Assembly: GCF_026571515.1 (NCBI RefSeq)
Contig: NW_026859523.1
Coordinates: 372,001 to 436,000 of the forward strand
Length of the DNA: 64,000 nucleotides
Direction of reading: 5' to 3'
Origin: Ruditapes philippinarum
Lineage: Eukaryota
The position numbers and the translations under genes were made by a program. Below are positions 1 through 64,000 of this stretch, in pieces; position 1 is the stretch's first letter, and each line of letters opens with the position of its first letter. The notes beneath the pieces are model-generated. The model did not search any database. It was not told where the DNA came from and saw only the letters and a list, made by a program, of their open reading frames with translations.

Positions 1-69
1 TCGTGATTTACTCATAAGACGTTCTGATTACATATCCGTATTTTATTTTATCAAGTTTAGTATACTAAC

Positions 70-3000
70 CGTTTGTCCAACAGCAAATCCCTTTCCATCT
101 TTAGCAAGAGCTTCCAAAAAACCTAATTGCTTAGGTAAAGTTGTCTCATAGAATTCTTTCATTTTGATTTCCTGAATTTACAAAGAAACAGATAAATTTT
201 ATCAATAAACAGAATGACTGATAAAGTTGACGAGCAGCATGATGGGCGTACATCAACTTTGTTACTTGGGTCTTAAGATATTTTGCAAAGAGTTTTCCTG
301 TTTGTCTCTGTTAATGTCACAATAAAACTATGCAGAAGTAGAAACTTTTATCACTCATAGATAAAGCAAGTTTTGTAATTACAAAAATGTATTTACTACT
401 AAATAGAAAATGAGTTACCTTCTCTTTTTCATCTTTATTAAAAACTACTTTTATAAATGCCTCGAAAAGATCAATACTCGTATCTACAATCTGATCGACT
501 ACAAGCATGTCCTCGTTAGTCTTACCATACAAATCTGCAATAAAACACTTATTAAATATCACATCTTTAATAACATTCTTTCTTAAATGTTTATAAGCTA
601 AGAGTACATTAATAATCGATCTTATATAACATGATACATGACATCAAATGCGCTTATAATACAATGTAATTAATAAATTAGATAAATCATAATTGGTGAA
701 TTGCTCTGGTAGCAATATTATCGACCTGTAAATTAGTAAGTGTACATATTTACATGAAATTCGTTAAGATATTTTGTTTACAATGATGTATGCTAATTCT
801 GACTGCAAAGTGAATTCGGGGGGGGGGGGGGGGGGGGGGTATGATTGAATTTTGTAGCACAGGTGTTATTAGAAGATAATCATTTCTGATGTGCAAGAAA
901 TGTTTTTCGATCTATATAATGAGTTGTTAAAGACGAATGAACTTGAATGTTACACTTACTGAATTCTCGTGCCAAGTAACGTGCAATAGATAAACTCTGT
1001 GACGCCTTTTTGCCGTCTATTTCTAACACTGGCATTGTACCTTGGGGCATTTCTGTAAAAAACATTGGACATTGATATATAACTTAAATGTGATGAAATC
1101 AATTCGACCTCTGAATTATCACTACGTTATCGCGAAGAAGAATATGAAACTGTTCTCTAAGAAATTATATTTTACATTATTTACAATGTTACATCTTGGA
1201 AAATGTTTTTTTTTTCAATAAGTCTGCCATTGAATGTGAACAATAATCTATCCGGATGTCCGTGTGATTCCTTTAATAACAGTGTCAACATACTTGCTGA
1301 ATAGCAAAACAGAACAGTGAAATCAATAGTACAGCATAGTCAATATAAACAAACAATGCAAACAGTGATATACTCATACAAACGTTATATAGAAATACAT
1401 AGTTATATTTTATGAGTGTTATCTTTGAGTCATGACTAAGTAATTCTAGTATTTTTTTATTTGACTTTAGCAGAAATAACGCGATATCATGGATTAAACT
1501 TTTTTTCTGTGTTCATAACTAAAAAGTTCAAACACACTGGTCTCTGCCTGCAGTATTTAAGAATATACTGAGTGCATATATTATTGAAAATATTAAGCCG
1601 CAGTACATTCGACTGTTGGATTATCATAAAGTCTGTATAGTCAACATTGTGTTTCCTCCCTGATATTCCCGTGTCCTCTATAATCAATATCTAGACCTAT
1701 ACATTGTGACGATATCCTTACCTTTGATATCTATTTTTGAGATACATCATTTATGTAAGATGCTGAAACATTGTAATCCTATTTCAATTATTCCCTGCGG
1801 TCTGGAGACCGCAGGGTATTGGTACGCGTTTACCTTTGGAGGCATGGAGGAGCACGTGACCTGTTTTCGGTACATGGAGGAGCATGTGAACTGTAAACCG
1901 TACATGATTGGTAAATTGACCTTTTCGAAAACCTGGCTAAATACCGTTTGCCGGTACGTTACGGATAATCCTCTTGGGAATAAGTCAGAATTACACCTAA
2001 TTAAGAACAAAAAACTATTACGTGATATCTCTAATTTTCTATAATTATAATACCGTTTAAGGCGGAAAAACTTGAATGATGTGTTTGAAAATTAACAATG
2101 TTTCTTTAATATGTATCTCAAAATGTTACAAACAATAAATTGTTTATACTGAAAATCTACAAAATTAAAATATTCGTAGTGGCATCTGCCATAATAAATA
2201 GAGATGTTTTCTGCGAAAACTTGTGTGCTTGCTTTTTTTTCTTTTTTTTTTTTTTTTTTTTTTGCTCGGAATTATTCATAAAATGGTAGGCCTATTTAAT
2301 CATTTTCTTAAAAAGAAATAATTGTTTTATGTTCGACCTTCTCCGGTCATAAACGGTCACCAGTTTCCAAAGACCTTCTTCTATATTGATAGATTATTGT
2401 CAACTATATTCCAGATACAAACGTTTATTTATCCACCCACCCAAACAATGTTGAAGATAGTTAAACGAAAAATCTTTATATCATAAAAAAATTCCTCGCA
2501 GGAAACCATTTTACTTGTCTAAACCTTGTCAAACTTGCGATATGAGTCATGCGAATTCTGCATTTCGTAATACAATATAATTGATAATATGTTTAGTTTT
2601 AGTATATTCAAGAATACATCAGCATTTACCCTTTTTCAGTATTCTTTAAAACTGTGACTTGTATCGCTTGACTGCAGACAACCTCCAATTATAATGATAT
2701 TACATAAATCGCATGTGGGTTTGTGGGTAACAGTAAAAATATCATCCCGAGGAAAATACTGTCTCCCGATTCATTCTATTACCCCGAATTAAAACTGTGA
2801 TGATTTTAATGATGATTTTATTTTATAAGAAAATAGACCATTTGACCAGATTTTATATTATTACCCCTCACTTTTTTTGTAATGCTAATTTCCCAAAGGC
2901 CTCTGGGAGTTATTTTTACTGTTAATGCAAGTGTACCACGTGACCAAAAATTTTGTACTGTTACATAGGTAACAGTATTTTTTAAGCGGTCACGTGGTCT

Positions 3001-4158
3001 ATTTCCTAAATAAAATGAAATAAAATGGCCGCCATTTTTTTCTCGATTCATTCTTATTTTCAACGTTAAACCCCGATAGGGACATCAATTTCTCCTTCTG
3101 GAGTCCAAAAATGACACTCGTAAAATTTAAGTTGTTTGTTACCCTGGTGTGCTTATTCGCGTACATAAATATCCTTTTATCTAAATTAGATCTTATGCTC
3201 AATAGTCAAAAAGTGAACATCCGTTTTCAACGGAAGTGATTGCAATGTAAATAATTATGTGTCAAACTGAAAAATGCAGAAGATTTTAAGCACTGCAACA
3301 AAGGATTATTTAACAAATTTAATCAGTGAAAACGTTACAGATATGGTGGACATAGATATCATCGTTATTTTGTCAAAAAACCATTCTAAGAAAAAGAATA
3401 TTCTGGAAAACAGAAGGATCAGATTTCACAGAATCATAAAACCGTTGTAAATGGGTTAGTGTTTTGTTTCCTAAATAAAACTTAGCTTATTGTAGCGTTT
3501 ATGATTTGTAGATATCATCACTTGCTTAAAGAATAAAAGAAAAAGAAAACTTCTCAAGTAGGCCTACAGTAAGTAGCACTTAAAACTTAAAAGGTAAGGA
3601 CAGTTTGGTTATTGTTACTCTTGGTTTATTTTTGTTACAGTTAGATTTAGTTTACAATTTCGAGATCATCTCAGTATTTTTGTTCGGGGTAATAAAATAA
3701 ATAACACATGGGTTTGTGAGTAACAGTAAAAATATCATCCCTCGTAAAAATACTGTTACCCTCGGCTACGCCTCGGGTAACAGTATTTTCCTCGGGATGA
3801 TATTTTTACTGTTACCCACAAACCCATGTGTTATTTATATACTGTTAAAAATACTGTTACCCTGTAACAGTTCAAATTTCTTAGTCTCATGGTACACTTA
3901 CATTAACAATATAAATAACTCCAAGTGGCTCTTCGGGAAATTAACATTTCACAAAAAGTGAGGGGTAATAGATATTAATCATACACAGCCTACATCTAAA
4001 TATTTTTCAAAAAGAAACAAACCTTGTTTTACATTAGGCCAGTCAGAGAACTCGATTCTTTTATCTTCAAATTTCTTCCCTGCTGCGGCAAAAATCAGTC
4101 TTGAGAGCTCGCCCTCCCCCTTTTTCCCTTTTAAAAATTTTAAATTTTTATTCCGGAT
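70..4158 (-). CDS. GSTS: Sigma-class glutathione S-transferase, copy 1 (partial: last exon outside window; start of exon 1 corrupted)
   Basis: GT-AG exons ~4158-4023 (..ELSRLIFAAAGKKFEDKRIEFSDWPNVKQ), 1052-960 ([31 protein letters not shown]), 534-419 (NLYGKTNEDMLVVDQIVD..EKEK), 171-70 (EIKMKEFYETTLPKQL..GFAVGQT). Intron phases match copies 2-4. The first ~15 codons (4111-4158) cannot be read in frame, so the start coordinate is estimated. Confidence 0.85.
818..839 (+). repeat. poly-G tract (G22) in GST1 intron 2
   Basis: 22 consecutive G, read directly. Confidence 0.95.
2859..3970. mobile_element. Non-autonomous TIR element (MITE-like, ~1.1 kb) in GST1 intron 1
   Basis: ~125-bp imperfect TIRs TATTACCCCTCACTTTTT..GGTAACAGTATTTT (2859-~2983) and AAAATACTGTTACC..AAAAAGTGAGGGGTAATA (~3848-3970); TA at both ends; no transposase ORF. 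Confidence 0.75.
3697..3838. repeat. ~140-bp hairpin element with CTCGGCTACGCCTCGG loop (half copy at ~2714-2768)
   Basis: ATAAATAACACATGGGTTTGTG..ACTGTTACCC pairs with GGGTAACAGT..CACAAACCCATGTGTTATTTAT. Confidence 0.85.
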
Positions 4159-5455
4159 TTTTTTCCCCTTTTAAAACGATGTCAAATATATTTTAATCTT
4201 TAAAAAAAAAAGAACCAAACCTTTGCCATGAACCGGTTTGAATGTTCTAATTTTAAAAACTATAGTTTTTTTTTTTGTAAAGACTAGTCGAACAAATTTA
4301 CATTTTTCATTAAGTGTTTTTATTAGGAAACTCACTTTTTTTTGCCCAATTTTTAAAGTCCACTAGGTAGTACCCCTTGAACCTGACCTTTTTAAATATT
4401 TTTGATAAAAAGTCCCTAGAGCGCAACGCTAAATTACAAAACAAAAGGAAAAAACTTTGAAATTTCAGTCAAAAATATTTAGTAAGGTAATAATAACGAA
4501 CTTTAGGGGTTTTTTTACTTTTCTAAAAAGGGGCTTAAACAAACTCATGTTGTAAAAAAAATTGCCAATGCTAATAATAAAAAATTGCTATACTAACGGG
4601 CGGGACCACCAACGGGCACTTTTTGATAATTTTCCCTACTGATTTTTTTGATTTTAAAGCTGGAATCTGAAAAATTTTTTAATAAGCTGGTTCTTTTCTG
4701 AAATAAAAGACTATTTTTTTTTTTCTGATTATGCTGACTTTTAAACTGAAGCTGTGAAGGGGGTATCAAATTCCCAATATTGTCCACACATACCATGACC
4801 AACAATATTCCATGATGCTATTTAAATTCCATAAACTTTTTTTTTTTTTTAAAAAAAATTTTTTTAAATAATATAAAAATTTCAAGAGCAAATTAAATGC
4901 AAGTTCTAAAAAAAAGGACTTTTGAAATTTACGAAAATTAAATAAATTCAATTACTTAATTATAAAACAAACATGCAGTTATTGTTGATATAAAAGCAAA
5001 TGATAGATCAACAACCAATGAATAAATAAAAAAGGCATTTTTGGGGCCGTCCGGGTTTGGTGGTTGTCCGATTTTGGTGGTCTCCAACCAGTGCGACCCG
5101 AACAAATTATACAAAATGAAGAAAAACATGTCTTTTTAATATTAGATAAAAAAAAATTTCCGCGTCCGCGGAATATCATTAAATGCAGGCTTTAATTAAA
5201 GCAAAATCATAAAAAGACATGCGAAATCTAGATATTCTAAGCAAAGAAACAACTTCAACGAAATGTCTTGACTACATTATTACTGATTAAAGGTGTCTAT
5301 TTGGGACTGAGCGTCTATTTTGAACTTAGAGTGATTTAATCCGGTTTCAACAACATTAAAACAACCATTGGTACCGTTCGACATATAACGGTAGAGACAT
5401 TGGTATCGCTCGCCATATAACGATAATGACTTTCTTACTTTTTCAAAGAATACTA

Positions 5456-5743
5456 GGGGCGTCCGTGGCCGAGTGGTTAAGGTCGTTGACTTCAAATGAC
5501 TTGCCCCTCACCACTGTGGGTTCGAATCCCGACAGGGAATTTGGATTCTTTCATGTGAGGAAGCTATCCAGCTAGCTTACGGAACGTCAGTGGTCCTACT
5601 CAGGTGCCCGTTCGTGCCTGAAATGATGCACGGAAGGGCACCTGAGGTCTTCCTCCATCAGTAAAGGTGGAGCGTCGCGATATTACATATACTGTGTCGA
5701 TGTGACGTAAAACCCAAAACAAACAAACAAACAAACAAACAAA
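5456..5743 (+). mobile_element. Full-length tRNA-derived SINE
   Basis: A box TGGCCGAGTGG, B box GGTTCGAATCC, body, 3' GACGTAAAACCC(AAAC)n tail; 11-bp TSD AAAGAA(T/C)ACTA at 5445-5455 and 5744-5754. Confidence 0.93.
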
Positions 5744-5886
5744 AAAGAACACTATGCATTAAGATCGAATTAGTCGCCACCAATTACAGTTATGTGACTA
5801 AAAATTCACTGATTAACATCATACTGTATGTAAATTGCATACAATGAAATATTTGCGGCATAATTTTGTCATGTTTTATTAAATCT

Positions 5887-5897
5887 ATGACTCAGCA
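5887..5897 (+). promoter_or_regulatory. Candidate ARE/NF-E2 (CNC-sMaf) site ~1.7 kb upstream of GST1
   Basis: Exact ATGACTCAGCA match to the RTGACnnnGCA consensus; function inferred. Confidence 0.4.
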
Positions 5898-7863
5898 ATA
5901 GTAGCCCGAATCTCTTATCAGCTCTTTTTGTCACAATATGATTGTTAAAGAAATTTGTAATTTAATGCGAGTGTCCAAACAAAATATTTCTGTTTCATGA
6001 ATGGTCAAGTTTACACTATTTCGTAACGCTCCAGTCGTCAGTTGTAACGGTCAACATGTGTTCCGATATTTTAACCCTGGATATAATTGATATAATTTCG
6101 TAAATGTAATACGTTACAAAATTATTGATATTGTTAAATAAATACAAACGATCGAGACAAAATTAAATGATGTAAAAGTGTCCCTGGTGGGTGTTCACGT
6201 GTACATTTCTAAAAAAAAAGCAAATACGTTATATTTGAAAATTTACAATTAATAACACATACAATGTCATGCTGTTTCGTTATATTTAATGTTGAATGGA
6301 TACTGGTAGATTTATTATAAAAGTGTTGTACACACAAGCGTTGGAAGTACTAAAGAAAAATAAATGAAATTGGCAAATAACATTATTTAAATGACTTTTT
6401 TCCCTTTGTTCACTAATGTTAACATGGGGCTGTCCGTATTTTTCGGACCCTGTTAGTACGAACCCAGACCCTAGTCATAACCTAAATGGAAATTTTGGCA
6501 CTTTAAGTCTTAAGAATATTACTTTAACAATGTCCACATCTTATAAAATGTAACTTATCAACTCTCGGCGTGTCATGGTAAAATATAAATCATATTTAGG
6601 ACCAGAAAAAACAAACTCTAAATCACATTGTACATTAACAAATGTTTTGATGTACATTGATCCCCTAAATCGGAAGTTGGAATTAAATGTTTTAAGTGTC
6701 GATCGGCCAACCATATCTGTCGAATGTAATGTCGGTAATATATTCAGTTTTATTTATAGTATGATTCAAACTATCAGCTCATTCTCAACATGCAATGAAA
6801 TTTTACAGGTTACGATATATAATAAAAAAAACTTTTAAAACACACAAAGCATCAACTTACAAGTTTTGGTTTTGGGGGTGGTATAAAACAATTGAATATT
6901 TTCTTTAAGATAATGTAAGAACGAATTTGACTTTAACATTATTGATTGCGTGAATAATTTCCCTTTCATGTCCATACAAATATTAAATCATACCACCAAT
7001 AATACTCTGGTTGTTCAGCATAAATTAATACGTCCAGGTAGTCTGGATTACCTGCCCTGTTACTACGTTATATAATAATCGCATAATACAAATGTAATAG
7101 GCGGGGAACTAGACTAGGTTTGCACTTATATTTTAAATTCAGCAGTGAATATATTTACGTTCTTGGGATCCAGTGTTTAAAAGGCACTTTGTAGATGTTA
7201 ACACTTTAACAAACCTATATTTATACATACCTAAAAAAGAAACGTTCACAAAGTATGTGCCAGTTGTTCAAGGGTATCACTTATATACATGAAGTAGCTT
7301 GTAAAACTCGTTTTGTTTGCAAAATCGGTCAGCTAATCCCTGTATAAAAGCCCGATATGGTAATTCAACGTAAAATCGAGTTTCAAAAGGATTGAAAAAC
7401 TGTACCAACATATCTACATTCAATTTTGAAGAAAACCTGTTTGTTTTATGTGTCGTTTGTTAAACAAAAAAGGGTAATTGTTTGAATAGCAATATCTGTA
7501 TATAAGCGGGACTGGACACGGCGTGCTATTGCAATATCGTGTATTTGTTAGATTTAAAATCTTCGAATATAACACATCTGAAGACGAAATATTTCTATTC
7601 TATTTCAATATTATTTTCACATAAAAACAATAATAAATAAATTGCTTAAATCAGTAAAGTTATTGGGTAAAGAGATCAATATGTTATCTTTCTATTTGAA
7701 TGGCAGTATTAGTCACTTTTTATACTCTTGGCTGATTTAAAAAAAATAATAAAGAACAATATTGATGATGAATGTTTCTTTAAAACATGACATATAAAAC
7801 AAAAATAACAAAGTGAAGTCGTAAAATAAAATATTCAGATCATTACTTATTTCATATGATGTT

Positions 7864-10766
7864 TTAAAATGATGTTTCAGGGCGAGATTTTAAATATTCT
7901 TTCATTCTAGGTAGCTCCCCCACCTTCTTACGATTTGCTGCCAGGAGAGGATATTTGTCTAGCATGTTGCCCACTGTGTAATTTTCAATGGCATTGTACA
8001 AAATTAGGTCACCCAATGTCAACTGGAAAAAAAAGAATATAAAAGGATAAATAAATTTTATTTGTATATGTACATAATGATTTTCTATATACTAAACTGT
8101 TTGTTTATAATAACATATGTGCTAGTTTAACAGATCATACATTTCTCAGTCACACACTTGTAGCAGGTACCTAACCAATTACCTGTTGTACTACTTGCTC
8201 AGCAAACCTGGCCGGCTCTTAAATAAAACAGCGATATTGTTGAAACTTCCACTTTTTGCGATCAGTGATATTTCATGTATATATTTCGCAAATTTATCAG
8301 ACGCTCCTTTCAGTTATTTTGACTTATTTTATTTGAATTGTATATCAATATTAAAATTACTACTGCTATACATGCATATTAATGTATCGAATAAATAAAA
8401 ATTGCATGACTTTTGGGAATGTTATTTTAATATTCATTTTGCAATTAAAAATATATGTGAAATTATCATTACATTAATTATCAAAATGATACAATAGTCA
8501 ATGTTTCAAACGGTACAGCGTTACAAAACCTCCGAGAAACTTACCGATTGCCCAACTGCGAAACCATTCTGTCCTGTCTCTTTTACCAGGTTTTCCAGCA
8601 TTTCTAAATGTTTTGGTAAAGTTGTTTTGTCAAATTCTTCTTTTTGTTTAGCCTTAGATATAGAAACGAAAAAATCATTTTAAAACAACGTCATATCGTT
8701 ATACAAATCGCTTCAGAGTAAGTGAGATTATCACCCGATTTTGACAATTATTTTACGTCATTTTTAACATTTTGTAACATGAGAATGTCAAGGTCAATGG
8801 CTATCCAGAAACAAAACATTTAAAGAAATTTCCATTCCTATTTCAAATATCATTGTTGACTGTCAAACTAGGTAGAACATGTACATGAAGAGGATGGGAG
8901 CATCATAAGGAGTATATAATATGAAGAAAATGTAGTTCCAGATTAATTAAGATTATTTGAAACCCATCTTATACAGAATGTCTTATCAATTTACTACCAG
9001 AGTAAGGAAGTTTCCTGGACTTTAATCCATCAGTGCAAACCAATAACTAAAATAATGTATTCAGAAAATGTTTTGTTACCTTCTTTGTACGATGTTAGTA
9101 AAATATGCAATCACATACCGATTCTTCTTTATCTGGGTTGAATTTGATCTTTATAAGTGCTGGTAACACGTCGGCACAAGTGTCTATGATTTGGTCCACC
9201 ATCACCATCTCGCTATTGTCTTTACCATACATATCTGAAAATATCATTAAGTAACTTATAAACACATTGATCAAATGAGCCGCGTCACGACAAAACCAAC
9301 ATACATGTAGTGCGTTTGCGACCAGCATGGATCCAGACCAGCCTGCGCATCCGCGCAGTCTGATCAGGGTCCATGCTATTCGCTATCAGGTTCTTTTTGT
9401 AAGCGAACAACATGGATCCTGATCAGACTGCGCGGTAAGCGCAGGCTGGTTTGGATCCATGCTGGTCACAAACGCACCATGTTGGTTTTGTCGTGACGCG
9501 GCTCAAATGTGTTCGTATACAGTTTAACCAAAACGCTAGTGCTATGATGTAAATCATAAAATCAGTGTTTAAATAAACATACATATAGATATATGAGGTA
9601 AATAATTATTTCCAGATGTCAATAAAACTAGATATAGAAAAATATGAATAAGTAAATCTATGTTGAAATAGCACATACAACTTAGTCTCTCTTAAAATGA
9701 GTAACGCATATCTAACTGTGTGCATGTATGTTTTTTGTGGCAAGTAAATTACTGAAACATGGGAAAATATGTTATATTATGCACCAGCTGAGACATATAT
9801 CGATTCAAACTGAATATACTCGTATTGTATGATTTAACTCACTAAATTCTCTCGCCAAGTAACGTGCAATTGCCAAACTCTGTGAGATCTTCTTTTTGCC
9901 GTCTATTTCTAACACAGGAACAGTCCCCTGAGGCATTTCTGTAAGTATAAACATACTAAAGTGTTGTAAAAATAGAAATTATAAAATATATAAAAGTGAT
10001 TTACACAAAGGTAAAACAGATTAAAGTGCTGCAATTAAAAAGATTAAAAGTTCTCTACGCGAAAAAGATTAACTGACGCGTTAGTTTGCCGATACCTGTG
10101 ACAATTCTGACAGGCTAGTTGTTATTTTCGAGGTAATACAGGATGCTGCAGTTGCCCCTTCCTAGAGATGTTCTGGAGTAGCAACAATTCACGGGACCGT
10201 TGTTTTTAAGTTAACATCTGAAAGATCATTAGAATGGCTTATAGAGGAGCAAGAAAACAAGCACACAAGACCTGGTCCCGTGACAGGAAATCTATATGGA
10301 ATTGGTGTTCCGAATGAAAATATGAGTTGCTAAAAATCAAACATCTTCATACATAATGTCATGTAACAATCTGTATCACCTTAACAGCATATTCTAGAAA
10401 TGTCGTTTAAAACAATCTTATAAAATATCTATTGAAACCCACGTTTTATTAAGTTGGTAAAACTTTGTATACGTATATTCATTATCAGTACTCAGTTTAT
10501 TTGTTCCTCTAATTATCGTTCACTCTTTTACTTTTATGGTTTCGCAAATACTCTAATGCCATCGTCAATCTCATAATATGTAGATAATAACATGTATTTT
10601 ATGTCATATTAACATTAAACTAAAAACAATTACCTTGTTTAAGAGTTTGCCAATCAGCTGATGTTATTCTCTTATCTTCGTATGACTTGCCTGCAGCAGC
10701 AAACACCAGCCTTGATATTTCAGCTCTCCCCTTTCCGTTGAAATACGTCAGTTTGTATGTCGCCAT
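7864..10766 (-). CDS. GSTS: Sigma-class glutathione S-transferase, copy 2 (203 aa)
   Basis: Exons 10766-10634, 9938-9843, 9234-9119, 8652-8545, 8022-7864 (612 nt, all GT-AG, open frame): [61 protein letters not shown]/..[31 protein letters not shown]. Catalytic Tyr, cis-Pro loop and QS motif present. Confidence 0.96.
9276..9505. mobile_element. Palindromic MITE (TGAGCCGCGTCACGACAAAACCAAC family), copy 1, in GST2 intron 2
   Basis: Whole element folds into a hairpin; close second copy at 54330-54566. Confidence 0.9.
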
Positions 10767-13700
10767 CTTTCCGTTTCTTTAATACCGATTATTGTAATGA
10801 AAAAACTAGAAAGAAAACGAATTCAATAATCCTATTCCTATTTTAGATAAACTGAGATTGAATGTTCTAGTTTATCACATCAAGGGATTGATTTAAGTAC
10901 ATAACCGCCGAGAGAGTGTGTTATGTATTAACATAAGAAAATTGTGTATTCATAATTCTTAACCTGTCAATTTGATTAAGTATACAACGTCCACATATTT
11001 TGAACACTTTATATTAAAGTAGGTTTATAACAAGTGTATATTGATCTGGGACCTCTGTGTTTGTCTTACGATAAAACGGTTTTAGACTACATGTATTTGA
11101 TCAATTAGTGCAAACTGCAAGTCACAGCTAAAGATTATCCACTTACCACAATTATACCCGCCGCCACACCCTGCTCTTCATATAAATTTACATGTAAAAA
11201 ACTGTCATACCGAATGCAGGGCAAACTCGTGTATTTTAAAGATGTTCGTTTCTGTCAGTACGAATTTGTGCATGCAACATAAATACACGATGCAGTCGAA
11301 TAAGTACAGGTATGTTATAAATGTGCTGATTAATGCACTTACTGTCACACTGTTGTCACACTAGTTTTCAAAGTTTACATTGTTCAAAGACGACTTGAAT
11401 ATACCCTTCGCGTGAAAGAAAATGTACTTATATTCGTTCAAAGAAAATCAGCTTTGATGCGATGTATATTCTTTTAAATTCATAAACCGTAAAACGTGTA
11501 ATGGTATAGTATGGAATGCAAAGGCTTGAACACGACACTCTTATCAGCTGATCAGTCTCAAATTGAATGACGAACTCGGAGTCAAAGTAACCATATACAA
11601 AATGCATTTACTTAACATCTGTATAACATGTAATTATCAATTGCATACGAATTTAAACACACAAATTATTATTTTTATCTTTGCTGTAGTTAACATCTTG
11701 CTTTTTTTTGAATTATGTTTTATTTGTTGAAAAATCGGTTATATTATAACACAGGTACATGTATGTCTTTTGTGTCGTTGCAATACGTTTCAAGTGCATT
11801 GAATATAAGTCAGTTTTAAATTACAAATTTTTCACGTTCGTTTGTTTTTATTTTGTGATCACGATTCTTTTGTGAAGTAATTTCGTAACCGTAAAGAGCT
11901 GTTACAATATTTTTACCTTTTGCTTTATCAGCTAATCGATTGTGTTTTAGGAAGTTAACTTAAAGAGCAGATAACCGGAGAGCGAATATCGTTACCTCTA
12001 ACAATTTTTCTACACTTAATTAAACTGTTTCTTTAATCATATTATGACAATGCCGAGTTCAAATTCATTAATCACTTTTCATGCTGTCTCTTTATACACT
12101 GATATACATGTATGTCGATTTGTAACTATACCCCAACTTCCGTATGAACTTGAAATACGTATTTTGGAAAGAAAATATAAATCAAACACTGTTCGATATG
12201 TTTGTGCGTATCATATTTTTGTTAAATAGTGTTAAAAGTGTAACAGCAGTCTGAAGACAAATACTATAACTTGATTTCGTTGGTGATAATGTTAATGAAA
12301 ATCATTTTACAAGAACGGTCCACCGTGCAACAGTTGACGCTTTTTAATTAAGACGTTAACTCGTATTGAGGCAACTTGTTCGGTGACTTGCGCGGGCTGT
12401 TAAAAAGTAATGCAACTAGGTGTCTTGCATGTTCATTTTCCATTTGATATATTGTTATACTGTTTTATTCCATTTCAGCATAAATTTATTGAATTCTTGT
12501 ACTTAACGCATGTTCCCTGTGAAACTGAATAACCATGGTAACATCAAGGTGCAGCACTTCAAAAAGTTATTGAAGCTAAGTTGAACTTCTAATTTGTCCA
12601 TAATTTATTTCCTATTTTTTCAGATATATTTCAAAAACACGCTCATTATATTTATGTGACATTATGTCTAAATGTGACGTCATTCAGATATGTAATTGCT
12701 AAATTATCAAAATTTTAACAGCAGTGGTCATAACGTTGGATATAAAAATATGACGTTCGTTGAAAAACTGAAAATTGTGTGACCGAAAGATTGGCAATAT
12801 TCCTTTTGATACACACGCCATGATTGAATTAACATATCAGGTTACTTGTTTTCAGCTTGCGAAAGCAACACAAAGACGGCAAATATGAGATCACACAAAG
12901 AAAAAGGCGAGCATGATAGCGGGAAATTGACGTGACGGTAGTGACGTCATTTGCAAAAGTGCTACTAAAGGATCGACGGTAAACAGTTAGCAAACTGTCC
13001 GGCATGTTTGATGTCTGGATTGGTTATACTGATTCAGTTGTTATTAAAGGATTTAATATGAGACATTTGTTTCAAACACTATTTATTTTATTTAACTAGA
13101 TATAAGTGTGATCAATAAATCAATATAATAATGATTTACGGTAATTATTAGTCTCATTTTCTTTAAATAAATGATAGCTTGTTCTTGGTAAAAAAGGATA
13201 CTTTTCATTTGATAAACACTTTTATTTTACTATCATTTTGTGAACGTACGATGACACGCGCAAATTAATACTACATGTATAAATCTTTTTCATTATTATT
13301 ATTGGTGCGAGTGGAACGAGAATCTAATCGCTTTCTTACTAACTTCATCTGCACTATAAGGCCTAAAACTAACAGCTTTAAAAGACCATGCTTGTTTTTC
13401 AAAAATCGAAGAATGCCATGCCACGTAGAATGTTTTTCTCATCATTTTACTTCAAATACCTCAAAATAACGTTGCTAGAACTTTTACCAAATATCAAGTG
13501 TCGGTATTGTGGAATATTGGTGATTGTTATTCATAGACAAAATTGCATGAGGTGACAAAGACTTACTTTCGTGAAATGTTAGGTGCACGAAATAGATTTC
13601 ACATAAATAATGCAACACTATTTACAAGTTACTGACAACGCAATGAACATTGAATCAAAGAATGATTCTTAGACGCACAACATAGGCAAAATCCAATAAA

Positions 13701-14626
13701 TGAATGCGCATCCAATGACCATTTTCCAAACAGCAAACCAAATAATTTATAACAAAGACACTTGTTTTGCAAATTAAACATTCTACACATAGGAAAACAT
13801 TAAAAAGAACTTGAATGTTGGATAAAAAAAGGTATTGTATATTTTTACACATTACAGCGGATGTTTTTACACATTACAGCGGCTAATTTGATAAAGTAGA
13901 ACCTATCTCAATTAATGTGGAGATTCTCGTTTCGTCTATCCATGAATATATATCGGAATACTTCAACAATATTGACACTTATTTAATGGTTGTGCTGGTT
14001 CTGTCACATTTGCGTGGGTCATTTCATGGCGATGGCACCAGTACCGTGTCGATGGCCCGATCACATTTTATCACATGTTAACTAAGTTCTCATTAATAGT
14101 TCGTGCACAATAAAGAGGACAAACATTTTTTACGAAAAAGAAATGTTGTGTCTCAGCGTAATAGAAAACATAAAAGTTAATATTTGGGTATTTTGTATCG
14201 GAATTGCATCCAAAATGATAAGAAAAATGTTTTACGTTGAAAAAAGCATGAAACATGGATATGTTTTAGAAACTTTACTTTTTTCAGTTTTGTTTTGGTT
14301 GACTGCTCTACCACGGAAGTGTCGATAACTATCATTAAAACAGATGACTAAAATGTAAAAGAGCCACCGTTAGTAGGTGTGCAATTGGAGACTTCAAGCC
14401 ACCCCACCATAAAAGGCTGCTTTATATGTGTATTTTTCTGTACCAAAATCGCTCTGTGTTGCACATCATTTATACGTTAGAAGGATTAGCATCACAAACA
14501 TCAGACAAACAATGTTTCACAGGACAGACAATAAAGTTATACAGTTTAGTGCAACGCCAGTTTTATAATGACAATGCACAATGCTCGATTTGCTATATCG
14601 GCTAACACAACTTCAGTAACATAAAG

Positions 14627-14990
14627 TTAAGCTCGATCTTCAAGGACCAAAAATATGACATCACTGATTAAATGTATGGGGAACTTTTTACAACTGCCAC
14701 ACGGCACAAGTAACACTGATTTGACAATAAAATAGAGAAAAGCAGAATCGCTAAAGAAAGCCAAACACGCCGAAATTGAAAATATTGCAGGCTCGGTTAA
14801 TGGATAAAACTGGAAAGTGCAAGTAACCGTCCACGTCAACTTAGGTTTAAGCAGAATCAACATTTTAACACGAAAATGGTAAATGTTGAATTAAGAAACA
14901 TCTGCAGATGCGTTTATGCGTCGGTTATCGTGGAACCTTTAATGTGACACAGTAGTGCCATTTCATGAAAAGTGGCGTATGGTCCCCAAC
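14627..14990 (+). repeat. Dispersed repeat (probable DNA-transposon fragment), copy downstream of GST3
   Basis: Aligns by eye with ~26478-26760 plus ~26997-27070 (same orientation), and inverted with ~28457-28492 and ~47558-47707; shared end GCGTATGGTCCCCAA. Confidence 0.8.
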
Positions 14991-15199
14991 CACACTAAGT
15001 AAAGCTTGTTATCTTCTGTTGCTTCAGCTGCATTAACTAACATCATCAGTGTTTATTAAAATGTACCCTTTTAGTTTACCGTTTGTATTCTTACATACAA
15101 ACTTTTTATATTTACAGTCGACTTTTGTTATCTCGAAGTCATCGGGATCATCGAAAACAAATCGAGATAACGAAAAATTTTATTCTGGAATAAGATTTA

Positions 15200-15822
15200 T
15201 TGATAGTGTTTATGACAGGGCTTCCCCACATTGATAATGTTTATGCTCGAGTTTCCCCACATAGATAGTGTTTATGCCCGAGTTTCCCCACATTGATTGT
15301 GTTTATGACCGAGTTTCCCCACATAGATAATGTTTATGCCCGAGTATCCCCATATTCAATAAGTTTAATGCCAGTCACTCAAAATAGATTCATGACACAG
15401 TTACCCCCAAAAAGATAGGGTTTATGAATAAGTTTTCCCACAAAGATAGGGTTAATGAGGAGATTGCATTCATTGAACGCCACTGTCCTTGTGGATCTTG
15501 TTTATTTATCATACTTAGTGGCATAGTAACCCTAAAGTGATAGGGTTTTAAATGACACTATCATTGAGCGCCACCCTTACCTGATGATCTTATTTTTCAT
15601 ACATTATCACAGAATTTCCCCACATCGATAGTGTTTATGTCCGAGTTTCCCCACATTGATAGACAGTAACTCTACTAAGATAGAATTAATGACACAGTTT
15701 CCCCACTAAAAATAGGGTTTATGACAAAGTTACTCTAAAGAGATAGGGTTTATGAATCAGTTACTCCAAAAGATACACCTTCCTGACACAGATAGAGTTT
15801 ATGACACAGGTTACCCACATAG
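15200..15822 (+). repeat. ~30-bp minisatellite (GATAGTGTTTATGCCCGAGTTTCCCCACATT) in two degenerate blocks
   Basis: Tandem units at ~15200-15460 and ~15612-15822. Confidence 0.85.
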
Positions 15823-16545
15823 GTAATATAATACTCGTATCAAAGCATAAAGCAAACAAACAAAAGTTATTTCGCGAAACTCCGTATTTGGATTAAAAGT
15901 AATCGGTAAGGAATTCCAAATGTATTGGAACCATAATGAGACAGGATAAAGATCAGGTAAACTGATTACCCATACATTTTGCTGTTCTTCCGGCTATAGT
16001 TTTCAAAACCACCACTTTGAAGATACTCCTGTGCTCGCTTTGCAAGCTTCCTATTATAAATCTACTTGAAGGAAAAGATATAAAAATCTAAATAACTTGT
16101 CCCCATTTTTAATAAAAAAGTTTATAAAGATTGAAATATAAAGACACGCCAATTAAGTAAACATAATACATTTATTAAACGAAAGTAAAGGTTTATATCA
16201 CAACAAAAATTAACGTAATGCTAAAGCTAGTGTAACACACCTGACATCTTCGGTGACAATTGATTTTTATTTTTATAGATTTTCTAACAAACAGATGCAC
16301 ATCAATATGTACTATCTCTGCCATGATAGCATTGGTGGTGGTAGTTGTTTCGCAACAGAAATAATTTATGCCAAAGTAAAATTTTATAGTTGTAGGAACA
16401 AGACTCCAAGTTATTTAAAGGTCGGTTTTAAGCCACAGTTACTGAAAACAGGGGTTTTGCACGTGTCGTCAGATTACCAGTAGGTTGTGCAGTGTCTGCA
16501 GATGTGTTGCTGCCTATTATCTACGGTCAAATAATGAAATATCTT

Positions 16546-19500
16546 CTAGAAGGGGGTTTGTTGACGTGCCTTCAAGTGTGCTGCTACCTTTGGTTGTTTA
16601 GCAGTTGACTCAAGATTAGCAGCCAGGCATGGATATTTATCTTTAGGTACTTTTGTGAGTGCATTGCAGTTTTCAATGTAAACATACAATGCTAGATCGG
16701 CAATCGTCAGCTAGAAAGAAAAAAAGGTAGAATTATCATAATAGTCGAGATGAAGCATACTAGCTTTTTTAAAAAATAAAGTAACATAGCATAATTATCA
16801 CAAATTAGCTTTATTCGAAATGAAAAGTTTTATTTGATATAATTTTACTCCAATACATTTCCTCATTCAATTATTTTAACAGCACATATAATAGAAAACA
16901 CTTCTTCACTTCCCTTTGTAAATATGACGAATAATTAGACGTTTTCCATTAGAATAGTCGATATTTTATCATTTTATAAATCCTGATTAAATAACATTAC
17001 AATTTGAACATAAACAGTTTAATAGTAGCTTTCTATTTGAACGCTATGGGTACTCATTATCTGCAAATAACTTAAGAAACAAAATTTCAATTTCAAAGAA
17101 AATTTCAAACTTGATAAAATTTCAAAAATTCTTTTCACTTTCCTTTCTTTTAATGAGTTTATCTTTATTCCTGATACAATGAAGCCTTATCTCATTTTGT
17201 ATTTGGTAAGTAATTTTTGCATAAATCTTTTTTATACCTCGTCGCCTTAATTCTATAATGCTGTAAGTCGTATTTTGACATTTTTTTCAAATTTTGAAAG
17301 ACTACATACAGCATTCTTATCCGTTTAGTATATCGCTTCAGTTAAGAGTGATGTTGTTCTTACCTATAGATCAAAATATAGAACAAAATTTACGAACAAT
17401 TTGTTACCAAACACTCATTCATTTGTTTCCAAAATTTGAGTTACGACACTCAGAAACTAGAGCGACATAAACACTTAACAACGATCCATATAATACATAC
17501 CGAGTCTCCTACAGCAAAACCTTTCTTTCCAGTTTCTGCAACAAGCTTTTCTATATTGCCTAATACCGTAGGTAACGTCTTTGTTTCAAACTCTTCAAAC
17601 TTCTTTTTCTGTTTGAATGAATTAGTGAAATATATATTAAAATAAATCATACATCTTTAAATATTACTTTTTATCAACATGAGGCTGATTTTTTATTAGC
17701 AAGTTTTAAAGAAAAAAACATAAACTGTTAATAAGTTTAGAGCTATATTAACATATTCTCAATATTATTAAAATCATTTTGTTAATCCTTAACTTGCTAT
17801 ATTAGTTGCCACGGTTTCGGCAGATTATGGGGTTAAAACTAGTGACGTTGCAGGATTGACAATAATTTGTATGTTAAATGTAATACTGAAACATTCATTA
17901 TCTTCTAAATCCCATGAAATCATTGCTATTTTGATAAAGTAAGAAAAGTGTAAATTCAAAATAAAAATGTTTAAACCTTTTGTTTAAAATAACAACTCCT
18001 GTCAAATGCTATATTTTCCCCACCTGGTGTTGTTTTAATGAAAAAGACACATTTAAGTTTACCTTTTCATCCTCGCTGTCCTTACCAAATGCTATGCTTG
18101 CATATGGGGTAAAAATGTCTAATATAGTGTCCAGTATCTGATCTACCATGACCTTCTCTAAGTTTCCTTTCCCGTATAAATCTACATTAAAATAAAAAAA
18201 AGTTGTTATATGAAATTCTTCGAACGTGTCATTCATTCAGTTTATCAACATAGAACTTTTTACTTATCATTTCCAAAAATGCTACGGATCATCTTATGCT
18301 TTCAGCAGGGTATTTGATTTTTATGTGTCGTGAAACAGACTCCATATTGAACAAAAAGCAATCTGCATATTATTTTCATTGCATGAGCCTACACACTGGT
18401 TCTGAGCTTCGTACATGACGAAAGTATTTAAGTTCTATATGAAGGTAACCGATATAAAACAAAGTGGATGGCGTTCCCGGTTGATGCCTTTTTTTTTAGA
18501 GATTTTTTTTCGGCATTTTGTTAAAGTCTCCTTTTTGATTGTGAACGGGCATATGGTGTAGGGGTAGAAATGTTGGTCAAAACTTGTCAATTATATATAT
18601 CGACATCAGAAAAGTGCACTAAAGTGACGCGCATGTTAATCAATAATCACCACTAAATACAGTCCCTAGCATTCTGATATATTTGTCATATGCTGCGGTT
18701 CGGATCGGATTATCCTTCCCGATGGAAATCCTCGTTGTGCGGGTCAAGGGCACGAATATTCTGATCTGAATCCCAAACACATGTCAGATATTTTTCTTGC
18801 ATGTTCTATCATATTTTAAATGGTTAACCTTAATAAAATCTTTTTAATGGAAATTAATGCCATGTCATTAGTAACTGTTTTCTTACAGTAACGTGTACGA
18901 TTAGAACTTCATTCATGATGGCGGAATAATGTAGTACTTGGACTAAACATTCTAAAATGTGCCGAAATGACGTCATGTTAACGCAGTTCATTAATAAACT
19001 ATGTCAATTTAAAGCAATCGACTTATCTGGCACTCCCATTACAGACGAAATTTCAGGCATGTGTAAAAACAGACACGCCAGTCTGATATGCAAGAATAAT
19101 GTGGTGACACATCATAAATCCTAACACAAAGACGATTGCTTTTGAATGGACTCGTTACCATTATGTAAGAATAAACAACACGCATAGAACTACCACCAAG
19201 TTTGAAGGACACATAAGGTAGGAAATAAATTAAACATATTTCCATGAAATAAACATATTCAATTTGAAGAAAATTAAAAAAAAATATCAATAAAGTTATT
19301 AAAACATACTAAATTCATTTCCTAAGAAGCGTGCAATTGCAAAACTTTGACATATCTTTTTCTTCCCATCGATTTCCAGCACCGGTAATGAACCTTGTGG
19401 CGTCCCTGTAAAAATAGACAAAATGTAAATAGCTGATTTCTTGTTATACGTTATTATCAATGTTAACTTACAATAAATAATGACCAATGAAAACTTTTAG

Positions 19501-20098
19501 ACAAATTATATTAAATGATATTTTCGAAAAGACGAAGAAAGTGTAAATCAAAACCTCTTATATCATATATACACCGACTTGTCGATAAGTTGCAACAGAC
19601 TGTGAAACGGTTTGTATCTGATTTATGTCTACATATAACCATTAATAATGTGACGTGTTTACCTTCTTTTCTTAACTATATTGCTTACAGGAGAGAAATC
19701 CGCCTGCTTAGCTCATAAGGAAAGCATTGGATTTGTATTCCTGAGGTTACTGGTTCAATCTTCGGATGAAATGTCTCCATGTTAATTAATCTCGGACATT
19801 TGGTCTAATGGTCATTTGTCTCTCACTGCTGAGTCAAATCTCATGTGGGATAAGGAGTCGGTCAGTTGAGGAAAAATCGGTAATCACTGGTAAGGTAATC
19901 AGATAGTCCGACAAATAATATGTTAAGAAGGACAAGAAATGTTAAAGTAAAAAACCACCAACCTTGTTTACGTCCAGGCCAGTCAGCAAACTCGATTCTT
20001 TCATCTTCGAATTTAATCCCTGCAACATTGAATATCATCCTAGATAACTCAGCTCTACCACGTCCATTAAAATACGTTAACTTGTATTTAGTAGGCAT
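16546..20098 (-). CDS. GSTS: Sigma-class glutathione S-transferase, copy 3 (207 aa)
   Basis: Exons 20098-19963, 19405-19310, 18181-18063, 17608-17501, 16710-16546 (624 nt, GT-AG, open frame): [71 protein letters not shown]. Confidence 0.96.
19827..19837 (-). promoter_or_regulatory. Candidate ARE/AP-1 site in GST3 intron 1
   Basis: Minus strand reads TTGACTCAGCA. Confidence 0.3.
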
Positions 20099-20189
20099 TT
20101 TGTAAATATTTCTAATTTATAATACAAAAATATTATTTAGATATTAAAAAACCAACGTTGAATTATCGAACAAGGTAGACGGACTAAAT

Positions 20190-20256
20190 TTTGCAAGATT
20201 TGACGCAGACTTATATAGCGATCCATTTACAAAAAGGTTTTTTGTTGCGCTGTCAT
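20190..20256 (-). promoter_or_regulatory. GST3 core promoter: TATA box plus ARE-like motif
   Basis: Minus strand reads ATGACAGCGCA (20256-20246), then CTATATAAG (~20219-20211), ~115 nt above the ATG. A similar TATA-proximal block precedes GST4. Confidence 0.55.
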
Positions 20257-22012
20257 GCATATATGAACACATCAAGTCATTTTAATAACATATACTCAAC
20301 CACTTTTAAAACTTTACTGCATTATCGAGAAATTAAATTATTGCAGTTGCGTTCCATAATTAGGGACACTATTTCATCATTCTGAAATTCATCTATTGAT
20401 TACGGAACATAGTACGCACTTGAGAGAGTTTTATATACATACATGTATTATTTAATACTTCTTTAAGTTTTTAGCGAGTCACGTGTAACGTTTTTTTCTA
20501 ACCTAGTATACATAACATTTACGTAACGGTTGACAAGATGTTACGATATTTTGACTGACTCGCTAATTACCATGATATCGGGCAATCAGTGTGCACTGAA
20601 GTACTAGTTTAACGTTTTTTTCCATTTGCAAAAAATGTCGGCTGTTTAAAATGTCGTCTGCTAGATTCGTTTTAAACTTTTTTATCTTGTTTTGACAATA
20701 TTTAAGGTATCTACTGTTGACACATAGACTATTATCGCTAAGGGTAAACAATATTTTGGGTATGAAGTTACAAAAAAAGCCCATATAATATTTTTCAATT
20801 TAATGCGTTTGAAATAAGTCTTAAAAATACAAAGTTCCACAAGATGCGTGCCAAGTGTACACAAACTAACCGGACGACCCGAAAATTTCTCACGAAAAAA
20901 AAAATGTCCCTTGTGTACGGAAGTCGTGATTTTCCAAAATACATACGTCAATTTATTGTTTAACTTCATATCCTATATCTCAGAATATGTTGATGACGAT
21001 TTTGTGACTGACTTTGCCAAATGCGAGGAGTCGCTAAAGTCCTGTACTAAAAAAACAACAAAAACAAACAAACAACAACAACAACAACAAAAAACCAACC
21101 AAAAACAAATAGTGTGTTACATTTCATTATTTAATTGCAGAAATGGAGTAAAAACTTTTTAGATTGATTATTGTATTACGACCTGTATTGAATTACAACT
21201 ATATCTGTTGTTTTGAAAGTTCGTTCATTGATTCGGCAGATATCAATGTAATAATACTTATTTTCTCCCTCTGTACAGTCTTAAAAAAGGACAACAAGAT
21301 GTTTGACATTTACAGAATGCGGTGCATTACTGATCCTTTTACATAGGTATATATTAACCGCTTTCAGCATGTGATCCGACAATGTAAGCATATAATTACA
21401 TATCTATGTTAAAATAACAAGATTTTAGTTATGTTAACACTGAATGCATTGTTATATGTACATGAATTTTCACCACTTAACGCTGATGTTAAAGTACCAT
21501 TGAAATATGTCATAGAGCACCAAAGCCGAACAGGAAACACGATTATTTTTAAAATGGATAAAACAACATGTACCTGCGGCAAGTGCTAAGATGAATGCCG
21601 GTATATTCTCATCCGTGCTACACTAACACGGAAAAAATAATATTTATTCGTTGACAATACGGGCTCATTTTATATGTAATTTTTAAATGTTCGTATGAAA
21701 AGAAGTGTGCACGTATAAAATTAATCAAGTGTCGTTTAATCTTCCCTTTAATGACAGTTCAATGTAGCATTATGGTTTTTATCCCTCCCTGGCTATCTTG
21801 GTTAATTTGTTATGTATCTTATTGTAGAATAAACAAAGTAATCATCCAATTGTGAAGATGTAAAAGATGCAATAAGGCACTAGGCATACTAGCAGTTGGC
21901 AAATGTCAATTCAAAATTGTATGTCAAAACAAGGATGCTATGTTTAAGTAGTCGTTTTTTTATCGTAATTTGAGTAAGATTATATGTATTGAGGTCTAAC
22001 AAAAGTTGTTTT

Positions 22013-22206
22013 TCTTTTTAGCTTACCTTAGCACAAAATGCTAAGATGTGAGCTTTTTTGATTTTACGATGTCCGTGTTGCGTCTTCCGTCATCTGCCAT
22101 TTGATATTATCCAGAAGTTCCTTTTCTTAACAACAAGGTAAATTTTTACCAAACCCTTTAAGTTATTAATGGCTCCAGTCTGAAGCTTTAGTAGGTAACA
22201 AAGCTT
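22013..22206 (+). mobile_element. Degenerate Helentron/HINE-like repeat (host of the nested insertion; resumes after 25707)
   Basis: TTTTTAGCTTACCTTAGCAC..GCTAAGATGTGAGC inverted pair followed by CGTC-type repeats; related copy at ~30533 (TTTTTAGCTCATCTGAG..GGTCACAAAAGCTAAAA). Confidence 0.5.
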
Positions 22207-25200
22207 TGTAACACCGCACTTTGGGGTCAAACGCACTTTGGGGTCCGACCCCAAAGTGCGTTAAACTTTGCACCGCACTTTGGGGTCAAACGCAATTTGG
22301 GGTCAAAATCGAAAAATTGACCCCAAAGTGCGTTAATATGCTACATATCAACGCACTTTGGGTTCCAGAGGTCTAAAGGTGTAATCTATGGTGGCTGATT
22401 TGTGCCATTCGTGTTTTCGCCCCGCGACCCCGCCAAGCGAAAAGTCGAAAATTAACAAGTTAAAATGGCGGGGGCGCACAGCGAAAACACGCTAATTAGC
22501 GAGGGTGCGGGGCGAAGTTTAATAAATAAAACTTCGCCGCGCGGGGGCGCGGGGCGAGATTTAAGAAATAAAACGGCGGGGGCGCGGAGCGAAAACACGC
22601 TAATTAGCGCCCCCCGCTAATAAGCGTGTTTTCGCTCCGCGCCCCCGCCATTTTAACTTGTTAATTATCGACTTTTCGCTTGGCGGGGTCGCGGGACGAA
22701 AACACGCTAATTAGCGAGGGCGCGCGGCGAAGTTTTATTTATTTAACTTCGCCCCGCGCCCCCGCTAATTATCGTGTTTTCGTCCCGCGACCCCGCCGTT
22801 TTATTTCTTAAATCTCGCTCCGCGCTCCCGCGGGGCGAAGTTTTATTTATTAAACTTCGCCCCGCGCCCTCGCTAATTAGCGTGTTTTCGCTGCGCGCCC
22901 CCGCCATTTAACATGTTAATTATCGACTTTTCGCTTGGCGGGGTCGCGGGACGAAAACACGCTAATTAGCGGGGGCGCGCGGCGAAGTTTTATTTATTAA
23001 ACTTCGCCCCGCGACCCCGCTAATTAGCGTGTTTTCGTCCCGCGACCCCGCCGTTTTATTTCTTAAATCTCGCTCCGCGGCCCTCGCTAATTAGCGTGTT
23101 TTCCTTGCGCGCACCCGCGATTTTAACTTGTTAATTTTCGACTTTTCGCTTGGCGGGGTCGCGGGGCGAAAACACGAATGGCACAAATCAGCCACCAAAG
23201 TAATCTGAGTTCTGCTTAAATACTGAATACTGACTTATTTTCGATGTGTGACATTGAAATATTTGAGGTGGAGTTCAAGATGGCGGTCAATACTTTGATG
23301 ATGCTTAAGTGATAAAAGTTTCATTAATTTTACCACTTGAAATATCCAAAAATTGTGTTCATATAACAAAATAACGGTGGCATAAAAGTGACATTTGCAT
23401 TTTTTTATTTAAGTTTTTGCATACATATTTTTATTCAAGTTTTGCATATATATATATTTTTTGAGTTTTGCATTCATATTTTATTGTAGTTTTTCGTACA
23501 TATTTTATTTTTGTTTTTCGTACATATTTTAGCCAATCAAAACAGCCTTCAAATCTCATAACAGCCCATAGTTGACTATAAAACTAGCACAGTGGTTTGG
23601 TCACATTTCTGCCCATTTTTGGAATCGGCCCAGTCGTTTTTGGCCGCGCAAGTCTGGTTTCGGCCGACCTTTTTCGGCCCATTTTTTAAATCATATAAAT
23701 AAGTAGTAGTCCGTACAGGCAGTACTCAAAATATCAACTTTTTAAGTAGTTGCACATTAAGAGCGGAGCTTCAGAATAATGTAAAATTCTCACTGGTGGT
23801 ATAGAGGGCAGTGTGGGGTATCGATCCCCCCGAAGGGTTAAAAATAACATTTTTAAGGCCCATTATGCTTTTATTTATTTTTCTTAAAAGCTTTTTTATT
23901 TTGATGTTCTTTTATATTATCAAAACAATACACATTGGCCAATTACCTGAACCATCTTTTTCAGCTGTTGCTTTTTGACAATGATGAGTACAGTTATAGT
24001 GAATAAGTATTTTATATGGCAGTCAAATACTACATTGTTTTGACAACTTTTATTACAAATAATTTCACATTTATCGCTACTTTATTCGGGTAACAAACAT
24101 TTTACATTTCTCTGATACCATTATTTTAACATTATTAAATTCATGTTTGCTCTTTCTAAAGATTTCCCATTAAAAAAGCCTCTGGCGAACGGTTGTTACG
24201 GAGCTTACAAAAACGCTTAAGTTTGTTGATAAGCTTAATAATATATTTGTAAAAATCACTATTTATAGTCTGATCTAAAAACTTGATGTTTCACCAGAAC
24301 CTTGCAATAGAGTATATTTATAGTTCTATGGAAAAAAAAAATTAACTGCATTTTATTTCATTCCCAACATATTTTAAGTGGGGCTCAACATGGCACCAAA
24401 AGTTATCAAGTAAATGACTGACAGAACGGGATATTTTTCGCAGCATCTTTTAACTTTAGGAATACACAATTTCTGTACTAGAGTTTTTTGAACGGTGGCA
24501 TAAAAGTGACATTTGCAACTTTTTTTTGTTTTTGATTTTCAAACACTTCGCCATCGGTAAAGTACAGTACCCCATTTGCAAACGCCATTTGCAAATACCA
24601 ACATTTTCATTTTTGGAGGTATCAAAATGATAACAACACTTTTTAGTATATAATATACATGTACATTTATATACATGTATATATATATTTCTAAATCAGT
24701 GGAATGTAAGGACCTATTTAGATGTTTTATTGTGCATTATTGTAATACACCAGTCATTTGTAACCACCTACCTTGCCCCCGGGGGAGTGCGGGTTAAAAT
24801 AGAATCGTGTTTTGATGTCTGCACTGTTCCGGGGCATAAGGCAGGAATGATATTATCTGAATATCCCCCGTAGAGCAAAGATTTTACCAGTGGTCGGCTT
24901 TGTTTAAAGTCAATGCCCCCCCCCCCCTCCGCTATTCTCAGGGGGTTGGGTTGAGTGGTGCATATTCATGGAATAATAACTGATCACCAATCAACAGCCC
25001 TTTCCAAATAGACACTTATATGATAATATGTAATAATAAAAAAAACAATAATTATATAAAATACATATTAAAGCCGCATCTACACCTTGTCAAGTTTCTT
25101 ATGTGTCACATTTAGCTAAATAAATGGGTATTTTAACATATTATCAGGCACATTTTTTACTGAAATGTCTTACTAAGATTACCCAGAATTTATACCTTTG

Positions 25201-25701
25201 TCTATGCTAAGACTATCATATTTCTGTAAAATGTGTAAATAACAAACGGGAAAATGATGCATTTAGCTAAAAACAATGGAGTTAATGAAGGGTGTACATT
25301 CTTTTAAAATAAATGGAAAAGATGAGAAAAACATATTTTAAGCTTAATAATTGATACAAATTCTTTATTTGGTGATTTATTTAGTGAAAGTTCTTAACTT
25401 ACTAATCAAGACCATTTAAATCCATATTGATTCAGAGCACATGTTTTGTGTCTATTTTATAACTTGATTTTTGTTTACCATTGTTTACCATATTTTAAAC
25501 ATAATGAACAAATTTTCTCTGACCCCAAAGTGCGGTCGTTTGCCTGATGTAAAAAAAATGCATATGTACCTGTTTTACGCACTTTGGGGTCGAAATTGAA
25601 CACCAAAGTGCGTAACGCACTCTGGGGTCGGACCCCAAAGTACGTAACGCACTTTGGGGTCCAACCCCAAAGTGCGTTTGACCCCAAAGTGCGGTGTTAC
25701 A
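22207..25701. mobile_element. 3.5-kb non-autonomous foldback-type element with TGT..ACA ends
   Basis: TIRs TGTAACACCGCACTTTGGGGTCAAACGCACTTTGGGGT.. and ..ACCCCAAAGTGCGTTTGACCCCAAAGTGCGGTGTTACA; subterminal arrays of CGCACTTTGGGGTC in both orientations; AAGCTT on both flanks (22201-22206, 25702-25707); no coding capacity. Confidence 0.88.
22387..23199. mobile_element. GC-rich ~810-bp palindromic/modular MITE nested in the foldback element
   Basis: Long TIRs TGGTGGCTGATTTGTGCCATTCGTGTTTTCGCCCCGCGACCCCGCCAAGCG..; internal AAAACACGCTAATTAGCG and CGAAGTT..AACTTCG modules; GTAATC direct repeat at 22381-22386 and 23200-23205. Confidence 0.9.
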
Positions 25702-26477
25702 AAGCTTAAACAAAATTTATAAACTTCAATGCCCAGATCTTAGATGTTTGACAATAAGTGATGCTTTTTAACTTGCTATTCAGGCTGATAATATTCAGGA
25801 TTCAATAATTCAGGCTAATATTTCATATTAAGTGTTTATATCGCACAATTGTGACAGTGTGATGTTGAAATATCAAATCTAATTTATACGTTTATTTCAC
25901 ATTCAATGAACCTCCAGCGTTTAAATGATGTTCCTATAGAAATCATTATTGGATTTTGCATCGCTTCTCTTTAGAGAGTCCAAAAATCCATATCAAATAT
26001 CCATATCATACCAAATGTAGTCTCGTTTACATTTCCAGAGTCCAAACCTTTATATCAAATCCTTATTAAAGCTCTGTCAAAATGTTACAAGGATGGTGGT
26101 GTGATCATTATACATAGTTGAAAATAATACTGATTTCATTGGACGGGTACACAGCTGCAAAAGCAATATCAGTCTCGGCGTGCCCCTTGTCCAATAAAGG
26201 TTTGTCAGCTGTGTACCCGTCAAAAAGAATTCAGTATTGTACTCAATAGTGTATAATAACCTCATAACACAAAGCCGCACATGCTGTAATATATCGTTAC
26301 TACATTGCCCTTGCATTCATCCAAATTGAATTGTCATCTAGACTAGGCAGCATGAAAATTGCAACTACATGTATCAGATACCCCATCCCCAAATACCCAT
26401 ATATAGCTTACATCAGATGTTGTTGTCTATAATAATAATAAAAATAAATTTCTCGATCTAATAACACGACAGGCAAC

Positions 26478-27070
26478 AAAATAGAGAAAAAACAGAATCT
26501 CTAAAGAAATTCCAACACGACAAAATTGAAAATGTTGAAAACTCGGTTTGATTGAGCCTGTTCATGGACGGTAATGAAAAATGCAAGTTACCGTCCACGC
26601 CCCCTAGCACCGGCTTAAGCAGAATTCAATATGTAACATGGAAATGGTGAAATTCTTTTAATTTAGAAACATCCGCAGATATTTTCACACGGTGGTTATC
26701 ATGGAACCTTCAATGTGACACAGGAGTGTCATTCCATGAAAAGCGGCGTATGGTCCCCAAGTAAAAGTGTGCCCTAAATGAGAAAACAATGGGCTGAACT
26801 GAATAAAATGAAATTTTGAAAGGGGATCTGAGGTTATGAATCTGCATATCACATATAAGACGTCAAAAGACAAATTTAAAAAGCAGGAAACATATAATAA
26901 TACTGGAACCACCCACGTTGAAAATGCCCAAAAGGAAGAAATTCAAAATGCATGTACCACATAACATGTTTACAGAACAATAATTGTCGTGCTGAACGAT
27001 CTTCAAGGATCGAAAAAATAACATCATTCATTAAATGTACAGGGTGACTTTTACAGTGGCCACACGGCAA
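26478..27070 (+). repeat. Dispersed repeat, copy downstream of GST4 (same family as 14627-14990, two segments in swapped order)
   Basis: AAAATAGAGAAAA..CAGAATC..GCGTATGGTCCCCAA and GATCTTCAAGGA..CCACACGGCA segments shared with 14627-14990. Confidence 0.75.
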
Positions 27071-27479
27071 GTCTCGCCATATAACAATTCATGAAATGGA
27101 TATAAATCTTGACTAACAAGTTCCGTTTTTAAAATGGTTTTTATTCGAAAATTTAATTATGAATTTAATTCATTATCACAATATAAAGTCACAATAGATA
27201 TAAAATGGTTAATTCATTCGTTATCTGATCTGTTACATAATATATAAACTCAAAATAAAACAGATCCATCATTCAGTCTTACTTAATATCAAAACATGTT
27301 ATACAAATGACATCCGTCTGTCCGTTGTTATGTTTCCGGCAACTGGGCATGTATTACAAAACAATTGATATTTATTGTTTTATAAAAGACAACATTTTTA
27401 CCTAAGTGTAGGAAAACACTTTAAGAGGTAGAGTATAAAAAGTAGTATTAAATATTTGGTTTATGTAATGAAACATCTC

Positions 27480-29902
27480 CTAGAAGGGGGTTTGTTGACG
27501 TGTCTTCAAGTACGCTGCTACCTTTGGTTGTTTTGCAGTTGTTTCAAGACTAGACGCAATACCTGGATATTTATCTTTGGGTACTTTTGTGAGTGCATTG
27601 CAGTTTTCAAGGTAAACATACAATGCTAGATCGGCTACTGTCAGCTAGGAAATGAAATCAAAATGAAATAAAAAAGAAATATTATAATTTGAATATACTC
27701 ACTACGTAAATAATAAATTGAAATCACATCTTCAGTACAAACAATTGAACATGGACTTTCAACTTATATAAATGTATTCAATGGCATTTATTTACACCTA
27801 CTTTATCAATCAAAACTTAAGATTTTTAATATAATTTCTTCAACATTTATTTATCTTTTTTTTTAATTTAAACGATCGTCCTTAAATGTATTTTAATTGA
27901 TATTAATTTCTACATAATGTAGCATGTATCTAATATCTTGCCTGTCATATATTTGATTAATTTTACCACTTTTTCATTTTTTTTATTTAAGAACTCCACA
28001 TACCGAGTCTCCAACAGCAAAACCTTTCTTTCCAGTTTCTGCAACAAGCTTTTCTATATTGCCTAATACCGTAGGTAACGTGTTGGTATCAAACTCTTCA
28101 AACTTCTTTTTCTGTTGAACATAAAAGTATTTTGATAAAATACTGTGGACTTTTCTTTTAGAACATGCAGTTTGTTATATAAAAAGTACTAGGATGAAAT
28201 GTACCTGATGAAATAAAGCCATAATAAAAAAGAGAATTGAATGATTATTTACAAATTATCACTTTGAAATTTATTTATTCAGTTTCAGTTTTTTGATTTT
28301 AACTTTTAAAAACGCCGTGCCGTAAAACTCCAGCCTTCGGGTATTGTGCCTGTTCTTAAACTTATGTTTTATAACGTCTGACACCCTTTCAGAATTTCAT
28401 TTTATTAAGTTCCTTATTCCATTGTTTTCTTGTTCAGTGCGCAAGCATTATTAAACTTGGGGACCATATGTCGCTTTTCATGGAGTGCGACGAACGTGTC
28501 GCATGCTAACCGCCTTATGAGCACCATTGAAGATGTTTCTTAATACCAAATTTTACAATTGTCATGTATAAATTTTGCCGTTTTTTGGCGATCTATAAGG
28601 TTTTTTTCTCATGAAACCCGTACCATTATGATACACATGTAGGGACCATATACTGCGAAAGTAATAACAGGTTTTAAATGGCTTTTATTTTATGAAAATT
28701 CATCACACCTAATAGACCGGAGTGTCATTCTTTATACATGTAGATGAAAAAAAACTTTCCTTTAAGCATGATTGCATTTTTACCTTTTCTTCCTCGCTGT
28801 CCTTGCCAAAAGCTATTGTTACATATGGGGTAAACATGTCTAAAAGTGTGTCCAGTATCTGATCTACCATTACCATCTCTGAGTTCCCTTTCCCGTATAA
28901 TTCTAAAATTCATGATACAAGAGATACTTTATTAAATATGTACAATATTTTTTTAAAGTAAAAAGCACAGTAACGTTACATGCTTAATACATTTTAATGC
29001 AATACATATATTCAATGTTTTGGTTGAAAGCTTAAGTTGAGCGCATGCAAAACACCAATATTTTTCCACGCAATAAAGTTAAAACGAGAAGGATAACATG
29101 AAGCTAATTTACTGTTCATCCCAGATGATTTCTTTTATATAACAGAGGAATAAATCCTGACAAATAAAAATTAATTATGATTTTACATACTGAATTCCCT
29201 TCCTAGATAACGTGCAACTGCAAAACTTTGACATATCCTTTTCTTTCCATCAATTTCAAGCACCGGTAGTGAGCCTTGTGGTGTTCCTGACAAATTAACA
29301 AACGCTGGTAGTGATGATGTATTATGCTTGTTAACTAAGTTATAACAGTGCTTATAATTAGAAAAATAACAATTATGTTTAAAGAAAATTAAAACGTTTA
29401 CGTATACACCTTCATGGACACATGTGACCAGTTTAAAACAAAGAATAATCCCAATATAACCTGCTGAAAGTTTTGAGCCCTTTGCTTCCAGTGCAGAAAG
29501 ATGTCAGTCTTCATCTTCATAAAATCTGATCATGCTTTATAATTTATTATATTTTGATATTGAAATCCCTTAAACATTGAACGGACTGTTCCCAATCAAA
29601 AGCTGGACAAGAGGAGTCCAATATCAGGGTTCTGTTTCCAATATGTTTAACGTCATCTGTATATCTTAGCTTTTATTTATACTGTTCTGGTTATCACTAT
29701 CGCTTAATTCTGTAAATAAATATAAATATATATTAAATAGGTTATTCGTTGTCATACACAACTTACCTGCTTTAAGCTGTGGCCATTGTGAAAATTCAAC
29801 CCGATCGTCCTCGAATTTCACGCCTGCAGCATTGAAGATCATTCTAGACAACTCGGCCCTTCCTCGTCCATTAAAATATGTTAACTTATATTTAGTAGGC
29901 AT
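27480..29902 (-). CDS. GSTS: Sigma-class glutathione S-transferase, copy 4 (207 aa)
   Basis: Exons 29902-29767, 29286-29191, 28902-28784, 28111-28004, 27644-27480 (624 nt, GT-AG, open frame): [60 protein letters not shown]. Confidence 0.96.
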
Positions 29903-30026
29903 GATGTTAATATTTCCAAAGTATCTAAGTAAGAATAATATTTATATATATTTATATATTTTATATAATTTACACTTTTCAAATCTTAATCAAAGTTCAA
30001 CTGTCTAACAAAAATTATATACTGTG

Positions 30027-30060
30027 CTTTGCGAAGTTTGAAAGCGCCCTTATATAGTGG
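30027..30060 (-). promoter_or_regulatory. GST4 TATA box region
   Basis: Minus strand CTATATAAG ~150 nt above the ATG; + strand TTTGCGAAGTTTGA..CTTATATAG resembles TTTGCAAGATTTGA..CTTATATAG at GST3. Confidence 0.5.
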
Positions 30061-30532
30061 TAATGGTTTGTTTACACATTTATGTTTGCACATTGAAAAA
30101 ACTGTCACTCGTACATTGCATACACACACCAGGTCAGTTTTCGTGACATATACTAAATTACTTGAAAAACGTTACATCTCCTGTAAAGAAAATACAATTG
30201 CTGTTGATTATCTTTTCTGGTGTGTTTCATTAAACTTCATATTCTCATAAAAAGATTGTACAAACACGAAAATAATGCGTGTGAAAAGCACCAATCGTGC
30301 ATTAGAAATAAGCAGACCATGTCGATGGCAGCCGTTATTAATTCAGCTCAGTATAGAAATTAAGCCCATTTGACCAGGAGGCATTAACGACAGTGGTGTT
30401 CTGATATTTTAACCCGTTTCGTCATCTTTGTATGATCGATGGAAATGGGGGGATAATAGAACACTTGACTTTTTCTAGTACATGTGTATTGTATTGAAAA
30501 TAAAAAGGTCGGAACAAATGGCGGCCGTCACA

Positions 30533-31500
30533 TTTTTTAGCTCATCTGAGCGAAAAGTCATCTGAGATGAGATTTTGTGAAGTTTTCTAATTCCGTCGTT
30601 GATACTTATATTTATACTCATTGTCTTTATACAGCTTCTCCTTCTTAATCACAGCGATGTTGGGATTTTACCAAACTTCAAAGAAATGATGATGAGCCTC
30701 TACAAAACTTATATTATTATAGATTATTCCAGTCTAAAGTGTAATAAGGTCACAAAAGCTAAAATATACCTTAAAAATGAAATATTCAAAGCCTTCTTTG
30801 TAGAAACTACAATGACTAGAATTAAGATATTTGGCATGTAGCATCATCTTGTGTTCCTTTACAAAAGTAATACAAATAATGTCACGGGAATTTTTCATTT
30901 ATATAGACTTGTATATTAATAAAACACAATTATTTAAAGCTCTAAATGCGTGAAACTAAGATGCCAAGAGTCTATTTTGCATGCGTCACCTCCCTCTACA
31001 AAAGTGATGTCAACAATGAATCAAGGGTGTTCAATCAGTACATGTTCTAGAGTTAAGTTATTTTGCATGTTGCTTTACCACTCGACAGAAGTTATATTTA
31101 TCATACTCCTGTGTTAAATATAGCCCCGCGCCTTGGGTCGCTTTTGTTACACTGATTTTATAAGAATCACGATTTACAGATATTTTTCTTAAAATCTGCA
31201 ATTCATCTAACATGTAATATCACTTTGTGATCCTCTTTGAAATTTGCCCAAAGAGTCAAAATCCACAGACGCTTGTGGCCCAAATGTATGACGCCCATGT
31301 AAACACTCTATCAAAACTATTTTCATATTTAAACACGGATGGGACATCTGTTACAACGATAAAATTGTTTTACAAAAATTTTTAACATATATGAAAAAAA
31401 CCGTATACTTTCAAGTTTTAGTAAAGTATATAAAAGTATATAAAAATCTCAATCTTTTTGTGTGAACTACATGGCCTTAACAAGAGATATATTGTATGCT
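30533..31500 (+). mobile_element. Degenerate Helentron/HINE-like repeat
   Basis: TTTTTAGCTCATCTGAG start followed by decayed internal repeats; right boundary approximate. Confidence 0.4.
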
Positions 31501-31906
31501 ATTTGTCCTGGTATATTTTTACGAATGTTATATGAATTATAGGCTTTCATAGTCCTGTGGAAAAAAAAAAAAAAAAAAAAAAAACACACAAAAAAAAAAA
31601 CAATCATCATGACCCTTTAATTCAGCATATTTCTTTCTCTTGATCTGGGGAACAAAAGAGAATTTTAAGACGTATATTTTGATACTAATCCCGAACATGT
31701 AACTGAAAATGACCTTAGACATGTATTGTCGGGTCAAGATTAAATAATATTATATCAAACTAAATAAAGACTATAGCAATCCATAAATAAAGAGTTCACC
31801 ATTGAGAAACCAACTTATTATTTGTGAACGTAAACAATAAAGAGCGGGCCTGGATCCAATACGTCATCCCGCCTTCAAAGTAGATGGTTGATGAAATTTA
31901 TATTAA

Positions 31907-32440
31907 AGGCCCATTATGCCACATAAATGTTTTATTTTTTTCCTCAAAAGCTTTTTTAGTTTTGGTGTACTTTTAGCATGTATGTTTACAAAATTAGAAT
32001 TGGTGATTAAGTGCACATTATTTGATCTGTGTAGTGTAGAACATTCGTAGTGTGATTATTCAGGCCGGTCATTGCCACCTGGTAAAATGTGACATCTTCA
32101 ATAAAAAAAGACGCAGTACAATACGCATCTCACCGTTAGAAAAAATAACAAAATGACGATAAAGGGTAGTGCATGTGTATTTTACATAAGGAATAACAAA
32201 GTTACAAAAATTCAAACACACTTCCACGGCATTCCTCGTTGACGATAGAGCTGGCTCCTTTTATATACATGTCGTTCTTGATAACATGTGACTTGTCCTT
32301 CGACAGCAATGCTCTCTGCAAGTATAGATGTGCAAAACATAGTGTACTTTTTATAATTTTAATGTCGAAGACTCTATCAAAGAAAAATACTCTACTGTGC
32401 CGAAGCAATAATGCATCCTGTCTTCGAAAGGCATAATGCC
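31907..32440. mobile_element. Non-autonomous element with TTAA flanks (Kolobok-like)
   Basis: TTAA|AGGCCCATTATGCC .. GGCATAATGCC|TTAA; a related left end (TTAAGGCCCATTATGC..AAAAGCTTTTT) occurs at ~23853. Confidence 0.5.
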
Positions 32441-33629
32441 TTAACTCTACCATTTCGTAGTCATAACACCTTCGCTGTACCAACCGAATACAAAAACAGA
32501 TGGTATTTCTGAATGATATTAAACATGTAAAACTGAAATGCTTTCTAGCAAAATTTGAATTGTCTCAAGATAAGAATAACTTTAAACATTTTTCGGTTTG
32601 ATATTGTTTTTGCTATGCACGTTACTAAAACAGTCAGGGGTAGACAAAATATAACATAAATGCTATACCATATTATAGATACTTCTATAGTATTCTAATT
32701 TAGGACACGATGTTTAAACATGACGCTTGAAAATAGAGTATTTGCCTTTCAACGCCTGGTCAAATTATAGAACATTTAGTTAAATCTATAGATCGAAGCC
32801 GAGGTGAATATATAGTGGTAAGGACATTTTGGCTTAAATTACTTTAAGTATTTAATCTGGGACATTTAACAGAGCGCACCAAAAAGTGTTCTAATTTCTA
32901 CTTATTTTACCCTGTTAGAAAATAGTAACTCCCTTTCATGAATTTAATCGGTGCAAAAGGCATGTAACGCATGAATACCCCATGTAAAAAGCTTAAATTA
33001 TTTTCGATCTAATAATAACATATGTCAAATGATAGCAACATATCGTCGGTTTATATCCAAAAAGTAGAACATGGAGTTTTCATATGTATTTTAGCGAAGT
33101 TGCCCGGATATTAGAGCTTGCATTTTACGATAAACCTTTATAGGGTATGAGAGTTTCCTCCCTTATTATAAATTAAAGTTGGCCACGGATGTCTTATCAG
33201 TCAATCAACTCTAAGATGGTTTGATGAGTTTGTTTAATATGCAACTTTTAAATGAATTTTTGATTGAGTAGTCCAATCTAAAAGCTCATTGTTTTAAAAT
33301 CATGGTATTTCAGCAAGATATATAGAATGTAAGTTAAATCGTCTATGAAAATGTTATAAAACTTGCTTAATCTAATTCTCTTGGACGATCTATATCATAC
33401 GACAGCGACTGTGAGATTCTTATTAGATTATTTTTATTGCGTAAATGAAATAGTTTAAATTAATGAAAATATACGTGTTTTGACGTTTTACGCGTGCTTT
33501 TATTCGCAGTGTTATATCAAACATGTGTAATAATAATGATGATAATTATATAACGTTTAAAATGTCCTATAAAAACGGTAAAATTTGCAGACTTGTGTAA
33601 AAAACTAGAAGAATATTAATAGGTAATTG

Positions 33630-34110
33630 TTAAAAGATGAGTTTTAAAGCTTTTTAAAAGACGAGATAATTTTACAGTCACGTAGTTCTGAAGGTAATGT
33701 GTTCCAAAGTTTTGGTGCTGCAAATGAAAAACATTTCATCACCGTATGTTATAGTTTTGGAACGTGGAACATTCAGTAAAGCCGGTTCATGCAGAGACCT
33801 TAATTGTCTTTAAAGTATATAAAATGTTAACAAGTTTCTGATGTATTGCTGGGCTTCTCCAATGACGTGAGTTAGGATTTTATAATCTATACCTCGATGT
33901 ATTGGGAGCCAATGAAGTTCTTTGAGCGTGATGCTGACATACCTAGAAGTTTTGGTTATAAGTTTGTTAAGAACTGTCTTTGCAAAGCCATTTAGAAGGG
34001 CATTACAATAGTCCAGTCTCGTTATAATTGAATGATTCACCAATGATTTTGCAGCATCGCCAGTAAGATGTTGTCTTATATATTGCCTAATAATATTCAT
34101 TAAGTTACTA
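33630..34110 (-). mobile_element. Decayed L2/CR1-group LINE ORF2 C-terminal fragment
   Basis: IRQHLT..AAKSLV..ITRLDYCNALLNG..LKELHWLPIHRGIDYKIL, then frameshifted RQLRS..NVPRSKT..YG..FAAPKLWNTLP..LKTHL. Confidence 0.88.
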
Positions 34111-34592
34111 TACATTGCTGAGTACAAAACTAAATTCCATCGGACGAGTACACAACTGTAAAAAGTATAAAGGCGCTAGCCGAGTCCAATAGAAGTATTA
34201 CAGCTGTGTACGAGTCAATATTATACTCAACTATGTAAAATGACCTTTTCATTTCACATCAAAAATGCATAATATGCATTTGATATTAAATTTTGTGAAC
34301 TCGGGAAATTGGAACGAGGCTACATGGAGTCCAATATGCAATTTGGTGTGAACTTTCGGAACATGGAGAATTTTGTTGTTCGTTTTGTTTATATTCGGAC
34401 ACCGGCATTAACCATAATATCGAAACCTGCTGCGTCCTTGCCGGTACGCTGATTGCATCAACATCATGGACGTCTTTTTCATGCCGCTTAACCTAAGTCC
34501 TATTTTCGTTGGTGGCAATGTTGCTCGACAATACTTTAAAGACATCTTTGTTTCAAAACAACGACCCTTTGCAGGACAATATCTTCCCTGAG

Positions 34593-37500
34593 TTAGTCCC
34601 GACAGGTCAGCAAATCATCCCTGAAACTTATATTCGTACGATGATAATTAAGTCTACACGGTGCTTGGGAAAGTTCAATAAAAGGGTAAGTCTGCATATT
34701 ATCCGAGGAAATATAATTATGTAGTTTTATTCTAAGAAGAATGTGTACCAACGTAATGACCCAGGTGGTAATCAATGTCATTGTAACTTTTTATGATTTG
34801 AACTCATATGTTCGAACCCTACCCTACGATGATTATCTTAATAAGACGGTAAAAATATAATATATCCTCAATTGCATTCCTGATATAAGACAGTAAAAAT
34901 GTAATATAACCTCAAAAGCGTTCCTGATGTAAGATTCCATATTGACCAGCTGTATATCTGTATCAGTGAGGTGGTAGACATAACAAACATCATGGTCTAC
35001 TATAACTGCGCTCATACTTCCCTACAAAATAACAAACACTGGTAATACAAGTACAAATGTTGCTGCAAGGCAGCAATTGAGAAGCTCCGCGCAAAAAATG
35101 CGCTCATTACAGATACCTTACCAAATTATTCCTACGCACAGGTCATGTAATATTCAGATTGTTTACTATTGTAGATTTTTTCCGAATGTTTTGTAAACCA
35201 TTTTTTGCCTAAAATTTTATACTTATCTTATGCACTGTCCATAATTGAAAAGAGGGGAAAGATATTTAATATAAAAATGCTTTCACTGACTCCTACCTGG
35301 TAAGGGAAGTAATTCCATTGAATACAAACAAGACTTACAAGACTTGTAAATGTTATGTAACATGACTGTACTGTGTTCTGTTTGTGTCACTACTGTAGTC
35401 AGTAACATAAGATGATAACAATATCAAAGTCTGTTTTTTATTATTATAATTGTAACTAATATACAGATAGTAATAAAAGGACTTATATAATAATATAGTA
35501 ATATTACATGAATATTTTCCATGTCAAATTAAAAAAATGGATTCTTTCAATACTGAAAGTAGAACACACACTGGAATGAAAAAATGGGATAAATTTTAAA
35601 AAGACCAAATTCAGGATTTTTTTGTTTGTACATAGTGATACAATATTCATCAATATAATAAAAGACTGTTACCTGAATTTTAGGCAGGTATGAGGAAATT
35701 CACTAATATCATGTTCGTGCGAGTCAAAGATATAAAAGCTATTTGACATTGGTGATATATATAAAAAAACTATTGTTAATTGATTTATTGGGAGATCAAT
35801 ATACTTTTTTGTTGAATTGCTTTAAAACCATTCATAAAAAACATTACCCCCCCCCCCCCCACATTTTGTGGTTGGGGTATAATTATCAAAAGCAAAATTA
35901 TTAAAGTCTTATTCCTATAATCTTCATTATATTGACAAAATCAATCATTTATAGAATACTTGATATGCTGTGTGTAAATGTAATTCAAAATGAAACAAAT
36001 TATAATTTCATGTACTACTAAAAAAGGGAAATAACAAATTGTTGCGAGTCAAAGATATAAAAGCTATTTGACATTGGTGATATATATAAAAAAACTATTG
36101 TTAATTGATTTATTGGGAGATCAATATACTTTTTTGTTGAATTGCTTTAAAACCATTCATAAAAAACATTACCCCCCCCCCACATTTTGTGGTTGGGGTA
36201 TAATTATCAAAAGCAAAATTATTAAAGTCTTATTCCTATAATCTTCATTATATTGACAAATTCAATCATTTATAGAATACTTGATATGCTGTGTGTAAAT
36301 GTAATTCAAAATGAAACAAATTATAATTTCATGTACTACTAAAAAAGGGAAATAACAAATTTATAACCTAAGTGTCAAACAGAACATTTATAGCCTTCGA
36401 ATTTATGTACAGATGAACTGCTTTCCGGTTCTCATTGATTAATATGACATGCTGCGAATCACTGAAGGGGAAACCAATATAAAAATAGAAAGGAGTTCTT
36501 GAATGCGAATTAGTTTTTAGCTGTAAATCGAAGGGTTTAATTGATCAAATCCGGGCCCATGGACAAAAAAAGTAAACACAAAAAGCTCGCCTGTGGGCGC
36601 GGATCAATAATACCTATCACGGGCTCGTACAAAGTCGGCACGATTCGGCAGTTTCCGTGTGTTTTAACAATATAAGGTTGAACTTTGTCAATTCGTTGCT
36701 TTTAAAGTAAGACTTTCATTTTACAATCGTTATTTGTATATTTTTGCAATAAAATGTACACGGTGGTGGCAATCTTTTGACTTATTTTTAATTTCATCAC
36801 GAAAAATAATTATGCAAGAATATAAGTTATTGATCAAGATTTTTGATAGGTTAAATGACCATCCATAAAGACCTTGTATTCTATAACCATCGCCTAGCGG
36901 CTTCGGTTACATTAGCTTTCGACTGTTTTTACTGGACTATATAGCCTATCAAACTTTTATAATTTATTAGTATATTCTGAAAATGACCGTATGAGGCAGA
37001 ATTCAAACGAGCTTCTTTCTAATTAAGAATAGTACTTCAAGTATGAATAAAAGTCAACAAAAGTCAATTCTACTTGAGACAATGTAACAGGCATTGGTAC
37101 TATAATCTTTTTCTGAATAAACGTTTGTCAAAATACGTGCGATAACGTGAGCTAAAGGGGAAAATGTGTTGCAATATTTCTAAAACAATATTACGGCACC
37201 AGGTTTTAATCAATAGCCGATACAATTCTGCAGCAAAGTCTGATTTTCTTATTTCCAAAGGTTCTTTACCCGCTAAATTTAAGGCACATTTGAACAACCT
37301 ATTATGACGATGACAATCATCATGAATTATTTACCAAAACTATATATAAATAATAACGTTGTTGCAAATTTGATAATTGATATTCAATGTCATAATAAGA
37401 TGATATTGTTCAACAGGTGTTATTGATTAAATCAGTATACAAACGTCCCACAAAGTTTAAAGAAAATGTAATATTTGACCTTAACAGTAAATGTCATGAT

Positions 37501-40500
37501 CAGATCTGAAATATTAAACATGTCTGTGTTGTTTTGTCCAAATATCAATCAAATTGTTTACTCAGCAATCCTAAGTAAGATATCCTCATATGCTATCTAT
37601 ATTCTAAGTTTAATATTAACAATATCTCATTTCTAACCTAGTTTAAGAATCAGTGGCTCTTCACATAAGCATGGTTTATAACAACTGTAATTTCAATATT
37701 CCACACCTAAATCCAGCTATGAACCGAACACCTATGTTCTTTATAGTGACCTTCATTTAGCCCCTCCCCTCCCCCCTCCGACAGCAATACCGAACGAGGT
37801 CACCGTATGAAAATGCTATACCAAGTTTTGTTAAAATCCCCTTTCTTTACTAGAATCTATATTGACAGGAAACCATTTTTTTATTTTTAGTTACAGCGAC
37901 CTTGATCTCCTACAGAGCCTTAAAGTAATTCTAAATGGGATATTCACATACTCTTGCTATTGTGATGACTATATATCACTCTAGCTATCGACCTGAAACA
38001 ATTTTTATATTTCAAGTTTGTTTCTTTGTTTCATTTTACGCCTTTTTCCAACAGTATTCCAGTCATATAGGCGGGTAGTTTCCTAACCATCGTTCCTGGA
38101 GAGTTACACCAGTACTAAACAACCTTCCTCCGCGCTAAACTACCAAAGCATCTCCCGGGGATCGAACCCACGCCAGAGAAGTAACTGGAGTAGAAGTCAT
38201 CGACTCTAACCCCTCAACCACGGAGGCGGTTTATATTTCAAGTCATATCGATCTTGGTCATAGAGGACTTAAAAGTGATCTCAAACAAGATATCTGCATA
38301 AGCTCACAAAATATTAAGCCTGCTCAAAATATCTCATTCCTACCTGAAGTTATCGGCCAGAAATCATTTTTTTCTATTTAGAGTAACAGTGACCATGATC
38401 TTCATTATATGTATCCAAAAGAAAGACAAAGCGAGGTCTAGTCAGAAGACCAAGGTGTCCCAAAATAATACCAATCAAAGAATATCTCTACATTCCAAGT
38501 CTGGTTATAATATGTCATTCCTAAATATCGTTATCGACCGAAATCCTACTGTTTATCGTCCTTCCGCTTGAACGCGCGCGGTCGTCCACGCAACATGAAT
38601 TGCAAAGAAAGATCATACACACAAGTTTGCCAGACTTTCCGTTCACACGTTTTCTCCCTTGATCAAAACACAAAGAAAGATAATAAACCGGTCTTTCCGT
38701 CCACAAGTTTCCTCCCTTGACCATAATTTTAATCTGTGCCTGATATTCCCTTCATTCTGATAGGAATGTCACCCATGCCAGCTTTCACAGAAGTAGTATT
38801 ATATATGACTAGCTTCACGTACGCATAATAATAGGGATCACTAAGCATATAATAAATCTCACTTGATGCAAAGATACTGATGGATAAGGTGAACAAAACA
38901 TTACAAAAGTAAAACTTACATTTGATGATTTATCATAAATGACAGTTGGTCCATATGTTGAGGGCGTTGTTGCGCGTCTAGCATGCTGACTTGTTGCCGA
39001 GGCTGGAGCTTCCGCAGTTGTTGTTACTTTAACCCGTGTTGGTGATGACGTCATTTGGTTTAATAACGTCGTACTTTGTGTTTCTTTATTCTCTGTTGTA
39101 TGGTAAGCATTTGACGTGGATACTTTATCTGACGGTGCTGTAGTTCTAGCGCTATTTAATTCTGGAAACTACAAATAAATGTATTACATAAATAAAGAAA
39201 ATACAAATTGTTTAAAGTCGACCATCGGTAGACCTACACATAATCATATAGAAAAGAAAGACACGTGACGTGATGTTTGACGTTATTAAATTGAAATTGG
39301 GGGGAAATAGTAATTGTAAGTTGTCGGTCAAAAATAGATGAATTCGCTTTATTTTTATAGAATATGTTACGGTCTAACAGTGTTATGTTTATGAGATCAA
39401 GATTATTTAAAATTTTGAATAGAACATAGCGCTACTACAGTTATTAATACTGATGTGAAAAGAAAGGCTAAATTAGTTAGCTTGATATACCTTATTTGAA
39501 GCAGTTGTTAATTGTTGGTGCAGGGTCGTCGATTCGTTGTTTTTCCTTAGAAGCAGAATTAATTCCTTGCTGTTACACCAGTGTAGAATTTGCCGGGACG
39601 CTATCGGGTCAGATCTCAATACTCTCACTTCCGGTAGAAATCCGATCCATTCTTTCATCATTTTAAGCTATTGTATAGAATATAAACAAAAAGATGCATT
39701 GTTTCATAAAATAATCTAAATACAATAATTATATCTGAAATAGGAGGCAAACAGAGAAGAAAATGATTACTTGAAATAAAGAGGAAATACATGAATCTGA
39801 TGACGATCGAGTATTTTATACCCTGTAATTTTTGATAGATGATTATAATATTATATTTTTTGCTATTGTGATTACATTATCGAGTTACGTAAACAAAAAC
39901 GTGATCAGTAACCGAGTGCATTAGTACCATCTGTTATGTTAATTATCTCTATTACATTAATATCAATTAATTCAATCTCGGGATAATTATTTCGTTAACG
40001 GAAAGAACAAGCCAGTAAAAAGCAACACAAAGCTGTTTCATATGGTGGCTGATATGTGCCATGTCGATCTTTTGCTTCGCGGAGCGCCATACAAAGACAT
40101 AAAAATACAACAAACGACTACCTTGTCGCATTTTCGTGTTTCACCTCGCGCCCCGCAGAGTGGCCTTATTGTCGTTATTTTTCGTGATTTGTCTGGCACC
40201 CCTGCGGAGCGAAAGAACGACAAAGTAGTATCCTCGTCATAATTTCGTCAGGCGCATTGCGGATCGAAAAATGAAAGATCAGAATAATTACAAAGCGATC
40301 ACTTTGTAGTATTTTCGTGTTTTCGTTTAGCGCCCCGCGGAGGGAAGGTACGACAAAATGATGAGCTTGTTGTATTTTCGTGTTTTTTTCTAGCGCACTG
40401 CGCAATGTTAATACGACATAGCACAACCTGAACTTATACGTGTGTCTGAAAACCGGAGTACAAGGAAGGAATGGTATCAAAGCCTTTACCTCGATATCGG

Positions 40501-40591
40501 CAATCCCATTGGTTGTGTGAACCTCGTCCATTTCGTGTTTGTTAAGCGGGACTAGAATACAGGTTAGTCTGTTACTACCGACGAATATACC
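34593..40591 (-). CDS. Uncharacterised protein with two 2-Cys repeat modules (BRICHOS-reminiscent) flanking a Thr/Ser-rich mucin-like linker; 5' exons not identified; possibly a pseudogene
   Basis: Phase-0 GT-AG exons 40591-40490 (GIFVGSNRLTCILVPLNKHEMDEVHTTNGIADIE), 39667-39491 (LKMMKEWIG..ILHWCNSKELILL..), 39168-38920 (T/S-rich ..YGPTVIYDKSSN), 35021-34911 (GSMSAVIVDHDVCYVYHLTD..AFE), ~34731-34593 (IKLHNYIS..APCRL..*). The last junction is 1 nt out of frame. Confidence 0.68.
35718..36361 (+). repeat. Near-perfect tandem duplication, ~320 bp x2 (intronic)
   Basis: 35718-36040 vs 36043-36361; differences seen are poly-C length (14 vs 10) and about one base. Confidence 0.95.
38018..38229 (-). 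mobile_element. tRNA-derived SINE (second family), inserted in a decayed satellite-like repeat
   Basis: Minus strand CCGTGGTTGAGGGGTTAGAG (A box), GGGTTCGATCCCC (B box), GGCGTAAAATGAAACAAAGAAACAAA tail; 14-bp TSD TTTATATTTCAAGT (38004-38017, 38230-38243). Confidence 0.85.
40059..40420 (+). mobile_element. Decayed relative of the GC-rich MITE at 22387
   Basis: Starts TATGGTGGCTGATATGTGCCAT; repeated TTTTCGTGTTTT and CGCCCCGC modules. Confidence 0.65.
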
Positions 40592-43496
40592 CTAGTGTTA
40601 GAATAGAAGATCATGGTCACTACTTCTAAATCACAAACTAGAGATGATATTTTCACTAAACATGATTCATGATTGTATTTGGCACTCTTTAAAAGAGTTA
40701 TGTAAACAGACTGATTTTAGCGCGACTATTCATAATTGTACTCAGTCCGGCCTTGATCACTCATTCTCGTGTGTTATTTTACAAGACCATTTACGAGGCT
40801 TTTAAAATGTGCGTTCATTAATATCAATGTATTGTACTTAATATATATAGAGTGGATATTTGTCTTGCTTATATGCTGTATTAATTTAAACCATTCATCA
40901 ATTTCTCATAAAATTTCTTTGTCAAACAGAAATGTTCAACATTAACGAGCCTATCATTTACGGGACTTTGCCTCTTTCACCTTCTCCTGTGATTTATTCT
41001 GCTTGTTTTGGTAAATTATTTTAACTTGTAAATGGACCTGGTTTTATTGTTATTGTATTATTTCATGAAAACAAAGAAGTATCCGTGTTTTAAACATATT
41101 TATATGAAATATGTTTATCACTTGCAAACAGCTTCTAAAAATCATACTTTTGGTAGTGTAATTCGTATTTAGACGTTTTGATTTTTATAGAGTTCAATAT
41201 GGATATTTACTTTCATGAACGAATACATTTATCTTATCTTGCAATCACAAAAACGAAGTAAACATGAAAAGAGACAGGTCCCGTATCTGGCTGAACTGAC
41301 CCCAAATGTTGATATAATTAAATGATAGAAAGGTTATTCTAAGAGACCAAATGAAATCGCCATACTAAATGCACAAATTTAAGGACCATGGTCTCGAAAA
41401 TGAATAAAATTAATGTTATTTCTGGGTTCTAGTAAACCTATCATACGGAAAAATAAAGGACATCAGTACTAGTAATATTTTACATTTAAGATGTCGGAAA
41501 ACTATACAAAAAGTGTTTATTTTTCAGTTCTAATATTTATGAAATGTCGTGGTTTAACTGAGAATGAGTGTGGTGCCGGCAACGTCGTCACACTGATTAT
41601 TTCTTTTTCATGCAAGTTGGTATCTTTAAAACTACTGAAGGGAATGGGCTGAAAAATTACACACTTATTTAAGAGCATAATAGGAGGTCACTAACATGGA
41701 CCTTGACATAATTATTGCACTTTTTTACCTTAGAAAAGTCCATGTTGTCCAGGCACTTGTTTAACTATCATGCTTTGAAAAAAAACGAGCTCGACAAACC
41801 TTAAAATGATTCCAAACGTCTCTTAGTAAATGTTCCAATGTCATCAAATTACAATCGGTTTCTTTACCCATAGATTATAACGTTTAATGATGTAATAAAA
41901 AATAAATTATCATCGATTGGTTATCTCTACTCTTATTTCAATTACTTTTGCAATTGCTTGAAATAATTGCAGAAATTAATTTAATACGCACAGTTTCTCC
42001 TTCGAAGTAAAACATAAACCGGTCACTTCCTGAAACTTGCACGTGACCAAACCCCGCCAACCATAGAGTCAAGAGTACCTATTAATTAAAAAATAAGCCA
42101 TCTGAGCATTAAGTATGTATGATAAACTAGTTTTATTTAACCATTTAACTGCTAAATGTATGTAATTGATTTGTTCAGCTTTGAGTCTTACAAAAGTTCA
42201 AATTCAGCAAGTAAATGTTTAAAGATGACCAGCATGGTCAAATTGTACTGAGATGATAATGACAGTCTTAAACATGTATATATAAGACTTTATTATAGTT
42301 TTTAGAACTACAACATTTCTATAAAAAAGAATGGACTTTATGGCAGACTAAAGCATGAAATTCAATGGCCAACACTGTTTGCATGTTACCTTCTTAATAC
42401 AACACAATAGCTTCAACCTGATTTAACAATGATACCTTGACGAACGCTAATAGACACACACACGTACATATGAGCCAATTTATCACAGAATGACATATGA
42501 AAGTCAATAGCAATGAGAAAATACAAAGAGAAAAATTTTAAAAACAAAACACTTTTTGTTATAATCAACTTAAAGATGCGTGATCAAGTAAAAAAAATGC
42601 GCGTGATGTTATTCAGAAAACAAAGTTGAAAGGAAAGTATTGAAATAAAATCATACGTAATATGTCCCCATGGTTTGGTTATCTCACAATTTTACATGTT
42701 GTTTTAATTCATAGTTTGATTTTGTCTGCGGTCTAATTTCTCCCAGTCTTATCTGTGTCGCTTCTTACATTAAAGCTGTTGTCTCATAGCCAAGGTGAAA
42801 TACTTCAACATTGTACTTTTAATCACATGACATCACTTGTTTCCCTTTGAAATATAACCATATCGCATTTCTTTTTATATTACACCTTATAAAATGAAAC
42901 CAAACAAATTGACTACCAGCTTTGGCACCATGTGACCTCCCAATATGTTATGGGATCAAATAGTATCAATAAAGTCAAGTATATATATTGCCAGTCGAAA
43001 ATCACTATTATACTGTACCTTACCTAGTTATCATTTTCAAAGTCCAAAAAAAAAAAAATCATATCAGATTAAAATTGCACTCGAATTAACTATGTCAATT
43101 GTTATCTGTCAAAATGTCCAAAAAATAGATTTGCAATTAAGAGTTCATTATACGTAATTGAGTAGAATACTGATCATATTGGACTATTGCACTCGGCTAG
43201 CACCTCGTTGATATAGATTTGATATAGGGTTCAGTATTCTATACAACTATGTTATAATTTATTTAACTGTATAATAACCTCATTGTATTCAAAAAATGTT
43301 ATAAAGCTCACAAAAGGCCCGCTTGATAATATTTTCTTGAAGTCGTTTGATAACATTTTATGTAATATGGCAACTTATGCGAGATCCTATGTGTATGTCA
43401 CTCAGTGTTAAAATGGGACATAGGTAAGGTTTTGAACAGCGAACACTTCAATTGATAAATATGTTACACCCTGAGCTTATACATTTGTTCAAGTGA

Positions 43497-44226
43497 AAAG
43501 GGTGACCAGTTGGCAAGGACAGTAATAATCTTTGAAGTGAGATAGACTAGCTTTAAACATTTCACTTTTATCTGTACGATCCTATTTATAAACTTTGTAA
43601 ATATAACAGTATAATTTCTCTGAGTTATCATGTTACGTACTATAAGTCAATGTCTTTCAAATAGAATGGTCTGGAAACGGGACCATTTTACGAAATAGGA
43701 TGTCTCGGCAGAGTCATGTGATTAGGGTATAAATCTACCGACCGTGTATCACCGTTCAAAATGAAATTATAAAATATTTTTTTTGTTAAATCGATCAAAG
43801 AATTTACTGAAAACTAATTCTTGCAGGTTTTACTTAATAAGTGATGATTTAACAGATTTGCCTGAAATTATGACTTTTTTCGTATCCGGTGTCAAGAAAA
43901 AAATTTACTGCTCGTATTTGATAATAGGTCTGAGTTTGATAAGCCTTTTTTAAATTTATGCATTTGTACAAGAAAAAAAGGTGACCAAATTGCCAGGATA
44001 GACAAATAATCTTTGAAATAAGATAGACTAGCTTTAAACATTTCAGTTGGCAGTTTGACCTTTTATCTGTACGATCCTATTTACAAAACGCCATGTAGTT
44101 ATGTAATAGTATAATTTCTCTGAGTTATCATGTTTATATATAATTATACTTATTATAAGTCAGTGACTTTCAAATAGAATGGTCTGGAAACGGGACCATT
44201 TTACTCGGCTAGGTCATGTGATTAGG
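43497..44226 (+). repeat. Diverged ~230-250 bp direct duplication
   Basis: ~43497-43727 and ~43976-44226 share GATAGACTAGCTTTAAACATTTCA, TATCTGTACGATCCTATTTA and CAAATAGAATGGTCTGGAAACGGGACCATTTTAC. Confidence 0.85.
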
Positions 44227-44277
44227 TTCAAAATGCGGTAAAATTCAGTGGTACGTAAACACATTTTTAGATAATAG

Positions 44278-44698
44278 CCTCAGTAAAATACATGAATACG
44301 TTTATACCCTCAGTAAAATAATTAATACGTTTATATTATCAATGTAATACAATAGTACGTTTATACCCTCAGTAAAATACAATTGTTATATTATACCCCC
44401 AGTTAACACATTAATACGTTTATACCCTCAGTAAAATACATGAATATGTTAATACCCTCAGTAAAATACATGAATATGTTAATACCCTCAGTAAAATACA
44501 TGAATATGTTAATACCCTCAGTAAAATACATGAATACGTTTATGCCCTCGGTTTAATACACTGATACATTTATACCCTCAGTAAAATGCATTGGTACTTT
44601 TATACCACAGTAAACACATTAATACGTTTATACCGTCAGTAAAATACATCAATAACCTTATGCCCTCTATAAAATTTATGCCGTCAGTAAAATGCATT
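44278..44698 (+). repeat. ~30-bp minisatellite (TACCCTCAGTAAAATACATGAATACGTTTA), ~14 units
   Basis: Direct tandem units without unique spacers. Confidence 0.92.
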
Positions 44699-44704
44699 TA
44701 CATG

Positions 44705-44890
44705 TGACGGCATGACCGAGTGGTAAACGCGTCGGACATCAAAGTAATCAAAGCACCGCTAGCATCATAGGCTGAAACACCGACATGACTGGAGCAAGTC
44801 ATTGTTTCATTGAGCAAGAAGTTTTACACTTGTTGCTCAGCACTGGTCACTTCCAGGAACGGATCCGAAACTGTGTCTATAAGCTTATAT
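44705..44890 (+). mobile_element. Decayed tRNA-derived SINE (CORE-like); partial copy at ~47442-47515
   Basis: A box TGACCGAGTGGT; TTGAGCAAG..TTGCTCAGCACTGGT..CAGGAACGGAT body shared with ~47455-47505. Confidence 0.6.
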
Positions 44891-45658
44891 CTTCCTTCAA
44901 AATAAATCTAAAAGACATTGATACGATTATAGTCTCCGCAAAATACATTGATTCGTACAGTGATACGTTTTAAAATGACTTTTTTTACTTTTGGTGATTT
45001 TGTTCCGTGTTTTAAACCATAAGTTTTATCATTTTGTCATTTCTCCCTTATCTTCTAAACAATCAGGCGAACTTTTGCAAACAATTGCTAGTTAGAATCT
45101 ATCATAATTCATCAAAAGCCAGTGTTCACATGTGGGACAGTCTTTGATACTTATTTCCTAATATCATAATAATTGATATTAAAAACTGATATTCATGTAT
45201 GAAAATAAAAATGAAAAGAATGAAGGAAAATAATGAATTTCAAACTAGGATAACCACTATGGCATTCTGTCATTGCTTTGAAGTTAGATTTTGTCAGTAT
45301 GTCCACCATAGTTAATCGGAAAATTATAACGTTTAATCCACAAGTTTTTGTCAATTTCTCAACTGAGAAAATGTGTACCCTTTCCCGACTGAACCAGTGG
45401 CTAAATACAGTAAAGTTACAGTTATGTGCAAATCAACTGACACAGCGTATTCGTGTGCAATTCGTGTGCAATGAAACAGCCGGTGTAAAAGTGAGAAACA
45501 GACGTTGTGAAAAATACATTACCGGTGATGGAGTTATTCCCTTAATTAAGACAATTTATCATGTAACATTTTGCAATACCCATGCAGTTAAAGTAATTCT
45601 TAAATACGGGGCATGGGTAACAGTGTTACGCCATTACAGTGTTATAGCGGCGGGAAAC

Positions 45659-48524
45659 ATGACTTATTTCACATTATTCACGTGTTTATGGATATTGAAA
45701 GTGTCAATAATTTGTAAGATAACGCTACTTTTATTCACTAAATATTGCTTAACATATAAAAATGAATTTTACAGAAACTGAATATTGAAATGAAAAGCCT
45801 TTTCTTTGGAAAGCAAGGTAAAACTACACACGGGAATTAAAATTTAAATAAAGATTATGATTATTATCTTTATTTCCTCCATAACTGAGGAGCTTTAACA
45901 AAATATTGATTATAATATGCATATTAAAATTGTACTAAGAATCATATGTACAGTAAATATAAATACAAGATTTATATGTATAATATAAATGAGAAAAGAG
46001 AAGGCATATTGTACAAACATTCAAATATTTACTCATACTGAAAGATAACTAATGCAATTAATCCGTGATATCTATCAACAATTAGTTTAAACATAGTTTA
46101 TTTCGAACAAATTCACAATATATATACAGACAATAATGTACACAATACAAACATAATATGCTGAAAAAGGATTGGGTCCGAAAGCTGAGCTTATAAAGGC
46201 CTTCTCCTTATAGATTTACAATGCATAAAATACGGTATGACAGTATATGTGACTTGCTTGAAATATATCTGATTTTACATTTTTTTTTAAGAAGTTAAAG
46301 TCAAAATTGTTTCTAACATTTAGTTATAATGTAAAGCAAATATTAATACAAAAAAATGAATGAGAATACAAGACTGCATCATTTGTTATATAAAATTAAA
46401 GAGAAATAACGTAAATTAAGATAGAAAGAAATGAAGTAAGAAACTTTCAGCAAAATAGAAAAGAAGAAGAAATAAATTAAATGTGGATCATTCGGATAGT
46501 TCGGCGATTTAGATGGGAAGTATTTATTGATTTGAGCTGATGTGAATATGCTTAAGAGAATCTCCTGCTTTCTCGGATGTATGTATGAACGGCTTCAAAC
46601 AGTCTTCTGTTTGCATCATCACTAATGTTTGGGTCTCCATTTAATAACTTTTGGAGAGTTGCTGAACAAATAGTAGATATAGTGTTAAGAAAAGAGGCCC
46701 TGCTGTCAGCATAGCGATGACATCTATCAACAATTGTCAATTGATAAGAAAAAAAATGAATTAATGAAAATATATACATACATAATGATATACAGTTGTT
46801 AAGAGTCGCCTTAGGAAACTCATACGTGCATCTCTCTACACAAAACGTTTTATATTATTAATTATGTATGTAGTAGAAAATGCAACGCATACAGAAGTAA
46901 TAAATAAGCCATTGCTTTGAGAAACACAATGTGATATATAGAGCATTATACACAATAACTAAACGGTTTCTTTTTTGAATTTCATTGATCTGCAGTAAAC
47001 TTTGAAGATAAGAACTTTGAATTTTAAAATAAAAAATACAACCTATGTTGTATGCATATATATATTTTACAGTCTGCGATGATCCTGACCCATGTGAGCT
47101 GAGGGACGCCGGGCTATTATCCCATCCTAAAGAATGTCAGTTATATTACAATTGTTCGCTGCCAGTGAGAAGATTCAAACCATGGTTAGGGAAACATGTA
47201 ATGGAGTGTACATACCCAGACGTTTTTGACGAGAAAACTTTACAATGCGGAGATTTTCTAAATGTACAATGCAATTCAAGAGAAACATATGACCACGCGT
47301 GTAAGTATTTCATCTTCTTCAGACATTTGCATATTTTTATTATAAGATGTACCAGACAGACTCGTAAAAGTCGGCATATTTCGTCACTTTCCGTTAGTTC
47401 TAACTAAATTAGAATTGAAAGCGCTAAATAATTCAAAGTCAGTGAAAACTTAACACTCATTGCTCAGTACTGGTTAACTACAGGAACAGATTTGAGAGTG
47501 TGTCTATTATCTTATAGATTTCTATAACTTCTTTTACCAATTCATGTTTAAATGTTGAATTCTGCTTAAGTTTGTGCTAGGTGGCGTGGACGGTAGTTTG
47601 CACTTTACAGTACCGTCCATGGACAGGCTCAATCAAACCGAGCCTGCAAAATTTTCAATTTTGCCGTGTTGGGCTTTCTTTAGGGATTCTTATTTCACTC
47701 TATTTTAAGTAATTTCTGTATGAACTAACTAAATATAAAACAGTATTTATTACAATGACAATATGCAATACACAGCATCTATATTTAAATAAATAATGAT
47801 TTGGCAAATAATGTTTTAAAGTCACCGTCAGTATCGGAAAACTTTAAGTTGTTTTATCATAAACTGATATCATGATTAATTTCCGGCAGACAACAGTGCG
47901 CATTGCTACTCTTTTAAAAGTCATGTAAATGTTAAAAACGGAAAGTTACGCGGTTTGTCAACGTCGGATACCCACAACCGAACCACATGTTATGTTATAT
48001 GTTAATCAACCGTGGGTATCCGACGATGGCGGTTTGTCGACTATACAATCCCTGAATCGGTGAAATACTTTAAATTTCTAATGACCGTCAATAGCTGAAC
48101 ACCATGGCTTTAAAGTAGCAGCGTATGCATTTTCGAACCACCGAAATAGAGTTTAAACCTACGGATTAAAAAAGAAGAAGCACAATTTCAACTATAGATT
48201 AATTTCAGTTCCGACATGTTCAAAACAGTTCTTGAAAATTTGAAGAAAAAGTAAAGTAAGACATATTAAAGAATGTATCATATTGCATTAATATTTTATT
48301 ATTAACAAATAACATCATTTTATACAATCAAAATGGTGACTTATTTTGTTTCAGGCGAATATCGCAATAACATGTGCTGGCCAAAGTCAAACTGTAAGCG
48401 ATGCATTAGTGACTTCTCATGTAATCCAGAAACCGGAAGTGGTCATCAGTGTCACTTTGTGATATCTGATCCCTTAATGCTAAGAATATGCCCGTTACTT
48501 CGTAAAAATGCATGTTCATTATAA
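45659..48524 (+). CDS. Small, probably secreted chitin-binding type-2 (CBM14/peritrophin-A-like) Cys-rich protein, ~150 aa
   Basis: Phase-compatible exons 45659-45713 (MTYFTLFTCLWILKVSII, signal-like), 47073-47300 (C..G..SHPKECQLYYNC..MECTYPDVFDEKTLQC..VQC, 6-Cys CBM14 spacing), 48355-48524 (CEYRNNMC..NCKRC..FSC..*). The middle exon is well supported; the first and last are less certain. Confidence 0.72.
46084..46721 (-). mobile_element. 5'-truncated CR1-type LINE (ORF2 end plus 3' UTR) in intron 1 of the chitin-binding gene
   Basis: CHRYADSR..LLNGDPNISDDANRRLFEAVHTYIRESRRFS*; 3' end AAATAAACTATGTTTAAACT; 14-bp TSD ATCTATCAACAATT (46070-46083, 46722-46735). Confidence 0.85.
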
Positions 48525-49232
48525 TGATAATTATTAAACTTGACCACTTATAGTATTGCTTGTTGTTGTCTCATTATCCAGAAGAAAAAAACATGATGTA
48601 TATCATCTTACAGAGAAAGGATATATTATATACAAATACGAAAAGTTTATTTTGCATAAAGCTTAATACAATGCTTATAACAAATATAAATTGTAATATA
48701 TACAATGTTTGGATGTCAAAGCATGGATTTTACAGCAGACAAAAGATAATTTATGGAATATCATGTCCAATATTCAATATTTTGCGCTTGTATGTATATG
48801 TTTCAAATTAACAGGTGCCAACTTACAATATACTAAAAAGTCTACACTTCAGTTTTTCTATCTTATTCTGGTACGAGTATATAATGGTAGCGAGAACACT
48901 AAAGATTTACAGACTAGAAAAAATGTTCACTGTTGCAAGTCAGTTCTTTCTGAAAGATATACATGCACATACAAACCTCTTAGTCAGTAAGTTATTGACT
49001 ATCTTTTACATATTATAATATTATAAAAGCAGTCAAAGATTTAGCCCAGACTAGTTGTTGGTAATATCTAATGGCCTAAATAGGTTTTTACCCCCCCCCC
49101 AAAAAAAAACAAAAAAAAAAAAACTTTAAAAGTGGAAAGTAAAGCTAAGAAAATTTAATTGTGCCTACCATCCATATAACAAAGAACAAAACGAATGGAC
49201 AAGTTTAATATGATGACATTTACGAAAAGTGT

Positions 49233-49359
49233 TAGCCTGGGTTCCAGTCTGTAGATTTTTTATCGGCTTCTGTTCGGCAAATCGACAAACCCGATCGAAA
49301 ATGAAATAGCGCTTATGTTATGACTAAGCAAAAAATATCAACGCCTGAACGCCAGGCTA
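49233..49359. mobile_element. 127-bp MITE with TAG..CTA termini and 9-bp TSD (AcademH-like)
   Basis: TAGCCTGGGTTCCAG .. CTGAACGCCAGGCTA; flanks GAAAAGTGT and GAAAAGTAT. Confidence 0.7.
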
Positions 49360-50321
49360 GAAAAGTATGATAGTTAAAAGTTATAAGTTAGTATTTATTT
49401 CATTTTGAAATACAATGTCAATATTACTAAAAACATGGATGAATGAATGCGACTTCTAGTAATATATCGAAAACGTGTTTGTTCACTCATAGACCGAATT
49501 TCAAACTATTATACATGTATCATAAAACATTGATTTTAAGATTCTTTCTTATTTTCTGTAACTTATAGCAATGAATTGTGCAAGATTAAATGTGTATGCA
49601 TGTCTTCAATCATATACAACAAGCAAATTCAGCACAAGAATTACCCGAGACATTTGAATTCGGGTCCAATTTCCGGCCAATATCGTTAATCAGAAAAAGG
49701 TTAAGGAAGTTTAGACTTTAGCAGTCTAGAATTAAAATTCTTTTTTTGAATAATCTATAGAATATACCTTATTACCGTAAAAAATGAGAATCTTTGTTCT
49801 GTTCTGTTCTGTATGTTTCAATTTTAATCGGATTAAAGTAAACACAATGACCGGTATTAATCTGTTTTTATTTATCTTTTGTTATTGGATTGATGTTTGA
49901 TCGATGTGCGTGCTTATCAATTATCGATAATTATCGTTAAAGATGATCGGCAAACAACGGTTGAATAAGATATTGTTTTTAAAACGTAACATCAAAGGCG
50001 GCGTGTTTTCAGAAACACTATACAAACAAACATGTGTGAAAACCTTAAGGCATGCGCGATTTGAATCCGGTAATTTTAGAAACAACATACGCATTTGAGA
50101 AGTTACTCGCATACAGTGTGTTTGGATAGCAATTGCTCATCATGTAAGTAAATAATATTTGTTGTTATATATTATTGTTGATTGTATAGCCTAAATGAAT
50201 GTAAAAACTTACATTATTTAATTGCCGATATTCTTACAAATTGACTTGCGAGATCGTGTTGTGAGACATGGTTAACGGTAGTAGTCAAACAGAAGTTATC
50301 AGACTTAGATTCTAGTAAATG

Positions 50322-53300
50322 CAGAAGAACAGAACAGAATATTTAATTGGCATTAAATACAAACAATATTATAGCCATACAAATATAAACATGTATACAA
50401 ACTTTACCAGAAGAACAAAAGTTTAACAATTTAGATTTAACAAACATTTTTAAGTCTAGTTTCTTAATGGTATCATTGTCTTTCTCTGAAAGCCAAATAT
50501 AAAAATCGACCTAATTTGTAAATTGATCTTATAGAATCTGTTGACATTAAAGTAGTGAACTTTTGAATAGATGGCCATCTGCAAAAATACGGGGTGAAAG
50601 TTTTGATTCGTAACTGTCTGTATTTAGGACAAACAAGTAAAAAATGATAAGGATCTTCAATCATATTCATATTACATTGAGTACAGTATCGTTGTTGTCG
50701 GTCAGTATTGTTATATCGTCCAGTTTCAATGGCTAAATTATTTGTATATAATCTAAACTTTGTAATTGTAGTTTTATATTTAGTGTCCATGTTTAACTGC
50801 AGGTACTTCTCTGTTTCAAATTCGTGTTTGAATAAACAATAGTGCGATAACCTATTAGAATTGTTAATTGTAGTATACCACGATTGCTTAAAGATATCTT
50901 ATATTCGCTGCTTAATAATAACATAACTGATATCATTGGAATTCTGAGAAAGCCACAAATTTCCTAATCCTATTTTTTTCAAGCAAAATTTTAATATGAT
51001 GTGCCCAATTAAGACCGTTGTATGAGTTTCCATTGTTTGCGTCGTTTTTCAACATTTCGTATATATTTATAATTAATGGGTTGTTTGATTTCAAAACTTG
51101 TATCCAATATTTGATAATTATCAATTGCCGTGCTGTTTTCATGGGATATCGCCTACAAGCCGTATAGATTTGTCGATCGTTTTACACATAACAATTTTCG
51201 AAGGAATTTACAATGTATTTGTTCAATGTGGTTGCCATCATGATACCCCCAGACTGATGCATTATAATTTAATATAGAACCTACTAAACTGTCGAACAGA
51301 CGAAATTTTTCTTTCAAAGGTAATTCAATTTGATAAAAAACTATAAATAGGTTATGGAGCGCAAATGATGAATGTTTTGATATTCTAATTTGTGTTCTAT
51401 ACCACGATCCATTTTTGAAGAGATGCGTTCCTAAATACTTAAATGATGGGACTACTTCTAGCTGTGTATTATTAAGAAATATATTACACTGAGTATGTCG
51501 ACCACGTTCAAATACCATAACTTTGGTTTTGTTCGTATTGATTGTTAGTCCCCACGTACGACAGTACCGGTTAAGGTCATTTAGCATAGACTGCATTGTT
51601 TCGGGTGAGTGCGCAAATAATGCCGCGTCATCAGCGAACATCAAGAGGAAAAACTTAAGTTCATTTATTGTAAATATTCCTTCTAAATTAGTATCAATAT
51701 TTTGTAATATATCATTAACGAACAGTAGAAACATCAGGCTTGAGCTCGGGTCTCCCTGTTTCAATCCTATAAACGAGTTGAAAAATTCCAACATTTTACC
51801 ATTATATCTAACACATTGTTTAACGATATTATACATTGACTCTAGAGCTGTAACAAATTTTGAACTAACTTGATAACTTTTTCCGTAAGAAATTTCTATC
51901 TATACGATCAAAACATTTTTCGAAGTCTATAAAGACACTATAAAGTTTTTGCTTAGAATTTAAGGTTTTTGCAATAATAGAGTGAAATAAAAATATACAA
52001 TCAGTAGTGGATTTTCCTTTTTCGAACCCTTTATTGGTTGTTTAATATTAAAGTTTTTTCCTGTGTCCAACTTGTAAGTCTATTCATCAAAACTTGCGAG
52101 TATATTTTAGCCATCACATTAATGAGAGTTACTCCCCTATAATTTTTTGGGTCCTCAATATTACCTCCCTTGAATATTGGTGAAATGATACCCTCTCCCC
52201 ATGTTGTTGGATATTCTCCAGTACAAAATAAACGATTAAATAATTTAAGTGTGAATGGAGATGTTACTTCAAACGAATGTTTATATATTTCAGCAATAAT
52301 TTCATCAAGGCCTGCACTTTTGTTATTATTTTGAGAAAACGTAGCATTTTTTAGTTCATCATAAGTTATCTCTTTGTCTAGAAACTGGTCGGAATTATTT
52401 GCATTTACGTTTTCATTTAGCAAGTTATTTTGATTTGAGCCAAATAGTTCTTTAAAATGACTATAAAGGTCGTCTACAGATAAACTTTGTGCTTTACTAT
52501 TGGGTTTTTTATATTGTCGTTTAACATTCGACCAAAATTTCTTTGGATTATTTCTTGCCATCTCCGAAATTTTATGTTTTTGCAAACTTTGAAACTTTCT
52601 CTTTTCCGTCTTTTTGACCTTACAATAATTAATTTTGGCTGATAGAAAAGACATTTTGTTTTCATTCGTTTTACGTTTAAGATAGTTATTCCTCGCGTTA
52701 TTAAAAGATTTAAGTGCATTATAGCATACGTTATTAAACCAATCTTGCTTCTTTTGAAATGAATTGTTTTTTACTATTCTCTTTTTACTAAAAACATCTT
52801 TTGTAGAAGTATGAATTAATGTTATAAAATTTGATGAAACAATATTAACATTATTTTCTAAGTTCTCTACACTTGATTCTAATTGTCTAATGGCATTCTC
52901 ATCTTGATTCAATCTCAATTTAAAATCTTCAATTTTAGACGCGTCCCACTTTATATATGTGTTTTCTATCGACTCATTTTGTAAAATTTTGTCTATCTTT
53001 TTGTAAGATTTGAAATGAAATACTACAGTGATCGGAAAACTCTGTCATAACATTGACTTGAAAGTTATTAACAATATGAAAATTTTCACTCTTGAGTAAC
53101 AAATAATCGACTGTACTTGATCCATTGTGCGAATGGAATGTAAAGTCCCCGTGAATATCGTTATGTAAGCGACCGTTACAAATGCGAAGACTAGTTGTTT
53201 TACACATATCGAGCAGACGACGTCCATATGCATCTATCACGTGGTCAACATTTTCACGGTCTACTAAATGTATGTCTAAGTCTGTCCGATCAATTTGATT

Positions 53301-53518
53301 AAGTAAATAATTATCAGTTTCCAAAACATCAGATAATGTTGAGGTTCTTGCATTTAAATCGCCTAGCAAAAATATTTTACCAAGGGAGTTATATGTCTCA
53401 ATATCAGACTCTAATTGATCAAACATATCAATATCAAAAAAAACTTAGCAAAGGAGAACAACTAGGTAGAACATAAGTATTACATAACAAAATATCTTCA
53501 TCAAAATTAAAAAGATAC
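50322..53518 (-). mobile_element. 5'-truncated, disabled non-LTR retrotransposon (APE endonuclease + RT; probably RTE-X clade)
   Basis: ORF pieces 53426-52974 (GDLNAR, TVDY, SDHC endonuclease motifs), 52918-52031 (KSAGLD..PIFKGG..NYRGVTL), 51836-51153 (GLKQGD, FADD, YLG), 51142-50933, 50790-50473 (IETGRY..C..C..EDPYHFLLVC). Several frameshifts; 3' AATTAAA then (TTCTG)n tail. Confidence 0.95.
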
Positions 53519-54329
53519 ACGAATTATAGACTGTTTATACATTAATTTTGTTTTGAAACAAATCTGATAATACACTGGTAAAACACCAAACTTATTTAAA
53601 TATAAAATATAATTTAGAACAAGAAATAACAACTGTAGAATCTGAAATGGCATCGAACTTAGCAGGGGTATTTGTGCACTGTGTCAAAGATACGTTGGTG
53701 ATGAATTTCATTATATTCGTGAGTGTCCATGATTTGTTACAACAGAAACCTAACTTTTTATAGAAAAGTAACATTAATTCTGTTGATCTGCGAATGAACA
53801 CTGTTGTTAACCCTTAGATAACTTAAAAATTGTTTATTTCTCTTTTAACTTTTAAGATTGAAATGAGCCAAATACTATATTAATGTACTGTTGATGAGAG
53901 CCCACTTAAAGAAGTTGCTATATATAAATAATAATTAAAACAGTGATTTTACTGTAAAGACAAATGTTTTATTTTACTAAGACTGTCGTTTCTTACACAC
54001 TCGTGTATCAAATATTATTATTTACTATTTCAAATAGTGTATAAAGTTTTATAGTGTACACAATCTTAGAAGATTTTAGTTGACAGGATATTATTTTACA
54101 AATGTTATTAACTGTCTCTTATAATTCTGTATGAATGACATTATATATCGTGTATTGTATTTGGATAAGACATCCGTAAACTAAAATATATATATTGCAT
54201 TGATAAAACAGGTAGGTCTTCATGTAAATTATGTAGAAGCCAATTGTTTAAGTTGCTAGTTACTAAATTTGGTAACATTTTGAGGATGTTAAGTTTAACA
54301 AATGACATACTTCCCCATGTTGCATGATA

Positions 54330-54566
54330 TGAGCCGCGTCACGACAAAACCAACATAATGCGTTTGCGACTAGCATGGATCCAGACCAGCCTGCGCATCC
54401 GTGAAGTCTGATCAGGATCCATGCTGTTCGCTTACCACCTCTATTACAAGTGGAGAAACTGACAGCGAACAGCATGGATCCTGATCAGACTGCGCGGATG
54501 CGCAGGCTGTTCTGGATCCATGCTGGTCGCAAACGCGCTATGTTGGTTCTGTCGTGACGCGACTCA
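54330..54566. mobile_element. Palindromic MITE, copy 2 (same family as 9276-9505)
   Basis: TGAGCCGCGTCACGACAAAACCAACAT .. ATGTTGGTTCTGTCGTGACGCGACTCA, TA-flanked. Confidence 0.9.
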
Positions 54567-54590
54567 TATAATGGTCAACATTTCTCTTAT

Positions 54591-54939
54591 ACGGGGAAGT
54601 CAAAGACCGTGCCCACGAAGCGGGTCCGGGCTTTGGCTTGCCCGGCTATAGACTACACGTGTATATTTAAAAGAAAATCAAATAAAAAACAATTAAAAAA
54701 ATATATAGAATTCTATACCTATCAATGAAATTTTCAGTGTCAGTTCTAGCCGGGCACCGCCATTTACAATGTAACTCAATGAAAATAGGCGGGATATTCC
54801 GATATCGGAACAAATCTCAACTTTTCAGATAAATAGTAAACGTCGAGTGTTCCGAGTGAAAACGGAAGCGGGTATATATAATACCGAATGACACCTTTAA
54901 AACGGAAAAAATGAAAGGATTTTTTACCGACTTCCCCGT
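54591..54939. mobile_element. Possible MITE with 11-bp TIRs
   Basis: ACGGGGAAGTC .. GACTTCCCCGT; no clear TSD. Confidence 0.35.
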
Positions 54940-55151
54940 TTTTAGGCTTTTCCTAATTTCATATTAATACAATGTAGGCTTTTATAAGAAAATGTGACAG
55001 TGTGAATATATTGATGTTATGTTTTTAAAATATAGCGTAACCTTGCACGGAAAGATAATGTGCTAAGGAAGACAAATCTTAAGTGCATAAAGCAGTAAAC
55101 TGCTATGATAATTGATTAGCATTTTATTGTTATATATGTATTATATATGTA

Positions 55152-56067
55152 CACAGACACTTGGGGTTTGAAGCTCAAAACGCCTTTAAAATCCAAATAA
55201 AATGCATATTTGTCAATCCCAGCACATGTACTGATCATATATATCAAAAAAACTTAATATAAGCCGTTTTGAAAAAAAATCATATTTCAACATCTATAAT
55301 AATACACAAGATAAAAATGTTCGCCGGAAAAAATCCGCTCCCCTACCGTCATAATCACCATGTATTTTAATCCATTTCCAATATTTTCACATAATCCTTT
55401 GGTCCATCGACACAGAAGATATAATGCTTCACGATGATGGTCAATTTTAAACTTCAACGGTAATATAAACAACGCAACAGCCGAAATAAACATCAATATT
55501 CTCGCCGTTTTTTTTTCAACGACAAAAACTTTCGATAAATTCAATGGACCAGACGGCTATGAACGAAGCTATCCGATTATGTGGCCCCAGCTTTGCCGTG
55601 TGCAAAATGCGCAGCGCTTTTAAGTTTGGGAACCACATAATCGGATAGCTTCGTTCATAGCCGTCTGGTCCATTGAATTTATCGAAAGTTTTTGTCGTTG
55701 AAAAAAAAAAACGGCGAGAATATTGATGTTTATTTCGGCTGTTGCGTTGTTTATATTACCGTTGAAGTTTAAAATTGACCATCATCGTGAAGAATTATAT
55801 CTTTTGTGTCGATGGACCAAAGGATTATGTGAAAATATTGGAAATGGATTAAAATACATGGTGATTATGACGGTAGGGGTGCGGATTTTTTCCGCCGAAC
55901 ATTTTTATCTTGTGTATTATTATAGATGTTGAAATATGACTTTTTTTCAAAACGGCATAGATTAAGATTTTTTGATATATATGATCAGTACATGTCCTGG
56001 GATTGACAAATATGCATTTTATTTGGATTTTAAAGGCGTTTTGAGCTCCAAACCCCAAGCGTCTGTG
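55152..56067. mobile_element. 916-bp palindromic element (~433-bp arms, 48-bp loop), TA-flanked
   Basis: TA|CACAGAC.. arm 55152-55584 is the reverse complement of 55633-56067 ..GTCTGTG|TA, with only scattered mismatches. Confidence 0.95.
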
Positions 56068-57255
56068 TATATGTATAGATGAGACTGTAATAAATAATTG
56101 TCATATAATAATGACTCTCCTCTATAGTTAGGCATGTATAGTATTAATCGCTCTGTCCTGTAGCTTCGATAGAGCTATAAAGTATGTCGCCGAAACTGTA
56201 TGTCGTGTTGTCTTAATACATGTATATTTGTTTTCTTGTTTGTTTTTTTTGTAATCTCTTTTCATCGAATGTCGTAAAAGGCTAGCTACCATGTAGTTTT
56301 AATTTAAGTTTTACGGGAACTCCAAGTTGACGAATATACTGGTATGCTTGAACTGAAGTTGTGTCCGCGTTTGCCATTTTTTACAGCTTAAGGATTGAAC
56401 AAAAAATGCTAATGCCTTATTTTTTAAATCAATAATTAACATGATTATTCCAAATTAAAAACTAATATGTTTCGAGTTGATCTTTTTTTAAAGAAAAAAA
56501 AACCAGAACCAAAAATTAGTTTTTATATTTATTTTGGGAAACAGTTCTGCCGTGAAAAAGGCAGTTATTTTGGCAAGGAGAAAGCTATATAGTTGTGTAG
56601 GTTTAAAATGTAAGTTAAATCGGCACCAGGATAAATTGCTACATTAAGTCATAACCAAAATAGTCTGAATCCTGACACAATTTGTTTCTTCGCGCGTTGT
56701 ACGAATACCCTTTAAATATTTGGCATCGAAAGCTTCATATATATATGCATGTACACATCTGCCTTCATACAATCATATCCTTTCGCATATACAATATTGA
56801 AATTATCAATATTGAAATGTCTATGTTATTTTATTTCATGTTTTTACCTATACAAGTATACATATATATAAAACATAAACTACATGAATAGCCATTTGTT
56901 TACTTCTAAGGGGGACAACTCCACAAAACCATATTACAGCAAGTTACTGTTTTATGCACTAAAAAGTTATCGCCCTTAGCTAAACACATTTCATAGCTGA
57001 AACATATATTGGTCTTATACATCGTAACTAAAGTATGATATATTCTTCACCAGCAAAGTGATAAAAGTAACGTTGACAACGAAGTATAATCTTAAAATAG
57101 CTTTCCAATCGGATGGTTCAGGAAATAAAATCGACGATAAGTGAAATTAGTTTACAATACATATATAGAAGGTAGTTTTAAATAATTACGACATTGTTTA
57201 TTCCGTAAATAACATGGTTGATAACTGTGGCATTTATATTCACTTTTGTTTTAGG

Positions 57256-60200
57256 ATGGCTAACAGAGACAACAAAGAGAACTTGGTGCCAAAAAGACAA
57301 AGAATAAAGTACAAACCTGAACAGGTAAACTGAAACTCCAAACAACTATATTGTTTATACGAATAAGAATACTGAATATTGTATATATTATACATGTATA
57401 ACTGCTATATCAGATATTTCTATATCCTGTTTGTTTTTAGTGTCTTTTGTATAATCCGATCACGATAAACAGAAGTTTCTTCAGATTTATTTATAGTACG
57501 GAACAGTCCATTTAAATACTATATAGGATAAATGGAATTTTGAACATCCTAATGATTGTATGTTTGGCTGATCATTGTAGATGTAGGTAATAAATGCCCC
57601 AACAGCTCAATCGGTAGAGCACTAAGTTCAAAGGGAACCTTGCAGAAGGGTAACAGAGTCTTCGTTCATGTGCGAGACAACAAAATGATAATGTGTTTTT
57701 TATATGATCGATTTATTTATGTCACTTTTTAATCGAATAAGATTCATCACATTTATTCGACTATCTCATTTGTTTCATTTCTTATTATAAATGTATCAAT
57801 ATTTTAACAAATTTTAAGAGAGGCAAAAATACAATATCTTTAAGTTCATATGCATAATAATATATTAATTTTGTCAGACAGTTATAAGTTATTAAAAAAA
57901 ATAAAACTTGAATAAAAATGCAAGTTTTTACCAGGTTTCGAACCAACAAGCTGAATACACTTTCATTTTAACAAGCGGTCTTACTTACTGTGCTATAGTG
58001 TCAGTCGATGATAATATCTCATAAAATATAATTTGTATAACTTTTAATGTAATTATTTGGTTAATCACTTGCAGTTTACATGTGTCCCTGGGTTTATCTT
58101 TTAATGGACTGTGCTTGTATTTTTTAGAACTGACGAAAGTTCTGTTAATCGTGCTCGGAGTCATTAATCAAATAGCGTTCGTCCATGCTATTTTATATAA
58201 ATCGATGCCCTGCTTTTTCAATCTTTGCTATGCTATATCAATCCGTATTATATATACTTCTATCTTTACGTTTTATGGTATTATCTGTTAATGTAATTCT
58301 ATTATCGATCCATGTTATGCTATTATCGATCCATGTTATGCTATTATCGATCCATGTTATGCTGTAAATGATTAATGTTATGCTATTATCGATCAAGGTT
58401 ATGCTATTATCGAGCCATGTTATGCTATCATTGATACAAGTTGGGCTTTTATCGATTCAAGTTAAGCTATTATCGATGCATTTTATGTTATTATCGGCCA
58501 ATGTTATAATAGCTAAATGCTTTTCTGTTATCATCCATGTTATGCTATTATCGATCCATTTGATGCTATTGTCGAGTCATACTATGCTATTATCAAGCCA
58601 TGTTATGCCGATCCAAGTTACGCCATCATCGGTCCAAGTTATGCTATTATCGATGCATTTAACATTATTATCGATCAATGTTATGAAATTATCAGTCCAT
58701 GTATGCTGTTATCGATCCGTGTACTAATGCCACAATCAATCCGTGGGCGATACACATTATACAATACTGTTACACAAACTTTTCAAAAAGGAAATCATAA
58801 CACATATCGAATAATCAAACTTTAAAAGAAATCACCTAATTAAAACAGAACAAAAATGAAATACAGCTTTGTAAACCAGAAACCAGATTATAGTTGTTTT
58901 TATGTATGATATAATCACACGAAAATGTGGTGATACGAGTATAATTGTGTTAATATGACTATTATTGAATCACTTTCCTATCAGTTGAGAAGTCAAGTGG
59001 CAATAAATGGCATGCTATATTGCAGCGTTCCGTTGTCTCTTTCTATCGAAACATGAGCCGTGATATATACACCCTCCTTTTAATTGAAAGCCATTATCGT
59101 ACAAAATTGTTTATTTGTAAGGAGAAAAAAGTGTGACACATTAAACGGGAACAAAGTTCTGTCACAAAACAGACCCGGACCCGTATTTGTAATCTTTAGA
59201 TTTTTTAGTCCTTACATGTTTTTTTCCCATGAATTTCTTATCCTTAACTAACATTTATCGCTTTAAAGACATGAGACCGGAAAATCCAATTTCAATTTAA
59301 GCAATGAATTTAAGGCCTAAGTTATGTATTTTCTCCATATTTGATAATAAATATACGACGTGGGAATGGTTCATTCCGGGTAATTTACGGGAAGGGCCCA
59401 ACCCTTTTGCCATTTGTTATTTAGAAATCAATTTGTTTTTCTGTATATTTACATGTATATATTACCAATAAAATATGATTAAACGCTAAACGGGAAGGTT
59501 TTGTCATTCCTATTGAAAATACGAACGCGTTTTTTGCTGCCATTTTAAATTTGAGATTTGGGAGTAAAAATGAGCGGAAATCGTCCGACAAAGGCAATGA
59601 GCTATATTTAAATGGAGAGGAAGCTATGACGTCATACACTTAAAATCTATATCAAGGATCTATAATCACGCAAGTTCACATTTTTGCGAGATTTTCCGAG
59701 ACCGTGTTTGACGATACATATATGTATATATGTACGCAGCCATAAATAAAAAAAAATTGTTATGCTTATCAAAAAGAAGTATAAAAAAGTAATAAAGATT
59801 AAGAAAATGTAAATCTCTGTAATGGATGAAAATGTATACAAATAAAGTTATTGAAAACAAAATGGCGTAATTGATCAACTCAAAGGGCCGGTGAATCTCG
59901 CGCAAAGGATTGGGGCCAGGATTTTGAAAAATGTTCTATTTATATATCTTTTTATCCCTCCGTAATTAAGGAAATTTCAGGATATCCTACAATGATTTTG
60001 TTTAAACTGTTACGATGTTCTTGTGGTTGTTTCTGAAATTTCTGTGATATAAGTATAATTGCAGAAAAAAATAATCACTAAAAACTTTAAGAAATAGTAT
60101 CAACTAATGGATTTAGTGCCACTTCGACGAACAAACTCTGCACATCGGTTACGTGCGACGAATAGATGTTTTATAAAAATCCAGTATAATATAAAAAATA

Positions 60201-63200
60201 CTTAGACTGTCACAAACTTGTATACAAAAATGTTTTATAATTGTCAGGTTGAAGTGCTAGAGAGGTTGTTTGAAGAGAACCATTATCCTGATACCTTTCG
60301 ACAAGAACAGCTTGCCCTTGACCTTGGTATAACACTTGACAGAATTTCTGTAAGTAATTTAGTAGTTAATGTTTGTTTAATAAAGTCCATGAAACTAAAC
60401 TAAACTAAAGTGATCGATCAGTCAGCCGGCAAACATTTAACGGACCAAAGCCGAAGACTAAGGTCCAGTCACTAAATTCTAAGAGGTTCAACGTACCATT
60501 TCGTATATTATACCACACTTTACTAGAACATATGGCAGAAGTTCAATGGTGAAGGGAATAAAAAAAATTTTTTTTTGATAAGAATTTCTAGTAAAATATA
60601 CTGAAAATTGCTGATAAAAATATTTTTCTCGGTTACACACCGCTAAATTTTAGCGGTCCTGTGCCTGAATAGGCGGTCACTGTACGTTTTAGTCGGAACG
60701 ATAACGTCATCGTAAATACTATATTATTAAGAGGCCCCGACACGTATACAAAAAATAAAGAAGCATATATAATTTGTAAATTATATTTCGAAAACAAAAT
60801 GCAGATATTTGTGTCTTTATGTATGAAAATACATACAAAATCATGTATAGGTTATAGTTTACATATTATAATTATATACAAAGAAAGAGGAAGCGTTAGC
60901 TTTCAAACTATCGTATCATTTGTTGCTTCTCTTTCAGACACCAGTAACGTTATGATACCACCTTCTCTTATTTGTCCTTTAACGTTACGAATAATTGATC
61001 TGTTACTGTTATCAAGGAATTCTATTATATGAACTTAAACCTATACTTATCGGTCAAAATGATTGTGTATAGACTTTCTTTCAAAGTTTTCCCTAGATCA
61101 CTTGTCTATGTGATTTGTTTTGTTAAAGGGTATATGAAATATTTTTTCAAAGTTTATCAGAAGTAAAATTATATATTGTTTCCATAATTCTATGATCCAT
61201 TCTTTAAGTTGTAACATAAGATAATTCCGTTAGTTAGCACACATGAATATTGTACGTGCACAGAATAAAATCTTCCAGAACAAAGTAATATTTGTCTTTT
61301 TTAAGTATTTTTTTTTCTGTGTAGCAATAATTGCTCGCGTGCGCCATTCATTTTACGACTATTTACTGGCCATTTTTACAGGCACTTTGTAAGTTTTTTG
61401 AGCAGATATATAGCTTAATACTCTTTATTTAGATTGCTTACAGTCATTTTATTTCATGCTTTCCAGTGTTTTACTGTAATATATCAGGTGATTATATTCG
61501 AATAAACCACTAGTGGAATTTATAAAATATAATTTTCACTGTAGTCGGACAATGTCTGGATGCGGATGAAAATAATATCATTACTAAATGGAATAACAGC
61601 AAAATAAATGCCGTCATATGAAATTTTGCTTCTTTCGAAAAGAAAGTCGATATCATCATACATCATGTTAAAATGTAAAAAAATAGAGGAATTTCACAAA
61701 ACTATATTTCAAAATTGATGATGTGACGTCATGATGTGATGACGTCATATAGAGTTTGCTCGGCGCGTTACGTGGCAAAATCAGTAAAATATACTTAAAA
61801 TCACTTAAAACATGAAATAAAAAGAAAATTTATTTGTTTTACATATAAGATTGAAATATATTTCATTTGTGAACACCTGCTATTCTATTTTCATTTGTTG
61901 CAACGCCAGTCGTAGTGTTCACTTAGTGAAATATATTTCAATCTTACATGCAAAACAAACACATATCTATGAGAAGTACAGATTTGTTCACTTCCCGATA
62001 CGTTGTAAATATCTACTAGTAAAAATTTGTTCAACTTCACACATCTCAACTTCGCCACATTATAATAGAGTTATATAATCTTTAAATGTATTGGATTGAC
62101 CTCCACAACAACTTAGTTGACCTCTTAAAAACAACCAAATGAGTTGATTTATCAATCATATTGACATTTATTTGATACATATTAGTCAATGAAAATGAAG
62201 AACGAATTGTAATGAATTTAGATATTATCAAAATTACGTATCAGGATAGTGATTTCGACCTATAGATGGTCATCACCATTCAACAACAGTACAACAAACC
62301 TTTCTTTTGTATTACAGATTTGGTTCCAGAATAGAAGGTCAAAGTTCAAACGACAGCGTCAAGCAGATCACATGGCCTGGATGCGCAAACAAATCTTCCA
62401 GAGTAAGGACGATCATAATAATGGCATTATGTTCGGAACGCCAAAACTTCCGGCATTGTCGTCTGCTTGTCACGTGTTGAGTCCTATAGAGACACGAATT
62501 CCAAGGGATGATTCTACAGCAGATTTAAATTCTGTGTAAGTAACATAGAGCAAGTATTGGATTCATTTGTTTCTACAGTTCAACCAATAGAGATGGAAAC
62601 AAAAAAATCGTCTTGTTTCAAATGAATAATGTTTGCATTAGAAAATTGAATACAGTACAGTTCTCGTATTTCTATTGGTTGGCTGCATTTTTAGATGTTC
62701 TTCACTATTGTTTTTGTATATTATTTACACAAAATGAGCTTATCTAAACTACTTTAAAATCATCTACGTTGTACTTCTTACTTTTCAAGCTGTAAACTGA
62801 TGATATAATTTGCCATTATTTGCATATAAGAAGAATTATAGCCGTTTCTATCACTATGTGCGCAAGCCACCCCAAAGACGTACAAAGCATATAATGTCTT
62901 TTTATAGGGAATGTTATTATAGGTATTTATTATATTATTTCAGATCTTCAAGTCCTTGCATGTTGAACAATATTTCAAGACCATTGCCACACGAAAATAT
63001 CTTTAATTACAATCACGATCAGACGACAACATGCCGTTATGAGACAAACATGACATCTGCTCCAGCGTTCTTCTTAACGCCTACACGAACAGGTCTAGAA
63101 TATGACTATACGAGTTCACCTAACACTATGTTACAGCACACACATGTACCAGTCTTTGACATGTTTCATTTTGTGTCATCAAATAGTTCACCAGCTTACG

Positions 63201-63490
63201 TTCCCAGCATGCACGCTGTCGCTCAAAATCACGTTACAAGATCTCGTTTGGACGAGAATGAACTAAACAAATGTGCAGTTAACGAGCAGCAGCCACAGAT
63301 GTCGTCAGAAGTCCACACAAACTTTAACAGCAAGAAGTGTCCAAGTTTACAAAGAGCTGATAATTCTTTTGGAGAAAATTCGAGATCCATTATAAACGCA
63401 AGTGAACGAGATGTGATATGGTTAGATACGGACTCGGGCAGCAGCCCAACCAAGGACACGACTCTTGATTGTTTAGCCCATTGGTGTTAA
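57256..63490 (+). CDS. Divergent PRD-class (paired-like, Q50) homeobox transcription factor, ~311 aa
   Basis: Exons 57256-57324, 60248-60349, 62318-62535, 62944-63490 (936 nt, GT-AG, phases 0/0/2, open frame). Homeodomain [12 protein letters not shown]|[34 protein letters not shown]|[14 protein letters not shown]; an intron between residues 46 and 47 is typical of the PRD class. An AG acceptor just before the ATG suggests an upstream exon. Confidence 0.92.
58293..58722 (+). repeat. 21-bp minisatellite (ATGTTATGCTATTATCGATCC), ~20 units, in homeobox intron 1
   Basis: Direct tandem units; they generate the spurious repetitive (VMLLSIH)n ORFs. Confidence 0.93.
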
Positions 63491-64000
63491 AAATTTTAAA
63501 TTGAAAGAAACGAAGATTTTATAAAGAAAATACCAGGACTTGTTCAAACAATACAAATGTGTAACTCAATTAAAATACATGCAAAAGAAACACACATGCG
63601 CACAGACGCACAAATATGTAAATATTTTCACCCAAATCATTGTGCCTCATTGCATTCGTAACATGCCTGGAAACAAGATACTTAATCAAATAAGCAGACA
63701 TTGTAATTAATAATTGTAAATGTGTTATTGTTATTAACATTATTTATTATTATCTATGTGCATGCATTTTCATTTCATTACATATGTAATTGCACAGTTC
63801 CCGTATGACAAATTATCACAAAAAGAGCAAGTTTCAGGTACATTTATCAGTAGCAAGTGCTAAGTTATTAATTTTGAACTTTGAAAGTGTATAGCTTATT
63901 TAAACTATAGTTGAAAATTGAAGCGAGAATCATTATTTTGCGCTTATGTTGTACATTGTGAAATTAGTTTATACATGTATATAGTATATGTACTTCAAAA

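Follow-up and report, generated by a model that had tools for sequence, protein, structure and literature searches.

A likely secreted Manila clam protein with two predicted BRICHOS-fold modules joined by a Thr/Ser-rich stalk

Described BRICHOS systems and the clam protein

The BRICHOS fold is a central sheet with two helices, in which a conserved Cys on strand 4 and another on helix 2 form a disulfide and a conserved Asp lies at the end of strand 2. In classical BRICHOS precursors the domain is accompanied by a convertase site and then a beta-prone mature peptide, the cargo being N-terminal in proSP-C. According to PMC9627735, the Asp is 97% conserved in BRICHOS, with Glu rare but known at this site, and multi-BRICHOS precursors make up 1% of the precursors, hold up to 19 domains and carry matching amyloid-prone regions, with repeats that are 48-97% identical. 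PMC5727130 describes BRICHOS as an anti-amyloid agent under pursuit whose activity depends on the assembly state, Bri2 BRICHOS dimers giving the best fibril suppression. Outside clients are known for gastrokine-1 (GKN1), which inhibits curli and biofilm (PMC12919244). Among lophotrochozoans, secretory BRICHOS proteins include the polychaete BRICHOS-AMP precursors arenicin, alvinellacin and nicomicin (PMC9756803).

We analysed a window of 64,000 nucleotides from the Manila clam Ruditapes philippinarum (contig NW_026859523.1 of assembly GCF_026571515.1, positions 372,001 to 436,000), within which all positions below are counted. Its minus strand encodes a 284-residue protein, likely secreted as judged from its sequence, with two modules that have the sheet-plus-two-helix topology (predicted here) and the strand Cys and second-helix Cys of proSP-C BRICHOS (2yad), 8ox2 and PF04089. 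The N-terminal hydrophobic segment is also common to BRICHOS proteins, and the intron positions are those of the canonical clam BRICHOS gene. An acidic residue is located 14-17 positions ahead of the first Cys in clam modules, compared to 16 in ITM2A (PMC2751770), and the Cys-Cys distance is 53-54 as against 59, the clam domain being shorter. In contrast to classical BRICHOS proteins, the clam protein has two domains, carries Glu for Asp in module 1, scores below the Pfam cut-off and is without a mature peptide and a conserved convertase site. As the cut-off is unreached and neither cargo peptide nor conserved convertase site is present, we consider it a BRICHOS-fold variant and not a classical precursor.

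Gastrokines GKN1-3 are likewise of the signal-peptide type and, of the named clusters, come closest in Atlas features (0.91). They hold a C-terminal region past the domain (PMC2751770), whereas the clam protein has none; it bears a second domain, attached by a mucin-like tether. Like the multi-BRICHOS precursors it has more than one BRICHOS-type domain per chain; however, its modules are only 20-27% identical (over aligned positions in four two-module proteins), with a Thr/Ser stalk between them. Such a cargo-free, diverged and stalk-joined pair is unlike the known multi-BRICHOS precursors, which carry cargo and near-identical repeats. The Cys-rich cationic hairpin tail of the polychaete precursors (PMC9756803) is absent, and with a pI of about 6.3 the mature clam chain is close to neutral. 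Among mollusc proteins, unnamed ones of 110-140 aa with a single module (such as XP_060580564.1 and KAL4229251.1) have the same module and exon junctions and no cargo, but differ in their one module, their often His-rich N-terminal arm and the lack of a long stalk.

Gene structure, RNA support and annotation

A preliminary description made from the sequence alone had proposed a hidden gene of five exons. All seven peptide motifs that it quoted were located within the window on the minus strand. Four of its exons (40591-40490, 39667-39491, 39168-38920 and 35021-34911), with AG/GT ends and in phase 0, belong to a real gene; the fifth does not, and two upstream exons and the true last exon (32315-32202) had been missed. 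The gene model, backed by RNA contigs, has seven coding exons between 42671 and 32202. RNA joints were found for all six introns, demonstrating that the gene is expressed and spliced. The splice support that had been proposed as a check was obtained in contigs X1 and X3, from which the introns between the four exons were removed. At junction 38920/35021 a matching loose end was present in 4/4 RNA runs, and junction 34911/32315 was present in three of the four. In the raw-read runs X21 and X23, where the gene cover was too low, joints of the gene were seen in neither.

Coding exon 1 (42657..42671, minus strand, as are all exons) consists of the start codon and four further codons, with a GT donor and the joint 42078/42657 in contig X1; an in-frame genomic stop is located five codons upstream of the start, beyond the reach of the RNA contig. 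Exon 2 (41992..42078; AG/GT, phase 0), with X1 joints on both sides, encodes the hydrophobic core of a likely signal peptide (top 11-residue hydropathy window 1.96) and the first strand of module 1, including Glu31 at the conserved-Asp site of BRICHOS. These two RNA-joined exons supply the probable signal-peptide exon that had been sought upstream, and cleavage is predicted after about residue 22. Module 1 continues in exon 3 (40490..40591; 34 aa, phase 0-0) with two strands, Cys45 and the first helices, and in exon 4 (39491..39667) with its second half, Cys99 and the last strand, followed by the start of the stalk. Exon 5 (38920..39168) contains the remaining stalk and the first strand of module 2 with Asp206, and exon 6 (34911..35021; 37 aa, phase 0-0) two strands, Cys223 and helices. 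The second half of module 2, with Cys276, the last strand and the stop, is encoded by exon 7 (32202..32315), to which the tails of both the RefSeq protein and a Mercenaria relative map. A short 3' UTR follows (32162..32201), with a likely poly(A) site at its end, where an untemplated 11-base run was seen at 32162 in run X6.

The gene was not unannotated, as had been thought probable: RefSeq XP_060603968.1, an uncharacterised Manila clam protein, covers residues 27-284. The first 26 residues, and with them the likely signal peptide, are absent from this RefSeq model, which is corrected by exons 1-2.

The proposed fifth exon (34593..34730, minus strand) was rejected as coding. An acceptor is missing in frame, the nearest AG being off by one base, and it had no RNA joint in any of the four runs, compared to three of four for the 34911-32315 join. 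Against a profile of module 2 built from three other clams it scored -0.3 bits, versus 23.9 bits (E 2e-9) for 32315-32205. The sequence is intronic and mostly within a dispersed repeat (about 34616-34825), in which 32 of 39 non-self DNA matches place it. A decayed ancestral exon was also rejected, the family module adjoining none of the eight repeat copies checked. One comparison failed to separate the two candidates: on a profile built from 24 modules, single or first ones (one mis-cut), exon 6 gave 16.9 bits together with the rejected exon and 15.6 with the true one, and neither last exon alone scored above its shuffles, 862 and 234 out of 1000 reaching as high a score. In run X4 one contig was unspliced across the last intron to 34116, exon 7 being uncovered there. 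The contig may reflect an alternative last-exon form, although a merge in the assembly is no less probable, since depth was one figure per contig and cover of the last intron was low in the other three runs.

Modules, stalk and probable homology to BRICHOS

The claim of two homologous two-Cys modules, each cut at the same exon junctions, was upheld by profile-profile comparison (E 1.1e-4, at a probability of only 29%). Pairwise comparison inside the Manila clam protein was not significant (27 of 500 shuffles as high), and in three relatives 0, 0 and 1 of 500 shuffles scored as high. Both modules were modelled at pLDDT about 90, in the order of three strands, Cys strand, two helices, strand, Cys helix and strand. 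The only four Cys of the protein are all in the modules, with Cys45 and Cys223 modelled on a strand and Cys99 and Cys276 at the end of the second-half helix, and one disulfide per module is predicted. Module 1 begins directly behind the signal segment. The stalk (38959..39538, minus strand, one intron inside; about residues 112-197) was, as described, Thr/Ser-rich, with 37% Ser+Thr over 89 residues and pLDDT <50 nearly throughout; it is predicted to be disordered and, from its composition, likely O-glycosylated. The chain ends 8 residues beyond the last Cys in all six module-2 proteins, which speaks against the amyloid-prone or antimicrobial cargo of a classical precursor that the preliminary description had brought up.

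The link to BRICHOS had been drawn by eye and is now backed by fold, language-model features, shared introns and a weak full-length Pfam match in a relative. In a fold search with the module 2 model, 2yad ranked first of 48,161 chains (Z 6.5, rmsd 3.1, 73/77 aligned) and the second BRICHOS entry 8ox2 ranked second (Z 5.3). A Mactra single-module relative, 43% identical to module 1, also gave 2yad as rank 1 of 48,161 (Z 6.6, rmsd 3.3, 68 aligned); these top values are modest, and a Z <8 may reflect a common arrangement according to the note of the structure-search tool. The search with the two-module model had 2yad rows on module 2 only, and module 1 is represented through the Mactra relative, for which a DUF1488 protein reached Z 5.0. 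Foldseek gave no match at E 0.001, with 2yad ranked 12th and 21st, and three profile searches of PDB sequences gave no BRICHOS.

Additionally, paralogue P0008 matched the gastrokine/BRICHOS cluster of the Atlas at 0.91 and had 197 of its 256 features in common with it; its ten best family-bearing matches were all within one family or clan, and its structure matches were ITM2 and SP-C (TM 0.53-0.57). An Atlas search with a query range short of two strands gave weak BRICHOS rows (TM 0.42, 0.34) and no feature match. PF04089, with a gathering cut-off of 25 bits, did not match the Manila clam protein, its single exons or the RefSeq protein, nor was anything else relevant found for them. Two of the 33 family proteins matched, neither of them reaching the cut-off (E 0.011 and 0.18), the best being a relative with 16.4 bits across HMM positions 4-90; in other members, unrelated Pfam families reached similar E-values. 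Like exon 6, the exon of a canonical clam BRICHOS gene (PF04089 E 2.5e-5) is 111 nt long and in phase 0-0, and has its Cys at codon 13; in that gene, whose exons were inferred from DNA only, the domain is split by the same two phase-0 introns. The family profile scored 7.9 bits against the canonical clam domain, with 0 of 2000 shuffles as high. The modules are thus very probably BRICHOS homologues, and modelling predicts the BRICHOS fold for each.

The genome of R. philippinarum contains at least 28 module exons of this unnamed family. The description of a tandem-module mollusc protein of extracellular type was borne out, the module-stalk-module layout being found in three clam genera and recurring in Mactra and Mya. 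The Atlas places single-module relatives in clusters with 62, 96 and 118 members, most of them from Mollusca, and the database records found for them are all uncharacterised or hypothetical. In a tree leaving out fragments and near-duplicates (P0004, P0010, P0015-P0017, P0032-P0035), module 1 groups with one single-module subfamily (99/97), and the tree suggests that modules 1 and 2 are not sisters, though long branches meet there.

Possible function and alternative explanations

As the protein has no cargo peptide of its own, its likely targets would be other proteins prone to aggregation in the extracellular space. We tentatively favour, with slightly less than even confidence in the whole, a likely secreted, cargo-free two-domain BRICHOS-fold protein that serves as a bivalent extracellular holdase for outside clients. 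Given BRICHOS homology, holdase activity in trans is an evenly balanced proposition by analogy with known BRICHOS proteins. Each sheet face would bind exposed beta-strand-prone segments of other proteins, which may be the clam's own secretions or, as for gastrokine-1, bacterial amyloid. The flexible, likely sugar-coated tether could add avidity and retain the protein in a layer of mucus or matrix, and each of the diverged heads may have its own preferred clients.

Alternatively, the modules might be BRICHOS-derived but have taken on another task, serving adhesion, ligand binding or structure in mucus, shell matrix or some other secretion; the stalk would then be a spacer and nothing would be chaperoned. 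This is possible, if rather doubtful. It would fit a large and fast-diverging family (22 + 4 further exon matches in the genome), in which module 2 shares only 21-31 of 83 residues across clam superfamilies, the Mercenaria pair excepted. It would also fit the frequent replacement of the conserved Asp (D 14, E 12 and I 3 in 29 other modules) and the His-rich arms of many paralogues, which suit metal or surface binding. Nothing speaks against it directly; however, both Cys and the strand pattern are retained in all complete modules aligned, and BRICHOS is unmentioned in the shell-proteome literature found, where unnamed members could still be present.

Cleavage of the stalk by a protease, which would set each module free as a separate domain, or release a stalk peptide, and leave the tandem to serve co-expression only, is improbable. 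The Manila clam protein does have one Arg-Arg near the stalk end and one Arg-Lys after module 1, and the majority of family members are single modules. Yet these basic sites are unconserved, Mactra P0003 having neither dibasic nor RxxR sites and P0007 and P0011 having them only inside module 1. In addition, the stalks of the four two-module proteins (68-140 aa, 35-49% Ser+Thr) keep their composition but not their length or sequence, unlike a cargo peptide. Convergence of an unrelated small alpha/beta two-Cys fold on BRICHOS, with which the modest Z, the DUF1488 protein, the sub-cut-off Pfam scores and the lack of Foldseek and PDB-sequence matches would agree, is more improbable still, as fold rank, language-model features, intron positions and phases and the profile match to the canonical clam domain name one family.

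A minimal cargo-free domain of ~85 residues and its natural two-domain version would form a ready comparative system for action in trans and for the question of whether the conserved Asp is required. A large unannotated mollusc family that Pfam misses would also gain a name and a testable function. A bolder and unlikely extension is that clams join two cargo-free BRICHOS chaperones by a mucin stalk into a natural hetero-dimer with a covalent tether. Such a protein would come already in the kind of dimeric state that is best at blocking fibrils in human Bri2, and would be deployed with the expanded single-domain relatives as a mucosal anti-amyloid and anti-biofilm system of filter-feeding molluscs. 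Literature searches on mollusc or bivalve BRICHOS, shell proteomes and tandem arrangements (subscription journals lying outside them) found no paper on a mollusc family of this BRICHOS type. The multi-BRICHOS architectures in Fig. S10 of PMC9627735 may bear on the tandem claim.

Gene structure and RNA support

All seven peptide motifs quoted in the preliminary description were located in the window, each on the minus strand, and four of its five exons (40591-40490, 39667-39491, 39168-38920 and 35021-34911; here exons 3 to 6) were found to be bounded by AG and GT in phase 0. For the fifth, at 34730-34593, no in-frame AG acceptor was found, and the nearest AG requires a phase-2 donor, which exon 6 does not contain. 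RNA evidence came from six of 24 runs, namely the contig runs X1, X3, X4 and X6 and two raw-read runs. The X1 contigs contained five GT-AG joints (42657/42078, 41992/40591, 40490/39667, 39491/39168 and 38920/35021), the last three of which were also found in the X3 contigs. The four exons are thus joined in spliced RNA, whereas the fifth was joined in none of the four contig runs. None of the five X1 joints was seen in the two raw-read runs, in which the gene is thinly covered. A joint 34911/32315 was present in three of the four contig runs (X1, X3 and X6), and X6 had 11 untemplated bases at 32162, a position 40 bases past the stop codon. The coding chain comprises seven exons and 284 amino acids.

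The rejected last exon (34730-34593) falls inside a dispersed repeat. Of its 39 DNA matches apart from itself, 32 span it, with 74-82% identity, and its translation matches 32 other places. No family module adjoined any of the eight repeat copies examined. A single X4 contig was spliced as far as exon 6 and then continued unspliced down to 34116 (34911-34116, minus strand), leaving exon 7 uncovered. Either read-through or a merge during assembly could account for it. The protein of a genuine transcript of this kind would have no last Cys and would finish in a hydrophobic tail of 25 residues (hydropathy 1.38 in the best window of 19).

The gene had been considered probably unannotated, but a search with exon 4 matched one protein, at 100% identity, the uncharacterised LOC132756842 of Ruditapes philippinarum (XP_060603968.1, 258 amino acids), the tail of which was located at 32315-32205. 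The gene is annotated yet undescribed. XP_060603968.1 takes an internal Met as its start and omits residues 1-26 of the 284-residue chain, which include a hydrophobic stretch (hydropathy window 1.96) that, judged from its sequence, would be typical of a signal peptide.

Relatives and the module family

A search of 1.84 billion representative sequences gave 10 matches, which were the query, eight named clam proteins and one unnamed protein. Two-module proteins with a stalk were found in Mactra (P0003 and P0011) and Mya (P0007), and Mercenaria P0002 was a piece consisting of stalk and module 2, with its tail located at exon 7. Module length was fixed; the stalk of the two-module proteins measured 68-140 amino acids with 35-49% Ser and Thr. 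The proposed kinship of modules 1 and 2 was borne out by profile-profile comparison, in which the two Cys of each module matched up (E 1.1e-4, probability 29%). Within single proteins, 27 of 500 shuffles scored as high as the real pair for this protein, and 0, 0 and 1 for its relatives.

This genome contains at least 26 further module exons (4 + 22), a lower bound among which there may be alleles or pseudogenes. They belong mostly to single-module genes of 110-140 amino acids with the same exon junctions. Clusters of such paralogues, many with His-rich N-terminal arms, were seen on contigs C23, C3196, C8244, C9740, C9920, C13916, C14092 and others of G000, and in Atlas there are unnamed clusters with 62, 96 and 118 members, drawn mostly from molluscs. 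In a 30-module tree, module 1 joined one single-module subfamily (support 99/97) and module 2 formed a separate long-branched group, which suggests that the tandem is old or the product of a fusion.

Relation to BRICHOS domains

In the predicted model both modules had a pLDDT of about 90 and an identical order of strands and helices, with a disordered stalk and a pTM of 0.42. Compared with 48,161 solved chains, module 2 ranked the BRICHOS domain of proSP-C first (Z 6.5, rmsd 3.1, 73 of 77 residues aligned) and a second BRICHOS entry next (Z 5.3), and a single-module Mactra protein also ranked proSP-C BRICHOS first (Z 6.6, rmsd 3.3, 68 aligned), both top matches lying below Z 8. The likeness to BRICHOS that had been noted by eye thus held in the ranking of solved chains, but Foldseek was not significant. 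Three profile searches retrieved no BRICHOS among PDB sequences, PF04089 was touched by only two of 33 family proteins, both below cut-off, and module 1 carries Glu at the site of the BRICHOS Asp. Atlas features placed a paralogue in a gastrokine cluster (0.91). The locus that scores best with PF04089 in this genome (exon E 2.5e-5) is a canonical BRICHOS gene at G000:C3026:50936-59280 (L012, L035, L036), with three domain exons inferred from DNA, which we take to be ITM2-like. Two phase-0 introns split its domain where they also split the modules described here, and its Cys exon is identical to exon 6 in length (111 nt) and in the position of its Cys (codon 13). A 29-module family profile scored 7.9 bits against this domain, over its first half only, and beat 2000 of 2000 shuffles. 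We consider it very probable that the modules are homologous to BRICHOS.

Missing cargo and possible mode of action

Classical BRICHOS proteins are laid out as hydrophobic segment, linker, BRICHOS, convertase site and mature peptide (excerpts of PMC9714404 and PMC2751770). In all six module-2 proteins the chain ends 8 residues past the last Cys, and no conserved basic sites were found among them; therefore the clam protein, which is without cargo, is neither a classical precursor nor a BRICHOS-AMP (excerpt of PMC9756803). It also differs from the known multi-BRICHOS proteins, whose repeats are 48-97% identical and accompanied by cargo (excerpt of PMC9627735). Particular to this case is a conserved hetero-tandem on a mucin-like stalk. 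The literature searched, mostly titles and abstract openings, yielded no description of a BRICHOS family in molluscs that is free of cargo; one mussel table names an unspecified 'BRICHOS domain-containing protein' (excerpt of PMC4203926).

Since the chain brings no cargo of its own, a chaperone function, if it has one, could be exercised only in trans. Going beyond gene structure and predicted fold, we infer that the protein is likely a secreted, two-headed, trans-acting binder. It would be secreted with one disulfide within each module, and the stalk, if O-glycosylated, would form an extended tether. The two diverged heads may bind exposed beta-strand segments of outside proteins, with the tether supplying avidity. 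As precedents, gastrokine-1 acts against curli and the activity of Bri2 BRICHOS depends on its state (excerpts of PMC12919244 and PMC5727130). Re-purposing of the modules for a structural or adhesive role is a possible, less favoured explanation, and cleavage of the protein into free domains is improbable. Convergence is less probable still.

Around the gene, the window contains two exons of a glutathione S-transferase about 2.2 kb downstream (29183-29941, minus; GST_N E 0.01 and 0.0015) and, upstream on the opposite strand, a chitin-binding peritrophin-A domain exon (47033-47407, plus; CBM_14 E 2.2e-7). A frameshifted LINE lies at 50473-53444 (minus) and includes domains for endonuclease and reverse transcriptase, and the last intron holds an ORF with no Pfam match (33810-34175, minus) that by eye resembles a decayed LINE reverse-transcriptase tail. 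Two minus-strand ORFs with a similar exon-like core and no Pfam match (317-643 and 9095-9382) suggest a duplicated gene, and the end of a homeobox gene with a long 3' ORF was found at 62222-63490 (plus; Homeodomain E 0.00094). The exon 5/6 intron contains, by eye, a tandem duplication of roughly 330 bases (about 35720-36360), within which an X3 contig omits 336 bases, so that it is either polymorphic or an assembly artefact. Short, very high-copy repeats at 38016-38230 and about 47470-47690 reached about two thousand-fold read depth in the raw-read run X21, and a minisatellite of roughly 40-base units was noted by eye upstream of the start codon (about 44280-44700).
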